Part shown: positions 1 through 64,000 of the stretch, piece after piece
How positions within the stretch are numbered: the stretch's first letter is position 1
Layout of the letters: each line of letters starts with the position of its first letter
DNA from: Malacoraja senta
Lineage: Eukaryota
Assembly: GCA_038087875.1 (NCBI GenBank)
Contig: CM075989.1
Coordinates: 22,322,001-22,386,000, forward strand
Length of the DNA: 64,000 nt
Reading direction: 5' to 3'
The notes under the pieces: generated by a model
Databases searched by the model: none
What the model saw: only the letters and a program-made list of their open reading frames with translations
What the model was told of the DNA's origin: nothing
Position numbers and translations under genes: made by a program

Positions 1-29
1 GTTGGTTTAATACTTCTTTATATAATATA

Positions 30-623
30 TAGAATATAAAACAATGTTGTAATGCTTATAAGGCACTTGTCAAACCGCATCTGGAATATTGTGAGCAGTT
101 TTGGCCCCACATCTGAGGAGGGATGTGCTGGCTTTGGAGAGAGTCCAGAGGAGGGTTACCAGGATGATCCCAGAGATGATTGGGTTATTATATGAAGAGC
201 GTTAGATGACTCTGGGCCTGTACTCGCTGGAGTTTAGAAGGTTGAGGAGAGAACTCATTGAAACTTACCGACTCGTGAAAGGCCTGGATAGAATGGATGT
301 GGAGAGGATGTTTCCACTGGTTGGAGAGCCTATCACCAGAGAGCACAACCTCAGAATAAAAGGACGTACCTTTAGAAAGGAGATGAGGAAGAATGTCTTT
401 AGTCAGAGTGTGGTGAATCTGTGGAATTCATTGCCACAGACGGCTGTGGAGGCCAAGTCAGTGGGTATTCTTAAAGTGGAGATTGACAGATTCTTGATTA
501 GTAAGAGTGTCAGGGTTTATGGGGAGTAGGCAGGAGAATGGGGTTGAGAGGGAAAGATAGATCAGGCATGATTGAATGGCCAAGTGGCCTTATTCTGCTC
601 CAATGACTTATTAAGTTATGAAC
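30..623 (+). mobile_element. CR1/HER1-type LINE, 3' fragment (RT C-terminus + 3' UTR)
   Basis: Translation LGLYSLEFRRLRRELIETY..RMFP..TREHNLRIKG..FSQSVVNLWNSLP is the typical CR1 ORF2 end; stop at 527-529, then a CR1 tail. Confidence 0.9.
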
Positions 624-624
624 T

Positions 625-868
625 TTTAGTTTAGTTTAGAAGTACAGCGCGGAAACAGGTACTTTGGCCCACCGCGTCCGCGCCGACCAGCGATCCCCGC
701 TCACTAAAGCTATCCTACACACACAAGGGATAATTTACAATTATGCTAAGCCAATTAACCTACAAACCTGTACATCTTTGGAGTGTGGGAGGAAACCCGT
801 AGACTGGATTGAAACCGGGTCTTGGGCACTGCAAGGCAGCAACTCTACCGCTGTACCAATGTGCTGCC
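625..868 (-). mobile_element. HE1-type V-SINE with internal deletion
   Basis: Reverse complement has a tRNA-like head, the V-domain remnant GGTTTCCTCCCACACTCCAAAGA and a (CTAAA)n tail. Confidence 0.85.
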
Positions 869-1003
869 CATTCATTACATACCTTGAAATATCAAAGAGC
901 AATCCATAAATACCCAGGTTATTTGATCAGAGAATCACAGGATGCCTCTGCTCAGGGAGTGGCCCTCGTCAGACTTGTTGGTGGAGCTCCACGCAAGTTT
1001 ATC

Positions 1004-4000
1004 ATGGAGAAAGGGCGTAGGGGAAGGAGACGCACCGCAGGTAAAACCCAAGTTCCTGAGGGTAGCGGGCATCAATTAGAGGAGTCAGTGGCAGCGAGGC
1101 CATTAACTCCCGTTGCTGTCGAAAGTGCCGTTATACCGCCGGAGGCGGGGCGCAAGGCAGGACAAAAGTCGGCCCGACCAGTAGACTCCGATGAGTCAGA
1201 CCCGGAGGAATACCCTCCTCAGGCAGAAAATATAATGGCTGCTAGGGTCGCGAGTTTGGAACTTCTGATGGGGAAAATGATTTATAAAGAACCCCCACAG
1301 GAGGATTTCAGTCCGTGTTGGCCTATGGAGGATATAGCACAGGGGGTGCCTTGGATGGGACAGGCACAAGGATGGCCTACAGGAGAGCCATCAGGAATGC
1401 CTGTGCAGAAACAATACAGTGGTTGGCCTACAGGAGAGCCAGTGCCCGAAATGCCAGCAAAAAGGCAGTATATGTGTTGGCCTACCGGAGAGCTAGTACT
1501 AGAAATGCCTGAACAAAGGCAGTACAAACGTTGGGTGAGAGATGTGCCAACACCGACAATGGCTAAAGAAAAACAAATGAAGCGTTGGCCTAGAATTGAG
1601 CCAGCGCCAGCAGCACCTGAAACAGGGCTGCCTATCCGTGGGCCTCCAGGAGAGCCCGCGCAGGGGGAATCTGGCAGAGACCTTACTATGCAACGGCCAA
1701 TTGAAGGGCCAGGGCTAGACTTACCTGAAACAGGGGAGCCAGAAATTTCCCATCAAGAAGAGGAACATCTAGACTCAGATGATGAATTGTATGAGGACCA
1801 GAGCCCATTATCAGAGGTCAAAGTTCCAGGGCTGGCACAAAAGGTTGCTGTTCCCAGAGTAACAGGGGAACCTTTGAGAGAGAAAATAGCAATGACTATA
1901 AATTATCTGCTCTCACATCAGCTCCAGGAATTAACTATGGATGAGACTGTTAAAAAATATGAGACCCCGGCAAATTGTGAACTGCTAGCAGTCCCAGCGG
2001 TGAATAACTTAATATGGGGTTATTTGAGCATTGGATTACGCTCACAAGAATTGAAATTACAACGAGTGCTGAGATTGCTGGGGTCAGGCATTACGGCGTT
2101 CGCCAGGGGGTTGGATGAAGATTCTATATCTGATTCACAACAAGATGCCTTAGCACTCATGTGTAGTGCGCACTTTGAAATTAACTGTATTCGTAAAAGT
2201 GCAATAAGACTGAATATTCATCCTAAGTATGCAGGGCTCTGTAAACCATCCAATATACAAATGCCTAATCTGCTTTTTGGAGAAAATCTAGCAAAGAAGC
2301 TAAAAGACCTAAATGAAGAGTCAAAAACCATGAGTGGTATGTTGATGAAACCATCTGTGCTGAGCAGAGCGGTGCGAAGGCAGTATCCCTACAGACGGAA
2401 TGCTGGTGCTGGAGAAGGAACAAGCCGATCGTTCTCATATACACGTTGGTGTGCTGCACCGGGGATACGTGGAGGTTACAATGTGCCTACTAGAAGGGGA
2501 CAACATTTGCCGATGGCAAACCCCGAGGTAGGGGGGTCTGGTCTGGTAAGAAACACAACAAATGTTTTACACTCACAAGTAGGGGAAAGATTACGATTCT
2601 TCCTAAAGGAATGGCAATTAATAACAAATGATTTGTTTATACTGTGCAGCATTGTGGGATTTAAAATTGAGTTCTATCTACATTTGGATCCTCCTACTCG
2701 GCATATTTCAAACCGGTCACGTATTTTCTCAAAGGAAGAGAATACGCAGATCGAGGGAGAATTGAAAATTTTATGCGACAAAGGTGTAATAGAAAAGTCA
2801 GTAGAACAACACCATCAGTTTGTGTCAAGTATTTTTCCTAGAACAAAAAAGGATGGTGGATGTAGAATTATTCTGGATCTGACAAGTCTTAACCTTTTTG
2901 TACAATATAAACATTTCAAAATGGAAACATTCACTAATGCCATTCAGCTGGTCACAAGAAATTGCTACATGGCAAGCATAGATCTGCAAGATGCATATTA
3001 TTCTGTGGCAATGCATGGTAATGATCAAAGATATTTAAAATTTAGCTGGATGAGTCAGTTATGGCAATTTAAAGCATTGCCCAATGGTCTGACTTCAGCA
3101 CCAAGGTTATTTACAAAATTACTCAAACCAATTTTAGCTCTGTTAAGAGCTGAGGGCCATGTATTAATGGCTTATTTGGATGATATTCTGATTGTGGGGG
3201 ACACTTTGGCTACCCCAAAGGTGTCAGTATCAAGAGTCAAGTACATTTTTGAAAAAATGGGCTTCATTATTCACCCACAAAAATCGAAATTGTTACCAAG
3301 CAAGAAGATTGATTACCTAGGGTTCACAATTAACTCAGAACACATGGTAATCACCTTGCCAAAAGACAAAAGGCTGCAGTTAATTGAAGGTTGCACTAAG
3401 CTCATAAATGAGTACAAACCTTCAATTAGACAAGTGGCAAGCTTGCTGGGCAAATTAATTGCTGCTTTTCCAGCTGTAAGATTTGGACCATTGCATTATC
3501 AGCATTTGCAGAGGGCTAAGGTGCAAGCATTAAAGATGAATGCAGGGCATTTTGACAGGCCCATGCAATTGACAATTGAACCCATTACAGAAATAGAATG
3601 GTGGATTAACAATGTCTCTAATGCTTCCAGAAAAGTTTTGGTAGAAGCACCTTCCGTTATTCTACAGACTGATGTAAGTGCTCTAGGATGGGGCGCAACT
3701 AACATTGTTTCCAGCTGTGGAGGTAGGTGGAATGTGGATGAAGTACCTTTGCTTGAAAATCAAGGTATAAATTACCTAGAGCTGTTAGGAGCATTTTATG
3801 GGCTTAAAGCTTATTGCACTAATATGGGAAATGTGCATGTTCAGGTACAGGTTGACAATACTACAGCTGTAGCATATATAAATCACATGGGTGGTATCAA
3901 GTCAGAATCATGTGATACATTGGCAAATGAAATTCGGACCTGGTGTATTGCCAGGAAAATCTGGCTGTCAGCAATGTATTTACCAGGTAAATTTAACACA

Positions 4001-4335
4001 ATTGCAGACAAAAGGTCACGTAAATTTAATGATAATACAGAATGGATGTTGCATCATGAAATATTTAAGCAAATTGTAGCACAATTTGGAATGCCAGAGA
4101 TTGATTTGTTTGCATCAAGACTTAACCACCAATTGTCTAAGTATGTGTCATGGGAACCTCGGGGATTTTGGTGGTGCCAGATTGGCCTACACAGCTATGG
4201 TACCCACTGGTGTTAAACATGATCAAAATACTCCTTATGGTTATTCCAAAGCAGGTAAAACTGCTTGTAAACCCTGTAACTGAGGAACCACATCCTTTAC
4301 ATGATCGTATTGGTTTGTTGATTTGCAGATTCTGA
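1004..4335 (+). pseudogene. DIRS gag + pol (RT, RNaseH, Dam-methylase-like), one frame from ATG 1004, broken at ~4158
   Basis: RT motifs ASIDLQDAYY, LPNGLTSAPRLFTK, AYLDDIL (YLDD 3173-3184); RNaseH TDVSALGWG, INYLELL, VDNTTAVAYIN; MT-like IDLFASRLNHQL; continues in another frame as GILVVPDWPTQLW to 4335. Confidence 0.88.
1316..1740 (+). repeat. Degenerate ~54-bp (18-aa) coding tandem repeat in DIRS gag
   Basis: Units start at 1316, 1370, 1421, 1475, 1529, 1583, 1637, ~1691 (motif xWPTGEP..MP...QY). Confidence 0.75.
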
Positions 4336-5317
4336 TTAGGCCATATCTTGGAAGAGGATTATCAGACCGTACGGTGGATGTTATGGCAGCAGCCTGGAGG
4401 AATAGTACCCAGAAGCAGTACATTTCCTATATAAAGAAATGGGAGGTGTTCTGTTCAGAAAAGAATATTGCATATAACACAGCAGAAATTTCAGATGTAT
4501 TAGAGTTTCTTTCAACTCTTTACTTCGAATTAAAATTAAGTTATAGTGCAATCAATACTGCACGAAGTGCACTCTCTGCATATTTAAGCAGTGAATCAGA
4601 ACAAAATCCAATAGAATCACATCCTTGGGTCTGTAGGTTTATGAAGGGAATTTTCAAGACCAATCCTCCTGGACCTAGGTATACAGAAATCTGGAATGTA
4701 AAAGATGTACTGATGCTGCTGCGTGAATGGAATCCTATTGAAACTCTGTCATTGGCCAAAATTACCATGAAGTTGGTTATGCTCATGGCGTTAATTTCAG
4801 CTCGGAGAGTTCAAACATACAGAAATTAAGAATAGACAGGATGAAAGTAGGGGCAGATGCCTTTACATTCTATGTCTATGATTTACTGAAACAAAGTAGA
4901 CCTGGGTTCACGGGATGTAAGTTGGGGTTTTCAGCATATCCTACGGATCCATGGCTATGTGTAGTAACATATATAAGATGTTACATGGAAACAACCAGAA
5001 TGTTAAGAGGCACAGAATTAGCATTTTTTATTTGTCATAAAAGTCCTCATAAGAAAGTGTCAACACAGACAATTTCAAGATGGTTGAAACAGGTGTTGAT
5101 TTATTCAGGTATTGATACTGATAAATTTAAATCTCATTCCACCAGGGCGGCATCAACATCGGCGGCCAGGGATTCAGACGTTCCAATAGACCTTACCCTC
5201 GCGGCCGCAGGATGGGCAAGTAAACAGATGTTTCACAAGTATTACCATAAGGAGATTAAAGATCCCGGGATGTTTGGTGATGCCGTGCTGGATTCAGTAT
5301 TAAATCCCCCATTATGA
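4329..5317 (+). pseudogene. DIRS tyrosine recombinase, frameshifted at ~4818
   Basis: SAM-like N-part (YSAINTARSALS) and catalytic-type motifs SARRVQT, LLKQSRP, HSTR, AGW, FHKYY; adding one base after ACA restores TLQKLRIDRM and joins the two ORFs. Confidence 0.9.
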
Positions 5318-5505
5318 TAAATGGGTTACTATTGTTAAAATAAATAAAACCATTAACTGATTACATTTAATGTTGGGGTTATGCATTGTTGATTGTGCTT
5401 TACTCAATAGTCAGTCAGTGCAGTGAGCACCTGGATTTTAATCCACGGTGTGAAATCGCAGAGCTTTGAAATCTTCACGTAGTCACTCACGTGACTCCGA
5501 AGTAA

Positions 5506-5808
5506 AATAGTAAGATTAAACGAGAACTTACCAGTTTGAAGTTTGATCTTTATTTTAAGAGGAGTAACGTTGAGGGATTACGTGCCCTCCGCTCCCACCC
5601 TCATAAAAGGATTGAGCTGGTAGTTCTAGTCTTTATGCATCTTACTATCATACTTCAGTAATTGTCGTCTGTGACTTTCACTCCGCTGCTTTGAAGATTG
5701 ACGCGTGTGTGGCTGGACGGGCTCTTCTTCACGTAATCCCTCAATGTAACTCCTCATAAAATAAAGATCAAACTTCAAACTGGTAAGTTCTCGTTTAATC
5801 TTACTATT
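5506..5808. repeat. DIRS internal complementary region and right terminal repeat (79-bp inverted repeat)
   Basis: 5506-5584 is the reverse complement of 5730-5808 with 3 mismatches. Confidence 0.92.
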
Positions 5809-6259
5809 GACAACCGAAGACTCGGAGACCTTGGGGGAAAATGATTCTGGCAACAATTACATAGAAGCTAAATTGAGCAACATAATAAAGATTTCTCTTT
5901 AATTCAGAGTTACCAAGCAGAGCAAATAAGCACATCACTTCATGTTAGATAGTTATTGTCAAATGTTTACGAACAATTATGATGGAGGCAAGAATGGAAA
6001 AACTCAGATTTATGTAACACCTGTTATTTTAAAAATAACTTTGCAGTGTATTTTACAAGACCATTATCAAACAAGATTATGAAGGATAGATTTCGGCTTG
6101 CAATCATACGTTTTGTCCTAGATTTCAACTAGACTTGTACTAGATTTCAAGGCAGATTTTAAATGAGGGAAGAATGTTAAAAGTGTGGACCAGTTTAGGA
6201 TGGGAATGTCAGAGTTTAGTAAAGGCTTGGCTGTCAAAGGTGGACTGGTAGAAATTATT

Positions 6260-6572
6260 AGCACGGTGGCACAGCAGTATAGTTGCTGCCTTACAGCACT
6301 TGCAGAGCCAGAGACCCGGGTTCGATCCTGACTACGGGTGCTGTCTGTACGGAGTTTGTACGTTCTCCCTGTGATCACGTGGGTTTTCTCCGAGATCTCC
6401 GGTTTCCTCCCATACTCCAAAGACGTACAGGTTTGTAGGTTGATTGGCTTGGTATAAATGTAAATTGTCCCTAGTGTGTGTAAGATAGTGTTAATGTGCG
6501 GGGATCGCTGGTCGGTGTGGACTTGGTGGGCCGAAGGACCTGTTTCAGCGCTGTGTCTCCAAACTAAACTAC
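6260..6572 (+). mobile_element. HE1-type V-SINE, full length
   Basis: A box TGGCACAGCAG, B box GGTTCGATCC, V domain, CR1-like tail GGGCCGAAGG-CCTGTTTC, (CTAAA)n. Confidence 0.92.
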
Positions 6573-6651
6573 ATAAAGGAAAGGAGAAAACATAGACTCA
6601 AACTGTGGAACTGTTCTTGTGATGTTACGTTTGGCTGTTCCACTCCTCGAA

Positions 6652-7004
6652 CGACTTGCACTTATATAGCATCTTTCCCATCCCCATTAGGGTGTCATAA
6701 AGGACATTGCTACAAATGAAGTATGTCTGAAGTCTTGTCACTTTGGCGATGGAAGAATCACATAATTTATTTACACGTGGCAAGGTCTTAGAAACAGCAA
6801 TGTGATGATCTGTCTTGGAAAGAGACCTCGAGGTTGGTCTCCAGTGCAAAGGCATCAGGGATGCCATCTTTTGGATGAGATGCACAATCAAGGATCCATT
6901 TTTTTTCTCTGGACATCAAGAGATTCCATGGCATAGGTTTGAAGATAGGAAGCATTATCTCTGAAGTCCTGACCAATAATTCTCCCTCGATCAGCATTTC
7001 ACTA
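6652..7004. mobile_element. Old DeuSINE (SacSINE1-like) in two oppositely oriented pieces
   Basis: 6652-6815 resembles the reverse complement of the Deu 3' part and tail; 6840-7004 resembles the Deu core GCCATCTTTTGGATGAGA..GATTCCATGGCA..GTCCTGACCAATA on +. Confidence 0.65.
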
Positions 7005-7064
7005 CCATCCCTGCATATCCTTCCATTCTCCTGATGCCCATGTGTATATTGAAAAGTCTCTTAA

Positions 7065-8594
7065 TACAATAATACAATTTTTTGTATTATTACTGGGCCG
7101 CAAATGTCAAAAATATGATTCACCTGTTGGACAACTCGGCCCAGCAGGTGGATTGGATAGTAATGGAGAGAGAGGATTGTTCCCCTTTTAATATAGGAGC
7201 GATCCTTCTCTCACCAACAAAATTGAAGAATACAATATATAGTAAAAATCCAATTATTCATAGTACAATTAGAATTTGGAAACAAATAAAATTAACTTTA
7301 AAATTAAGAAATCTATCGCTTCTTTCACCTATAATGAATAACCCTTCGTTTAAACCATCTACTATAGATAAATCTTTTACACACTGGGATAGATTAGGAA
7401 TTAAAACGTTTGGAGACATGTATGATAATGGAATTTTTTTATCATTTCACCAAATACAACTTAAATACAACTTGAGTAGTAATCAATATTTTAAATATTT
7501 TCAAATACGTGACTATTTGAAAAAATATACACAAGAACATCAAAATATGTCTCCAGACCTATTAGACGAGACAATGAATATAAAAGCGGAATCAACTAAT
7601 TTAATATCATACTTGTATAATACCATCCTAAATATAGAAATACCATCATCTGATAGGATTAGAAGAGACTGGGAACAAGAACTAGCTATAAAAATTTCAA
7701 AAGAGAGTTGGGATAAACACTTGTTATATGTGCATAAATGCTCGATTAATGTAAGACACATTTTAATTCAATTTAAAATTTTACATAGATTATACTATTC
7801 AAAGCTAAAATAAGTAAATTTTACCCAAATGCCTCTTTTATCTGTGATAAATGCCTAACCCAAGAAGCAACTATAGCGCATTCTTTTGTTTTTTGTATAA
7901 AAATTCAAAATTTTTGGGATGAAATCTTTGAAATTTTCACGAAATTATTTAAAATAAAACTGAAACCGAATGCAGAACTGATCATTTTTGGAACAATCGA
8001 AGCCAGTTTGGAGCTGACTTCGTTTCAAAAGAGCTTTCTTAATTATGGCTTAATAACGGCAAAAAAACTTATACTGAAATTTTGGAAAAACGCTCCCACG
8101 CCAACGATAAAAATGTGGATTTCTAATATGTCGGAACTGTTACACCTAGAAGATATGAGATTCCTCTTAGCAGGTAAACCAGACCATTTCCAAAAGATTT
8201 GGTCTCCATTTATCAACTTATTACAAATATAGGGTGCAACAAAATGTTGATAATAAATGGTTTTAGGACCTGGTGAGGGGTGAGTAAAGATATGAAGTTG
8301 GTACATCCCTTTTATCTTGTCTTATCTTATCTTACATTCTTTTTTAAAATCTTTTTCCTTCTTTTGTTTTTTTCTTTTTGTTTAACTCCTTCTTGTGGTT
8401 TAGGTCCCTATGGGGTTTCCTGGACCACTCTTTCACTCACTCACTTACTATCTCTGCTAACTCTTTCTATCCTTTTTCTTATTAAAGTTTAAAATAAGAA
8501 GTGGTACAAGAAATGTATAATTTTAAGTTTGTTTGAGATTACTGCACTGTACAATACTTCTAATAAAAATAAAAAAATAAAAAATAAATAAAAA
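7065..8594 (+). mobile_element. L1-clade LINE, 5'-truncated, with poly(A) and 14-bp TSD, inserted in a minus-strand CR1 fragment (7005-8795)
   Basis: ORF2 C-terminus YYWAAN..QFKILHRLY..CDKC..HSF..C; A-rich tail 8561-8594; TSD GAAAAGTCTCTTAA at 7051-7064 and 8595-8608. Confidence 0.9.
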
Positions 8595-8924
8595 GAAAAG
8601 TCTCTTAAATAACATTATCGTATCTGCCTCTATCATCAACTCCAGCAGAATGTTCCAGACTCTCCCCATCCTTTGTGTAATCAAAAAACTTGCCCCACGC
8701 ACCTCCTTTAAACTTTTCCCCTCTCACCTTAAAGCTATGCCCCCTAGTATTTAATATTTCCATCCTGAGTAAAAGGTTCTGACTGTCTACCCTCTCTAAA
8801 CCCTCAAATATATGTTAGGCTTAGGCACATGTTTGAGGGTAAGAGGGAGAAATAGCGGCCAGAATAACAATTCTCTTGGTGTTAGTGTTAAGTTCGAAGC
8901 GTGATTGAGATCGCTTATTGGCAG

Positions 8925-9730
8925 ATCACCAGGATGCATCACAGCTTGGTTTGGGAACAGCTCCATCCTAGACCGCAAGAAATCGCAGCGAGTTGTGGAC
9001 CCAGCCCAGACCATCACACAAACCAACCTCCCTTCCTATGACTCCATTTACGCCTCACGCTGCCTCGGCAAGGCCAGCAGCTTAATTAAGGACGAGTCGC
9101 ACCCTGGCCACTCCCTCTTCTCCCCTCTCCCAACAGGCAGAAGGCTCAGAAGTTAGAAAACTCACACCTCTAGATTCAGGGACAGTTTCTTCCCAGCTGT
9201 TATCAGGCAAGTGCATCATCCTACCACAACCAGAGAGCAGTGCTGAACTACCATCTACCTCTTTGGTGACTCTCAGACTATCCTTGATTGGACTATGCTA
9301 GTTTTACCTTGCGCTAAACATTATTTCCGATTTGTTTATCTATCAACTGTAAATGGATCGATTGTAATCATTTATTGTTGCTGACTGGATAGCCCGTGAC
9401 AATAGTGGATTCGAAGATAGACAAAAGTGCTGGAGAAACTCAGCGGGTGAGGCAGCATCTATGGAGCGAAGGAAATAGGCAACGTTTTGGGCCGAAACCC
9501 TTCTTCAGACATTTTAAAGATATTTTTAAGGCAGAGATAGATAGATTCTTGATTAGTACAAGTGTCAGAAGTTATGGGGAGAAGGCAGGAGAATGCGGTT
9601 CGGAGGGAGAGATAGATCAGCCTTAATTGAATGGTGGAATAGACCTAATGGGCTGAATAGCCTAATTCTACTATCACTTAGCTTTTCACTGTACCTCGGT
9701 ACATGTGACAATAAACTAAACTGAACTGAG
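8925..9730 (+). mobile_element. Rex/Babar-like LINE 3' end, interrupted by Penelope-derived (9415-9510) and CR1 (9515-9675) pieces
   Basis: GCITAWFGNS..DRKK.QRVV..IKDESHPGHSLFSPLPTGRR; tail TTTCACTGTACCTCGGTACATGTGACAATAAAC at 9683-9716. Confidence 0.8.
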
Positions 9731-10732
9731 ATCAAGAATGCGCTCCTCAAAGCCTTTAGGTTGTTGTAAATAACAGACGGAAATGTTGGGGAACATGCCT
9801 AGGATCTGGTGCAATAAGTTTATACGGAACGAGGCTCAGTATCAAGGGCACACATCACAAAATTGGCTCCACACTGTCTAAGCACATTTTCTATCTTCTC
9901 TTCCATCACCACCATTCACCTTCTCGAGCACTTCACCTCCTTGTTTATTGCTTGCACTTGAACACTGCGCACGTTTTAACCTGCAAACTTTCAAAGTTCA
10001 CTGTTGCCGAATGGTCATTGACATTAGACTTGTCCTCCAAGAGATCTATGTTAAAGGTTTCAAAGTTCACTTGCTGCAGTCCATTAAGACTGCAGGAAAA
10101 AGAAATCAATAAAGTACATAATTACAGGGACACTCTTCGCTCTGAATAGTTCATATACACAGCAATGTGCAGAAAAGGTCTCCCTTTCTCCAGCACTCGC
10201 TTACTTTCATCAAGTGGGTATTTCTCACTTACTGAACACAGGCATTACTTATTTTGGAGATATTTAGAGCCTTTGTTAAGATATGATTTTTGAACCAGGG
10301 TCAAGTGATACAGATATATAATAGTTCTCCTTGCACTCATGTATTCTTTCTTCATTAATGTTTCTATACATTTCTCTTCTGTTTACATATTTGTAAGGAC
10401 TGGTTTTATTTTTTAATTTTGTTAATTCCACCATTAATATCTACATTTTTCCGCAGTTTTTTTTCAGCTGTAGCAAGTGGTATGAAACCATCAAATTGTG
10501 TCTCGTCTTTATTCCAAAGCCTCACTTTTCTGAGCCAGCCATGAACAAATACTCCCAAAATGAGTGTTATTATCATTTGGAGTGGGGATGGGTGGGGATG
10601 AGGTGGAATTCTGATGGGCACTTAGGTCAAGACAGCCTATGGCCACTTTCAAGTTTGTATAACTTCATGGACATAAGAAATTAATTGGTGCTGATACCAA
10701 AGTCAACAAGAATTTGTATCAAAATGTACAGC

Positions 10733-11113
10733 GGGGGGGCGCCAGCAATGGCTGCCTCGCCAACAGTCAGTCTGTCCTTTCCTTCTTTGTGTTTGATTTT
10801 ATGTGTTAAATGTATGTTTTTAGTGTTCTTCAGTTTGTTTTATGGGGGGGGGGGGGGTGTGGGTTGGGGGGAAACTTTTTCTAATCTCTTACCTCGACAG
10901 AGATGCGATTTTTTTCCCGACCGTGGGAGAATATAGAGGAAGAAGACTTTTTTACCTTCCATCACAGTGAGGAACGTGGGGAATCCGCTGTGGTGGATGT
11001 TTATGTTAACTTTTATGTAGTTGTGTGTCTTGTTAGTTTTTTTTCCGTATGGCGTAGGGTAATTCGCATATCACTGTACCTTAATTGGTACATGTGACAG
11101 TAAAAGACCTTTG
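10733..11113 (+). mobile_element. Non-coding repeat ending in a Rex/Babar-like tail
   Basis: GC-rich start GGGGGGGCGCCAGCAATGG; end TCACTGTACCTTAATTGGTACATGTGACAGTAAA resembles 9685-9716. Confidence 0.55.
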
Positions 11114-11149
11114 AAGCCATTGAACACAATTTTTAAAAATATAGTTTAA

Positions 11150-11335
11150 TTGAATATTAGTTTAGTCGGGTACAATGGAAAGTTTTTATGTGTTAACCAG
11201 TCAGCGGAGAGACAATACATGATTACAATCGAGCCATCCACAGTGTTACCGATACATGATAAAGGGAATACAGTTTAATGCAAGGCAAAGCCTGATGAAA
11301 GATAGTCCTAGGGTCTCCAAAGAGGTAGATGGTCA
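11150..11335 (-). mobile_element. Rex/Babar-like 3' UTR fragment
   Basis: Reverse complement resembles 9250-9390. Confidence 0.6.
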
Positions 11336-11364
11336 ACCAGCCTCTGCAGTTCATCCCTGCACAT

Positions 11365-11760
11365 GTAATTATATGGTAGCTTTCATGACTTCAAGATGTT
11401 CCAAATTACTTTAAAACCAATAAAATACTTTTGAATGACTATCACAGTGCAGGAATCCAGACCAAACAAATTCCACATGGTGAGGTTTTACAAACAGTAA
11501 TATGGTGATGATCTGCAAAAATGTTCTGGGGAAAGTGGTTAATGGGTAACAATTGGCTATGACTACAGGAAGAGTCTTCCTTCCTCCCTCTCCCCTACTT
11601 TTCTGTACATCTTCTGCATCCTCTTTGGAGGCCACTTTGGTCTCATCCATGAGGAAGCTTCATCTCCATTTGGTAGAACTATCACACTCTATGGTACATA
11701 AGCATGGTGGTGCGTTGTACTCTGCCTTTGAGTTATGGTCCAGAGAAGTGAATAGAATGG
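11365..11760 (-). mobile_element. Highly degenerate DeuSINE (SacSINE1-like)
   Basis: CCAATAAAATACTTTTGAATG, ACAAACAGTAATATGGTGATGA and GTCTCATCC segments in the order expected for a reverse-complemented Deu domain. Confidence 0.5.
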
Positions 11761-12529
11761 ATTTTGGAGATGACAAGACAAGTTGTTGATGCTATGACGT
11801 GATATATAAAGAACCAGGAAAGTCCTACCAATGAGCACCCCTCATTGCATTGCTTATTGACTCTGAAGATATTTATTTCCTTTGTATTCCGAGCTCGCTC
11901 TTGGCTCCAACAATGCTTTTCGTGGTAACTTTAAACGCAATAATAATGTTTTCCACAAATTCAATACAAAGTGCTGGAGTAACTAAGCAGGTTGGGCAGC
12001 ATCTCTGGAGGACAAGGATAAGTAACATTTCGGATTGGGATCCTTTTCCAGTTGACCGAACTGGAAACTGCTCTAGTAGACCCGACTTTGGAAATGGGGC
12101 CAAAACATGGCGGCACCTGCATGTGTAAATATGCAAACATTATTTCACTGTGTAGTTGCCCGTGTGACAGATAAAGCTCCATTGAAACCTTTGATTCGTC
12201 AGACTGGAGAAGATCCTGACCTGAAACATCATTTGTCCACGTCTTCCAGAGGTGCTGTCTGGCACGCTGAGTTACTCCAGCATTTTGTATTTCTTTTGGA
12301 AACCAGCATTTGCAGTGTCATGTGTCTACAATAACGTTTTCACTTTAGATACAATTGACAATCCAGGTAAAAGTTGTGCCCAAAATTGCACATAGTTTGA
12401 GTAGTGTTTGCTCATCTTTTTGACACTTGTTGCTCAAATGTATTTGCATCCCGTCGAATACCAAACCTGCCGTAAATGGAAGTAATCGACCATTATTTCA
12501 CAGACTTCTTTTTTTTAAAGTCACGGTGG

Positions 12530-12970
12530 TGGCACGGTGGCGCAGCGGTAGAGTTGCTGCCAAAAAAAGGGCCTGTCCCGTTTAGGCGACAGCCAGGGAC
12601 TACTTTTAATAGAATTCACCTACGACACCTGGCGACAACCTACGACAGCAAAAATTGTCGCCAATTTTCAACATGTAGTCGCACAAAAAAAATCGCCTAT
12701 GTGGGACAGGCCCTTTACAGCGCCAGAGACCCAGGTTCAATCCTAACTAAGGATGCCGTCTGTACAGAGTTTGTACATTTTCTCCGTGACAGCGTGGGTT
12801 TTCCCCGGGTGCTTCGGTTTCCTCCCACCCTCCAAAGGCGTACAGGTTTGGCTTCTGTAAATTGTAGATAGTTCCTCGTATGTAGGATAGTGCTAGTGTA
12901 TGGGGTGATCGCTGGTCAGCGCGGACCGAAGGGCCTGCTACTTACTATGCTGTATCTTTGAAGTCTAAAT
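12530..12970 (+). mobile_element. HE1-type V-SINE interrupted by a MITE
   Basis: GGCACGGTGGCGCAGCGGTAGAGTTGCTGCC resumes as TTACAGCGCCAGAGACCC after the insert. Confidence 0.88.
12568..12714. mobile_element. PIF/Harbinger-like MITE
   Basis: Imperfect TIRs AGGGCCTGTCCC..TAGGCGA / TCGCCTA..GGGACAGGCCCT; inserted at the TTA of the SINE. Confidence 0.75.
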
Positions 12971-14429
12971 GTTACGATATGTTTAAGAATGACAACTTGG
13001 TGCATTCTGATTATTGCAGCTGAAAATGGGTTCTCCACACCAAGTGGAAGGATTTTTAATTTTTAATTACAGCTTCAATCCACCACCTGTGAGTAACCTG
13101 CAAATGAGTGTAATTAGCAGAAGCTCCCAATGGTGATTAATTCAACCAGGAGTGTGGGCAATGTTATGGGCAAGGCTGGCTTCAGGCAGAATGGTGTTTA
13201 AACTCTATCCTACAGAGATGGATCGAGATGGATGCAATTTAATTTCCGTGGAGGCAAAAACAGTGCAAAGAATTAATACTAATTGTGGATCAAAATGAGA
13301 ATATATACCCCTTAAGACAGGCTCAGAATCGTGTTATTTCTACGAGACAGCGTTTTAGACCGAAAAGATTTTGATGAAAGCCCACGTTGAGATGTTACGT
13401 AAAGCAACAGATGTTTTGAATAAAGGTTAATTGTCAGGAAGAATACATTTGACTGATACCGATAGTGAATACTAACGCTGCAAATCAAATTGTGATCTGT
13501 TACATTATATTTCTAAATGCAACATGCTCCAGCCAAAAGTATTTTCAGAGCATTAATAATAAAGATGTTTTTTTTCTAAGGGTGAACAATGACATTGTTT
13601 CATTGTGGCTAAACACACAGTAACTTGACTCGGGATTTTGTTCAGCGGGTATTGAAAGCAGATGTAGGTGAAAGGTTGTCTGAAATTACAACACCATATT
13701 GGCACACGTGATTCTACGGCAGGATCCCAAGCGACCATTGGATTCCATGCAGAAAGCGCGGGGGGGGGGGGGGGGGGGAACTAACCATCATGTTTACTGT
13801 GTGAAGATATTCCAAGCAGAACCAGCTCCAAAATAAGAAATTGATCCATCTGAAGAAGGCGCCCAACCCAAAAAAGTCATCTGTCCATTCCCACCACAGA
13901 GGCTGCCTGACCCGCTGTTCCTCCAGCACTTTGTGTGTTATGCTCAAGATTTGCGCAACAATTGCAGTTCCTTGTGTCCCCATAAGAAATTGTTCATTGA
14001 CTTTACCATTTGGTATGATTCCCAGGCTGGCAAATGGAAGGTCATTTCTATGTGATTCCAGCCAGAGAATTATGAGTTCATCAAGCAAGAGGTCTCGCAT
14101 GACCTCTTCATATTGGCTTTAGTCTCTTTCAGTCTCGATTGTGGCATAGAAACATAGAAACATAGAAAATAGGTGCAGGAGGAGGCCAATCGGCCCTTCG
14201 AGCCAGCGCCGCCATTCTTTGTGATCATTGCATCAATTTAAGACGTTGACTGTCCATTTCCCTTCACGGATGCTGCCTAACCTTCTAGTTCATCCAGCTG
14301 CTAAGTTTTTTTTTGTTCCAGATTCCAGCATCTACAGTCTCTTGTGCCTCCATAATATGGAAGGGAATGAAATGTTACACCTAACGCGACCAATCCAGTC
14401 AGCACACGAACTTCATGATATACATACAT

Positions 14430-14635
14430 AATCCATTCATTTATTACATTCATTTGTTCTATATCTCTCTACATCACCATCTGTATCCCTCTCCCCTGAC
14501 TCTCAGTCTGAAGAAGGGTCTCAACCCAAAACGTCACCTATTCCTTCTCTCCAGAGATGCTGTTTGACCCGCTGAGTTACTCCAGCTTTTTGTGTCCATC
14601 TAAACTAACACCAGCATTTGCAGTTCCTTCCTATA
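14430..14635 (+). mobile_element. Penelope-like element 3'/pLTR fragment
   Basis: CTCAGTCTGAAGAAGGGTCTCAACCCAAAACGTCACC..CCAGCATTTGCAGTTCCTTCC, homologous to the UTR linked to GIY-YIG coding sequence at 60635-61092. Confidence 0.75.
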
Positions 14636-15060
14636 AACTTCATAATACCCGGTCTCATCAGGCTGGCAACACCTTTACTCGCACTTACAACTCAATAGCT
14701 GTAGCAATAGCCTGTCACTGTACCTCGGTATCTGTGACGATAAACTAAACTAAGTTACCAACATCAACTAATTCACACTATTCAATTCAGCACCAATTAT
14801 TCTCAGTGGATTACTTTTCTGCAAGAAGGAAAATAATGGAAATAACTACTTTTAATTCAACATAAACATGGGAGATATTTGATTTTAATTAGTAATATTT
14901 ATCCTTCTGCGGACACTGCAGATGCTGGAATAATGAGTAAAACACAAGTGCTAGACTAACTCAATGGGTCGGACAGCATCTGCGGAGGGAATGGGTGGAC
15001 TTAAGAAGGGTCCAGACCTGAAACGTTGTCCATCCATTCCTTCCTCTGATCTCACCCGAG

Positions 15061-15373
15061 TTTTAGTTGAGTTTAGATTAGAGATGCAGCGCGGAAACAG
15101 CTTCGGCCCTCCGGGTCCGCATTGACCAGTGATCCCCGCAATTTAACGCTATCCTACACACACTAGGGACAATTTACATTTATACCAGGCCAATTAACCT
15201 ACATTCCTGTACGTCTTTGGAGTGTGGGAGGAAACCGAACATCTCGGAGAAACCCCAAGCAGGTCACAGAGAGAACGTACAAACTCTGTACAGACAGCAC
15301 TTGTCGTCGGGATCGAACACGCGTCTCTGGCGCGGTGAGGCAGCAACTCCACAGCTGCTCCACCGTGCTGCCC
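15061..15373 (-). mobile_element. HE1-type V-SINE
   Basis: Reverse-complement match to the copy at 6260. Confidence 0.88.
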
Positions 15374-15717
15374 AACGTGTTGGAGTTAGTCCATCATTTT
15401 GCGTTAAACCTGTTCTGTGCTTGAAACCACTGACACTTGGAGCGGAGGTGAATGGTGGATGCAACAGGTTTGGAAGTGCAATCTGTGATTCATTCTGACC
15501 TGGGAGACTTTCAGGAAAGGCACAACACACGGGACTCTCTTCTGGCTGGTCCCAAAAGGAAGCTGATAGTTATGCATAATGAAATATAATTAGTATTCTT
15601 TACCAGCCTGTAAAATGTTATATGAAGTGATAAGCATGGTGTCCAACATTAGATTTACATACGGCAGTTCCTGAAGCCAATCTCCTTCAGTAATGAGCAA
15701 CTATGTTGACATACTGT

Positions 15718-15925
15718 GGAAACAAGGAACTGCAAATGCTGCTTTGTACCAAAGATGGGTGCAAAGTGTTGGCGTAACTCAATGGGTCAGACAGCATCTC
15801 TGGAGGTAAAGGATGGGTGGCATTTCGTGTCCTTGAAGGGTCCCGACCGGAAACGTCGCCCATCCTATTTCTCCAGAGATGCTGCCCAACCCGCTGAGTT
15901 CCTCCAGCACTTTGTGTCTATGTTT
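15718..15925. mobile_element. Penelope-derived inverted-repeat fragment
   Basis: CAGCATCTCTGGAG..CTCCAGAGATGCTG inverted arms. Confidence 0.7.
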
Positions 15926-16451
15926 GTATACTTGCAGGTTCACCAAAATGCCACACCCAATGGCCGATTCTTTCTCTTCCATTCCCCCACCAGCATCAGC
16001 CACCCATATTTAACCTGTTCACTGCCAAGTTTTTGTTTTCCACTATTGACCATGACACGAGTATACTCGGTGGTGGCACTGAACAGGTTAATGAATTGTA
16101 GTTGAAGTTCAGCCATGTCATGCAAGCTCATTAGATGTCTTGCCAGGGGTAGTAGAGGATATTTGAGGATTAAGGATATATTGACTGATTTGAGAGGTTA
16201 GACATGGAAAAAAACAATTATTTTGGTGAGGCAGTTGAATAATGGGAAGTAATCTTAGACAGACCCAAACTGATTTGGAGTCAAAATGGATTTTTTTTTT
16301 ACACTTGGCTAAATCTGGAATTCTCACCCCAAAACACGTTGGCTCCTCGTTTATCTGAAATTTTGGAAGTTGAGATTAATAGATTTCTTTCAGGTAGGAA
16401 TATCAAGGGATATGGAACAAACAATGGTCAACGAAGTTGAAGAACATATTA

Positions 16452-16738
16452 AAGCCCTGTCCCACTGTACGAGTTCATTCAAGAGCTCTCCCGAGTTAAA
16501 AAAAAAATCAAACTCGTGGTAAGCACGTAGAATGTAGCGGGTACGTCGGAGCTCGGGGACGTCGCTTAGCGGCTCGTAACGCTAACGGCAGGTATGCGTG
16601 AAGATTTTTCAACATGTTGAAAAATGTCCACGAGAGCCCCGAGTATCTACGAGCGGCCATTACCGTAAATCTCCGAGTTGTGAATCAGGGGAAACTCGGG
16701 AGAACTTTTGAATGAACTCGTACAGTGGGACAGGGCTT
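16452..16738. mobile_element. PIF/Harbinger-like MITE with ~46-bp TIRs and TTA TSD
   Basis: AAGCCCTGTCCCACTGTACGAGTTCATTCAAGAGCTCTCCCGAG / CTCGGGAGAACTTTTGAATGAACTCGTACAGTGGGACAGGGCTT; TTA at 16449-16451 and 16739-16741. Confidence 0.88.
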
Positions 16739-18840
16739 TTAGGCTTGGTTCATTTGAGTGGCGGATTAAACAAGGTGCTGGATAACCTGCTCTTGCCCCT
16801 CTGTACGTGAGAAGGTACGATGGCAACATTTTTGATTTTCTTCATCACAATTGCTAACTGTTTGAAGATGTGCCCAAGTGTTGGTTGAAGTGCTTGCCAA
16901 GCAATTGTTTTGTTCAACCACCTGTTACCGGTTAATTATTCTGAGGAGATACTCATAAATCATAACACTGGACAATTAATCAAGTTGTCAGGATTGGGGT
17001 CAGAGGTTGTGAGGGAAAAGTCACAGGTCACCTTCAAGCTGATAAAGGTCAGGGTTGTGTTGCATCCCTCATTGTCAAGTAATGCCACGAGTAGATCGAC
17101 GGGAACAAAAGGGAAATCACTGTCCAAAACCAAGTATACAAAAACCCTCCCCCCAATTTACAAATGGGAAGCAGAATAAACTATTATTTATATTAAAATA
17201 TTAGTGAGTAATTCAATTGGTGAGTACCATCTTGCTACCAGATTGTAACGAAAATTATGGAAGCACACTTCGTATAGAAATACAATTAAAAACCCATAAT
17301 TTTCATGCATCATAAATATTCTTCACGCTTGTTGTTAACTTAATTAATGTAATTAGAGAATCTAAATTGATCAAAAACAGTCTTTGTGTGGAGCAGCGTT
17401 GCTTTGCCTCATTGCTTCCTAATCAAGAAGTGAAATGTCACTTTTACAGATGATTTAAATATGAAATCAGGAAGGTCTTCTGTTACAGAGCAGGGAGAAC
17501 AGCGTTGTATCAGAGTTTAATTGTTTTCCTATTGCAGGGTGCATGCACATCATTCATGTACTCGCGGTGCCTCCATGCATGCCCAGGTCTTTATAGGTTA
17601 TGTGCAGGGCTGCAGTAGTGTGGCGTTTTAGGGGTGGAATGATGAAGAGATCACTAAGTTTGACCCCATACTTACAGAGAGAAGTTAGTATCAGCCTTCA
17701 ATTGCGAGCTGTCAAAAACGTCGCTTCCCTCAAACATCTTGGTGATGCCACGTTTTTGATATTTGTGCTAATTACTGCGATGACAATCATTGCTTTCATC
17801 TCTGAACATTAAGGTGTAATTTTCTCACCACTGAAAGCATAGACCTAGTGGTGGCAGTCTCACAAATCCCATCTCCGGTCGTGATTCCTTCAATCATCAG
17901 CGGGATATAGAAAGCACAGTCTCTATTATCCTTGGAGACTGTGCAACATGTATTTCCAATGATCTCCAGTCTCTTTAATTTAATGTTATGGATGAAACCT
18001 TTCGAATACCACAGTTATTGTTCAATGATATATGTTGAGGCAGTATGGTTTTGTTTAGATTACAAATTGACAATTACTAACAAGTATTTTACTCTGCATA
18101 CACTTCAATTGAAATGAAAATTGGAAGTCCAGATTTATCTTGTTAATTTGTACTGTTTACAAGACATCTAAATATCAACCTGGAAATGTTTCAAATAACA
18201 AAATAATAAGCTACCCGTCCATCCATTCTTAAACTATTAAAAGTGCCGGCTTTAAAGACGCTGATTTGAAAGTCAGTGCATTTGACCTTGTTGGATAATT
18301 GCTTTTTGTTAACTGATTGCTAGTGAGCAACACTTATGCACGAAGATTAAGAAAGTTTAAGAAAGATATAATCAGATGCCTTTTCCATCTAATTGTCTGA
18401 AATGGTGCGCTCTATTTTAAAACACTGTCTTATTGTGTTATTCAAAATACAAACTCCACAGAGGAATTACTCCAGGAAAGAAGACATGAGATAAAAATGT
18501 TGTGTGTGTTACAGGGACATCATTGTGTGAGTGATGGTGTTCAAGGTCATTATACCGTTCACCACTAAAAGCTACTTTAAAAATGTTCTTCAACTGATGT
18601 TGTATCATTCTCCGTGCCCAGTGTCTGAGGTCTTCACAGATTGGGTTTTTCTAATTAGGTGTCAGAATTAATATTTCTTTGATTTATGTGTGGTTGGAAC
18701 TATACGGAGTCTGCCAACACAGAATTCGCATTGGTTGCTAACAAGTTGAGTTAGCTCAAAATTTCAGCCGGGCTACAATCTTAGACCACAGTTGTTACAC
18801 TGTTGTTGCAGATCAGAACCTGATGTTTATTCTGTGATGT

Positions 18841-19146
18841 AGCTTAGCTTAGAGATACAGAGTGGAAACAGGCCCTTCGGCCCACCACGTCTGCGCCGAC
18901 CAGCGATCACCGCACACTGACACTGTCCTACGCACACTAGGGACAATTTACAATTACACCAATCCAATTAGCCTACCAACCTGTACGTCTTTGGAGTGTG
19001 GGAGGAAACCGGAGATCCCGGAGAAAACCCACGCAGGTCACGGGGAGAACGTACAAACTCCGTACAGTCTAGCACCCGTAGTCGGGATTGAACTCTAATC
19101 TCTGTTGCAGTTAGCAACCAACTCTACCACTGCGCCACCATGCCGT
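18841..19146 (-). mobile_element. HE1-type V-SINE
   Basis: Reverse-complement match to other HE1 copies. Confidence 0.88.
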
Positions 19147-19169
19147 AGTGTTGGCATGCTTTTAACACG

Positions 19170-19910
19170 GAACATAGAACAGTACAGTACAGCAACAGGC
19201 CGCGTGACCCACAATAGCCCAGGACTAAACACGGGGCCGCGTTAAATTAATCTTTACTGCCTATGATCCATTCCCTCCACATCAATGTGTCTATCAAATA
19301 CTACTTGTTTTAGAACATAGAACAATGCAGCACCGGAACGGGCCCTTCGATAGAACATTTGTGCCAAACATGATGCCAGGTTAGGCACAATAGCTGGAGT
19401 AACTCGGCGGGTCAGGCAGCATCTCTGGAGAAAAGAAATGGGTGACGTTTCATGTTGGAACCCTTCTTTGGGCCAGAAATTTCACTTATTATTTTTCTCC
19501 AGAGATCTGCCTGAGATACTCCAGCCTTTTGTGTCTATCTTCAGGTTAAACCAGCATCTGCAGTTCCTTCTGATGCCAAGTTATGCTGGTCTCATCTGCC
19601 TGTACATGATCCATATCCCTCTGTGCCCTGCACTCCTATGGGCCTATCTAAAAGCCTCAAAAATGCCACTATCAAATCTGGCTCAACTGCCAACCCTAGC
19701 AATGTGTTCCAAGCCCCCACTACACTCTGTGTAAAAAATAAATCTTGCTCTTCATGCAACTTTCCCTCTCTCACCTTTTATCTATGCCCTCTAGTGTTGG
19801 GCGTTTCCACCCTGGGTGAAAGGTTCTGACAGTCTACCCTATCCTTGTCTCCCATAATTCTATATACTTCCACCAAGTCTCCATTCAACCTCTGACTTTC
19901 CAGAGAAAAA
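19170..19910 (-). mobile_element. CR1 3' fragments with nested Penelope-derived insert (19384-19570)
   Basis: FFTQSVVGAWNTL on minus; insert flanked by TGATGCCA(G/A)GTTA at 19371-19383 and 19571-19583. Confidence 0.75.
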
Positions 19911-20054
19911 GATGACCCCAAACTGAGTTGAGTTTGGATTAACGGGGAAGTGATATTGAAGGGATACGTTCTAATGTTAGGAGAAGCAAGCAGCGTGGCT
20001 CAAAAAACCTTTGCGCGCGTTAACAGATCACAGCCACACAAGGGGAGGAATATG

Positions 20055-20371
20055 TCTGCTACACCAGTACATCAATGACCCCATGGACGTCCCTGGCCAG
20101 GACCTGCCCCGAAAGCAGTGGACAACCCTCAACCGCTTGAGGACAGGCGTCGGACGCTATGGCGTAGCGATGAAGAGGTGGGGCCTCGTGGACAGCGAGT
20201 GCCTCCTGCGAGTGTGGGGACCCAACACAGACAGTGGAGCACAAAGTCACCAGTTGCCCCAAACACCGGCCACCAAATGGTGAACGAGGTCTGATTGTCC
20301 TGGACGATGACACGTTGGCCTGGCTCACCCCAATGGAGCTGCAGGTCTAAAAGACATACGACAGAAGAAGA
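20055..20371 (+). mobile_element. Vingi/Ingi-like LINE, 3' end
   Basis: PGQDLPRKQWTTLNRLRTGVGR..KRWG, then (frameshift) CECG..QTVEH...CP zinc knuckle and ..AWL; ends CATACGACAGAAGAAGA. Clade assignment is from recall. Confidence 0.7.
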
Positions 20372-20497
20372 TGAGTGAATACAAGGTGGAGTTGAGCAGG
20401 AGAGAAGTTGATCTGTCATTCGGGTGACTTCCAATGATGAGAACTACACAAGAGCCTCAATGTTTTCCAGCTGCATTCATGACAATGTGCAATTTTA

Positions 20498-20790
20498 GGG
20501 GTGGCACAGTGGTGGAGATGCTGCCTTACATCCCCAGAGACCCAGGTTCGATCCTGACAACGGGTGCTGTCTATACTAAGTTTGTACTTTCTCTCTGAGA
20601 GGTTTTCTCTTGGTGCTCTGGTCTCCTCCTACACTCCAAAGACATGTATGTTTGCAGAATAATTGGCTTTGGTAATATTGTAAATAGTTCCGAGTGTGTA
20701 AGATGGTGCTGGAATGTACAGGATGGTCGCTGGTCAATGCAGACTCGGTGGGCCGAAGGGCCTGTTTCCACTCTCTATGCCTAAAATCTA
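20498..20790 (+). mobile_element. HE1-type V-SINE
   Basis: B box GGTTCGATCC, V domain, CR1-like tail. Confidence 0.85.
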
Positions 20791-21050
20791 AAATTTCTTG
20801 ACGGTGTAATGTTGCATTTTTAAACAGAATTTTTGGATGAGCCAAAGTTTTTTTTTAATAAAGAATAGCGTTTGTTTTCCAAAGTTGATGTCAGTTTCTG
20901 TAATACGCCAAAAAATGTTTATGCCATTTTTTTCTATTTTGAATTTTGGTGTAATTATTTCCAGAGATTGTAGAGGAGAAATTCAACTTCGGCAGCAACA
21001 AGATAGATTGTCCACCTATTGTACATCACAGCCAGTTTCTCTCACATTGG

Positions 21051-21770
21051 AGATAGACAGAAAATGCTGGAGGAACTCCTGCTGAGTTACTCCAGTATTT
21101 AGTGTCTATCTTCGCTGTAAACCAGCATCTGCAGTTCCTTCCTAGACATCTCTCACATTGGCGATGGACAACCAATCTTTTGTCATCTATTTTCTTCCCT
21201 CTTCATTCTTGTCCTCTCAACAAAAAAAAAAAGATTTGTCCCAGCAGAATGGGAAGGAAGTCTGAAGAATGGTCCCACCCTGATACGTTGCTTATCCATT
21301 CCCTCCATAGGTGCTGAAACAAGGAACTGCAGATGCTAGTTTACCAAGGAAAGTCATAAAATGCTGGAGTATCTCAGTTGATCTGGCAGCATCCCTGGAT
21401 AAATTGGATAGGTGACGTTATGGTTCGGGACCAGAAGGCTCCCAACCTGGAATGTCACCTATCCATGTTCTCTAGGGATAGGTACAAAGTGCTGGAGTAA
21501 CTCAGCGGGTCAGGCAGCATCTCTGGAGGCATAGTGATGTTTTGGGTTGGGTCTGAAGAAAGGACCCAACCCGAAACATCACCGTTCCGTTGCTTCCAGA
21601 GATGCTGCCTGACCTGCTGAGTTTCTCCAGAACTTTGTGTGTATCTTCAATATAAACCAGCATCTGCAGTTCATTTCTAGACATGCTCTCTAGTATGTTG
21701 CCTGACCCAATGAGTTGCTTCAGCATTTTACTCAAGATTCCAACATCTGCAGTTACCTATGTCTCTATTC
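21051..21770. mobile_element. Cluster of nested Penelope-derived inverted fragments
   Basis: Repeated GCTGGAGTAACTCAG / CTGAGTTACTCCAGC and CAGCATCTGCAGTTC; first insert flanked by TCTCTCACATTGG (21038-21050, 21149-21161). Confidence 0.75.
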
Positions 21771-21852
21771 ATCCATTATCCATAATATTAAGGGTGAATA
21801 ACTTGCTTGGCCTCATTTGTTAGTTTAGTTAGTTTAATTCTTTGCCACATGT

Positions 21853-22190
21853 TTAGTTTAGTTTAGTTGAGAGATACAGTGCGGAAACAGGCCCTTCAGC
21901 CCACCATGTCCACACTGACCAGCGATCCCCGCACATTAACACTATGCTACACACGCAAGGGATAATTTACATTTCTATCAAGACACTTTGGAGTGTGGAA
22001 CGAAACCGAAGATCACGGAGAAACAGCGAGAAGCTTTATGCTGCGTACTATCTGTAATTAAAATCGAGCCGTGTACAGATGCAAGATAAAGGGAATAACG
22101 TTTAGTCAATATAAAATATGATTAAAGATACTCGAGGTTCTCCAATGAGGTGGATATTTCCATGACCGCTCCATAGTTGTTGTGGCTATT
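21853..22190 (-). mobile_element. Partial HE1 SINE within a Rex/Babar 3' UTR fragment
   Basis: SINE tail GAGATACAGTGCGGAAACAGGCCC, followed by sequence resembling 11190-11335. Confidence 0.65.
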
Positions 22191-22360
22191 TCCATTTTGC
22201 CACCATCCTAACATAATGGGAGCAAGACAAAGTCATGTCCAGCTAGAATTGTGAAGCAATGTAATGGTAACCTTCAAAATCCATTTGCGTTGTGACCTTT
22301 GTAAGCCCTTTACATTGGATGATGTCATGAAACAATATCAAATGATTGCAGAATAGGATG

Positions 22361-22660
22361 TCACGGTGGCGCAGCGGGAGAGTTGCTGCCTCACAGCGCC
22401 AGAGACACGGGTTCAATCCTGACTACGGGTGCTGTCTGTACGGAGTTTGTACCTTCTCCACGTGATCGCGTTGGTTATCTCCAGGTGCTACGGTTTCCTC
22501 CCACACTCCAAAGACGTGCAGGTTTGTAGGTTAATTGGCTTGGTATAAGTGTAAATTGTCCCTAGAGCGTGTAGGGTAGCGTTAATGGGTTGGTCGGTGC
22601 AGACTCGGTGGGTCGAAGGGTCTGTTTCAGCGCTGTATCTCTAAACTAAACTAAACTAAA
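22361..22660 (+). mobile_element. HE1-type V-SINE
   Basis: A/B boxes, V domain, (CTAAA)4 tail. Confidence 0.9.
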
Positions 22661-23104
22661 CCTCAATGCGATTTAAGAGTAGCAGCATCTTTTACAGGCA
22701 TTCTCGGGAAGTGCCGTCAGTATACGTGACATATCAGCACTACATTTTAACTGTAATAATAAGCTTCCAGAACAAGTAATTTAAGCAATATATGTCAGTG
22801 TTACTGATTTTATGAGGCTATAAACAATTCTTGCGAGTTAAATAATGGTAGAAGCTGCACATGCAGTCACTTCCCAGCAACGGGGCTGTTTCTGCTGAGT
22901 AAACGTGACATATTTTAATTGTTGTTGTGGTAAAAGTTCAAACTGTAGATTAAAAGCAGCAGAAATTACCGCAGAAAAATTGAGATCACTGCAACAATGA
23001 GCAGAGGTTCCCAGCATCACTTAATAGAAAACATGCTCATAGTTCAGAAACCAACACAGCATCTGGACAATTCCAGTCGAGGAGTTAAGACCAAGAATAT
23101 TAAT

Positions 23105-23420
23105 TTTTAGTTTTAGAGACACAGCGCAGAAACAGGCCCTTCGGCCCACCGAGTCCACACCGACCAGCGATCCCCGCACACTAACACTATCCTACACACA
23201 CCAGGGACAATTTACACATACACCAAGCCAATTAACCTACAGACCTGCACGTCTTTGGAGTGTGGGAGGAAACCGACCATCTCTGAGAAAACCCACGAGG
23301 TTACGGGGAGAACGTACAAACTCCGTTCGGACAGCACCCGTAGTCGGGATCGAACCCGGGTCTCTGGCGCTGTAAGCGCTGTAAGGCAGCAACTCTACCG
23401 CTGTGCCACCGTGGCTGCCC
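23105..23420 (-). mobile_element. HE1-type V-SINE
   Basis: Full reverse-complement copy. Confidence 0.9.
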
Positions 23421-23444
23421 ATTAATCCGTCTTTGTTTACCTGT

Positions 23445-23890
23445 AGACATTGGACAAACTTGCAATGTTTTCCCTGGAGCACAGAGGCTGCGGGCAGACC
23501 TGATAGAAGTATGTAAAATTATTTCATACCGCCTTTTGGGAAGCAGCCAACATAATCAAGGGCTGCACATACCTCAGTCATTCTCCCTTCTTCTCTATTC
23601 CAATCTACCACCAAGAAGGACATAGGTTTAAGGTGAGAGGGGAAAGATTTAATAGAATCTGAGGGGGAACTTCTTCACACAATGTGTGGCTGGGGTATGG
23701 AGTGAGTTGCCAGAGGAGGTAGTTGAGCCTATTTGAGAACCAATTAGACAGGTACATGGATAGGACAGGTTTGGAGGGATATGGGCCAAATGCAGGCATG
23801 GGAATAATGTAGAAGGGACATGTTGGTCGGTGTGGGCAAGATGGGCCAAAGGGCCTGTTTCCATGCTGTATGACTCTGTGGATCTATGAT
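23445..23890 (+). mobile_element. CR1 3' fragment with short Rex-like insert (~23525-23605)
   Basis: AGAGGCTG..GACCTGATAGAAGT; CATAGGTTTAAGGTGAGAGG; tail GGGCCAAAGGGCCTGTTTCCATGCTGTATGACTCT. Confidence 0.75.
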
Positions 23891-24423
23891 GGGATCAGGC
23901 TAATAGGATAGCTCTTTCTTTTTATATGGCACAGATATAATGGCTTCCGTCTGTGATCACCCATGTTGTACAATTCTATGGTTTTCATCTTTTCCTGTCT
24001 GGCATATTCACATCAGATATTCTTCGGAACATCGCTGTGTTGCATTTCTATTGTTCTCTTGTGGAACTACTGCGGGAAAATCATGTAGAGAATGATATTT
24101 TTGCCATGTTAATGTAAGCGGTCCTTTCATCATGAGTAACATTCCAGGTTCTCACCAGGGAACATGAATAATTTTTGTTCAATCAAGAATATTTTTTCTT
24201 CCCATTAAAACAGATAAATTAAATCTTAAGCATCTCTAGATGAAAGAGAGAATGAATAACATTAATCTACTCCTCTGTTAATAAAATGCCTCTATTCCTG
24301 ATCACAAGTTAATTGACTTGTACACCGGTGAAATAGTTTGCTTTGAAATCCTTTTATTGGCTCTTGGTAAATTGAAAATCACTCCCTTATATTTATTCAC
24401 CATTACAATCTAAGCATTAAAAC

Positions 24424-24632
24424 AAAAGACACAAAGTGCTGGAGTAACTCTGCGGGTCAGACAGCATCTCTGGAGAACATTGATGAAAAACGTTTCTAGT
24501 TGGAACCTGAAAGAAGGGACCCAATCCAAAACGTCACCTAACCATGTTCTCCAGAGATGCTGCCTGACCCGCTGAGTTACTCCAGCACTCTGTGTCTTTT
24601 TCTGTAGACCAGCATCTGCAGTTCCTTGTGTT
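24424..24632. mobile_element. Penelope-derived inverted-repeat element
   Basis: AAAGACACAAAGTGCTGGAGTAACTC..GAGTTACTCCAGCACTCTGTGTCTTT inverted arms. Confidence 0.8.
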
Positions 24633-24935
24633 CATCGAAGTCCATCATTAAAATTGGTTTTTATACGATGGTTTATTTTTTAATTGATTTGAAAGATAAA
24701 GCTCGGAAACAGTCTTGTTGGCCCACCGAGCCACTGCTGGAATTCTAAATTGTAAATGATCAGCCCCAAATTGAAGGTGTTCCCAGAACTGAAGCATTGA
24801 CTGATAAACAAAATACAAACAGCTGGAGGAACGCAATAGACCAGGACGCAGCTGAGGATGGAAATGGATCGGCAACTCTTCGAGTTGGAACTCTTCCCCT
24901 TTTGGCCCATTGTACCTGTGCCAGTCATCTAGAGA

Positions 24936-25216
24936 GGTGGTGCAGCAGTAGAGTTGCTGCCTCACAGTGCCAGAGTACCGAGTTCGATCCTGACCACAGG
25001 TGCCGTCTGTATGGAGTTTGGACATTTTCCCTGTGACCATATGGGTTCTCTCCAGGTGCTCTGGTTTCCTCACACACTTAAAACACGTGCAGGTTTGTAG
25101 GTTAATTGGATTCAGTAAAATGGTGTGGGACAGTGCTAGCATACAGGGTGATCGCTGGTTGGCGTGGATTTGGTTGGCCGACGGGCCTGTTTCTGCCCTG
25201 TATCTCTGAAGTCTAA
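24936..25216 (+). mobile_element. HE1-type V-SINE (older)
   Basis: B box, V domain, tail. Confidence 0.8.
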
Positions 25217-25334
25217 AGGTGTCCCAATCCGAAACATTGTCTGTCGATTGCCCTCCACAAATGCTGCCTGACCAATGAATTCCAGCATTTTATTTTGTTC
25301 AAGACTCCAGCATCTACAGTTCCTTGCGTCTACT

Positions 25335-25630
25335 TTGAGTATAGAAGTTGGGGGGGTCATGTTGCAATTGTATACAACGATGGTGAGGCCAGATTTAGAG
25401 TATTGTGTTCAGTTCTGGGCACCGTGTTATAAGAAAGATGCTGTCAAGTTGGAAAGGGTACAGAGAAGATTAACGAAGATGTCTTTGGAGTGTGGGAGGA
25501 AACTGGAGCACAAAGAGAAAACCCATTTGCTCACAGGGAGAACGTAGAAACTCGTTACAGAATGTACCCCTAGTCGGGATCTCTGGCGCTGTAAGGCAGC
25601 AACTCTACCACTGCGTTACAGTGCTGCCCC
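25335..25630. mobile_element. CR1 RT fragment (+) joined to the 5' half of an HE1 SINE (-)
   Basis: LYTTMVRPDLEYCVQFWAP..LERVQRR to ~25480, then GTCTTTGGAGTGTGGGAGGAAAC. Confidence 0.75.
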
Positions 25631-26965
25631 AACTGCCTTGTGTCAACATTGATTGATAAGTTCCCTTGCTATTTCATTTACAAATTACAGAGGAAAAACG
25701 GCGAAAAAGTTTTGAGACTGGCTGTGGGTTACCTGATCTCTCTATATGTTGATATCTGAATCAAAGGGGAAGCCAGCACTTCTGACAAGTTCATGGTACC
25801 TCAGGGGTGTGGGTGCAAACTTCTGTGGATATTGATGAGCCCGAGACCTCTTTGAATCCATTCATATCCTGAACATAAATGGTTATGCTCCTTTGATTGT
25901 CGGCCAAAGATTTTTCCTGCAGGTGATTAAAATGATTTAAAACATGAAAAGCCTATGGCATTTGGGACAAGGATCAGGTCAGGTCTGGTCACAAAGAAGG
26001 CTCTCAAGGATTCATCTGCCATTTGACAATTTCATCAATTGCAATCACAAGAAGTTTGCTTTGTTTGGCTTTGCTGCCTGTGATTGCCGTCTTACATTAG
26101 TCTTCTCTCTGAGTTTGATTTTTCCTTTAAAGTCCCATGGTCGAGAGCCCTTCCTTTCAATTAGGATTATTCCTTGCCTGACAAGTTGATAGCTGCCAAG
26201 AGAGAAGGTTGATAGTGTTGCTAGGTTTAATGAACATTTTGTCCTTTTTAAGTCTTGCATATATGCAATAGGTTGGCCAATGTTCTTGTCAACGGCGAAG
26301 GTGAAAAGTTGCCTCATTTAATTTTACCTATCCCCTTTTTAATGAGCTTTATTGGAATTTTGTCAACATCTTTTGGTCATCCTATTATGATGTGAGAAAC
26401 AGTTGCCAGAAATTGACAACATCAATTCCACCGGGCAACTGTGTTGAACCATTTATTTCCAAGCGTTACATTACTGCCAACAATTCTCTCACCCAAAATC
26501 TTGTTTCCTCCGAAATTAAATCACTTGCCCATCCACAATTGACGCTGACAGTGTCTTCAACTACTGCAAACTCTAATGAGGCTTATTTTGAGAGAACGGG
26601 CATAATTGGTTCATAGCTGAGAGAGAATATGAATTCCTCTTAGAAACCTTGTTCAAAGAACGGTGCACAGGTTGTTCAGAGAATACCACATGAGCAAAGG
26701 CAAATAGTAGCAACGTTTTCTTATTAGCAAATTTAATTTACTAATAAGTAATAAGCATTTTCCAATTAACTTTTGTGACACTAAATTTGGGTACAAGCCA
26801 ATGAACTATGGTAGTTAAAATCTGTATTCTTCAGTTTAAAGACCAAAGTCACTCAACTAAAACTTAGCAACAAAGGAGTACTGAATTCCTTGGGCCTGTA
26901 GTTCTCATGAGCTAGGACCCCCCCCCCCCCCCCTCCCCAGCTATCCTCCCCAGCACAATTACAAG

Positions 26966-27215
26966 TCACCCAGAGAGTTGTGAATTTGTGGAATTCTCTG
27001 CCACAGAAGGCAGTGGAGGCCGATTCACTGGATGCATTCAAAAGAGAGTTAGATGTAGCTCTTAGGGCTAACGGAATCAGGGGATATGAGGAGAAGGCAG
27101 GAACGGGGTACTGATTGGGGATGATCAGCCATGATCACATTGAATGGCGGTGCTGGCTCGAAGGGCCAAATGGCCCACTCCTGCACCTATTGTCTATGTA
27201 TCTATGTATGTATCT
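26966..27215 (+). mobile_element. CR1/HER1 3' end
   Basis: CAGAGAGTTGTGAATTTGTGGAATTCTCTGCC..CTCCTGCACCTATTGTCTATG. Confidence 0.88.
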
Positions 27216-27227
27216 AAGTCCCAATTT

Positions 27228-27681
27228 GAAATGTCACCTCTCCATGTTCTCCAGAGATTCTGTCTGACCCGCTTAGTTACTACAGCATACTGTGAAACGT
27301 CACCTATCCATGTTCTCCACAGATGCTGCCTGACCCGCTGAGTTACTCCAGCACTCTATGAAAGGCCACCTATCCATGTTCTCCACAGATGCTGCCTGAC
27401 CCGCTGAGTTACTCCAGCACTCTGTGAAAGGTCACCTATCCATGTTCTCCAGAGATGCTGCCTGACCCGTTGAGTTACTCCAGCACTCTGTGAAACGTCA
27501 CCTATCCATGTTCTCCACAATGCTGCCTGATCCGCTGAGTTTCTCCAGCACTCTGTGAAAGGTCACCTATCCATGTTCTCCACAATGCTGCCTGACCCGC
27601 TGAGTTACTCCAGCACTCTGTGAAACGTCACCTATCCATGTTCTCCACAATGCTGCCTGACCCGCTGAGTTACTCCAGCAC
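27228..27681 (+). repeat. Tandem array of 7 x 65-66 bp units derived from the Penelope pLTR
   Basis: Units GAAA(C/G)GTCACCTATCCATGTTCTCC..CTCCAGCACTCTGT start at 27228, 27294, 27360, 27426, 27492, 27557, 27622. Confidence 0.95.
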
Positions 27682-28569
27682 ATTATGTCCTTTTTTTACA
27701 CAAACTTTGGTACCAATTCTGTTCACTGCAAACACAATTGTGCAATCAATTGCAGTGGTTTCCAAAGTTAGCAGTTCTTCTCCCCAACTATAATAAGTAT
27801 CGCTAAACAATAATCATCCCTCGCAGTTTTCAATAACGTTGATTTGCAAGTTTGCTGGGAAACTAAGTGAAAAATAACAAGGTGTAACTTTTGAGCTGAA
27901 TGAAAATGATTAAGTTTGAACAATTATCTTCAAAAATTATTTTGGAACATAAACCAACTGCGACATAATGATAAATAGTTTGATATATATTTTAACAGTT
28001 GTTTTCAATCATTTAAAATTGAATTGCTTACAAATATTGGAATAGCTCCACGATTTAACTTTGTGTGACTTCATTTTCAACAGTTGTAATCAAACTGCAC
28101 AGCATTACAACTGTGTGAAATGTCATGGAATATGTGTTTTAAGCAACAATTCTGAAAATAAAATGTTTTAAAGTGCTGTCTGAGTATATTGTTTGCAGCA
28201 AATGAGTTTGCACGAAATATCAAGGGAAATTAAACACTTCAAAATGGGTGAAGGTTTGGGCACCAATTCACCATTTTTACCCATGAGTACACTTCTTGCC
28301 TTTTCAAAGTCCGTAATTCTAATTTGGAAGAAATTAAATTTCTAAACTCTGGTCATTACGTCACTGAAGTTTATCCTCTTGCAAAAAAAAAATAATGTTG
28401 GTTTTACGGTAATACCCATTATAAAGACTAGCATCTTCTGGGATTTTAAGATTTTTAAGAACTTATCCAAATTTGAATTGGCTCAGTACTCTCATAATTA
28501 TCACGTTGAAATATCTTTCTGAAGCTTGGAATTTCCATCAGCAACTCAAATTCAAGTTCCCTTGAAGGC

Positions 28570-29105
28570 TGAGAAAGAGTTATAGTGTCGTACTGCTGTG
28601 AAACAGGCCCTGCGACACAACTCGTCACTGCTAACCAAGATGCCCCATCTAACCTATTCAGATTGGCCTTCATTTGACTATATTCCTCTAAACTTGTTCT
28701 AGCCATGTTCCTGTCCTAATGTCTTTGTAACATTGTTAATGTGGCTGCCTCAACTACTTCCCTTGGAAGCTTGTTCCATGCACCCACCACCCTCTGTGTG
28801 AAATGGTTGCCCCTTAGTTTAGTGTAATATAGAGATGCAGCACTGAAACAGGCCCTTCGACCCACTGAGTCCACGCTGACCACCAATCAACTGTTCATAC
28901 TAGTTATTCCATGTTATTCCATGTTCTCATCCACTCCCTGCACATTAGGAGGCACTTACAGAGCACAATTAACCTACAAACCCTCATGTCATTGGGAATG
29001 TGGGAGTAAACCGGAGCACCAGGAAGAAACCCATGCGGTCACAGGGAGAACGTGCAAACTCGGGGTCCTATTAAATCTTTTCCCCTCTCGCCTTAAAACT
29101 ACGCC
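28570..29105 (-). mobile_element. CR1 3' fragment with nested HE1 SINE (~28815-29060)
   Basis: The CR1 sequence ..GTTGCCCCT resumes as GGTCCTATTAAATCTTTTCCCCTCTC after the SINE. Confidence 0.75.
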
Positions 29106-29838
29106 CTCCAGATAGATGCCTTCAAAAATCAGTAAACTGAAAGTTACGACATGAACTAAGAACATTGTGCCGTTATGTACTTAGCCATGTTAAGCTTGGT
29201 CTTCACACCAGCTACTCCACCACCACCTTCACTGGTGGGACTATTGCTTAAAAATAGACAGGAGCTTCAGTTACAACTGAAGACAAACCTACTGTATATA
29301 GATGCACACATGCCTTCAAATGGTTGCAAGCTACAATTGGAATAAATTATAGACAATAGTATTTATAACCAACAAAATTATTGTCATGTTGTTGTATAAT
29401 CTTTATATTACACTGTAAATAAGTTTTAATGCCTCTCTGTGTGGTGCTAACAGTTTGTTACATATCCTGTAATTTTCATTGAGCACATCACTTTACTTTG
29501 CGTTTTAAAAGTATCGCATGAAATTATCGCGAACCATTTTATTTAAGAGATGTACAACAACTGCTAAATAGCCATTTCTGTTGTGGGTAGTCTTGAACTG
29601 AATGTTTCAAATGTGACACCAGAGGAAATTACGCTGTCGGCACCAGCATTTATAATTTCTCTGGCACAATAAAAGAAATGATGCATGTTTACAGAATGAG
29701 GATGAAAGTAAAGGGGAGAATAGGACACAGTGCGGTTGTAACCAACCTATCGAGCAAGCTGTAGTCGCAAGCTGTTGTGATCATGTATTGTCATTCCATT
29801 GGCTTGTGAGCACGTGACGGAAGCTATGGAATCTAATG

Positions 29839-30390
29839 GAATACTTTATTGTCACATGTGAGAAGACACAGTGAGATTCTTTGCTGGTACACAAAAATGC
29901 TGGAGAAACTCAGCGGGTGCAGCAGCATCTATGGAGCGAAGGAAATAGGTAACGTTTCGGGCCGAAACCCTTCTTCAGACATTATCTTCTTCAGATTCTT
30001 TGCTGCATCTCCAATGTATACAAATAGCGTCTACCTAAGGCGTTGACAAGGTCACAAAGCACGCCGGCTCCTCCTTTTGTTCTCCTCCCCCCCTCCCCAC
30101 CACGCCGGGTTCCCACCACGCCGGGTCCCCATTGTCCATTGTTCTCCCTTCCCCCCCCTCGCGATGATCCCCCCATACTCTCATCGACTGTCGACGGCGG
30201 ATCGACCCGCAAGGCTTCACCGCTGCCGAGGCCCGACCGCTGTTGACGTCCCACTGACCGTGGTCCGTCCTCGTCCGTCGGTCAGCGCCATTATCGGCCG
30301 CCGCACCGACCTCTCCACAACGCTGCCGGGTCCTCTCCTGAGGCCTCCGTGGTGCCGCGCTCTGACCCACGAGGCCCCGGCCAGGCACCC
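29839..30390 (-). mobile_element. GC-rich non-autonomous repeat with Rex-like tail, containing a Penelope-derived insert (29887-29992)
   Basis: Reverse-complement tail CACATGTGACAATAAAGTATTC; insert flanked by the perfect 13-bp AGATTCTTTGCTG (29874-29886, 29993-30005). Confidence 0.65.
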
Positions 30391-30569
30391 ATACAGCTTT
30401 TGACTGTACCTTGTTACACGTGACAATAAACTAAACTCAGTCTTTTCCTGCCTTTGTGATTCCTAAAGTCGTGATAACTTACCAGTGTGTGTATTGCATC
30501 AGAAATGGACCAGATGTCGACAACAGTGTCTTGTGAATAACCGAAATAAAAAAAGAATTGCAAGAGAAT

Positions 30570-30866
30570 GGGCACGGTGGCGCAGCAGTAACGTTGTTGC
30601 CTCGCAGCGCCAGAGACCCGGGTTCGATCCTGACTACGGGTGTTGTCAGTATGGAGTTTGTACGTTTTCCCTGTGAGCGCGTGGGTTTTCTCCGGGAACT
30701 CCGTTTTCCTCCCACCCTCCAAAGAGACTGGTTTGTAGGCTAATTGGCTTCGGTAAAGATTGTAAATTGTCCCTTGTGTGTAGGATAGTGTTAGTGTGCG
30801 GGGATCGCTGGTCGGCGCGGACTCGGTGGGCCGAAGGGCCCGTTTCCACGCTGTATCTCTAAACTG
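30570..30866 (+). mobile_element. HE1-type V-SINE
   Basis: Full-length, low divergence. Confidence 0.92.
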
Positions 30867-32999
30867 ATAACTTCTACGAATGCTATAGATATCATATATA
30901 TATATATATATCTGAGGCTGGTTGAAACTCAATTCAGTTAAAGTGAGTTTGTCTTCCTGCATAATGAGATGGAAAGTTCCTAGTTTTCACATGATTCTGC
31001 AGTAGTGTAATGATTTAACGGCTTGTAAATGATCTTATGTAGCCTGAATGATCTTCATTCTTGTATTTTCTAACATTTTTAAACTGACATTCTATATTCC
31101 AAGGTAGACAAAAATGCTGGAGAAACTCAGCGGGTGAGGCAGCATCTATGGAGACAAGGAAATAGGTGATGTAGATAGTAATAAGGTAAAAAAATAATCA
31201 AAATAATGAACTTGTTCATTCACTAAAAACATAAGGATAGTGTCAATATGAAGACAGGCCCTTTGAATTATGTGTTTTTAAGATATTGATATTAGTACAA
31301 AATAATTGTAATGATGAAATTAGTTATAATCCTAAATTCAGTGACAATGCCTCTATAGTGGCAATACTGATGTTGGTTTCTCCGGGAACTCCGTTTTCCT
31401 CCCACCCTCCAAAGACAGACTGGTTTGTAGGCTAATTGGCTTCGGTAAAGAAATAACGAAACATGATTAGAAACATAGAAAATAGGTGCTGGAGAAAGCC
31501 ATTTGACTCTTCGAGCCAGCTCTGCCATTTTTAACATAATTTAAAACATATAAATGAATAGAACATCATCTGTAACAACTGCTTTATATAATCAAATATT
31601 TCATTGAAAAGTACTTCTACTATATGAGACATATTGCCAAATTTTGGATCTAGATCCAACATATTATTGGTTTATTTTTAATCACCTTAAAAATTATTTC
31701 ACATTCCATTATATCTGGATATAATCATACATTATTATTATTATTATTATTATATTCTTATAATATTTATTATTTTCCATTTATAACATCAAAGCAATTT
31801 GTGTCTCCAAATAATGAACTGGCCTGGATTTGCCCGATCAGCTTTGAATTCATTTGTTACATTTTTATATTTGTACACTTTTAAATAATCTTTTTAACCT
31901 TTTAGTGCTGAATGTCTCTGTCGCTTTGATTAAAAACTATAATCGATCACAAACGCTGGCAATTATTAATCACTTAATCAAATAATCAACGCATCACTAG
32001 TTTTAATGGCATCCATTTATTTTACTTTCTGCATGCTTTGTCCAGAAGTATGTCTGTCCCATTTGGGTTGAGATAAATAGAGCTAGACTCCATCCAAGAG
32101 CCGCAGAGAGAGTTATAGATAGTTGCTTGCAAGGATCATTATCTGCCTAGTGCATCCTTTCCCCTATTTATTAAGTAAAATCTGACTAAAGTAAATGGTT
32201 GGTAAACCACACAGCCAGACTCAGATAAACATGGGCCATTTGTTTATGTTCGTACCTGACAGTTTGATGATACATGATCCCGGGAAGATTAATCTCTTCG
32301 GAAGGGCTTCCCCATCATTAATGTTGTACATTTACACCAACTTGGCCTGGCTTTGCAGTTAAAACTATACAATTCCATTAGCAGAAGAGATGGCTTCATT
32401 TAATCTCGATTATAATAATAATCAATATTTGTTTAATTTGTTTTTAAAGTCTTTTGGTCAGTGGTTAAACCATTAGTCCAATAAATTGGTTAGGATGCTT
32501 ATTCACAAATTTCAGCTTACTCTTATTTCCTCTCTGCTCTCTCAGTCTACATTAGACTGCAAACATTTGGGCTAGACATGATCCTCAAGCCTCATTTCTT
32601 ATCCATCACCAAGAGAATTTAATTCCACTTTGGAAACATCCAACCACAATCACAGAAAGTATAGCTAAAAATTGTCATATCCGGTATCATTATCTCTAGA
32701 TATCACTAAGGTAGACAAAAATGCTGGAGAAACTCAGCGGGTGAGGCAGCATCTATGGAGTGAAGGAAATAGGCAAAGTTTCGGGTCGAGACCCTTCTTC
32801 AAACATTTAATCTACCCACTAACTTCACTTTCCAATCACTGAAAAATCCAATTTAACTACCCCACCTGTATCTTTCCCTTTCCCACTCCATTACTACCTA
32901 CTGCACACTTTTTTATTCTCATCACCATGTCCACTTTTAGATGAGATAATAAAGCAAATCTCATTTGCTTTCTCAACTGGATGTTACAGATCAATGTGG

Positions 33000-33382
33000 T
33001 TTTAGTTTAGTTTACAGATACGGCGCGGAAACAGGCCCTTCGCCCACTGACTTCATGCCGACCATCGACCTCCACAATTTAACTCTATCCGAGACAGCGC
33101 CCGTAGTCAGGATCGAACCCTTGTCTCTGGCAGCAACTCTACCACTGCGCCATCGTGCTGCACAGATATCATGGCATTATTTCAAACCAAGGTTCTGCAG
33201 GAACTCAAGGAGGGCTGACGGAAAGATTGGAATATTTATCGGGTGATGTAGCGGTAGAGTTCCTGTCCTACAAAGCCAGAGACCTGGGTTCGATCCTGAC
33301 CACGGGTGCTGTCTGTATGGTGTTTGTACATTCTCCCTGCGACAGCGTGGGTTTTCTCTGGGTGCTCCGGTTTCCTCCCACC
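33000..33382. mobile_element. Two partial HE1 SINEs, head to head (33000-33160 -, 33242-33382 +)
   Basis: B boxes GGATCGAACC and GGTTCGATCC; V-domain pieces. Confidence 0.75.
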
Positions 33383-33927
33383 GGGTCCTTGGGTCCAGAT
33401 AATTAGCCCAAGATAATTGTTTTCAGTTGCTGTGCTATTTAGAGTACTTATCTGCTCATTAATTTTCATTACAATTTGTTGTATTTATTTAATCTTTGGT
33501 TTCCCAATTGTTTCTGTGAATTTTATTGTCCCTACTGCTTAGAAGAAAGATATAAAATGTTTAGTGCCTCAGCCTCTTCCATAAACCTATTATAGCCTCT
33601 CCTAAGATAGACACAAAGTGCTGGAGTAACTCAGCGGGTCAGGCGACACCTCTGGAGAAAAGGAATAGATGACGTTCCGGGTTGAGACCCTTCTTCAGAC
33701 AAAATTTCTCCTTCTGATACCACAAAGGACTAAATTTAATTTTGTATCTATATTCTTTTTTAATGCATGTATATGAGCTTATAGATTATTTCCACATTTC
33801 TCGGCTTGCTTCGTATGGCGACTATGATATCTCTTTATCAATGGTTTGCTGCAACTTATTGTTCAATATTCATTACATAACAATTACAGAATTCATTACA
33901 GAAATACAGGGATCACAGAACACATAA

Positions 33928-34280
33928 TGCAGATGCTGGAAATCTGAAATAAAAAGCCAAAAATGCTGGGAACACTCAGCAGGTCTGGCAGCATCTGTGG
34001 AAAGAGAAACAGAGTTAATGTGTAGGAAGGAACTGCAGATGCTGGTTTAAACCGAAGATAGACACGAAAAGCTGAAGTAACTCAGCGGGACAGGCAGCAT
34101 CTCTGGAGAGTAGGAATGGGTTACGTTCTGGAGACCCTTCTTCAGACTGAGTTAATGTGTTAGGTTGGAGGCCCATTTCCAGTTCTGATGAAAAGACATC
34201 GACCTGAAATGTTAACTCTGCTTCTGTTTCCACAGATGCTGCCTGACCTGCTGTGTGTTTCCTATACGTCCTGTTTTTAT
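33928..34280. mobile_element. Older Penelope-derived inverted element with a younger one nested (34025-34148)
   Basis: GAGTTAATGTGT duplicated at 34013-34024 and 34149-34160. Confidence 0.75.
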
Positions 34281-35016
34281 TACGTGGGACCACCGATTTG
34301 TCAGCTGAGGCAAGGCGACTGGGTAAGAGGGAGGTGGGAGTGCAACAGCGAAAAGCTTTATTCCTTCTGATAAAAGCATACTAATGCTCCAATGTTAACT
34401 TATCAAATGTATGTAAATATTGAACTCCAATTTAATCTGGTAAAATCAAACATCAACAATTTTTAAAGGTTAGAAGAACCTTCTTAGTATATGGCTTGTC
34501 TACTTTGATTGAGGAGGCTTTAATGAAGACAATTATTCCATTCTCACCTTCAAGATTGGACAGATATGTTAGATAAGAAGGGTTGCTAATTTTCTATCCA
34601 TATTAACTAAGGGGAATTAAGCATCCCCTCATTTTGGATTCTGCATGAATTAAGCCAAAATTTTGAATTAACACATCAAGGGAATTATGTGTTAATTTTT
34701 TTATCTGATTAAATATAAGCCAGAGGCACTAATTAAACAATGAAACACATCCACTTGCATCCTGGTTTAGAGTGAATCGAGGTAACATACTGATATTACT
34801 GACCATGTACGAACACTGTTCCAACCTAACTCATTATTGAAGAGGAATGATTAATTAATTGAGAATATGGGACTCAAGTTATTAAGGAGTGAGGGAATTT
34901 CAGGCTAAAGAAATGCGAGTCCAAAAATGGAGAACCATAACATTGCATTTTAGAGTGGAGGGGAATTAAGGTGCTTACCTCCGCCCACAGAATTAGTGAA
35001 AATTATTAGGAAGAGG

Positions 35017-35070
35017 GGGGTGGGAGATTGCAACCTTCACGCGGTCCGCCCTGTTTCAACGAATGCAATC
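35017..35070 (+). ncRNA. Predicted minimal HDV-like self-cleaving ribozyme
   Basis: P1 GGGGTGG/CCGCCCT with G1-U wobble, P2 GATTGCA/TGCAATC, P3 ACC/GGT, L3 TTCACGC, J4/2 C-GAA. Confidence 0.75.
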
Positions 35071-35159
35071 AACCTGGCGTGCACAATCAAATAAGATCAA
35101 ATAGAACAAGTTGTCCTACAACTTTAGGCTGTGCACGCCATACGCAAGAAGAAGTAGAC
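35017..35159 (+). mobile_element. Short non-autonomous Vingi-type retroelement (ribozyme-headed)
   Basis: TSD TAGGAAGAGG at 35007-35016 and 35160-35169; tail CCATACGCAAGAAGAAG resembles 20355-20370; no tRNA A/B boxes. Confidence 0.78.
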
Positions 35160-35189
35160 TAGGAAGAGGGAGGAATGTAATGAAAGTGA

Positions 35190-35515
35190 AGATGGACACA
35201 AGAAGGTGGGGTGACTCAGCAGGTCAGGCAGCATCTCTGGGGAAGAGGAATACTGTAGGTGACGTTTTGGGTCGAGACCCATCTTCAGACCCGAAACATC
35301 ACCCATTCCTTTTCTCCAAAGATGCTGTCTAACCCACTGAGTTACTCCAGTTTTTTTTTGTCTTTCCTCGGTTTAAATCAGCATCTGCAGTCCCCTGACT
35401 CTCAGTCTGAAGAAGGGTCTCGACCCGAAAAGTCACTTGTTCCGTTTCCCCAGAGATGCTGCCTGTTCCGCTGAGTTACTCCAGCTTTTTGTGTCTATCT
35501 GCAGCTCCTTCGTAC
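35190..35515. mobile_element. Penelope-derived inverted/tandem pLTR fragments
   Basis: GACGTTTTGGGTCGAGACCCATCTTCAGAC and CTGAAGAAGGGTCTCGACCCGAAA. Confidence 0.8.
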
Positions 35516-35687
35516 ACAATGTACGGAAAGTGTCTTCTTCAGACACGTATAAACCACGGGATTACAACATAAATCCATGATGAACTCAACGTGAAGGATT
35601 TAATAGGGGTGAGGACTTAGCAACTGAATTTGGTTAGAAATCCACGAAGTAAAACAATACATTATGAGTGTGGCACAGTGGCGCAGC

Positions 35688-36258
35688 AGTAGAGTAGCTG
35701 CTTACAGCGCTTACAGCGCCAGAGACCCTTCTGAACCTTCTGAATTTTGTAGTCGGCAGGGCAGTACTCTGCATATCGCCAACTTGGACAATTTTACATT
35801 TTTACCAAGCCAATTAAACAAGGCAATTAACCTACAAACCTGTACGTCTTTGGAGTGTGGGAGGAATCCGAAGATCTCGGAGAAAACCCACGCAGATCAC
35901 AGGGAGAACGTACAAACTCCGTACAGACAGCACCCGTAGTCGGGATCGAACCCGGGTCTCTGGCGCTGCATTTTGCTGTAAGGCAGCAACTCCACCACTG
36001 TGCCACCGTGAGTGCCCAGGTTCGATCCTGGCTACGGGTGCTTGTCTGTACGGAGTTTGTACCTTCTACCCGTGACCTGCGTGGGTTTTATCCACACACT
36101 CCCACACTCCAAAGATGTACAGGTTTGTAGGTTAACTGGCTTGGTATAAATGTAAATTGTCCCTAGAGTAGGATAGTGTTAACGTGTGGGGATCGCTAGT
36201 CGGCGCGGACCCAGTGTGCCGAAGGGCCTGTTTCCACGCTGTATCTCTAAACTAAACT
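35688..36258. mobile_element. Plus-strand HE1 SINE split by an insert containing a minus-strand HE1 (~35790-36010)
   Basis: Head ends ..CCAGAGACCC at 35728 and resumes CCCAGGTTCGATCC at ~36015. Confidence 0.8.
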
Positions 36259-37094
36259 AGAAGCTAAATTAACAACTCAAGAAAAAAAAAAATCATAGTT
36301 TCCCAGTTAAATGTGCAGGCGTAGAACTGTCGAGTAATGTACGATGATGATTGGTTTGCTCCATCCTATGTCCTGTCCGTTGCCCAGCTACTGAACTATT
36401 ACCCCTAACGTGTACAGTACAAGTTTGATTTATGATTGAAAAATTGCCAGAAGTCTTACACAAAATCGCATTTGAACAACTGTATCCAGCCTGTGTACAC
36501 TCCTCCAGAAGGACTATTCCAGGTGGCATGTTGACAAGACAATTAGGTGATTAATTTCCTGCTGAGTACAATTTTAAAATCGATTATACTTGTTTAATCA
36601 GTGCAATGCTAATCTCAATAAAATTGTTCAGAGAATGCATTTGTTAACATCCACACAGCATGGTGATAATATTTATAATGTATCAGGTCCATTAACACCT
36701 TGAGTGACTTTTATTTTCACAACTAGTTAAACATTATATTTCAAAAGCTGTGCATGTATAGAATGCTTTTGTATTCCTCATGTTAAATTGTATCTGTTTT
36801 TTCTTAATACGTTCACTGTGGAATCCATGGCTGATTTGAGCTAATCAATCCTCAGTGTCTGAAGAAGGGTCTCGGCCTGAGAAGTCACCCATTCCTTCTC
36901 TCCAGAGATGCTGCCTGTCCCACTGAGTCACTCCAGCATTTTGTGTCTATCCTCTAATGCCTCCTGCTGCGGAAAAGGTTAAATGGTGAATTTTAAAGGA
37001 TTAATTTTGGATTATTGCGCGAGAATCAGTGATTCCAGTGGTAAAGATGAAATTTAATGCATCCCTACACCTACAGTAGCTTCTGCAATCAAGG

Positions 37095-37570
37095 ATCAAG
37101 GAATCAGGGGGTACGGGGAGAAAGCAGGAACGTGGTACTGATTTTGCATGATCAGCCATGATCATATTGAATGGCGGTGCTGGCTCGAAGGGCCGAATGG
37201 CCTATTCTTGCACCTATTTTCTATGTTTCTATGGTCTCTTAATGCTGTTTCTGGGACGTTGATTGCAAGTTTAGTTTAGAGAACAGTGTGGAAACAGGCC
37301 CTTCGGCCCATCAAGTTGGCATCAACTGCACACCAGTTCTATGCTATCCCACTGTTGCATCCTGCACCCTAGGGACAATTTACAGAAGCCAATTAACCTG
37401 CAAACCCGCACGTCTTTGGAATGTGGGAGGAAACCGGAGCACCTGGAGAAAACCCACGAGGTCACAAGGAGAATTATACAAACTAAACACAGACAGCACC
37501 CGGGGTCAGGATCGAACCCGGGCCTCTGGCTCTGCAAGGCAGTAGCTCTACTGCTGTGCCACTGTGGCAC
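37095..37570. mobile_element. CR1 tail (+, 37095-37235) and HE1 SINE (-, 37268-37570)
   Basis: Matches other copies in the window. Confidence 0.82.
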
Positions 37571-38120
37571 CTCCAATGATTAGTGATACCCCCAGATGGT
37601 GAATGGCACAATATAAACAAGTCTTACTTTCAACTGCACACACAAGATTTGATGAGCGATGATTGTCTAGAAGGTAGTAAAACTATAATGTTATTTGTTC
37701 ATGACTGATTGTTTTTCTCAATAAACACTATGGTATTGCATGTGAATTGAAATCCCTTCCTGAAATTTAGCTCCATGAGAGACTGAGAATATCTTTGCAT
37801 TTCCTGTGTTTCAGTCCCGTGTAGACAGACAGAGGGAGCAGTATTAACAATCAAGAGCATGTGAAGTGTCTTGGACTCAGGTAGGGAGGGATTGGACCAG
37901 GGGGGATAGGATGGAGTCGAGGTATGTGGAAATTAATTTGGTCTGAAGAAGGGTCTCGACCCGAAACTTCACCCAATCCTTCTCTCCAGAGATGCTGCCT
38001 GTCCCGCTGAGTTACTCCAGCATTTGGTGTCTACCTTCGATAATCCTGAGGGCACTGTTTTGATTGATTGAACAATTCAGCAAGGAGACAAATCCTTCAG
38101 CTCACCAAGTCCACGTTGAC

Positions 38121-38223
38121 GGTAGACAAAAATGCTGGAGAAACTCAGCGGGTGCAGCAGCATCTATGGAGCGAAGGAAATAGGCAAAGTTTCGGGCCAA
38201 AACCCTTCTTCAGACTTCTTTAA
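38121..38223 (-). mobile_element. Penelope-derived short insertion with 18-bp TSD
   Basis: CACCAAGTCCACGTTGAC at 38103-38120 and 38224-38241. Confidence 0.85.
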
Positions 38224-38534
38224 CACCAAGTCCACGTTGACCATTGATTATCCATTGAAACTAGTTCTGCTTTGTCCCACTTTCCCATCCACTCCCTGCA
38301 CACTGAGCACAATTTAGAGGCCTATGAACCTACAAACCCACACGACTTTGGGATGTTGGATTGAAAAAAAAAAATTGGATTCGTTCAGTACACACATGAC
38401 AATAAACTGAACTGAGCTACTCTAGGAAAGAACGGATATTGGAGACGGCATAATATGGTGTTGTCAAAAAAGGACGGGAGCATGTTATACCAGCATGACA
38501 AGGTTTGGCCTGGAGTGTTGACTCTGTTATAGCC

Positions 38535-39290
38535 AATAGACAATAGGTGCAGGGGTAGACCATTCAGCTCTTCGAGACAGCACCGCCATTCACTGTGATC
38601 ATGGCTGATCATCCACAATCAGTACCCCGTTCCTGCCTTCTCCCCATATCCCCTGACTCTGCTATCTTTAATAGCTCTATCTATCTCTCTCTTGAAAGCA
38701 TCCAGAGAATCGGCCTGCACTGCCCTCTGAGGCAAAGAATTCCGCAGATTCACAACTCTCCGGGTAAAAAAGTTTTTCCTCATTTCCGTTCTAAATGGCC
38801 AACCCCTTATTCTTAAACAGTGGCCCCTGGTCCTGGACTCCCCTGACATCGGGAACATGTTTCCTGCCTGTAGTGTGTCCAATCCCTTAATAAACCTATA
38901 TGTTTCAATAAGATATCCTCTCATCCTTCTAAATTCTGGTGTATACAAGCTCAGTCGCTCCATTCTTTCAACATCTGACAGTCCCGCCATCCCGGGAATT
39001 AACCTCATGAACCTACGCTGCACTCCCTCAATAGCAAGAATATCCTTCCCCAAATTTGGAGAACTAAACAGCACACAATACTCCAGGTGTGGTCTCACCA
39101 GGGCCCCGTACAACTGAAGAAGGACCTCTTTGCTCCGATACTCAACTCCTCTTGTTATGAAGGCCAACATGCCATTCGCTTTCTCCACTGCATGCTTACT
39201 TTCAGTGACTGATGTACAAGGACACCCAGATCTCGTTGTACTTCCCTTTTCCTAACTTGAAACTATTCAGATAATAATCTGCCTTCCTGT
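38535..39290 (-). mobile_element. CR1/HER1 LINE 3' fragment
   Basis: KANGMLAFITRGVEYRSKEVLLQLYGALVRPHLEYCV..RRVVNLRNSLP. Confidence 0.93.
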
Positions 39291-39606
39291 TGTGAAATAC
39301 TGGAGGAAAAAGTGGTTCCAGAGTGAGGATTGAAAGAGCCCGCTGTCGGATTATTGCAGGAGTGTGATATTGTAGTCCTCGTAACCTGATACCAGATCAA
39401 TGTAACTCCATTGGAAGAGTGTGATTGGTGTGAGGCAAATGAGAGAAATGCTTGCCTTGTTTTTTTGCTTAAATTAGTTGGTACCTTTTGGAGGGACATG
39501 GGCCAAACATACGCAGGTGCGACTAGTGTAGCTGGGACATGTTGGCTTGTGTGGGCAAGCTGGGCCGAAGGGTCTGCTTCCACACTGTATCACTCCATGA
39601 CTCTGT

Positions 39607-39960
39607 GACGACAGATGGCGCAATGGGCTAAGTGTTCGGCTGGCAACCGGAAGGTAGCCGGTTCGAATCCCGCTTGGAGTGCATATTGTCGTTGTGTCCT
39701 TGGGCAAGACACTTCACCCACCTTTGCCTGCGTGTGAATGTGTGTGAATGTGTGTGAGTGATTGGTGGTGGTCGGAGGGGCCGTAGGCGCAGATTAGCAG
39801 CCACGCTTCCGTCAGTCTGCCCCAGGGCAGCTGTGGCTACAGAAGTAGCTCACCACCACCGAGTGTGACTGAGGAGTGAATGAATAATGCGATGTAAAGC
39901 GCCTTGAGTATTAGAAAGGCGCTATATAAATCCCATCCATTATTATTATTATTATTATTA
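39607..39960 (+). mobile_element. tRNA-derived CORE-SINE with L2-type tail (teleost AFC/SINE_TE-like)
   Basis: A box TGGCGCAATGG 39616-39626, B box GGTTCGAATCC 39660-39670, CORE GTGTCCTTGGGCAAGACACTT, tail TGTAAAGCGCCTTGAG..AAAGGCGCTATATAAAT, then (ATT)n. Confidence 0.85.
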
Positions 39961-40125
39961 TGATTCTAGTGTAAAGCAGCTTCATCCAAGCTAACATTTC
40001 TTATCTGAAGAAAGTTCCCAACCCAAAACATCACCTATCCTTGTTTTCCAGAGATGCTGCCTGACCTGCTGAGTCACTTCAGCACTTTGTTTCTTGTGGA
40101 AGCGGTGTCTTTTTAAGTTACTGAT

Positions 40126-40385
40126 GGGCGGCACGGTGGCGCAGTGGTAGAGTTGCTGCCTCACAGCGCCAGAGACCCAGGTTTGATCCTGACTACGGGT
40201 GCTGTCTGTACGGAGTTTGTACGTTCTCCCTGTGACCGTGTGGGTTTTCTCCAAGAGCTCCGGTTTCCTCCCACATTCCAAAGACGTGCGGATTTGTAGG
40301 TTAATTGGCTTCGGTAAAATTTATGAATTATCCCTAGTGTGTGTAGGATAGTGTTAGTGTGTGGGGATCGCTGGTTGGTGTGGGC
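40126..40385 (+). mobile_element. HE1-type V-SINE
   Basis: A/B boxes, V domain. Confidence 0.9.
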
Positions 40386-40844
40386 TCATTACATGGTGTA
40401 TGGATACTGTATGACTCTACACTGATTCCACACTGTATGATTCCATAACCCCATGACCTAATTCGCCTACATTAACCTTCAGCACTTATGGTGCTAGACT
40501 TAGCCTGTAGTAAGTTGGCTTGCCTTACTGTTCAATGTATTGAGGTCATTGCACCATTAAGTGCTAATGCCTGAATCTTGACATAGATTTGTATGTTGCC
40601 CTATAATGTAATTGTGAAATACTTATAGTAAATCATTCTTCAAATTTACTTTTAATTCTTTGAACCAATCTTTCCCTTAGAGAGTTGGGCTCTGTGTGTA
40701 GATAGCTATTATAACTGGCACATCCCATCTGACCTACAATGTGCCTTCAAGTTCAATGTGTTTTCACTAGAGGTATTTTGCTGAAAATCTTGATCTATCT
40801 GACGCTGTGTTTTGTCAGATAGTCTATGTAGTCATATAGTCCAT

Positions 40845-41240
40845 ATGGCAGCTTACAACCCAGCGGTATGAATATTGAGTAACACTTGCTTTCCCTCTCT
40901 CTCCATCCCTCCCCCACCCTAGTTCTCCCACTAGTTTCACTGTCATTCTGATGAATTACAGTGATTCTATGCCTCCTCAGCTAACAATGAACCATTCTAC
41001 ATTCTTGTACGGAGTTTGTACGTTTTCTCTGTGACCTGTGTGGGTTTTCACCGAGAACTGGTTTCCTCCCACACTCAAAAGAAGTACAGGTTTGTAGGTT
41101 GATTGGCTTGATATAATTGTAAAAATTGTCCCTAGTGTAGGATGGTGTTAATATGCGGGGATCGCTGGTTGGTGCGGACTCAGTGGGCCGAAGGGCCTGT
41201 TTCCACGCTGTATAACTAAACTAAACTAAACTAAACTAAA
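40845..41240 (+). mobile_element. Penelope fragment (40845-41005) followed by a 5'-truncated HE1 SINE
   Basis: GGCAGCTTACAACCCAGCGGTATGAATATTGA (GSLQPSGMNI, GIY-YIG end); SINE V domain and (CTAAA)n. Confidence 0.78.
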
Positions 41241-41494
41241 GATGTTCACACTCTATCATAGAACCCAGGGTTCCTGAAAGAGCTACTTTTCCTGATATCT
41301 TTGCCCTCCCTGTTTGAATTATTTAAGGATGACTTAACATTAAGGGCAAAACATGTCATTGTGTGGTGTCCAAGAACGTATTCCTTCATCGTAGTATTGA
41401 TAATGGAGAAAATTAGTGGATTTGTTCAAAACATTCAGATGATGAGTTTTGCTCGGGATGTTGTCTAATAGAAAATTTCTTTGAAGTTAAAGTA

Positions 41495-42070
41495 ACTGGA
41501 ATCGTAAACCAGAGGACGTAGGTTTAAGGTGAGGGGGGAAAGATTGACCTTTTTCACAAAGAGGGCGGTGAGTGCATGGAACAAGCTGCCGGAAGAGGTA
41601 GTTGAGGCAGGGGCTATTACAATGTTTAAGAAACATTCAGACAGGTTCGTGGATAGGACAGGTTTAGAGGGATATGGGCCAAATGCAGGCAGGTAGGACT
41701 AGTGTAGATGGGACATGTTGGTCGGTGTAGGCAAGTTGGGCCGAATGGCCTGTTTCTCTGCTCCATGACTCTATAACCAGAAAAGCAATCTCAAAACACA
41801 TAGAAAAATAGAAACATAGAAAAATAGGTGCTGGAGTAGGTCATTTGGCCCTTTGAGCCAGCACCACCATTCAATATGATCATGGCTGATCATCTAAAAT
41901 CAGTTTCCCATTCCTGATTTCTCCCCATATCCCTTGATTCCGTTAGCCCTAAGAGTTAAATCTAACTCTCTCTTGAAAACATCCAGTGAATTGGCCTCCA
42001 CTGCCTTCTGTGGCAGAGAATTCCACAGATTCACAACTCTCTGGGTGAAAAAGTTTTTCCTCATCTCAGT
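41495..42070. mobile_element. Two CR1 3' ends, tail to tail (41495-41775 +, 41800-42070 -)
   Basis: Typical CR1 3' sequences. Confidence 0.82.
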
Positions 42071-42689
42071 TATGATGAAATGATGCTATGTTGCTCTGCC
42101 AGAAGTGCCACGATCAGTGACCGAAGTGTTAGCTAAGACTCTGGAGAGAATTCAGCTACGTTTTACAATTTATATTGGCCTCCAGTTTAGCTAAATTAGA
42201 CATGCAACAAAATATTGATTTTTCTTCCAGATGCTCAACGTAACCGAACAAGAATAGAAAAACATAACACAGATGAGACATATTACAACAGAACACATTT
42301 GCAGCATTAATTGACATAACCATGATACAATAATGGTCCTTCATAGATTTTAGTATTTGAAATGGTGGGGGTTGCAATGAAGTAATATTTTACTAAATCG
42401 ATGCAACATTGACCTTGTTCTGAATGTATGAAATTCTTAAGGCACCACGTCAGTTAGGGTTACTAAATTGGTAAAGGCCACATCAATGTACCTAACAGGT
42501 GTTTCCTGTATTCTTGAATGTTAATGGATTGTCCATTGTCCGTGACTGGTTACACCTTACCCAACAAAGTCATTTGTCTCAAGACCTTTTAATGAGTTTG
42601 GACTTTAACAGATGTGCATATAGTTTCCTGCCAATTAAGTGACCGGAATGGTGCCGGACTAACATAATATTTACGGACTCAGTCTACTA

Positions 42690-43240
42690 AAGATAGACGC
42701 AAAATGCTGGAGCAACTCAGCGGGTCAGTCAGCATCTCTGGAGAAAAGAAATAGTTGATGTTTTTCGGGACAAGACCCTTCTTCAGACTCACTGACAGGT
42801 ACAAAGGCCAAATCGTCGGGTACTTTTAAAGCAGAGGTTGACAGGTTCTTGATTAGGGTGTCAAAGGTTATGGGGAGAAGGCAGGAGAATGGAGTTGAGA
42901 GGGAAAGATAGATCGGCCATGTTTGAATGGTGGAGTAGACTTGATGGGCCGAATGGCCTAATTCTGCTCCTATGTCATGTTTATTTGAATTACTGATTAA
43001 TTTTCAGAACATCTGTGAAAAATACTGAAACAATGTTGATTCTTTAGATAAGTTCACAAGTTCATTATTAACAGGAGCAGAATTAGGCCATTCGGCCCAT
43101 CGAGCCTACTCCACCATTCAATCATGGCTGGCCTACCTTTCCCTCTCAATCCCATTCTCCTGCCTTCTCCCCATTACCTTAGACACCCTTATTAATCAAG
43201 AACCTGTCAATCTCCACTTTGAAAATGCCCAATGACTTGG
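42690..43240. mobile_element. Penelope-derived piece and two CR1 tails (42805-42975 +, 43060-43240 -)
   Basis: Match to other copies in the window. Confidence 0.75.
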
Positions 43241-43511
43241 CTAAGATATCCAAATGACCACTAAGATAACACCCAAGACAGCATCACTCCCAACGCACTA
43301 CTGACGACTGACACGCTTTGGGTTCTCTCCAATTCACACATCATCCTGACTCAGAGATACATCTATGTCCCTTGATCTCCATTGTATCTACACCCTGTCA
43401 ATCCCTATTCACCAATATTGCTGGATTACAATCAACTGAAGGACTGCAGTTGTTCAAAGCGATGATTTGCCCCCAAATGTCCAAGAGAAATTAATAATAT
43501 GCAACAAATTA

Positions 43512-43812
43512 CGGCATCGTGGCGCAGCGGTAGAGTTGCTCACAGCGCCAGAGACCCGGGTTCGATCCTGACCTACGGGTGCTGTCTGTATGGAGTCTGT
43601 ACGTTTGCCACGTGACCTGCATGGGGTTTTCTCAGGGAGCTCCGGTTTCCTGCCACACTCCAAAGACGCACAGGTTTGTAGGTTAATTGGCTTCAGTAAA
43701 AAAATTGTAAATTGTCCCAAGTGTGTCGGATAGCGTTGGTGTACAGGGATCGCTGGTCGGCTTGGGCTCGGTGGGCCAAAGTGCCTGCTTCTGCGCTGTA
43801 TATCTAAGGTCT
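43512..43812 (+). mobile_element. HE1-type V-SINE
   Basis: A/B boxes, V domain, tail. Confidence 0.88.
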
Positions 43813-43899
43813 AAAGTCTGAAAAGTCTAAATGCTGGCTCTGCCAATGACACACACACCACCTAAAACTCAATTTACGTGTTAAAATGATTTTGACATC

Positions 43900-46800
43900 A
43901 CTTGTTGAGTTGTCTTGTATTCATTCTGCAAGGTTAGTTGTAGACTGAATGAACAGTTTATTAGGAGTAATCGTGCACTAACTTTCTCAAAGCCATAGCT
44001 AGAATCTTTGTGATTTGATACATTCTGCAGCAGAAGCTGGAGTCAGTGTAAGTGGGTATCTCTGTGCACAGAACACAGGCTGGCTGTTGTTTGGTCCAGC
44101 AGTTCTTCAACTTGCTTCAGATTTGCCTAGACTTTTTTTAAGTAATCGCTTTCTCGGCTCTGTCTTTGTGGCAAAGGATGGTGTCTGTACCATTACCGTA
44201 GCTCTTGTTACCAACCACACACGAAACACTGCACAGTGTTCAGACGTTGAATAGAAAATTGCACTTGAGCGCTCTTACCACCCCCTCCCCCTTTAACAAG
44301 GGGGGGCCCTGAAAGCTTTATAAATTTGCAGTGCTCTTGAAAATAAGCCCTTCACACCTGAAACCTTTCACACAGGCAGAAAAGCAACCCTTCAAACCCC
44401 TTAATTGCCTATTGCATCCAAGCACGCTGAACAAGTGTATTATATGGCCGGCTGCAAGACAAATGCCTAAATGCACGAAATGAAATGGTTTCTTCCAATT
44501 GTGTGTATAGTATTAAGACTGCAGTATCACTTTTTGTTGGCTGACAGTGACGGCAATCAGAATTATCAAAAATCACATCTATACATTGCTTCTTGTTTGA
44601 CATCTGTTGATATTCTTGTTACATGTAATTATGTGAACAGAGAGGTGTAAGTGTTTTGAAGGTCTTTTTTTCTTTTTTGTTACCCATTTTTGGGGATCTC
44701 AGATTTGGAAAAGTAAAACTGTGCATGGGAAAATCAATAATGGGTGCACAAATTAAACTTTTAGAACCAGTGGAATTAACTAGACAACTTCAAAAAAATA
44801 AATAGCTTGATTGACCAATTCCTTTGTTAATCATAGTTACCAAAAGTATACATTTAGATGGTTTTCAGATAGATACAGTTATCATATTTCATGATATGTT
44901 ATTTGCAAGGTCCTATATACCACAATGATTGTATTAAACAGCAGTAATTCCATAGTCAGGATATTTTTTGCTATAGACAGCAGACAAAATAAGTTTATAG
45001 GCAGCCAAAAACTTTTCTTTCCTTGTCGAAAACTGTTGAGGCAACTTATATTTTATTAATTGACTAAGCCACATTTTAACAAGAAAACTAACTTGTCAAT
45101 TAAGTGCCGCAATGCTGTATAAAATTCCATTGTCAGATAAAATGAAGGTCAAAAGGAAACTTCATAGTAATAATGTAATATTTGAAAATTAATATCTAGA
45201 AATGCAATTTCATCCCGACTGCTTTGCTTCAAGTTAACATTTATGCATACTTGTGAAAAACTAACACTGAATGCGCCATTTTTAAAGATAAATCGTAATG
45301 CATATAATTTAATTTTGCAGTTTTATCCTGTTGCAACAGGACTCTGATAATAATACAGTTATGTCACCAAAAATACTTCTTCAAGAGTAAAATGTTGGCA
45401 TCTAATAAAGACAGGATAAACCAAATCAACTTTTTTTTATTTTGGGTACTACAGAGTTTACATTTCCTGGGCAGTAAATCATGCCAAAATTATGAGGTAA
45501 CACAGCAAAGGAACTTAATAATCAGCAGACCACTCTTTCCTTAATGATGAACCAGTTCTTTATTTTATAAATAATTTCTTTGTTTTGCTCGCATCGTGTG
45601 TGTATTTATGCCGAGGAAGTATTGACATTAGCAGCGTTTTAAGTGCCTAATTTACCTAGCAGAAAACCACATTTCAATTCAGCTTTGTTTAAGTAAGTGG
45701 GCAGAGAAACAAGACTTTCAGCTGTTAATTACATCTTAAATATCTCCTCTGCTCATGTTTACTTTCCCCAGGCAAACAGCAAAGGCTCGGAATTCCTTGA
45801 CAGGTTAACCATAAATTATCTTTATCAGACACCACCCTTCAATTTTTTTTTCATCTCTAGTCAGCTGCATCCAACTCCCCATAATCCTGACCCATTGGAA
45901 GCTTTGGGTCCTCCCAGATGTTCTTTGGAAAGGGAAAAAAAAAATCTAATCAGAAAAGGTAATCATCCTTGCAAGTCTGAAAATATGGGGCCCAGCTTGT
46001 TGAGCAGTGTACTATAGACCACCAGAAAAGTCTCCAGCACTGAGAACTCCCACGTTTTTCCCATCTCGGGAACAAAAATCCTTAAGAAGCCCCCAAACAG
46101 AAAATGAAATCAGTTAATTATGTTCCAGTGCTAAAAAACAGGACTAATAACCATAAATAGTCCATTGAGTAGCTCAGCTGTAGTATTTTTTTCCAGTTAG
46201 AAATAATCTGCTTACATAGTTAGGCAAGGCTAAGCTTCTGACACTAATTACCAGCTGTTGTACCTTCACGTAAAAGACCAACCACCAAGCTCACTGCAAA
46301 AGGGTTGACCGTTTACACAATACACCATTCGCAAATAACAACAAGTGGAATGAAAATGCTTTTGAGCCACTGAGGGGGTGGTGGTGGTGGAGGTGGGGGG
46401 GGGGAAGCCTCTCTGCCACCACTTTTTTTTCTTTATTATGCATTCATGTATAGGCTAATAATGCGCAAACTGGGAGAAAATGACAGACTTAAAAAAAAAA
46501 AAAATGAAAGGCAGAATGGACCGGGGGCAATCAAGGTCCCTCCTCCCCATTTTGCCACAGGGAGCCCCGCGCATTATCACTTAGCGGCCAGGTTTAAGAT
46601 GAAATAATGAATGAATCCTTTAGCTTTTCACGTTGTGTCCGCAAGACCATTGAATCTGGGTGCACGTTTTTTTTTTTTTAAGTTCTGAGCGCTGTGCGAA
46701 ACAGGTAAGTTGTTTTAGCCTGTCGTCTTTGTAGATGCATCAAATTCCTAAACAGTTGTGCTAAAACCATGAAGAACACAGTATTTAACATGAACTGCTC

Positions 46801-49800
46801 TTTCCCCCAATGCATTATTTTCAGCGCTTCTGCACCGCTCGGGAAAAAATGTTTCCTAACACAAGGAACATGCTTTCCCTTCTTTTAATTTATGTTATTT
46901 GCATGCATGGTTATCCCCCTTCATCTAAAATGGCTTAAACCCTGTTAACTCTGCTTCCTTATCAGCCTGCCGGCAGAATTTGTGATTCATAGCAGTCATC
47001 AAAGTGATAATAAACTCATTCACAATACTAACAAACACAGGCTCCAGTTATTTACGAGGCAAATTCACTTCGACTGCTACCGAGGATGAAAAAAAACCCC
47101 AAGATGGTGTAGATTGATAAATCGACAGGTTAATTTACAAGCATATAATGGGAATAAGAGCCAGAGGGGGTGAGTCTAGTTTCTATCATGGATATAGTGC
47201 CATCTACCCAGTGCCCAGAAAACTGCAGCGTTGCCTTTCTACCTTATATCTGCGTTTGCATTCGAAGGATGTGTGTGTGTGTGTGTGTATATATATATGT
47301 AAACAAAAATATGGGGTAGGTTACCAATTTGGGTGATTTTAATTTAAAACTGACGCATGGCCTTATCACATATCTTAACCACATATTTCAATGTCAATGG
47401 GAGCTAAGTTTTAAGTTGCAAAAACAATCAGCGCGGTGCTGAACATCTGGGATTAAAGATGTTAGCTGGCAGTGACTAACAAGGTTGTAATTCAATCCAG
47501 TCCCCGTGACATCATAAACCCACGAGAGTGAAAGTTCTGGAGCTCTCGGACATTCAGAACAGCCCATCCAGCCTGAATTGTCGCCTTTGAGCCGACTGTC
47601 CGCCAAACTGTTCTCTTCAAGGTCTTCCTGAAGACAGGGTGAGGGTGGCATGATATAGGTGGAAGGGTAATGATGCAGGCACTGATTAGTTCAGGCCTGA
47701 AGGAATTGCCTTGCAGTTTACTGGCCATCGGAGTATTATCCTGGATCATTGATAGGCAAACTTTTTTTTTAGGACATGTCCATAGAATAAAAGTCTCTGC
47801 TTTGTGGAATAAAGCTAAACATGGTTTTATTTTCATGCTGATTCGTAAGGGACAATGAAATAAAAATCCTAAAGCAATAACAGTTTGTAAATTGATTGTG
47901 ACCAATTGATTAGTCCAGTGTGTGTTAGTATGCATTAACATTCTTTAAATTACATAACACAGGATTATTTCAAACTGCGATATCTAGAATTACTCCTCTT
48001 CAAAAGCTCACTGAAGACTGTGCATTTTGAAATATCATTGAAGCCGTTTTCTCTGTCCATAATATGTACAATAACTAAAAATTCATACCTCATAATTGCA
48101 TCATCATATGTAGCAGTTTTAAGTTGTGGTACTTTCAACTATTTTTTTGGAGCAGCATTTTTGTATCACGGCCTTTGAATTCCAACCATTAAACATATTA
48201 CATGAATGATATTGTATAGAAATTAAATCCAGAACAATATTATAGGAAACATATTATAGGAATTGTTTAATTTTGTTCTGAAGTTGTCAATTTACCATAA
48301 AAGATTGTGATATAATGAAAAGCCATCTTAGAAAATCGATCATTGTTAAATATTATTTTCATGTTCACGATAAACTGAAGGCTAATTTTGCTTTTATAAC
48401 ATTTCTGATTTTTGCAAGTCAGTCTTGAATTTTTGATACAACCTCCCGCTTGCTAATGCCGATTTTGTCAGTGATGCAGGAACATTAAAAAGCTGTATCA
48501 ATGGTGTGGTTACGATCCACTATATTGTGCTCTCAATGTAGACGAGGTATAACTAAAAGAGCAGAGGAGAATAGTTTTAAGGATATTTTGTTAGTCATGC
48601 CTACTTGGTAGAAACAAATAAAATAAAATCTGTTTTACCACTCAAGACTTCAGAAATCTAAGACTGCCTAATAGATTTAAGAAGCTATTTTTCAGTTCTG
48701 CCCGATACCATAAAACAGATAGATGTTGATGGAAGGTCAGAGTTTTTTCTCCTATGTTCGGCTAGCCGCAGACACAGAATGGTAGGGGTTGGAGAATGTT
48801 TAGGAAAGGAAAGGTTAGCGTAATCTCTCCAATTTTTATTTTACTCCACCCCCCCCCCCCCCACCCCCGAAAGATACAGAGTGAAGGAAATGAACTTCCA
48901 TGTATTTTAAAAAAAAAATCAATTTCTAAATATCGCAACAGCCTTCAACATTAGCTGCCAGAGTCTCTCAAATACTGTAATGCCTTTTGTGCAGCACAGC
49001 TTTGTACCGAGGAGTATGTTTACTATTTGCAGATTGTAATGAGAATAAATTAATGCCAGAACAAATATTCGCTCTGCATAAAAATACCAATTTACAATGC
49101 TGGTTATCACATATTGTGCATATGAGTATTTGTAATATCTTTATGATTAATAGGCCAGAATTCTTTTTTTCAAATTTACTATGAATCCTATTGATTAATT
49201 TAATTTCTTCCTGATATTAGTCGAATTATCAGAATAATAAAAATTGTGTATCATGCATATTGTTCTTATGATATAACCCCAGGCCTGGTTTTCTGAGTAT
49301 CTCTTGGATATATCGCACTATCATCATTCGGTTCGAACTGCATTCATTTTATTTTTCTGCCATAGTCGTACCGTGGAATTCAAAGGCACTAAAGCGGAAA
49401 GTGAGAGCAGAAGGATATTCAAATAAACTTAGTCCAACTGCATAAGTTTATTAAACACCTGAGGGTCTGTGGCAGTCTTAATTAGTGCTAATGTGTAACC
49501 TATTCACAGTAACATTTAACAAACTTTTCTGAAACGTACACTCAGACGTGATTAAGCATAAGTACTTGTGATATTTCATTAGGTTTAACTAGGTAACACT
49601 TACCTGTGACTTACTGCAGTTCTTTTCAGCTGTCAGTTTCATTTTAGCAAGTTAATTTGATAACCTGATGGATGGGGGAGTATTGAACGTCTCCACAATC
49701 TTCGTGAACAATTTAATACAATAGATAGAAATAAGGTTTTTGTGTGAAGTTGAAACGTGGAAATAAAACGCTAATTCGACATTGCCGACTAATTTTAATG

Positions 49801-50210
49801 CAATTAATATCTAGAGTAATTATTTATTTTTCTTCCCTCGTTGGGTTAAATATCCGTGCTTGTTATATTCGAACAAGCCCATTGAGAGCCTTCTCCAAGG
49901 CACAGATCCTTCCTGAAGAGATGCTTAAAACTGCTCACTCTTGGTTAATCTAGAGTAGTGAATTTGGCCAGGCGGTAAGAATTAGAACGCTCAATATTCA
50001 TTGAAACTATTTAATTTAAAGACAACAATTCACCCCCCACCCCCGGACTTGCTGGAGAAGTGTATTGTGTTCTGAACTGCCAAGTGGTTCAGTTAACAAA
50101 GAGTTCAAATCACCTTACTCCTCCTGTCCTTCAGTGGCCCTCCGCAAAGTAAAGTCTGCCCACATGGGAGGATGGCTAAATTGCAATTTTTGTGTCATTA
50201 AGAATGTGGC
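43900..50210. promoter_or_regulatory. Transposon-depleted block; candidate regulatory / non-coding exon region
   Basis: No recognisable SINE/LINE over ~6 kb versus roughly one per kb elsewhere; T-box, NKX and GATA-like motifs; strong splice signals. Confidence 0.35.
47270..47299. repeat. (TG)n(TA)n microsatellite
   Basis: Read directly. Confidence 0.9.
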
Positions 50211-50213
50211 ACC

Positions 50214-50413
50214 NNNNNNNNNNNNNNNNNNNNNNNNNNNNNNNNNNNNNNNNNNNNNNNNNNNNNNNNNNNNNNNNNNNNNNNNNNNNNNNNNNNNNNN
50301 NNNNNNNNNNNNNNNNNNNNNNNNNNNNNNNNNNNNNNNNNNNNNNNNNNNNNNNNNNNNNNNNNNNNNNNNNNNNNNNNNNNNNNNNNNNNNNNNNNNN
50401 NNNNNNNNNNNNN
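50214..50413. other. Assembly gap (200 N)
   Basis: Run of N. Confidence 1.
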
Positions 50414-50424
50414 CACAAATGGAA

Positions 50425-50735
50425 GGGTGGCACAGCGGTGGAGTTGCTGCCTTACGATGCTTGCAGCGCCAGAGACCCGGGTTCGATCCCGACTACAGGG
50501 CGCTGTCTGTACGGAGTTTGTACGTTCTCCCCATTACCGTGTGGGGGGTTTTCGGGATCTTCGGTTTCCTCCCACACTCCAAAGACGTGCAGGTTTGTAA
50601 GTTAATTGGCTTGGTATAATTGTAAAATTGTCCTTAGTGTGTGTAGGGTAGTGTTTATGTGCGGGATCGCTGGTCGGCGCGGACTCGGTGGGCCGAAGGG
50701 CCTGTTTCCTCGCTGTATCTCTAAACTAAACTAAA
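50425..50735 (+). mobile_element. HE1-type V-SINE
   Basis: Full-length copy. Confidence 0.9.
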
Positions 50736-50999
50736 TAAATAGCACGTAATGTAGTTTCTGTGGGCAACCTGATAGGTGGCTGCTATCTATAACTGTAGCA
50801 TGTCAAACCAGAGTGCTTGTGACAAAATTAGATGAAAATAAAAGAAGTCGCGACTTTAAAAAATAAAATGTAATTAAATGCGAGATGGAGCAGGTTCAAC
50901 AGCAAATGCAAACTACGAGGTAACTAGTATTTGCTAACTAGCGTTAGACAGGTGTAAGAGTATCGGTCACTCAGTTATAGCACCCCATGTACAATTGGT

Positions 51000-51380
51000 T
51001 CTGAAGAAGGGTCTCGACCTGAAACGTTCAGTTTCTCCAGCATTTTTGTCTACCTTCAGTTTTTCCAGCATCTGCAGTTCCTTCTTAAACATTGGTTTTA
51101 GTTTGGTTTAATTTAGAGATATAGTGTGCAACTGGGCCCTTCGGCCCATCGAGTCCACGCCGACCAGTAATCATCCTTTTAGATCACCATTTAAAATTAC
51201 AATTTTACAATTTTACTGAAGCCAATTAGCCTACAAACCTGTAGGTCTTTGGATTGTGGGTGGAAATAGGAGATCCTGGAGAAAACCCATGCAGGTCACG
51301 GGAGGACGTACAAACTCCATACAGACAGCACCAGTAGTCAGGATCGAACCTGGGTCTCGGGCGCATCACCGTGCTGCCCA
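51000..51380. mobile_element. Penelope pLTR piece (+, 51000-51091) and HE1 SINE (-, 51097-51380)
   Basis: CTGAAGAAGGGTCTCGACCTGAAACGTT..GCAGTTCCTTCTTAAACA; reverse-complement SINE. Confidence 0.8.
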
Positions 51381-51796
51381 ACGATTTGTTGAATGTATGG
51401 AGGTGAGCATGGCCAAGGATTGTGTTGCATCCATTTACCTACAGCGACTTTGAATGGATTTAACTCAAATTTAATTTGAAAGAAAACTTGCTAAAATTCA
51501 ATCTGGGTGATGAAAACCAGCGTGCAAGTTGTGATGTGTGCTGATCATTCAATGTCATGTGGATTTTCTAGCCAGCTGTGTGCATGTGTATGTGCGTATG
51601 TGTGCGTGTGTATGTGCCTGTATCTATGTGTGTTCAATGCCACAGTTGCCTCTCTCCACGCTGTATCTCTAAGAAAATGATACTATATTTAATTGGATGT
51701 TACCCAAGTTATGATGCTGATATAAGCATGTGGCAGATGTATTTTTAATGCTGGGCAATCGATCCATTGGGTACTTTACAGGGTACAGCACATAAC

Positions 51797-52030
51797 TGTA
51801 CAGAGTTTGTACCTTCTCCCCGTGATCTGCGTGGGTTTTTTCCGAGATCTTCGGTTTCCTCCCACACTCCAAAGACGTACAGGTTTGTAGGTTAATTGGC
51901 TTGGTAAATGTAAAAATTGTCCCTAGTGCATGTAGGATAACGTTAATGTGCGGGGATCGCTATTCGGCGTGGACCCGGTGGGCCGAAGGGCCTGTTTCCC
52001 CGCAGTATCTCTAAACTAAACTAAACTAAA
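51797..52030 (+). mobile_element. 5'-truncated HE1 SINE
   Basis: V domain and (CTAAA)n tail. Confidence 0.88.
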
Positions 52031-53689
52031 TGAGTAATATATTTGTCTAGGATGTGTGATTATAAAATTATTTTTGACATGTTTTTCACCACATATTTCT
52101 GGTCAAGTTGTGCTTTGAAAAATTATGGTTAAGCACAGAAATGACTCCCAATTTATCGGTCTTCTGGAGAAACTCGGTGAGTGGAGCAGTAATTGTGGAT
52201 GGTGGGGCACGGTCATTGTTTTGCCTTGGAGACCAGTGACAGGACCTGATGTCAGGTTTCGACCCGAAGCATTGACGATTCCATTCCAGCAGTGTGTTTC
52301 TTGCTCCAGATTCCACCAGCTTGACTGTGTGGTCATTAAATAATCTGAATCTGAATCTGCAGCTTCTTTGTCTCTTCAATACCGATGAAAGTCTTCACTT
52401 GCTTTTAAAGCAAAACTGATGTTTACAAAAAATGTCCTGCTCGAAGCATGCAAAACACTGAATTAATGTGAAAATTTATATAAAATACAATAGTCCAAAT
52501 TTCAAAAGGGTTACAGATAGAATGGATTTATCAAGAATGTCACAATAATGAGTCTACAACTGTGTAGACAATAGACAATAGACAATGTACTCTATGGTAT
52601 AATCAGGGGCAATATAGCCAAGCAATTGTCTTAAACCATTTTATGTTTAGCTATATGTAATATTCCTGCTTTTCATCCTGCTTCAATGATAACACATGTA
52701 ACTTCCTATGCACGGACTTTACTGCAGCCTTTCATATATATTTTTCTCACTGAATGTTTAAAGTGCAGGTGTCCAGCTACTAAGCCTGTGTGGGCCGCTG
52801 TTTTTTTAAATATTGCACTTCTGTTTTATTGAAAAAACACCTACTATTTTTGCTCTTGGAGTAAAACTTAATCCTGCAGGACCCAACTGAACCTACACTC
52901 AGAAGTAATTAGAGTGCAATATTAATTTAATTGTATTTTGATGCCAGTAAACTTCAGATAATCAAATAAAGTTGTGTGTGAACTATTTAAGAATGTTAAT
53001 CAAATTACTGAAGCAGTCAATGAAGAAAAACAGAATTAAAAAATGGCCTTGTTTTACCTGTGTTTATGAATTGATTTTTTTAAATGTGTAAAGTCATTAA
53101 ACATCTTTAAGCAATTATAATGAGTAAAAGAACTAACATGGGAGCAGAGATTATATTTAAATGTTTCGAAGGTCATTAGAAGATAATCTAATAAACTTTG
53201 AAGAAAGCTTAAACAAATCTGTACTTTTGTAACAAAATGCAGCTGAATTCCAAGTAGTAACAGAAAATGAAATATTTACCAAGCTATTTCTGAGTCATGT
53301 GACTGAATTTTATTTTTGCAAATTTATATTTGATCTGCTAACGCGATAGTTCTCATGTCAATGTTCTGAAATGAGATACTGAGGATAAGGGTGACTGGGA
53401 TAATATGGATTGAGACCAAGAAGCATAATTGGTTTCTAACCACCACTATAAGTAATTTGGTCTCAACCTTTCTGAGAAGTTCCCTTTGTTCCAGCTATAT
53501 CTCCCCACTTTCGTTGCTACCATAAAGTTCATAAGTGATAGGAGCGGAATTAGGTCTTTCAGCCCATCAAGTCTACTCTGCCATTCAATCATGTCTGATC
53601 AATCTCTCCCTCCCAACCCCATTCTCCTGCCTTCTCCCCATAACCACTGCCACCCGACAAATCAAGAATCTATCTCTGCCTTAAAAAAA

Positions 53690-54825
53690 AGTCAAGTCAA
53701 GTCAATTTTATTTCTATAGCACATTTAAAAACAACTCTCGTTGACCAAAGTGCTTTACATTAGTGCTGGTACTAACATGCTACAAACAGTGGTACATAGA
53801 TCAACAATACATATGCAAATAAATACATACATACAGCGCTCCCTCAGAGGACCTCAAGAAAGGCTTTAGAAAAAAAATAAGTTTTAAGTCTAGACTTAAA
53901 AGAGTCGATGGAGGGCGCAGTTCTGATGGGAAGAGGGATGCTGTTCCATAGTCTAGGTGCTGCAACCGCAAAAGCGCGGTCGCCCCTGAGCTTATGCCTA
54001 GACCCTGCGGGATGGTCAGTAACCCCAAGTCGGCCAACCTGAGGGACCTGGAGGTGCTATGGTGGGTAAGCAGATTTTTGATGTAGGTGGGGGCAAGCCC
54101 GTTAAGGGCTTTGTTTACATAAAGAAGGAACTTGAAATTGATTCAGAACCGCACTTTTTTTTTTTTTTTTTTTCCATAAATGTTTTTTTTATTAGATTTT
54201 TAAACAAATGTACAATTTACAAGGAAGGGTAGAAAGCTCACACAATTTAAAAAACACTTACACAAAATTATCAAATTAAAATATTTTAAAAAAAATCTAT
54301 AATATATTCAACCTCCTGCGGTGACCAGCGTTCACAGAAGGCCTCCACAGTCCCCGTGGACACCGCGTGTTCCCTCTCTAGGGACACGCGGGCACGGACG
54401 TAACCCCGGAAAAGGGGCAGGCAGCCGACCGCTGTGCGGCTATCGACCGCCCGCTGCCTGGACCCGCGAATGGCCATCTTGGCCAGGCCCAGGAGCAGAC
54501 CGACAGGGAGACCCCCTTCTCCCTCCCGACCCTCCCCCCTCTGTTCCGGGTGCCCATAAATTAATAGCGTTGGACTATTCAGAACCGCACTGGGAGCCAG
54601 TGGAGGGACGCCAGAATCGGGGTGATGTGGTCCCTTTTTCGGGTGCCCGTCAGGAGTCTCGCTGCGGCGTTTTGGACCAATTGCAGGCAGGTCAGGGATG
54701 ATTGGCTGATGCCAGTGTAAAGGGAGTTGCAGTAATCAAGGCGGGAGGAGATAAATGTTTTCGAGGTCGTCAAATTGGAGGAAAGGTTTTATTTTAGCTA
54801 TCGTCCGAAGCTGGAAGAAGCTGGA
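53690..54825 (-). mobile_element. L2-clade LINE 3' part, split by a Tx1 insertion
   Basis: FISSRLDYCNSLY..LQLVQNAAARLLT..HITPILASLHWLPV, AAPRLWNS; tail TGTAAAGCACTTTGGTC..GTGCTATAGAAATAAA(TTGAC)n. Confidence 0.9.
54156..54576 (-). mobile_element. Tx1-like (L1-Tx1) LINE 3' end with poly(A) and 15-bp TSD
   Basis: LGLAKMAIRGSR..CLPLFRGYVRARVSLEREH..FCERW; T-run at 54155; TSD ATTCAGAACCGCACT at 54141-54155 and 54577-54591. Confidence 0.85.
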
Positions 54826-55173
54826 AAAAGGGACTTGCTTTCTCTCTTTCCATTTCTGGTGAAGGGTCCAGTACTTGAAACATTAGTTGTTTCTCTTTGC
54901 ACAGATGCTGCCTGACCTACCGATTATTTCCAGTATTTACTGCTTCTTTTTCAGGAACATGGAATTAAGGCCAAAGATCAGATCTGCCATGATCTCAGTA
55001 AATGCCAAAGGCAGATTAAATTACTGCTTATGTAATCTGCCTCCAATATCTAACGTTTCTAACTGGTGACTTAAAGCAAGATGATCATTTCATTGTTCCA
55101 CCCAAAGAAAAATGTGTTCAGTATTTTTTCCCCCATTTTAATTAGCTGCCAGTAATGATCATTTCCATTGTTA

Positions 55174-55477
55174 GGCGGCAAGTTGGCGCAGCGGTAGAGT
55201 TGTTGCCTTACAGCGCCAGAGACACGAGTTCGATCCTGACTGCAGGTACAGTCTGTGTGGAGTTTGTACGTTCTCCCTGTGACCTGCGTGGGTTTTCTCC
55301 GGGTGCACCGGTTTCACACCCACACTCCAAAGACGTGCAGGTTTGTAGGTTAATTGGCTTGGTAAAAAATTGTAAATATTCCCTCGTGTGTGTAGGATGC
55401 GTTAGTGTGCGGGGATGGCTGGTCAGCACGGACTCGGTGGGCCTAGGGGCCGGATTCTGCGCTGTATCTCTAAAATA
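55174..55477 (+). mobile_element. HE1-type V-SINE flanked by ~175-bp direct repeats
   Basis: Full SINE; flanks 55000-55174 and 55478-55663 align. Confidence 0.88.
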
Positions 55478-56049
55478 AAATGGCAATGGCAGCTTAAATG
55501 ACTGCTTATGTACTCAGCCTCCAATATCTAAAGTTTCTAACTGGTGACTTAAAACAAGATGATGATTTCATTGTTCTATATAAAGAAAAATGTGTTCTGT
55601 ATTGTTTTTCCATTTTAATTAGTTGCTTATTATTATTAATATTATTATCATTTCCATTGTCAGAACTACTGCGATGTTTTGTGATGGTACTCAGTGGTAC
55701 AACACAATGGCACTTCTAAGAAGCTAAATACTCGATTTACAAATTTTGTAGCATTTATAATACTACAAAAAGACTACTAAAGTTTAAAAAATAAAATGTA
55801 TTAATTAAAATAGCAGTCACCCCCTTAAACACCTTAAACATCATATGGTATGGGAATTTCTTTGTCATATGTACAGTGAAATTCATTTTTGTATATAGTT
55901 CAGTACAAGTATCACTGTACAGAAGCACTTAGATATATATTAGATTAGCATCTCAGATACAGTACAAGTGTATAGCAATCTTATAGTTTAATGATCCACT
56001 GAACATACCAACAGAAAGGAATGATATTGATCCCAGCACCTTTTTTGTT

Positions 56050-57100
56050 CAGTTTTTAGAGATACAGCATGGAAACAGGCCCTTCGGCCCGCCGACCAAC
56101 AATCACCCCATACACTAATTCTATCCCACACTCTATGGAAATTTTCAGAGGCCAATTAACCAACAACCCCGCAAGTCTTTGTAAAACGGGAGGAAACCGG
56201 AGCACCCGGAGAAAACCCAGGCGGCCACAGGGAGAACGTGCAAACTCATAGTCAGGACCCATAGTCAGGATCGAACCTGGATCGATGGCGCTGTAAGGCA
56301 GCAACTCTACCGCGATCAAATCATTTTCTACACCAGCAAGATCAAAGATGAATGAATTATTCCTGAAAGGGGGCATGTGGATTGGCTTGTGTGGTGATTA
56401 CACTGGGCAGCCAGTGTTAACTGCACCAGTGAATGGTTGGCTCCAATGTTGTGTATGTCTAGCATCTGTTGAAGGCAGTTTGTACTGCTAATAACACCAG
56501 CACCTTCCTTAGAAGTTTTAGATCACACAGTCAGATTAGGAGCCAGCCGTCATTCTACATGTGAAGCTGTACCTGAACATTTAGTTTAGTTTAGAGATAC
56601 AGCGCAGAAACAGGCCCTTTGGCCCATCGGGTCCGCTCCGACCAGCGATCCCTGCACATTTACACTATCTTACACACACTCGGGACAATTTACAAGTTTA
56701 CCAAAGCCAATTAACCTATAAACTTGTACATCTTTGGAGTGTAGGAGGAAACCGGAGATCCCGGGGAAAATGGTGAATAATAACACAACTCGAGAAAAGG
56801 TGAGGTCCTTCGTAGAGGTTTAGTGGACTTTAGACTTTAGAGTTACTGCGAGGAAACACTCCCTTTGGCCCACCAAGTAGCGATTACCCCATACACTAAC
56901 ACTAGCCTACACACTAGGGACAACTTACAACTTAACTGCAGCCAATTAACCTAAACATCTGTAGGTCTTTGGAGTGTGGGAGGAAACCGGAGCGCCCATG
57001 TGGTCACAGGGAGAAGGTAAAACTCCATACAGACAGCACCTGTAGTCGGGATCGAACCCACGTCCCTAGCGTTGTAAGGCAGCAACTGTCACCGTGCCAC
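56050..57100 (-). mobile_element. Three minus-strand HE1 SINE copies (56050-56312, 56580-56770, 56826-57100)
   Basis: Reverse-complement tails and V domains. Confidence 0.82.
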
Positions 57101-58369
57101 TCAAGATGAACTGTAAGAAGGATGTTTTGCATTTGTACAAAAGACAAGGAGGCTTCTCTGGAACACACGCAAACTGCAGTGGGATCAGATACTTCTGGAA
57201 CCGTAAGACCGCCAGACTTAGGCCACTCAAACCATCAAGTCTGCTCCATCATTCAATCCTAGCTGATCTACTTTCCTGTCACAACTCCATTCTTCTGCGT
57301 TCTCCCCATAAACTTTGACACCTTTACCGATCACGAGCCTATCAATCTCTGCTTTAAAAATGCCCATTGTCTTGGCCTCTACAGCCGTCTGTGGCAAAGA
57401 ATTCCACTGATTCACCCCCAGTCTCAGGACTCTTGAATGTCCATATTGGATTTCCATAGTAATGGTTTTTGGGCACTCCATGCACGCATTAGGTCTAATA
57501 TCTGTAAAAACCTGGATTGGATTTGGTTTTCCTTTAGTTTGAAAATGAAATCATCACCTATTCCTTTTCTCCAGAGGTGCTGACTGGCCTGCTGAGTTAC
57601 TCCAGCTCTTTGTGTCTGTCTTGGGAATTAAATAACTTTGGATGCCTTTGAACATCGAGCTAATGTGACATGCCCATGGATAATAAGCTATGAAATGTTG
57701 CAAATATCTATAGTCGCAGACTGAAAGGAGCTTGTTGTTTGTAATAAAAAAAATAATTGCCTTGGTCACCATGGTAGCCACTATCAATGCAACTCCTGCC
57801 TTGCTCTAAGTTTGCGGTGGAGGCTGTAGCAGATGGAACATATCAGTGTTCATGATCTGAAGGAGTTGAGCAATCATGACCATTGTTCCTGGCTAAGGCT
57901 CGGGAAAGAGAATTGCTTCCTAAACACTATTAAGATGATATACCCTCCCATTGAGAGCCCTTCCTCCTCCTCCCTCTTCCAGCACATCATTTCTCAACCC
58001 AAAGACAGTGCTTAATAATGCGTCTGTGCTCGAGACTAATTTGTCTTTGCAGATGAGTGGTAGTCAGTAAAAATCCTTGGACCTGACCTTTTGGCGACTG
58101 GAGCCCCTCACACAGTTGTAGCACAAACCATGGACATCAATCAGCGTCCGTCCTGATGGCAGTTGATGATCTGTCTAAGTAGCATTGCTGGAATGTTGGC
58201 AGGGAACATCCCTCTGCTGTTTGTCGATCAGCTGTATGACGCTGAAAATGCATTGCTGATCTCAGCAGCTCCAAAATGTCAACGCTGGCGTCCGTCGGAG
58301 TTGCGTGTCATGATCTGTCTGCCCTGCACACCCTTTGGGTGGATTTCAATGTGCAGATATGTTGTCTCC

Positions 58370-58720
58370 GACCAGCGATCCCCACACATTAACAATTATC
58401 CTACACACACACTACGGACAATTTACATTTATACCAAGCCAATTAACGTACAAACCTGTACGTCTTTGGAGTGAGGGAGGAAACCGAAGATCTCGAAGAA
58501 AACCCACGCAGTTCATGGGGAGAACGTGCAAACTCCGTACAGATAGCACCCGCAGTCAGGATTGAACCCGGGTGTCTGGCGCTGTAAGGCAGCAACGCTA
58601 CCGCTGCGCCACCGTGCCAACCTATACTAAACTAAACTCGTGTGAACGGGTGATCAATGGTTGGCGTGGACTTGGTGGGCCGAAGGGCCTGTTTCCATGC
58701 TGTATCTCTAAACAAAAAAC
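58370..58720. mobile_element. HE1 SINE (-, 58370-58620) plus a SINE tail (+)
   Basis: Match to other copies. Confidence 0.8.
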
Positions 58721-58996
58721 AAATCTAAATTAAACGAAACTATTGTTTACCATATGAATACACACATGCACAATGGTTGCCATTTTTTTTAATTCTTGGG
58801 GTTGTTATGACAGCCACTTTCATTGATAATAAGCTTGATTGCAATATGATTCAACTTACTGGGAAACTATACTCTAAGCCATGCGGATTTCAAATCCACA
58901 GCAGAAGTTTAGCAAATCTTCCTCTGTTGTTATCAAAGGGATAAGAGTCCAGTCGAGATTTGTTTATCTCTAATTGTCCAACAATTTTTGCTCACA

Positions 58997-59860
58997 ATAG
59001 ACAATAGGTGCAGGATTAGGCCATTCGGCCCTTTGAGCCAGCACCACCATTCAATGTGATCATGGCTGATCATCCCCAATCAGTACCCCATTCCTGCCTT
59101 CTCCCTCTATACTCTTACTCCGCTATCTTTAAGTGCCCTATCTAGATATTACCCTTAGATATTATCTACAAAAGTTAACTTTAACTACTTTTATCATTTC
59201 TTGGTATTGGTTTATTATTGTCACGTGTACTGAGATACGGTGAAAAGCTTTCGTTTGCCTTTGCTACCAGTCAAGTCAGATAATAGCTCACATGGGCGGC
59301 ACGGTGGCGTAGCGGCAGAGTAGTTGCACATCAGAGCCAGAGACCAGGGTTTAATCCTGACTATGAGCGCTGTCTGTGCGGAGTTTGTACGTTCTCCCTG
59401 TGACTGCGTGGGTTTCCTCCGGGTGCTCTGGTTTCCTCCCACATGCCAAAGACGTGCAGGTTTGCAGATTATTTGGCTTCTGCACATTGTCCCTAGTGTG
59501 TGTAGGATAGAATAGAATATAGGATAGACATTATGTAGATAGTAAAAAATTAGTTAAGGATTAGTTTAATTTGGTTCAGGGTAACAGCACTGAATCAGAC
59601 CCTTCAGCCCACCGAATCCACACCGACCAGCGATCCCCACACATCAACAATACCCTACACACTCTCGGGACAATTTTACATTTATACCAAGCCAATTAAC
59701 CTACAAACCTGTAAGTCTTTGGAATGTGGGAGGGAACCAGAGCACCCGTAGAAAACCCACACAGGTCACGTGGAAAACGTACAAACTCCGTACAGGCAGC
59801 ACCCGTAGTCAGGATTGAACCTGGGTCTCTGGCGCAGTGAAGCAGAAACTCTACTGCCAG
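58997..59860. mobile_element. CR1 tail (-), Rex tail (-) and an inverted HE1 pair (59293-59510 +, 59560-59860 -)
   Basis: Match to other copies. Confidence 0.8.
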
Positions 59861-60634
59861 TACTCGTTCTGTGGTCAATATCGATCACGCACTCTTGACT
59901 TTCGATTACTGCTTGCTCTTATTAAACTGGATCCAACAGCAATCTACATATCAAATGCATTTTGTTTTCACATTGACAGTGAAATGTTTTGGATTTTGCT
60001 CCTTGTTTCTATGGTAGGATAATACTATCATTGATAGCTGCGAATTTTTTAACTGCTTTTGAATCACAGATGTGTCATCAATCTTTCTGTTTGATCCCAA
60101 TAACATGGGGTCTGTTTGCAAAATGGGTAAGTTATCAAGATTGGTTGCACTGTTATGTCACAACCAAACCTGCAAGTGGCATAAATACATTTTCACTTAA
60201 TTTAAATATCCTCACAAATGCTAATAAAAATTCATTCATATTTATCAGCTAACTAATGCAGCTCTGCTTCTTACAAAGTGTGGAACTTAAACACTTTCAC
60301 ACTATTCATGTACTTGTATTTTACAGGTAGCTTAATATTTGTGGGTAGACACGCAAAAAGCTGGAGTAACTCAACGGGTCAGGCAGCATCTCCAGAAAAA
60401 AAGGAAATGAAACATAGAAACATAGAAAATAGGTGCAGGTGTAGGTCTTTCTGGCCATTCGAGCCAGCGCCGCCATTTAATATGATCATGGCTGATCATC
60501 CAAAATCAGTACCCTGTTGTTAAAGAAGGAACTGTTGTTAAAGAAGGAACCCTGTTGTTAAAGAAGTACCCTGTTCCTGCTTTCTCCCCATATCCCTTGA
60601 TTCCATTAGCCCTAAGAGCTATATCTAATTCGTC

Positions 60635-61092
60635 AATAGGTGACGTTTCGGGTCCAGACTCTTCTTCAGACCGAGAGTCGGAACAGGGAACAGAGAGATA
60701 TGAAAAGGTACATGGAACAAATAAATGAAAGATAGTCAGATCAAAGCCAGCAAAGATGATCAAGGAAAGGCGGAGCCCACAATGGTCCATTGTTGGCTGT
60801 GGGGAAGGTGATAACGGGTTATACAAACAGTGACATTTAGCAGAACGACAGTGAAACTAGTACAACGACTAGATTGGGGGAGGGATGGAGAGAGACGGGT
60901 TACTTGAAGTTAGAGAAGTCAATGTTCATACCGCTGTGTTGTGAGCTGCCCAAGCGAAATATGAGGTGCTGTTCATTCAATTTGCGCTGAGCCTCAATCT
61001 GACAGTGGAGGAGGCCTAGGACAGAAAGGTCAGTGTGGGGATGGGAACGGGAGTTAAAGTGTTTGGCAACCGGGAGATTGCGTAGGCCAAGG
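60635..61092 (-). mobile_element. Penelope-like element: GIY-YIG endonuclease C-terminus + 3' UTR/pLTR
   Basis: Minus strand LPVAKHFNS..HTDLSVLGLLHCQIEAQRKLNEQHLIFRLGSSQHSGMNIDFSNFK* (one frameshift; stop 60900-60902), then UTR ending GTCTGAAGAAGAGTCTGGACCCGAAACGTCACC. Confidence 0.85.
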
Positions 61093-61596
61093 TGGGTATG
61101 TGTATATTGTCTGCATCAGCTATTCAAAATTGATAAATATTTCAAGATGACCGACCAAGATAATTGAAATATTTTTAGACAGTTCGAGTGAAGAACCAGA
61201 TTTCTATGCTACAGATTCATTTACTTGTTAGCCTGCTCTTTATATATCTGACTGCAACTGGACATTTAGTTCCCTTTGCCCTCTATATTCAACATATCTG
61301 GTCCTATTCTGTAGCATTGGCTTTTTCTTGTGAAACACATTCCAAAGTTTACCCACAAAGTTCGCACCCAATGAAGCAGTTTAGACTTTTAGGCATTGCA
61401 ACCATAAGGCGAAACGTACAGCAAATAATGGACTTTAATATCCACAGATTAACTCAATGCCTCAATTCAATGGAATTTTTACTGCGCACAACTAGAAAAC
61501 TGTCAAACTTGATTAAAAATAAAGCTGCTGATTATTAGTTCCATACAAAAGCGATAAAGCAGAAATCCAACCTTGTTCTGCCATCGTAAGCAAAGC

Positions 61597-61900
61597 GGGC
61601 AGCACGGTGACACAACGGTAAAGTTGCTGCCTTACAGCGCTTGCAGCGCCGGAAACCCAGGTTCGATCCCGACTACGGGTGCTGTCTGTACGGAGTTTGT
61701 ACCTTCTCCCCGCAACCTGTGTGGGTTTTCTCCGAGATCTTCGGTTTCATCCCACAATCCAAAGACGTACAGGTTTGTAGGCTAATTAGCTTAGTATGCT
61801 GTAAGTGTAAATTGTCCCTAGGATTGTGGGTAGTGTTAATGTGCGGGACTGGGTGGGCCAAGAGGCCAGTGTCCGCGTTGTATCTCTAAACTAAACTATG
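61597..61900 (+). mobile_element. HE1-type V-SINE
   Basis: Full-length copy. Confidence 0.88.
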
Positions 61901-62779
61901 CTAAATATGTATCTATCAGCTGAAGATTATATTCTCTGAAACATAGGCAGCAAAATTGACTTTCAGTGGATCTATATGTGAAGAAGCTGATGAGAATTAT
62001 GTGTATTAGTGCCAGTGATCAAAGTTAATTTGTTGTCCTTTTCAGTATTATTCAAGTTGAACATCGGTGTGATATTGCCTAATGCTTGGAACATTCATAT
62101 GAAATTATTTTGTGTGCTACCTTAACTGAGGTGCTAACAGATATTGTTGTTAAAATAGTAGTTAATGTAGATATGTTGTGTTTATGGGCCAATATTGCAC
62201 GGTATAAATCCTAGGCTATCAGTATTAATTGAGACTGGTCCGTTATATATGATGTGAATTGGCAAAGTTTTAACCTGTTAACATTGAACTCGACTAATTT
62301 ATTGAGACAAATGATGCAATTAAACATGAAAAAACATTGAAAAATGGTCCTGGTAAAAGGCTTCCATCAAATGCTCGTACAATCTTTAAAAAAATACCTT
62401 TCAATATATTTTCGGTAGGCTGTCAGGACTGACATGTTGAACGCTATGGTTGTGATGTGTGACAGGTGCCCACCAATGGTAAAGACAAACAGATTTTAGG
62501 GTGAATTACCCATGATAACATCATGCTGCGGTTATTGGGAGACCTGTAATTTAGTTGCAACACCAGTCTTTGCGGATTTTATGGATTAGTGACTTAGCAA
62601 TCAATTAATTGCCATCAAACTCAATGGCTTACAAAAAGTAGTCAACTAGATGGAACATACATCAACTGAGACAGCACATTTGCAGATCTGCTGATTTGCA
62701 CTCTTAGAATTCTATCGCAAATGCAAAGTCCACTTTAGATAGTTAATGTCGCCTCTCATTCCAATGTACAGTTTCATTT

Positions 62780-63550
62780 CATTAGTTCTAGGATCAGAAT
62801 TTGGCCATTTGGCCTATCAGGTCTACTCCTCCATTCAATTGTGGGTAATCTATCTTTCTCTCTCAACCCCATTCTGCTGCCTTCACCCAATAACCCCTGA
62901 CATCCCTACTAATCAAGAATCTGTCCAATCTCCGCCTTAAAAATATCCATTGACTTGGCCTCCACAGCCTTCTGAGGCAATGAAATCCTAGTTCCTAGGG
63001 GGTAGTTTTGGATGAGATTCTAAATTCATAATTGTTACAGTTACAGAAAACAATGTCCAAGGTGCGCAATGAAGTAGCATGGATGATCAGGATTGCATGC
63101 TGACCTATGGGAGAATTTTGGGCTCCATATCCGAGGAAGGATGTGTTGGCATTGGAGAGAGTCCAGAGGAGGTTTACGTGAATAATCTCAGGAATAATTG
63201 GGTTAACATATGATGAGCGTTTGACAGCACTGGGCCTGTACTCGCTGGAGTTTAGAAGGATGAGGGTGGACCTCATTGAAACTTACCGAATAGTGAAAGG
63301 CCTGGATGGAATGAATGTGGAGAGGATGTTTCCACTAGTGGGAGAGTCTAGGACCAGGGGCCATAGATTCAGAATAAAAGGACGTACCTTTAGAAAGGAT
63401 CTGAGGAGAAATTTCAGTAATCAGATGGTGGTGAATCTGTGGAATTCTTTGCCACAGAAGGCTGCAGAGGCCAAATCAATGGATATTTTTTTAAGGCAGA
63501 GGTTGATAGATTCTTGATTAGTACGGGTATCAGAGATGATGGGGAGAATC
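62780..63550. mobile_element. CR1 fragments (62780-62985 -, 63110-63550 +)
   Basis: LGLYSLEFRRMRVDLIETYRIVKG..VVNLWNSLP; same subfamily as 30-623. Confidence 0.88.
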
Positions 63551-63585
63551 CTGTACCTTTTTCCCCCGATGGTGGGAGTGCACAC

Positions 63586-64000
63586 GTTTTTTGTTTTTTT
63601 TTAAATATTTTTATTTTATTAGAAGTAAGTACAATTGTATACAATCATATTTTCATAATACATTTTATGTACAGCTTCTTATTTTTTTATTATAATAAAG
63701 AAGAAAAGAAAAAGAAATTAGATGGTATAGAAAAATGTGAGATATATAGTGTGTGGAGAAGAAAAATAGAGAGTGAAAAAGGAAAGTTAAAGAGTAGAAA
63801 ATAGGAAAAAGAGAATAAAAGAAAATAAAGGAAGAAAAAGAAATAAGAAGTAAGGAGATCTTATTTATAATCTTGACCATCCCTCGCCCAGTCACGAGTT
63901 AGCTTTTACAATTGTGTTGCACCATATGATTCCAAAAAGACGACAAATGGAGACCAACTCATTGTGAATTGGTCAAATTTATCTATTAGGAGGAATTGCA
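63586..64000 (-). mobile_element. L1-clade LINE 3' end, running off the window
   Basis: T-rich tail; minus strand QFLLIDKFDQFTMSWSPFVVFL is homologous to RFLLAGKPDHFQKIWSPFINLL at ~8155-8225. Confidence 0.8.

Follow-up and report, generated by a model that had tools for sequence, protein, structure and literature searches.

As far as the available text of the cited papers describes them, several short retroposons and ribozymes resemble the element reported here. The R2 SIDE and R2/R1 SIDE elements of Drosophila combine a 5′ HDV-like ribozyme with the 3′ end of their parent LINE, and R2 SIDE, which is protein-free and moved in trans, arose by internal deletion (PMC3414825). In trypanosomes, RIME and NARTc are short elements with both ends of an Ingi-related LINE (ingi and L1Tc, respectively) and HDV-like first bases; their ribozyme is the assayed 77-nt Pr77, which has a P4 helix (PMC4035085). 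The Vingi-1_EE derivatives and SINE2-1_ACar/Vingi-2_ACar represent internal deletions of Vingi LINEs that retain both ends (PMC5786205, PMC4494074), and Bov-A, RTESINE and WALLSI3, from the RTE clade, join the 5′ and 3′ ends of a LINE without a pol III head (PMC5786205). Minimal HDV-like and theta ribozymes are P4-less double pseudoknots with a C as the first base of J4/2; they come from metagenomes or phages, often follow a tRNA, and the origin and function of the minimal HDV-like ones are called open (10.1101/2023.06.13.544163).

We analysed a stretch of DNA of 64,000 nucleotides (hereafter, the window) that harbours one copy of a comparable element, which starts with a predicted HDV-like ribozyme, ends with the 3′ end of its parent LINE and has no pol III head. 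Like R2 SIDE it is protein-free and arose by internal deletion, and it probably moved in trans. In contrast to R2, which is RLE-type and rDNA-specific and has only rare SIDEs, it originates from an APE-type LINE, is widely inserted and is present in thousands of copies. Its predicted 54-nt head retains a P4 remnant of 6 nt, unlike Pr77, and it lacks the tRNA head of SINE2-1_ACar. Its parent is a Vingi family and not an RTE element, and the predicted minimal heads are here those of a LINE and of the short element derived from it, within a large eukaryotic genome. With this element a minimal HDV-like ribozyme would have an identified host and context, and copies in the thousands. The original prediction had compared the element with RIME/NARTc, and this analogy is borne out by its Vingi-type tail and its nature as a short both-end derivative of a LINE. 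It has the 5′ part as well as the 3′ part of a bipartite non-autonomous LINE, both from the parent that we call family D. That the element represents a new family of a known class, with an identified parent, is well supported. No name for it was found in the literature; Repbase and Dfam, which lie outside this comparison, may hold one.

A multicopy element with target-site duplications

The window copy and its flanks are organised as follows:
35007..35016, + strand: left target-site duplication (TSD), 10 bp, direct repeat
35017..35154, + strand: family unit, 138 nt, with a GAA-repeat 3′ end
35155..35159, + strand: five additional bases between tail and TSD, peculiar to the window copy
35160..35169, + strand: right TSD, 10 bp, direct repeat

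A 143-bp element between direct repeats had been predicted. The direct repeats are present and the element is a real repeat, but the family unit measures 138 nt; the figure of 143 includes the copy-specific bases 35155-35159.

The element is a protein-free multicopy unit. In the 1.94-Gb genome, whose repeats appear similar to those of cartilaginous fishes, a DNA search returned 1,959 candidates, of which the 40 that were scored reached 98-100%. An internal 19-mer gave 6,074 exact matches, while the reversed control gave none, so that the repetitive nature proposed in the original prediction was confirmed: there are at least 6,000 copies. In 775 kb of flanking sequence we found 12 chance matches to the element, one of which was a LINE end and just three of which contained the exact 19-mer. 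This suggests a copy number of roughly 10,000-30,000, estimated from flanks that are not random.

We sampled 60 consecutive copies, selected by the exact 19-mer, within the initial 15.5 Mb of a single contig (contig 1). In 58 of these the 5′ end lies at most 4 nt from G1, the first base of the element, and 57 are full length. Of 54 sampled full copies, 42 are flanked by an exact TSD that is 7-13 bp long, with a median of 11, compared to 3% in mismatched-flank controls, which extends the duplications seen in the window to the family. According to the available text of PMC13708176, Vingi-1 is used in RNA-only gene insertion, the templates carry the two UTRs, and insertions suffer from truncation. 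Since the 138-nt element is a template found in nature and is inserted at full length this often, it indicates RNA features worth testing.

Among 121 copies, 62 have a T as the base 5′ of the element, and the TSDs often open with purines that prolong the GAA tail. Both could possibly reflect a target preference or microhomology priming. The element stretch was also found in sequencing runs from six organisms, where X20-X23, with too few words, were left out of the count, and in contigs of four runs, three of them only guessed to be RNA, which shows its presence only. In contigs of X15 and X19, from two studies, the first 68 nt (35017-35084) are doubled head-to-tail ahead of a full element. One copy (L117:3508-3645) lies within a LINE of family B. 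Two apparent subfamilies were rejected. A 12-nt core deletion (18 of 80 copies) was an artefact of a deleted-copy query and occurred once in the 60 unselected copies, and a seemingly young group marked by an A at nt 42, seen in 6 of the 60 unselected copies, was probably query-picked CpG decay.

The head fits a minimal HDV-like fold

The first 54 nt of the element fit the nested double pseudoknot of HDV-like ribozymes, with P4 almost absent. A structural descriptor of HDV-like ribozymes predicts these parts:
35017..35070, + strand: predicted minimal HDV-like ribozyme, 54 nt
35017-23/35046-52, + strand: P1, 7 bp, opening with a G.U pair
35024-25, + strand: J1/2
35026-32/35064-70, + strand: P2, 7 bp
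35033-35/35043-45, + strand: P3, 3 bp
35036-42, + strand: L3, 7 nt
35053, + strand: G of P1.1, a single C-G pair
35054-59, + strand: P4 remnant, 6 nt
35060-63, + strand: J4/2; its first base, 35060, is the candidate catalytic C

The element head was the sole match to the descriptor on both strands of the window. Each of three block-shuffled windows gave no match, and exchange of the catalytic C in the descriptor for A, G or T gave 0, 1 and 0 matches, respectively. The ribozyme-like head that had been predicted for this multicopy, protein-free retroposon thus fits a structural model. The C opening J4/2 is conserved in 56 of 60 copies, while every pair and the C together are intact in just 25 of 54 sampled genomic copies. 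The element had no match among the Rfam models, either at the gathering threshold or at E values up to 10; since these models are sequence-bound, this null result weighs little against an HDV-like fold.

HDV-like ribozymes cut before G1 of P1, and G1 is the first base of the element; the predicted cut site therefore lies directly 5′ of 35017. Cleavage directly upstream of the ribozyme domain is described in the available text of PMC4035085.

A tRNA search of the element found none, and no A box was found with one mismatch allowed. At nt 79 a single 9-mer resembles a B box, from which it differs by one mismatch. The head does not derive from tRNA, 5S or 7SL RNA, and the element is thus no pol III SINE in the strict sense.

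Pattern searches for variant heads returned only rearranged copies: all 11 matches to a long-P4 head, and the 30 that were inspected among 38 matches to the element head on another body. The head pattern passed over family D, in which its fixed J4/2 letter is absent; D is alike beyond the tested sites. Two unlinked copies (L178 and L181) have a similar insert at the P4 position, with a hairpin in one of them and flanked by a short duplication; this insert may be a regrown or an ancestral P4 variant. In L192, L194 and L208 the head is inverted between both P2 strands, and L263 and L268 are 5′ inversions of D. The head inversions suggest template switching at the pseudoknot.

Both ends of the element descend from Vingi family D

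Family D was revealed with a pattern of the terminal 16 nt of the element behind other sequence, which gave 57 matches, 30 of them inspected (L225); further leads came from the flank of L164, by chance, and from the loose end of a contig. We then compared the element with the best 39 other loci of 201 candidates. Its parts derive as follows:
35017..35097, + strand: part from the 5′ end of D (nt 1-81), 86-91% to L260, L262, L258 and L277
35098..35110, + strand: junction, 13 nt, on inspection in part a local duplicate of the bases just before it
35111..35154, + strand: part from the 3′ end of D, the last 44 nt (nt 95-138), as in shared D 3′ ends
35125-35127, + strand: D stop codon, assigned by frame, between the last codons and the 3′ UTR with GAA-repeat tail

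The last 39 nt of the element end 33 of the 39 D loci, several at 100%, and its head occurs in the four loci listed above over 69-82 nt. The two ends match with E values of 1e-24 and 1e-8. In L260, L262 and L258 the head is contiguous with the endonuclease-RT frame, in which the ribozyme itself is open, and TSDs enclose both ends of L260 and L277. Because both D ends match, the element can be written as nt 1-81 of D, followed by the 13-nt junction and then by the last 44 nt of D; since both ends descend from D, it is a short internally deleted element. The junction 13-mer was not found in the 39 D loci with up to 2 mismatches, nor was an intact D frame seen in them. L277, L171 and L216 represent other, independent internal deletions, and D therefore yields such products repeatedly. 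Nucleotides 55-87 had seemed to be the final codons from a frame like that of B; this reading was dropped, as these bases derive from the 5′ end of D.

We take D to be a Vingi family on the basis of its architecture and the naming in the original prediction; the protein database search returned no named Vingi or Ingi reference. D can be aligned to families A and B along their endonuclease, middle and RT portions. The nearest protein in the database is P0063, at 67% across 1,025 aligned residues; it contains the Pfam domains Exo_endo_phos and RVT_1 only. D has a single frame with an APE endonuclease and RT and no RNase H, which is how Vingi is defined in the available text of PMC13708176.

The LINE in the window is not the parent

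The window contains another Vingi LINE:
20058..20374, + strand: Vingi family A, 317-bp 5′-truncated copy, not the parent, 93% to the 3′ end of the full-length copies L092 and L084

The original prediction had taken this LINE for the partner of the element, with a common 3′ end and possibly a common 5′ ribozyme. The end of the element indeed matches the LINE end (20355-20370) at 14 of 16 bases, which by itself is at chance level (E = 4.1). Three of 20 family A loci reach the 5′ end. Full-length A also opens with an HDV-like fold, but with a different sequence, and the BLAST match to the element is limited to the last 16 nt. This terminal motif is common to families B and C and to many unrelated Vingi-like ends, and all families end in a similar motif followed by GAA repeats. 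Descent from and dependence on family A, for which the terminal match and the HDV-like opening of A would speak, is refuted as to descent and very improbable as a whole: A shares no further sequence with the element, while D shares both ends.

Families B and C were obtained from protein searches and family E from a flank. None of the candidates besides D qualified as parent. A lacks the 5′ end and the 3′ UTR of the element, B has just 21 of 26 nt of the ribozyme core and the terminal motif in common with it, C shares the terminal motif, and the one fragment of E has no shared sequence. E (L243/L027) represents a fifth Vingi-like family, about 42% to A, with a best database protein at 45%. In L237, an internal deletion of family C, the 5′ part is fused to the 3′ end, and C may have short derivatives of its own. 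The C copies L151-L167 lie within a large block that recurs, with 90-99% identity, across dozens of small contigs, with some tandem partials, and looks like a satellite or a segmental duplication around a LINE.

HDV-like folds are predicted at the 5′ ends of eight Vingi families

Families A, B, C and D all open with the same HDV-like fold, although their sequences differ, and so do four Vingi relatives from 80 metagenome loci. In the alignment of these eight families pairing is kept in 135 of 136 helix cells, a single column having as many as four types of pair, and the C opening J4/2 is present in 8 of 8. Because the descriptor demands pairing, the weight of this alignment lies in the 5′-end position and the zero background. 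A relaxed descriptor matched 8 of 26 metagenome loci, one of them doubtfully; most of these loci are truncated or decayed. The P4 span is 7 nt in D and 19-42 nt in the other Vingi families.

We found no report in the literature of 5′ HDV-like heads in Vingi, including the minimal head of D. Vingi members may stand under Ingi in Ruminski 2011. In the available text of PMC5786205, the six clades with 5′ ribozymes are R1, R2, R4 and RTE together with Ingi and LOA, and Vingi is absent from these.

In L260 and L262 of family D and in L101 and L111 of family B, the ribozyme reads stop-free and in frame into the endonuclease, and in D an ATG overlaps J4/2-P2. By analogy, this fits a start of translation that is linked to the ribozyme, which has been proposed for R2 and L1Tc.

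The element and family D are of similar age

Two pairs of duplicated copies were reduced to one member each. Of the 58 copies that remained, 9 fell into a D-like group, 9 into a side branch, and 17 and 18 into two derived groups; 5 were unplaced. Non-CpG divergence was 3.1% in the D-like group, 3.8% in the side branch, and 3.0% and 2.0% in the derived groups. The D-like group has the letters of D at the diagnostic sites. The window copy belongs to the youngest group, S4 (2.0%, 30 of 1,475 sites). The median for D was 3.0% (1.3-4.6; 39 loci) and that for A 1.4% (0.6-2.2; 20 loci), both from best-scoring matches that lean young. D and the element are thus of similar age and, as judged from these divergences, spread together.

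Because the 2.0% of the subfamily of the window copy falls between D and A, its last driver is not fixed. The element could have been born from D while its youngest wave, including the window copy, was moved by family A or by another Vingi that reads the terminal motif. The intermediate divergence and the similar terminal motif and GAA repeats of all families are in line with such a change of driver. However, S4 keeps the 3′ end of D unaltered and gained no A-like letters, and its divergence lies inside the range of D, of which copies down to 1.3% exist. We therefore regard a change of driver as unlikely.

Pairing between the two ends

Three features of the element body concern its pairing:
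35075..35085, + strand: 5′ arm of an 11-bp stem, from the 5′ end of D, pairing perfectly with 35130-35140
35130..35140, + strand: 3′ arm of the 11-bp stem, from the 3′ UTR of D, pairing perfectly with 35075-35085
35108..35124, + strand: 7-bp hairpin across the junction, 6 pairs in the D-like subfamily

Both the perfect stem and the hairpin are present as originally predicted. The stem is, however, no self-contained 3′ tail module, as one arm comes from the 5′ end of D and the other from its 3′ end. The fold of the element body beats 200 of 200 shuffles (z -4.5). Eight contiguous pairs of the stem already exist in D and in the D-like subfamily. In the derived groups two changes, one of them a CpG-type transition, turn both D mismatches into pairs.

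For seven families we scored, in fixed windows, how the 35 nt that follow the ribozyme pair with the terminal 35 nt of the same family. Own-family duplexes had z values of -2.9 (B), -4.5 (C), -3.8 (D), -4.1 (G), -1.4 (A), -1.4 (F) and +0.8 (I), and own-family pairing was clearly the best in four of the seven (B, C, D and G). Of 5,040 label permutations, only 5 were not surpassed by the own-family diagonal; the families are related and the trials not independent. The idea of end pairing arose after the data for A-D; G, F and I were fetched later and proved strong, weak and absent, respectively. Both ends were usable in 3 of 80 metagenome-derived families; F and I are single copies, the anchor of I is uncertain, and one of six 3′ rows of G was dropped as empty. 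For D, 60-73 of 1,000 shuffles paired as well in an earlier run with one-sided shuffles and 1 of 1,000 in a later one, between which the 5′ segment and the shuffling scheme were changed.

A search of the literature on Vingi UTRs, circularisation of non-LTR elements and bipartite RTE elements, with subscription papers and patents mostly outside its reach, gave no report of such end pairing. SINE and LINE end sequences in the supplements of PMC5786205 may bear on it.

A proposed mechanism and its alternatives

The reading that we consider very probable is that the element is an internal deletion of D, made of its first 81 and last 44 bases, that was likely freed by its ribozyme and likely copied in trans by D. 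Transcription would occur by read-through or from an internal pol II promoter. Cleavage 5′ of the G at 35017 would then create a uniform, protected 5′ end, the 11-bp stem would close the RNA end to end while the terminal motif and GAA tail stay free, and the endonuclease and RT of D would insert it by target-primed reverse transcription, with a duplication of about 11 bp. Release from a longer transcript by self-cleavage is highly likely. Because the ends are shared and the ages are similar, we infer movement in trans by the D protein; mobilisation by target-primed reverse transcription in this way is likely for the family and less so for its last wave.

Alternatively, the head could be a structural relic or serve only as an internal promoter, with the 5′ end set by transcription start at +1. 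The available text of PMC4035085 offers precedents, as the L1Tc head is promoter and ribozyme at once and some well-folded SIDER heads showed no cleavage in vitro. The reduction of P4 to 6 nt would also suit a relic, as would the low proportion of copies with all pairs and the C intact, which is expected of decaying copies. This is nevertheless quite improbable, since eight families with differing sequences keep every helix and the C opening J4/2, even if the pairing is partly required by the descriptor, and since P4-less HDV-like ribozymes are active (10.1101/2023.06.13.544163, available text).

We give an even chance to the stem being incidental, due to a palindromic hexamer at both ends, with the ends kept only for the ribozyme at one and the RT binding site at the other. 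The stem core is indeed palindromic, families A and F pair weakly and I does not, one of the two pair-gaining changes is of CpG type, subfamily S2 (9 of 58 copies) gained neither, and the idea followed inspection of A-D. On the other hand, B, C, D and G pair strongly with differing sequences, few label permutations equal own-family pairing, and G comes from a separate collection fetched after the idea arose. Functional end pairing of the element RNA has about an even chance or slightly less. A wider version is more tentative, namely that Vingi RNAs close by pairing of the post-ribozyme bases with the 3′ UTR beside the priming tail, that the RT recognises this two-ended structure and that the element is its minimal substrate. 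If true, the element would combine the smallest retroelement-borne HDV-like ribozyme with an end-to-end stem grown from 8 to 11 pairs, and this would explain why both-end derivatives arise from Vingi and its kin, unlike most LINEs.

Other repeats in the window

At positions 803-5317 (+ strand) an open frame of 1,137 aa includes an RT domain, and tyrosine-recombinase domains come after it in two additional frames. We take this to be a DIRS-like retrotransposon, presumably young from its appearance. Densely spaced SINEs of the tRNA type, together with another family of short repeats (repeat families D1-D20), account for much of the window.

Follow-up and report, generated by a model that had tools for sequence, protein, structure and literature searches.

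A predicted minimal, P4-less HDV-like ribozyme at the 5' end of a Vingi-type LINE and its short derivative in Malacoraja senta

Background

Among described systems, the ribozyme that heads L1Tc/NARTc and the ingi/RIME/SIDER elements of trypanosomatids (L1TcRz; PMC3185411, PMC4035085) is one of the closest to the sequence considered here. In these elements an HDV-like ribozyme forms the first bases of an Ingi-group LINE and also heads a short, internally deleted derivative, the two sharing about 77 nt of 5' head; P1.1 has one base pair, and cleavage falls at +1. Ribozyme behaviour has been shown for the L1Tc/NARTc and SIDER heads (PMC3185411, PMC4035085), and a review says likewise (PMC6765202). 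Elements in which the 5' and 3' ends of a LINE are joined, with no tRNA head, have been described for Vingi, RTE, Ingi and R2 (PMC5786205), and the R2 SIDEs arose in the same way, by internal deletion (PMC3414825). Vingi is absent from the six clades with 5' ribozymes in the portion of PMC5786205 considered here. It is a compact element with a single ORF carrying APE and RT, and it lacks the RNase H that Ingi has (PMC13708176).

P4-less minimal HDV-like ribozymes are known to cleave and to depend on a catalytic C (bioRxiv 2023.06.13.544163; PMC10879173; PMC6326823). They include the theta ribozymes of gut phages, of about 54 nt, which often lie beside a tRNA; the eukaryote set (human, mouse, protists) in the parts of PMC10879173 considered here is given without a theta match.

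We analysed a 54-nt sequence within a 64-kb stretch of Malacoraja senta DNA (hereafter the window). It is probably a minimal HDV-like ribozyme, predicted to be self-cleaving, with which a Vingi-type LINE and a short non-autonomous derivative of that LINE both begin. The arrangement is that of L1TcRz, down to the 1-bp P1.1, the shared head of about 77 nt and the predicted cleavage at +1, but the P4 helix of L1TcRz is missing, cleavage is predicted where L1TcRz activity is experimentally established, and the host is a large animal genome rather than a trypanosomatid.

Results and discussion

The ribozyme fold

The fold occupies the following positions of the window.

35017..35070, + strand: P4-less HDV-like ribozyme fold (descriptor match, chance control, covariation, CPEB3 alignment of a sister copy)
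35017..35023, + strand: 5' strand of P1, paired with 35046-35052, with a G1-U wobble
35026..35032, + strand: 5' strand of P2, paired with 35064-35070 (two-sided changes in 7/7 pairs)
35033..35045, + strand: P3 (35033-35035 with 35043-35045) and L3 (35036-35042)
35053..35059, + strand: P1.1 G and a 6-nt linker in place of P4
35060..35063, + strand: J4/2, CGAA, with candidate catalytic C35060 (CPEB3 model alignment; C in 5/5 metagenome relatives)

The original prediction had described a nested double pseudoknot of P1, P2, P3 and P1.1. Its helices and coordinates proved exact, in agreement with the descriptor search and covariation described below, and re-reading the sequence confirmed the placement of G35053 and of C35060 followed by GAA. 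C35038 pairs with G35053 to form the 1-bp P1.1, J1/2 is 2 nt long, and 7 nt separate P1 from the catalytic C. Cleavage is predicted between 35016 and G35017. The partner LINE described below has T-A at the P1 pair that is T35021-G35048 in the window copy, and J4/2 reads CTAA in the LINE and in older subfamilies versus CGAA in the window copy.

The window copy is slightly off the family type at two positions. Position 35042 is T in the family (75 of 78 copies examined), giving an L3 of TTCACGT that is identical to the consensus loop of RF00622, and 35058 is mostly G (82 of 100 rows listed, counted by hand), so that the linker hexamer is TTTCGA in the family and TTTCAA in the window copy. The purine-rich upstream flank of the window copy is also predicted to pair with the ribozyme core. 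For these reasons the window copy may be slower than the source copies.

A relaxed HDV descriptor (a 7-bp P1 starting with G, a P2 of 6-8 bp, a 3-bp P3, a 7-nt L3, a G after P1 and C-N-A before P2) matched only at 35017 on both strands of the 64-kb window, and had no match in 40 random sequences, each 64 kb long and with the dinucleotide frequencies of the window. The descriptor search proposed with the original prediction thus returned this site as its sole match. When the catalytic position was set to A, T or G, the window held 0, 0 and 1 matches. The nested folding energy of the region is ordinary (z = 0.04), as is expected of a pseudoknot.

An Rfam scan of the window region gave no ribozyme match for the window copy at E ≤ 10. 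A sister copy (L002) matched the mammalian CPEB3 family RF00622 at 17.5 bits (E 0.024) and RF02682 at 14.4 bits, both in the predicted register. RF00622 has a gathering score of 35 bits and a P4, and both copies fall outside the family, L002 by its score and the window copy by the lack of a match. The RF00622 alignment places the residues typical of HDV-like ribozymes where they are expected, with a wobble or pair at G1, U..C-G in L3 and C-N-A-A in J4/2; fixed residues of this kind are described in PMC6326823. G1-U is found in 7 of the 8 rows of our own alignment.

A short element with sharp ends

The ribozyme is the first part of a non-coding retroelement of 138 nt that ends in an (AAG)n tail and is flanked by target-site duplications (TSDs). 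The layout is as follows.

35007..35016, + strand: left TSD, identical to 35160-35169
35017..35093, + strand: element positions 1-77, stemming from the partner LINE's 5' UTR
35094..35115, + strand: middle segment, unmatched in the LINE copies examined and variable between subfamilies
35116..35154, + strand: LINE 3'-end part, with the last ORF codons and stop, a short 3' UTR and the (AAG)n tail
35076..35139, + strand: hairpin with a 10-bp stem (35076-35085 with 35130-35139) that joins the 5'-derived and 3'-derived parts
35160..35169, + strand: right TSD, after 5 extra bases (35155-35159)

The 10-bp TSD that had been predicted to adjoin G1 is present on both sides. Its end had been called ambiguous by one G; this is true of the window copy taken singly, but other copies fix the start of the element at 35017. 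Element positions 11-77 are 89.6% identical to a near-complete LINE copy (L097), positions 1-10 are present in two other LINE copies (L108, L109), and the 3'-end part matches the L097 3' end at 38 of 39 bases (element positions 100-138). With both ends from one LINE, TSDs, no ORF and no tRNA-derived head, the element has the makeup of a bipartite non-autonomous LINE derivative. A Pol III SINE was rejected as a reading of it: there is neither a tRNA head nor a nearby tRNA, and simple patterns found no A or B box in the element.

The hairpin is far more stable than expected (z = -5.08; 0 of 200 shuffles fold as well). The segment that follows the ribozyme is complementary to the 3' UTR at 10 of 10 positions in the short element and 9 of 10 in the LINE (L097, L108), so that the two ends of the 3-kb LINE RNA could pair through such segments. 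Both segments contain the palindrome GTGCAC and may alternatively be a repeated protein-binding site.

The element is abundant. A DNA search of the same genome returned 2,344 candidates, of which 40 were scored (95-100% identity), and an exact 19-mer from the ribozyme core occurs 2,864 times. A 22-letter pattern spanning the catalytic site occurs 5,269 + 569 + 288 = 6,126 times over the variants counted, a lower bound on copy number. The best 30 copies, a sample picked for similarity, all start at G1 and end in (AAG)n. In another sample of 30, selected by the core plus a defect further downstream, the match starts at position 1 or 2 in 24 copies (one mismatch allowed), and one copy is clearly truncated.

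The boundary at G1 was examined in 50 distinct full-length copies by a search that did not let the TSD run into the element. A TSD of at least 8 bases was found in 39 and none was called in 11. It ends at -1, the base before G1, in 31 of the 39 and is separated from G1 by 1-4 extra bases in the other 8, so the genomic copies pile up at G1 as predicted. The last TSD base is T in 16 of the 31 (L001-L090), in a sample biased toward G by the first query, suggesting a preference in second-strand nicking.

The element is nearly identical in 24 public runs carrying eight organism labels and a metagenome. These runs are assembled contigs, and 23 are not on record as RNA; the loose contig ends at 35017 in four runs with four organism labels (39, 1, 7 and 1) therefore only repeat the genomic boundary. 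Variants at a frequency of at least 5% in four runs lie at 35042, 35048, 35058 and 35061, with none at 35060; the common variants affect J1/2, the linker, one pair that is U-G or U-A, and the second base of J4/2.

Other short subfamilies (L033, L035, L039, L048, L051, L054, L056) keep a LINE-type head, with the T-A pair and CTAA or CCAA, and differ from one another in the middle segment, suggesting more than one independent internal deletion.

The partner LINE

In some copies the 3' end of the element is preceded by other sequence, which led to the 3' end of a LINE. It occurs 337 times in the genome at up to two mismatches and encodes the last part of an ORF, in which there is a zinc-knuckle-like motif. 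Related proteins tile along near-complete L097 up to the ORF end. Each is a single protein of about 1,000 aa whose domains are APE, RT and at most a zinc motif; none gave an RNase H match, and this is the domain content of Vingi. The LINE copies examined are interrupted by stops and frameshifts; one of them (L103/L104) spans about 2.8 kb between TSDs.

The P4-less core was present at all 12 LINE 5' ends examined. The first seven bases are intact in two and differ by one base in two more; the remaining eight are more divergent or are cut there, several at inversion junctions. The LINE head differs from that of the short element in a T-A pair in place of T-G and in CTAA in place of CGAA. By this sequence comparison the short element is an internally deleted, bipartite derivative of an autonomous Vingi-type LINE of the same genome, of a kind described in PMC5786205, and its ribozyme fold is inherited from that LINE. 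Because LINE heads carry the P4-less core, the loss of P4 belongs to the autonomous lineage and not to the short element. The compact ribozyme had been predicted as a feature of the short element; it is there, but its origin lies in the autonomous LINE.

By eye, the 5' segments of Vingi-2_Gav, Vingi-4_Crp, Vingi-1_BF and Vingi-2_SPur have the same core as the partner LINE, which we class as Vingi-type from its domain content and 5' ends rather than from a tree. Its C-terminal motif, too, presumably resembles that of Vingi. An RTE partner had been considered from the (AAG)n tail and was set aside on the Vingi-like 5' end, likewise a tree-free judgement. The retrotransposon context of the original prediction is therefore borne out by the copies and the partner LINE, but the clade is none of R2, RTE and Ingi; it is Vingi, which is a sister of Ingi.

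The LINE C-terminus is 83% identical (L096:131-451) to a protein of the eel Synaphobranchus kaupii and 84-90% identical (L096:131-451; L097:560-901) to a protein from a JGI contig; horizontal transfer of the Vingi lineage is possible. In several long copies (L097, L099, L109, L110, L113, L114) the 5' part runs in the opposite orientation to the remainder, a pattern that twin priming would be expected to leave.

Distant relatives and covariation

A metagenome scan yielded 14 loci that encode relatives 40-66% identical to the query. The strict descriptor matched upstream of the ORF at three (L116, L123, L124), and two more (L117, L120) fit with one P1 mismatch. In these five the fold lies directly upstream of the ORF and has a real P4: P1 and the catalytic C are separated by 21-35 nt with a hairpin, versus 7 nt in the window copy. 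The C at the catalytic position is kept in all five. The other nine loci lack the fold. Matches at six of them (L122, L125-L129) start inside the ORF, L118 has no fold upstream of its ORF, and L119 and L121 have G-rich structured leaders (L119:18-140, L121:238-340) that do not fit the HDV descriptor and may be divergent or extended ribozyme variants. Searches for further relatives with DNA context gave none in viral contigs or prokaryote genomes. At the base of P4 in L117, L120, L123 and L124 the two sides read AGTA and GAA, which we take to resemble a loop E or sarcin-ricin motif.

We aligned the five relatives with the window copy, L002 and one LINE copy (L109). Of the 144 cells, 98.6% are paired, and 13 of the 18 pairs show two-sided changes, including 7 of 7 in P2; the rows were partly picked for fit and represent about five independent lineages. 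None of 500 shuffles scored as high, and slid controls were 38-44% paired. P1.1 is invariant across the alignment and so is without covariation support. Independent support for the fold on Vingi heads comes from the supplement of PMC5786205, which prints the four Vingi segments named above with the same core and a P4.

Comparison with theta ribozymes

Theta ribozymes resemble the ribozyme of this family in lacking P4, in their length of about 54 nt, in a P3 of ACC/GGT, in a J4/2 of CTAA or CGAA, in the short J1/2 and L4 and in the hexamer TTTCGA (PMC10879173). TTTCGA is the L4 of 317 of the 7,704 rows of the theta table (PMC10879173, supplementary file 6), which are computational matches, and 23 of the 24 TTTCGA rows shown have the same TTC start of L3. 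These TTTCGA rows carry one base more (G-A-TTTCGA) than the Vingi family linker, and no row with the exact parse GT-TTCGA was found in the portion of the table considered here; the exact P4-less core pattern had no match in viral contigs. In the four theta ribozymes that have been tested, P1 and the catalytic C lie 8-9 nt apart, as read from primers, so that the window copy, with 7 nt and its 1-bp P1.1, is shorter by 1-2 nt, but linkers of 7 nt do occur in the theta table. Theta ribozymes differ in their phage context, their frequent position beside a tRNA, their 2-bp P1.1 and their mostly 8-nt linker. The present sequence belongs to a retroelement of an animal genome, has no tRNA nearby and has U opposite U at the second P1.1 position.

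A link to the CPEB3 ribozyme

The mammalian CPEB3 ribozyme (RF00622) shares with the ribozyme of this family, as aligned through L002, the L3 heptamer, the G-U after P1, the CGAA of J4/2 and the G1-U wobble, and differs in its 7-bp P4, its P2 and P3 sequences and its single copy in an intron. One crocodilian Vingi head is nearly identical to this active ribozyme. With the variable part of P4 set aside, a hand count has the 5' end of Vingi-2_Gav and the human CPEB3 ribozyme agreeing at 51 of 54 positions, 37 of the first 40 aligned bases and all of the last 14 (sequences from the PMC5786205 supplement and the PMC5984629 primers). CPEB3 also has its 7-bp P4 stem in common with SINE2-1_AMi of the alligator. 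These comparisons suggest that the CPEB3 ribozyme is a domesticated Vingi head.

Our literature search found no paper that treats CPEB3 together with Vingi. In the available text of PMC8233481 the terms retrotranspos-, transposable, origin and Vingi do not occur, and the portion of PMC10919898 considered makes no link between CPEB3 and Vingi. One human Vingi fossil is reported in PMC5753468, in the available part of which the word ribozyme is absent. The near identity of CPEB3 and a crocodilian Vingi head makes the origin of the CPEB3 ribozyme directly testable.

Mechanism and rival explanations

We think it likely that the head self-cleaves at G1 and that copying by the LINE protein begins at the 3' end which both elements share, in line with the behaviour shown for the L1Tc/NARTc and SIDER heads. 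Transcription of an element copy would start at an internal promoter or come about by read-through, the promoter-free course assumed in the original prediction; the transcript would fold, and C35060 would catalyse cleavage just 5' of G1, yielding a uniform 5'-OH end shielded by the fold. The LINE protein would then bind this RNA at the common 3' end with its (AAG)n tail and insert it by target-primed reverse transcription with a TSD of 8-13 bp. As cleavage would fall upstream of the ribozyme, every full-length copy would inherit it. Selection would act on source copies, and individual copies such as that in the window would decay neutrally and may be slower.

The main competitor, which we hold to be unlikely, accepts the fold as real but makes cleavage of the P4-less form slow or secondary and lets an internal Pol II promoter set the 5' end; the fold would then be kept for 5' protection, for translation initiation of the LINE ORF or for recognition by the LINE protein. 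The L1Tc head is indeed both promoter and ribozyme (PMC3185411), HDV-like folds in retroelements have been proposed as IRES and protein-binding sites (PMC6765202), and the minimal ribozymes that have been tested have longer linkers. Both accounts agree with a fixed 5' end, and the TSD data cannot separate transcription initiation from cleavage. What tells against a purely structural role is that the catalytic C, the J4/2 adenines, L3 and the G1-U wobble are kept in distant relatives. The single extra G that copying of a cap would leave was absent from the 8 copies with extra 5' bases, a weak argument since such a G can be absorbed into the TSD call. An internal promoter and self-cleavage are not mutually exclusive.

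We find it much less probable still that the loss of P4 inactivated an ancestral ribozyme and that the short element amplifies regardless of a relic head. P4 is kept in 5 of 5 metagenome relatives, and at least 288 copies have C>T at the catalytic site, but such copies are expected from decay of a CpG after insertion. Genome-wide, the 22-letter pattern has TG (C>T) at this CpG in 288 copies, CA (G>A) in 569 and CG or CT in 5,269; a control CpG in the linker is skewed alike (by hand count, 47 CA and 27 TG among 300 listed rows), and the asymmetry is thus not peculiar to the catalytic site. The P4-less form is present in the autonomous LINE and in several subfamilies, the changes from LINE to short element preserve all helices, and the replacement hexamer matches one that is frequent in phage minimal ribozymes. 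That the site is a chance match to a permissive descriptor has a vanishingly small probability in our judgement. The ordinary folding energy and the missing Rfam match of the window copy would fit such a reading, which is refuted by covariation, by a TSD boundary that coincides exactly with the element 5' end at G1, and by the random-window control.

Other features of the window

At 809-4216 the window holds an open frame of 1,135 aa with an RT domain, followed at 4323-4829 by a frame with a phage-integrase N-terminal domain; together these are likely to be a young retroelement of the DIRS type (tyrosine recombinase). The region 33000-42000 is dense in interspersed repeats, with at least two other short families around the element, which we assume resemble the HE1-type SINEs of elasmobranchs.

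Conclusions

A literature search, which left the key 2009-2011 papers, Repbase, Dfam and patents outside its range, found no description of this element or of a Vingi ribozyme. The 2009-2011 papers on HDV-like ribozymes reportedly include examples from sea urchin, amphioxus and lamprey. Some of these may be Vingi heads that go by a different name, and ribozymes on Vingi may thus be partly known already. The P4-less, high-copy animal form is the part for which no earlier description was found in the literature searched.

Our judgement is evenly balanced on a wider reading, in which an active P4-less HDV-like ribozyme has reached thousands of copies in an animal genome and exists in several species, its TTTCGA-C would be a minimal solution like that of theta ribozymes, reached by deletion of P4 from a Vingi 5' ribozyme, Vingi heads would be of CPEB3 type, and CPEB3 would be a domesticated Vingi 5' end. 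Natural minimal HDV-like ribozymes have so far come from phages and metagenomes; the present one would belong to an animal retrotransposon, with a clear role there and a clear ancestry, and could be compared with thousands of natural variants and with relatives that bear P4. Vingi would join the clades with 5' ribozymes listed in PMC5786205. A ribozyme at the Vingi 5' end would also carry practical weight, because RNA-only platforms for gene insertion employ anole Vingi-1 with its native 5' UTR retained (PMC13708176), and a well-amplified element of 138 nt would mark the minimal cis signals.
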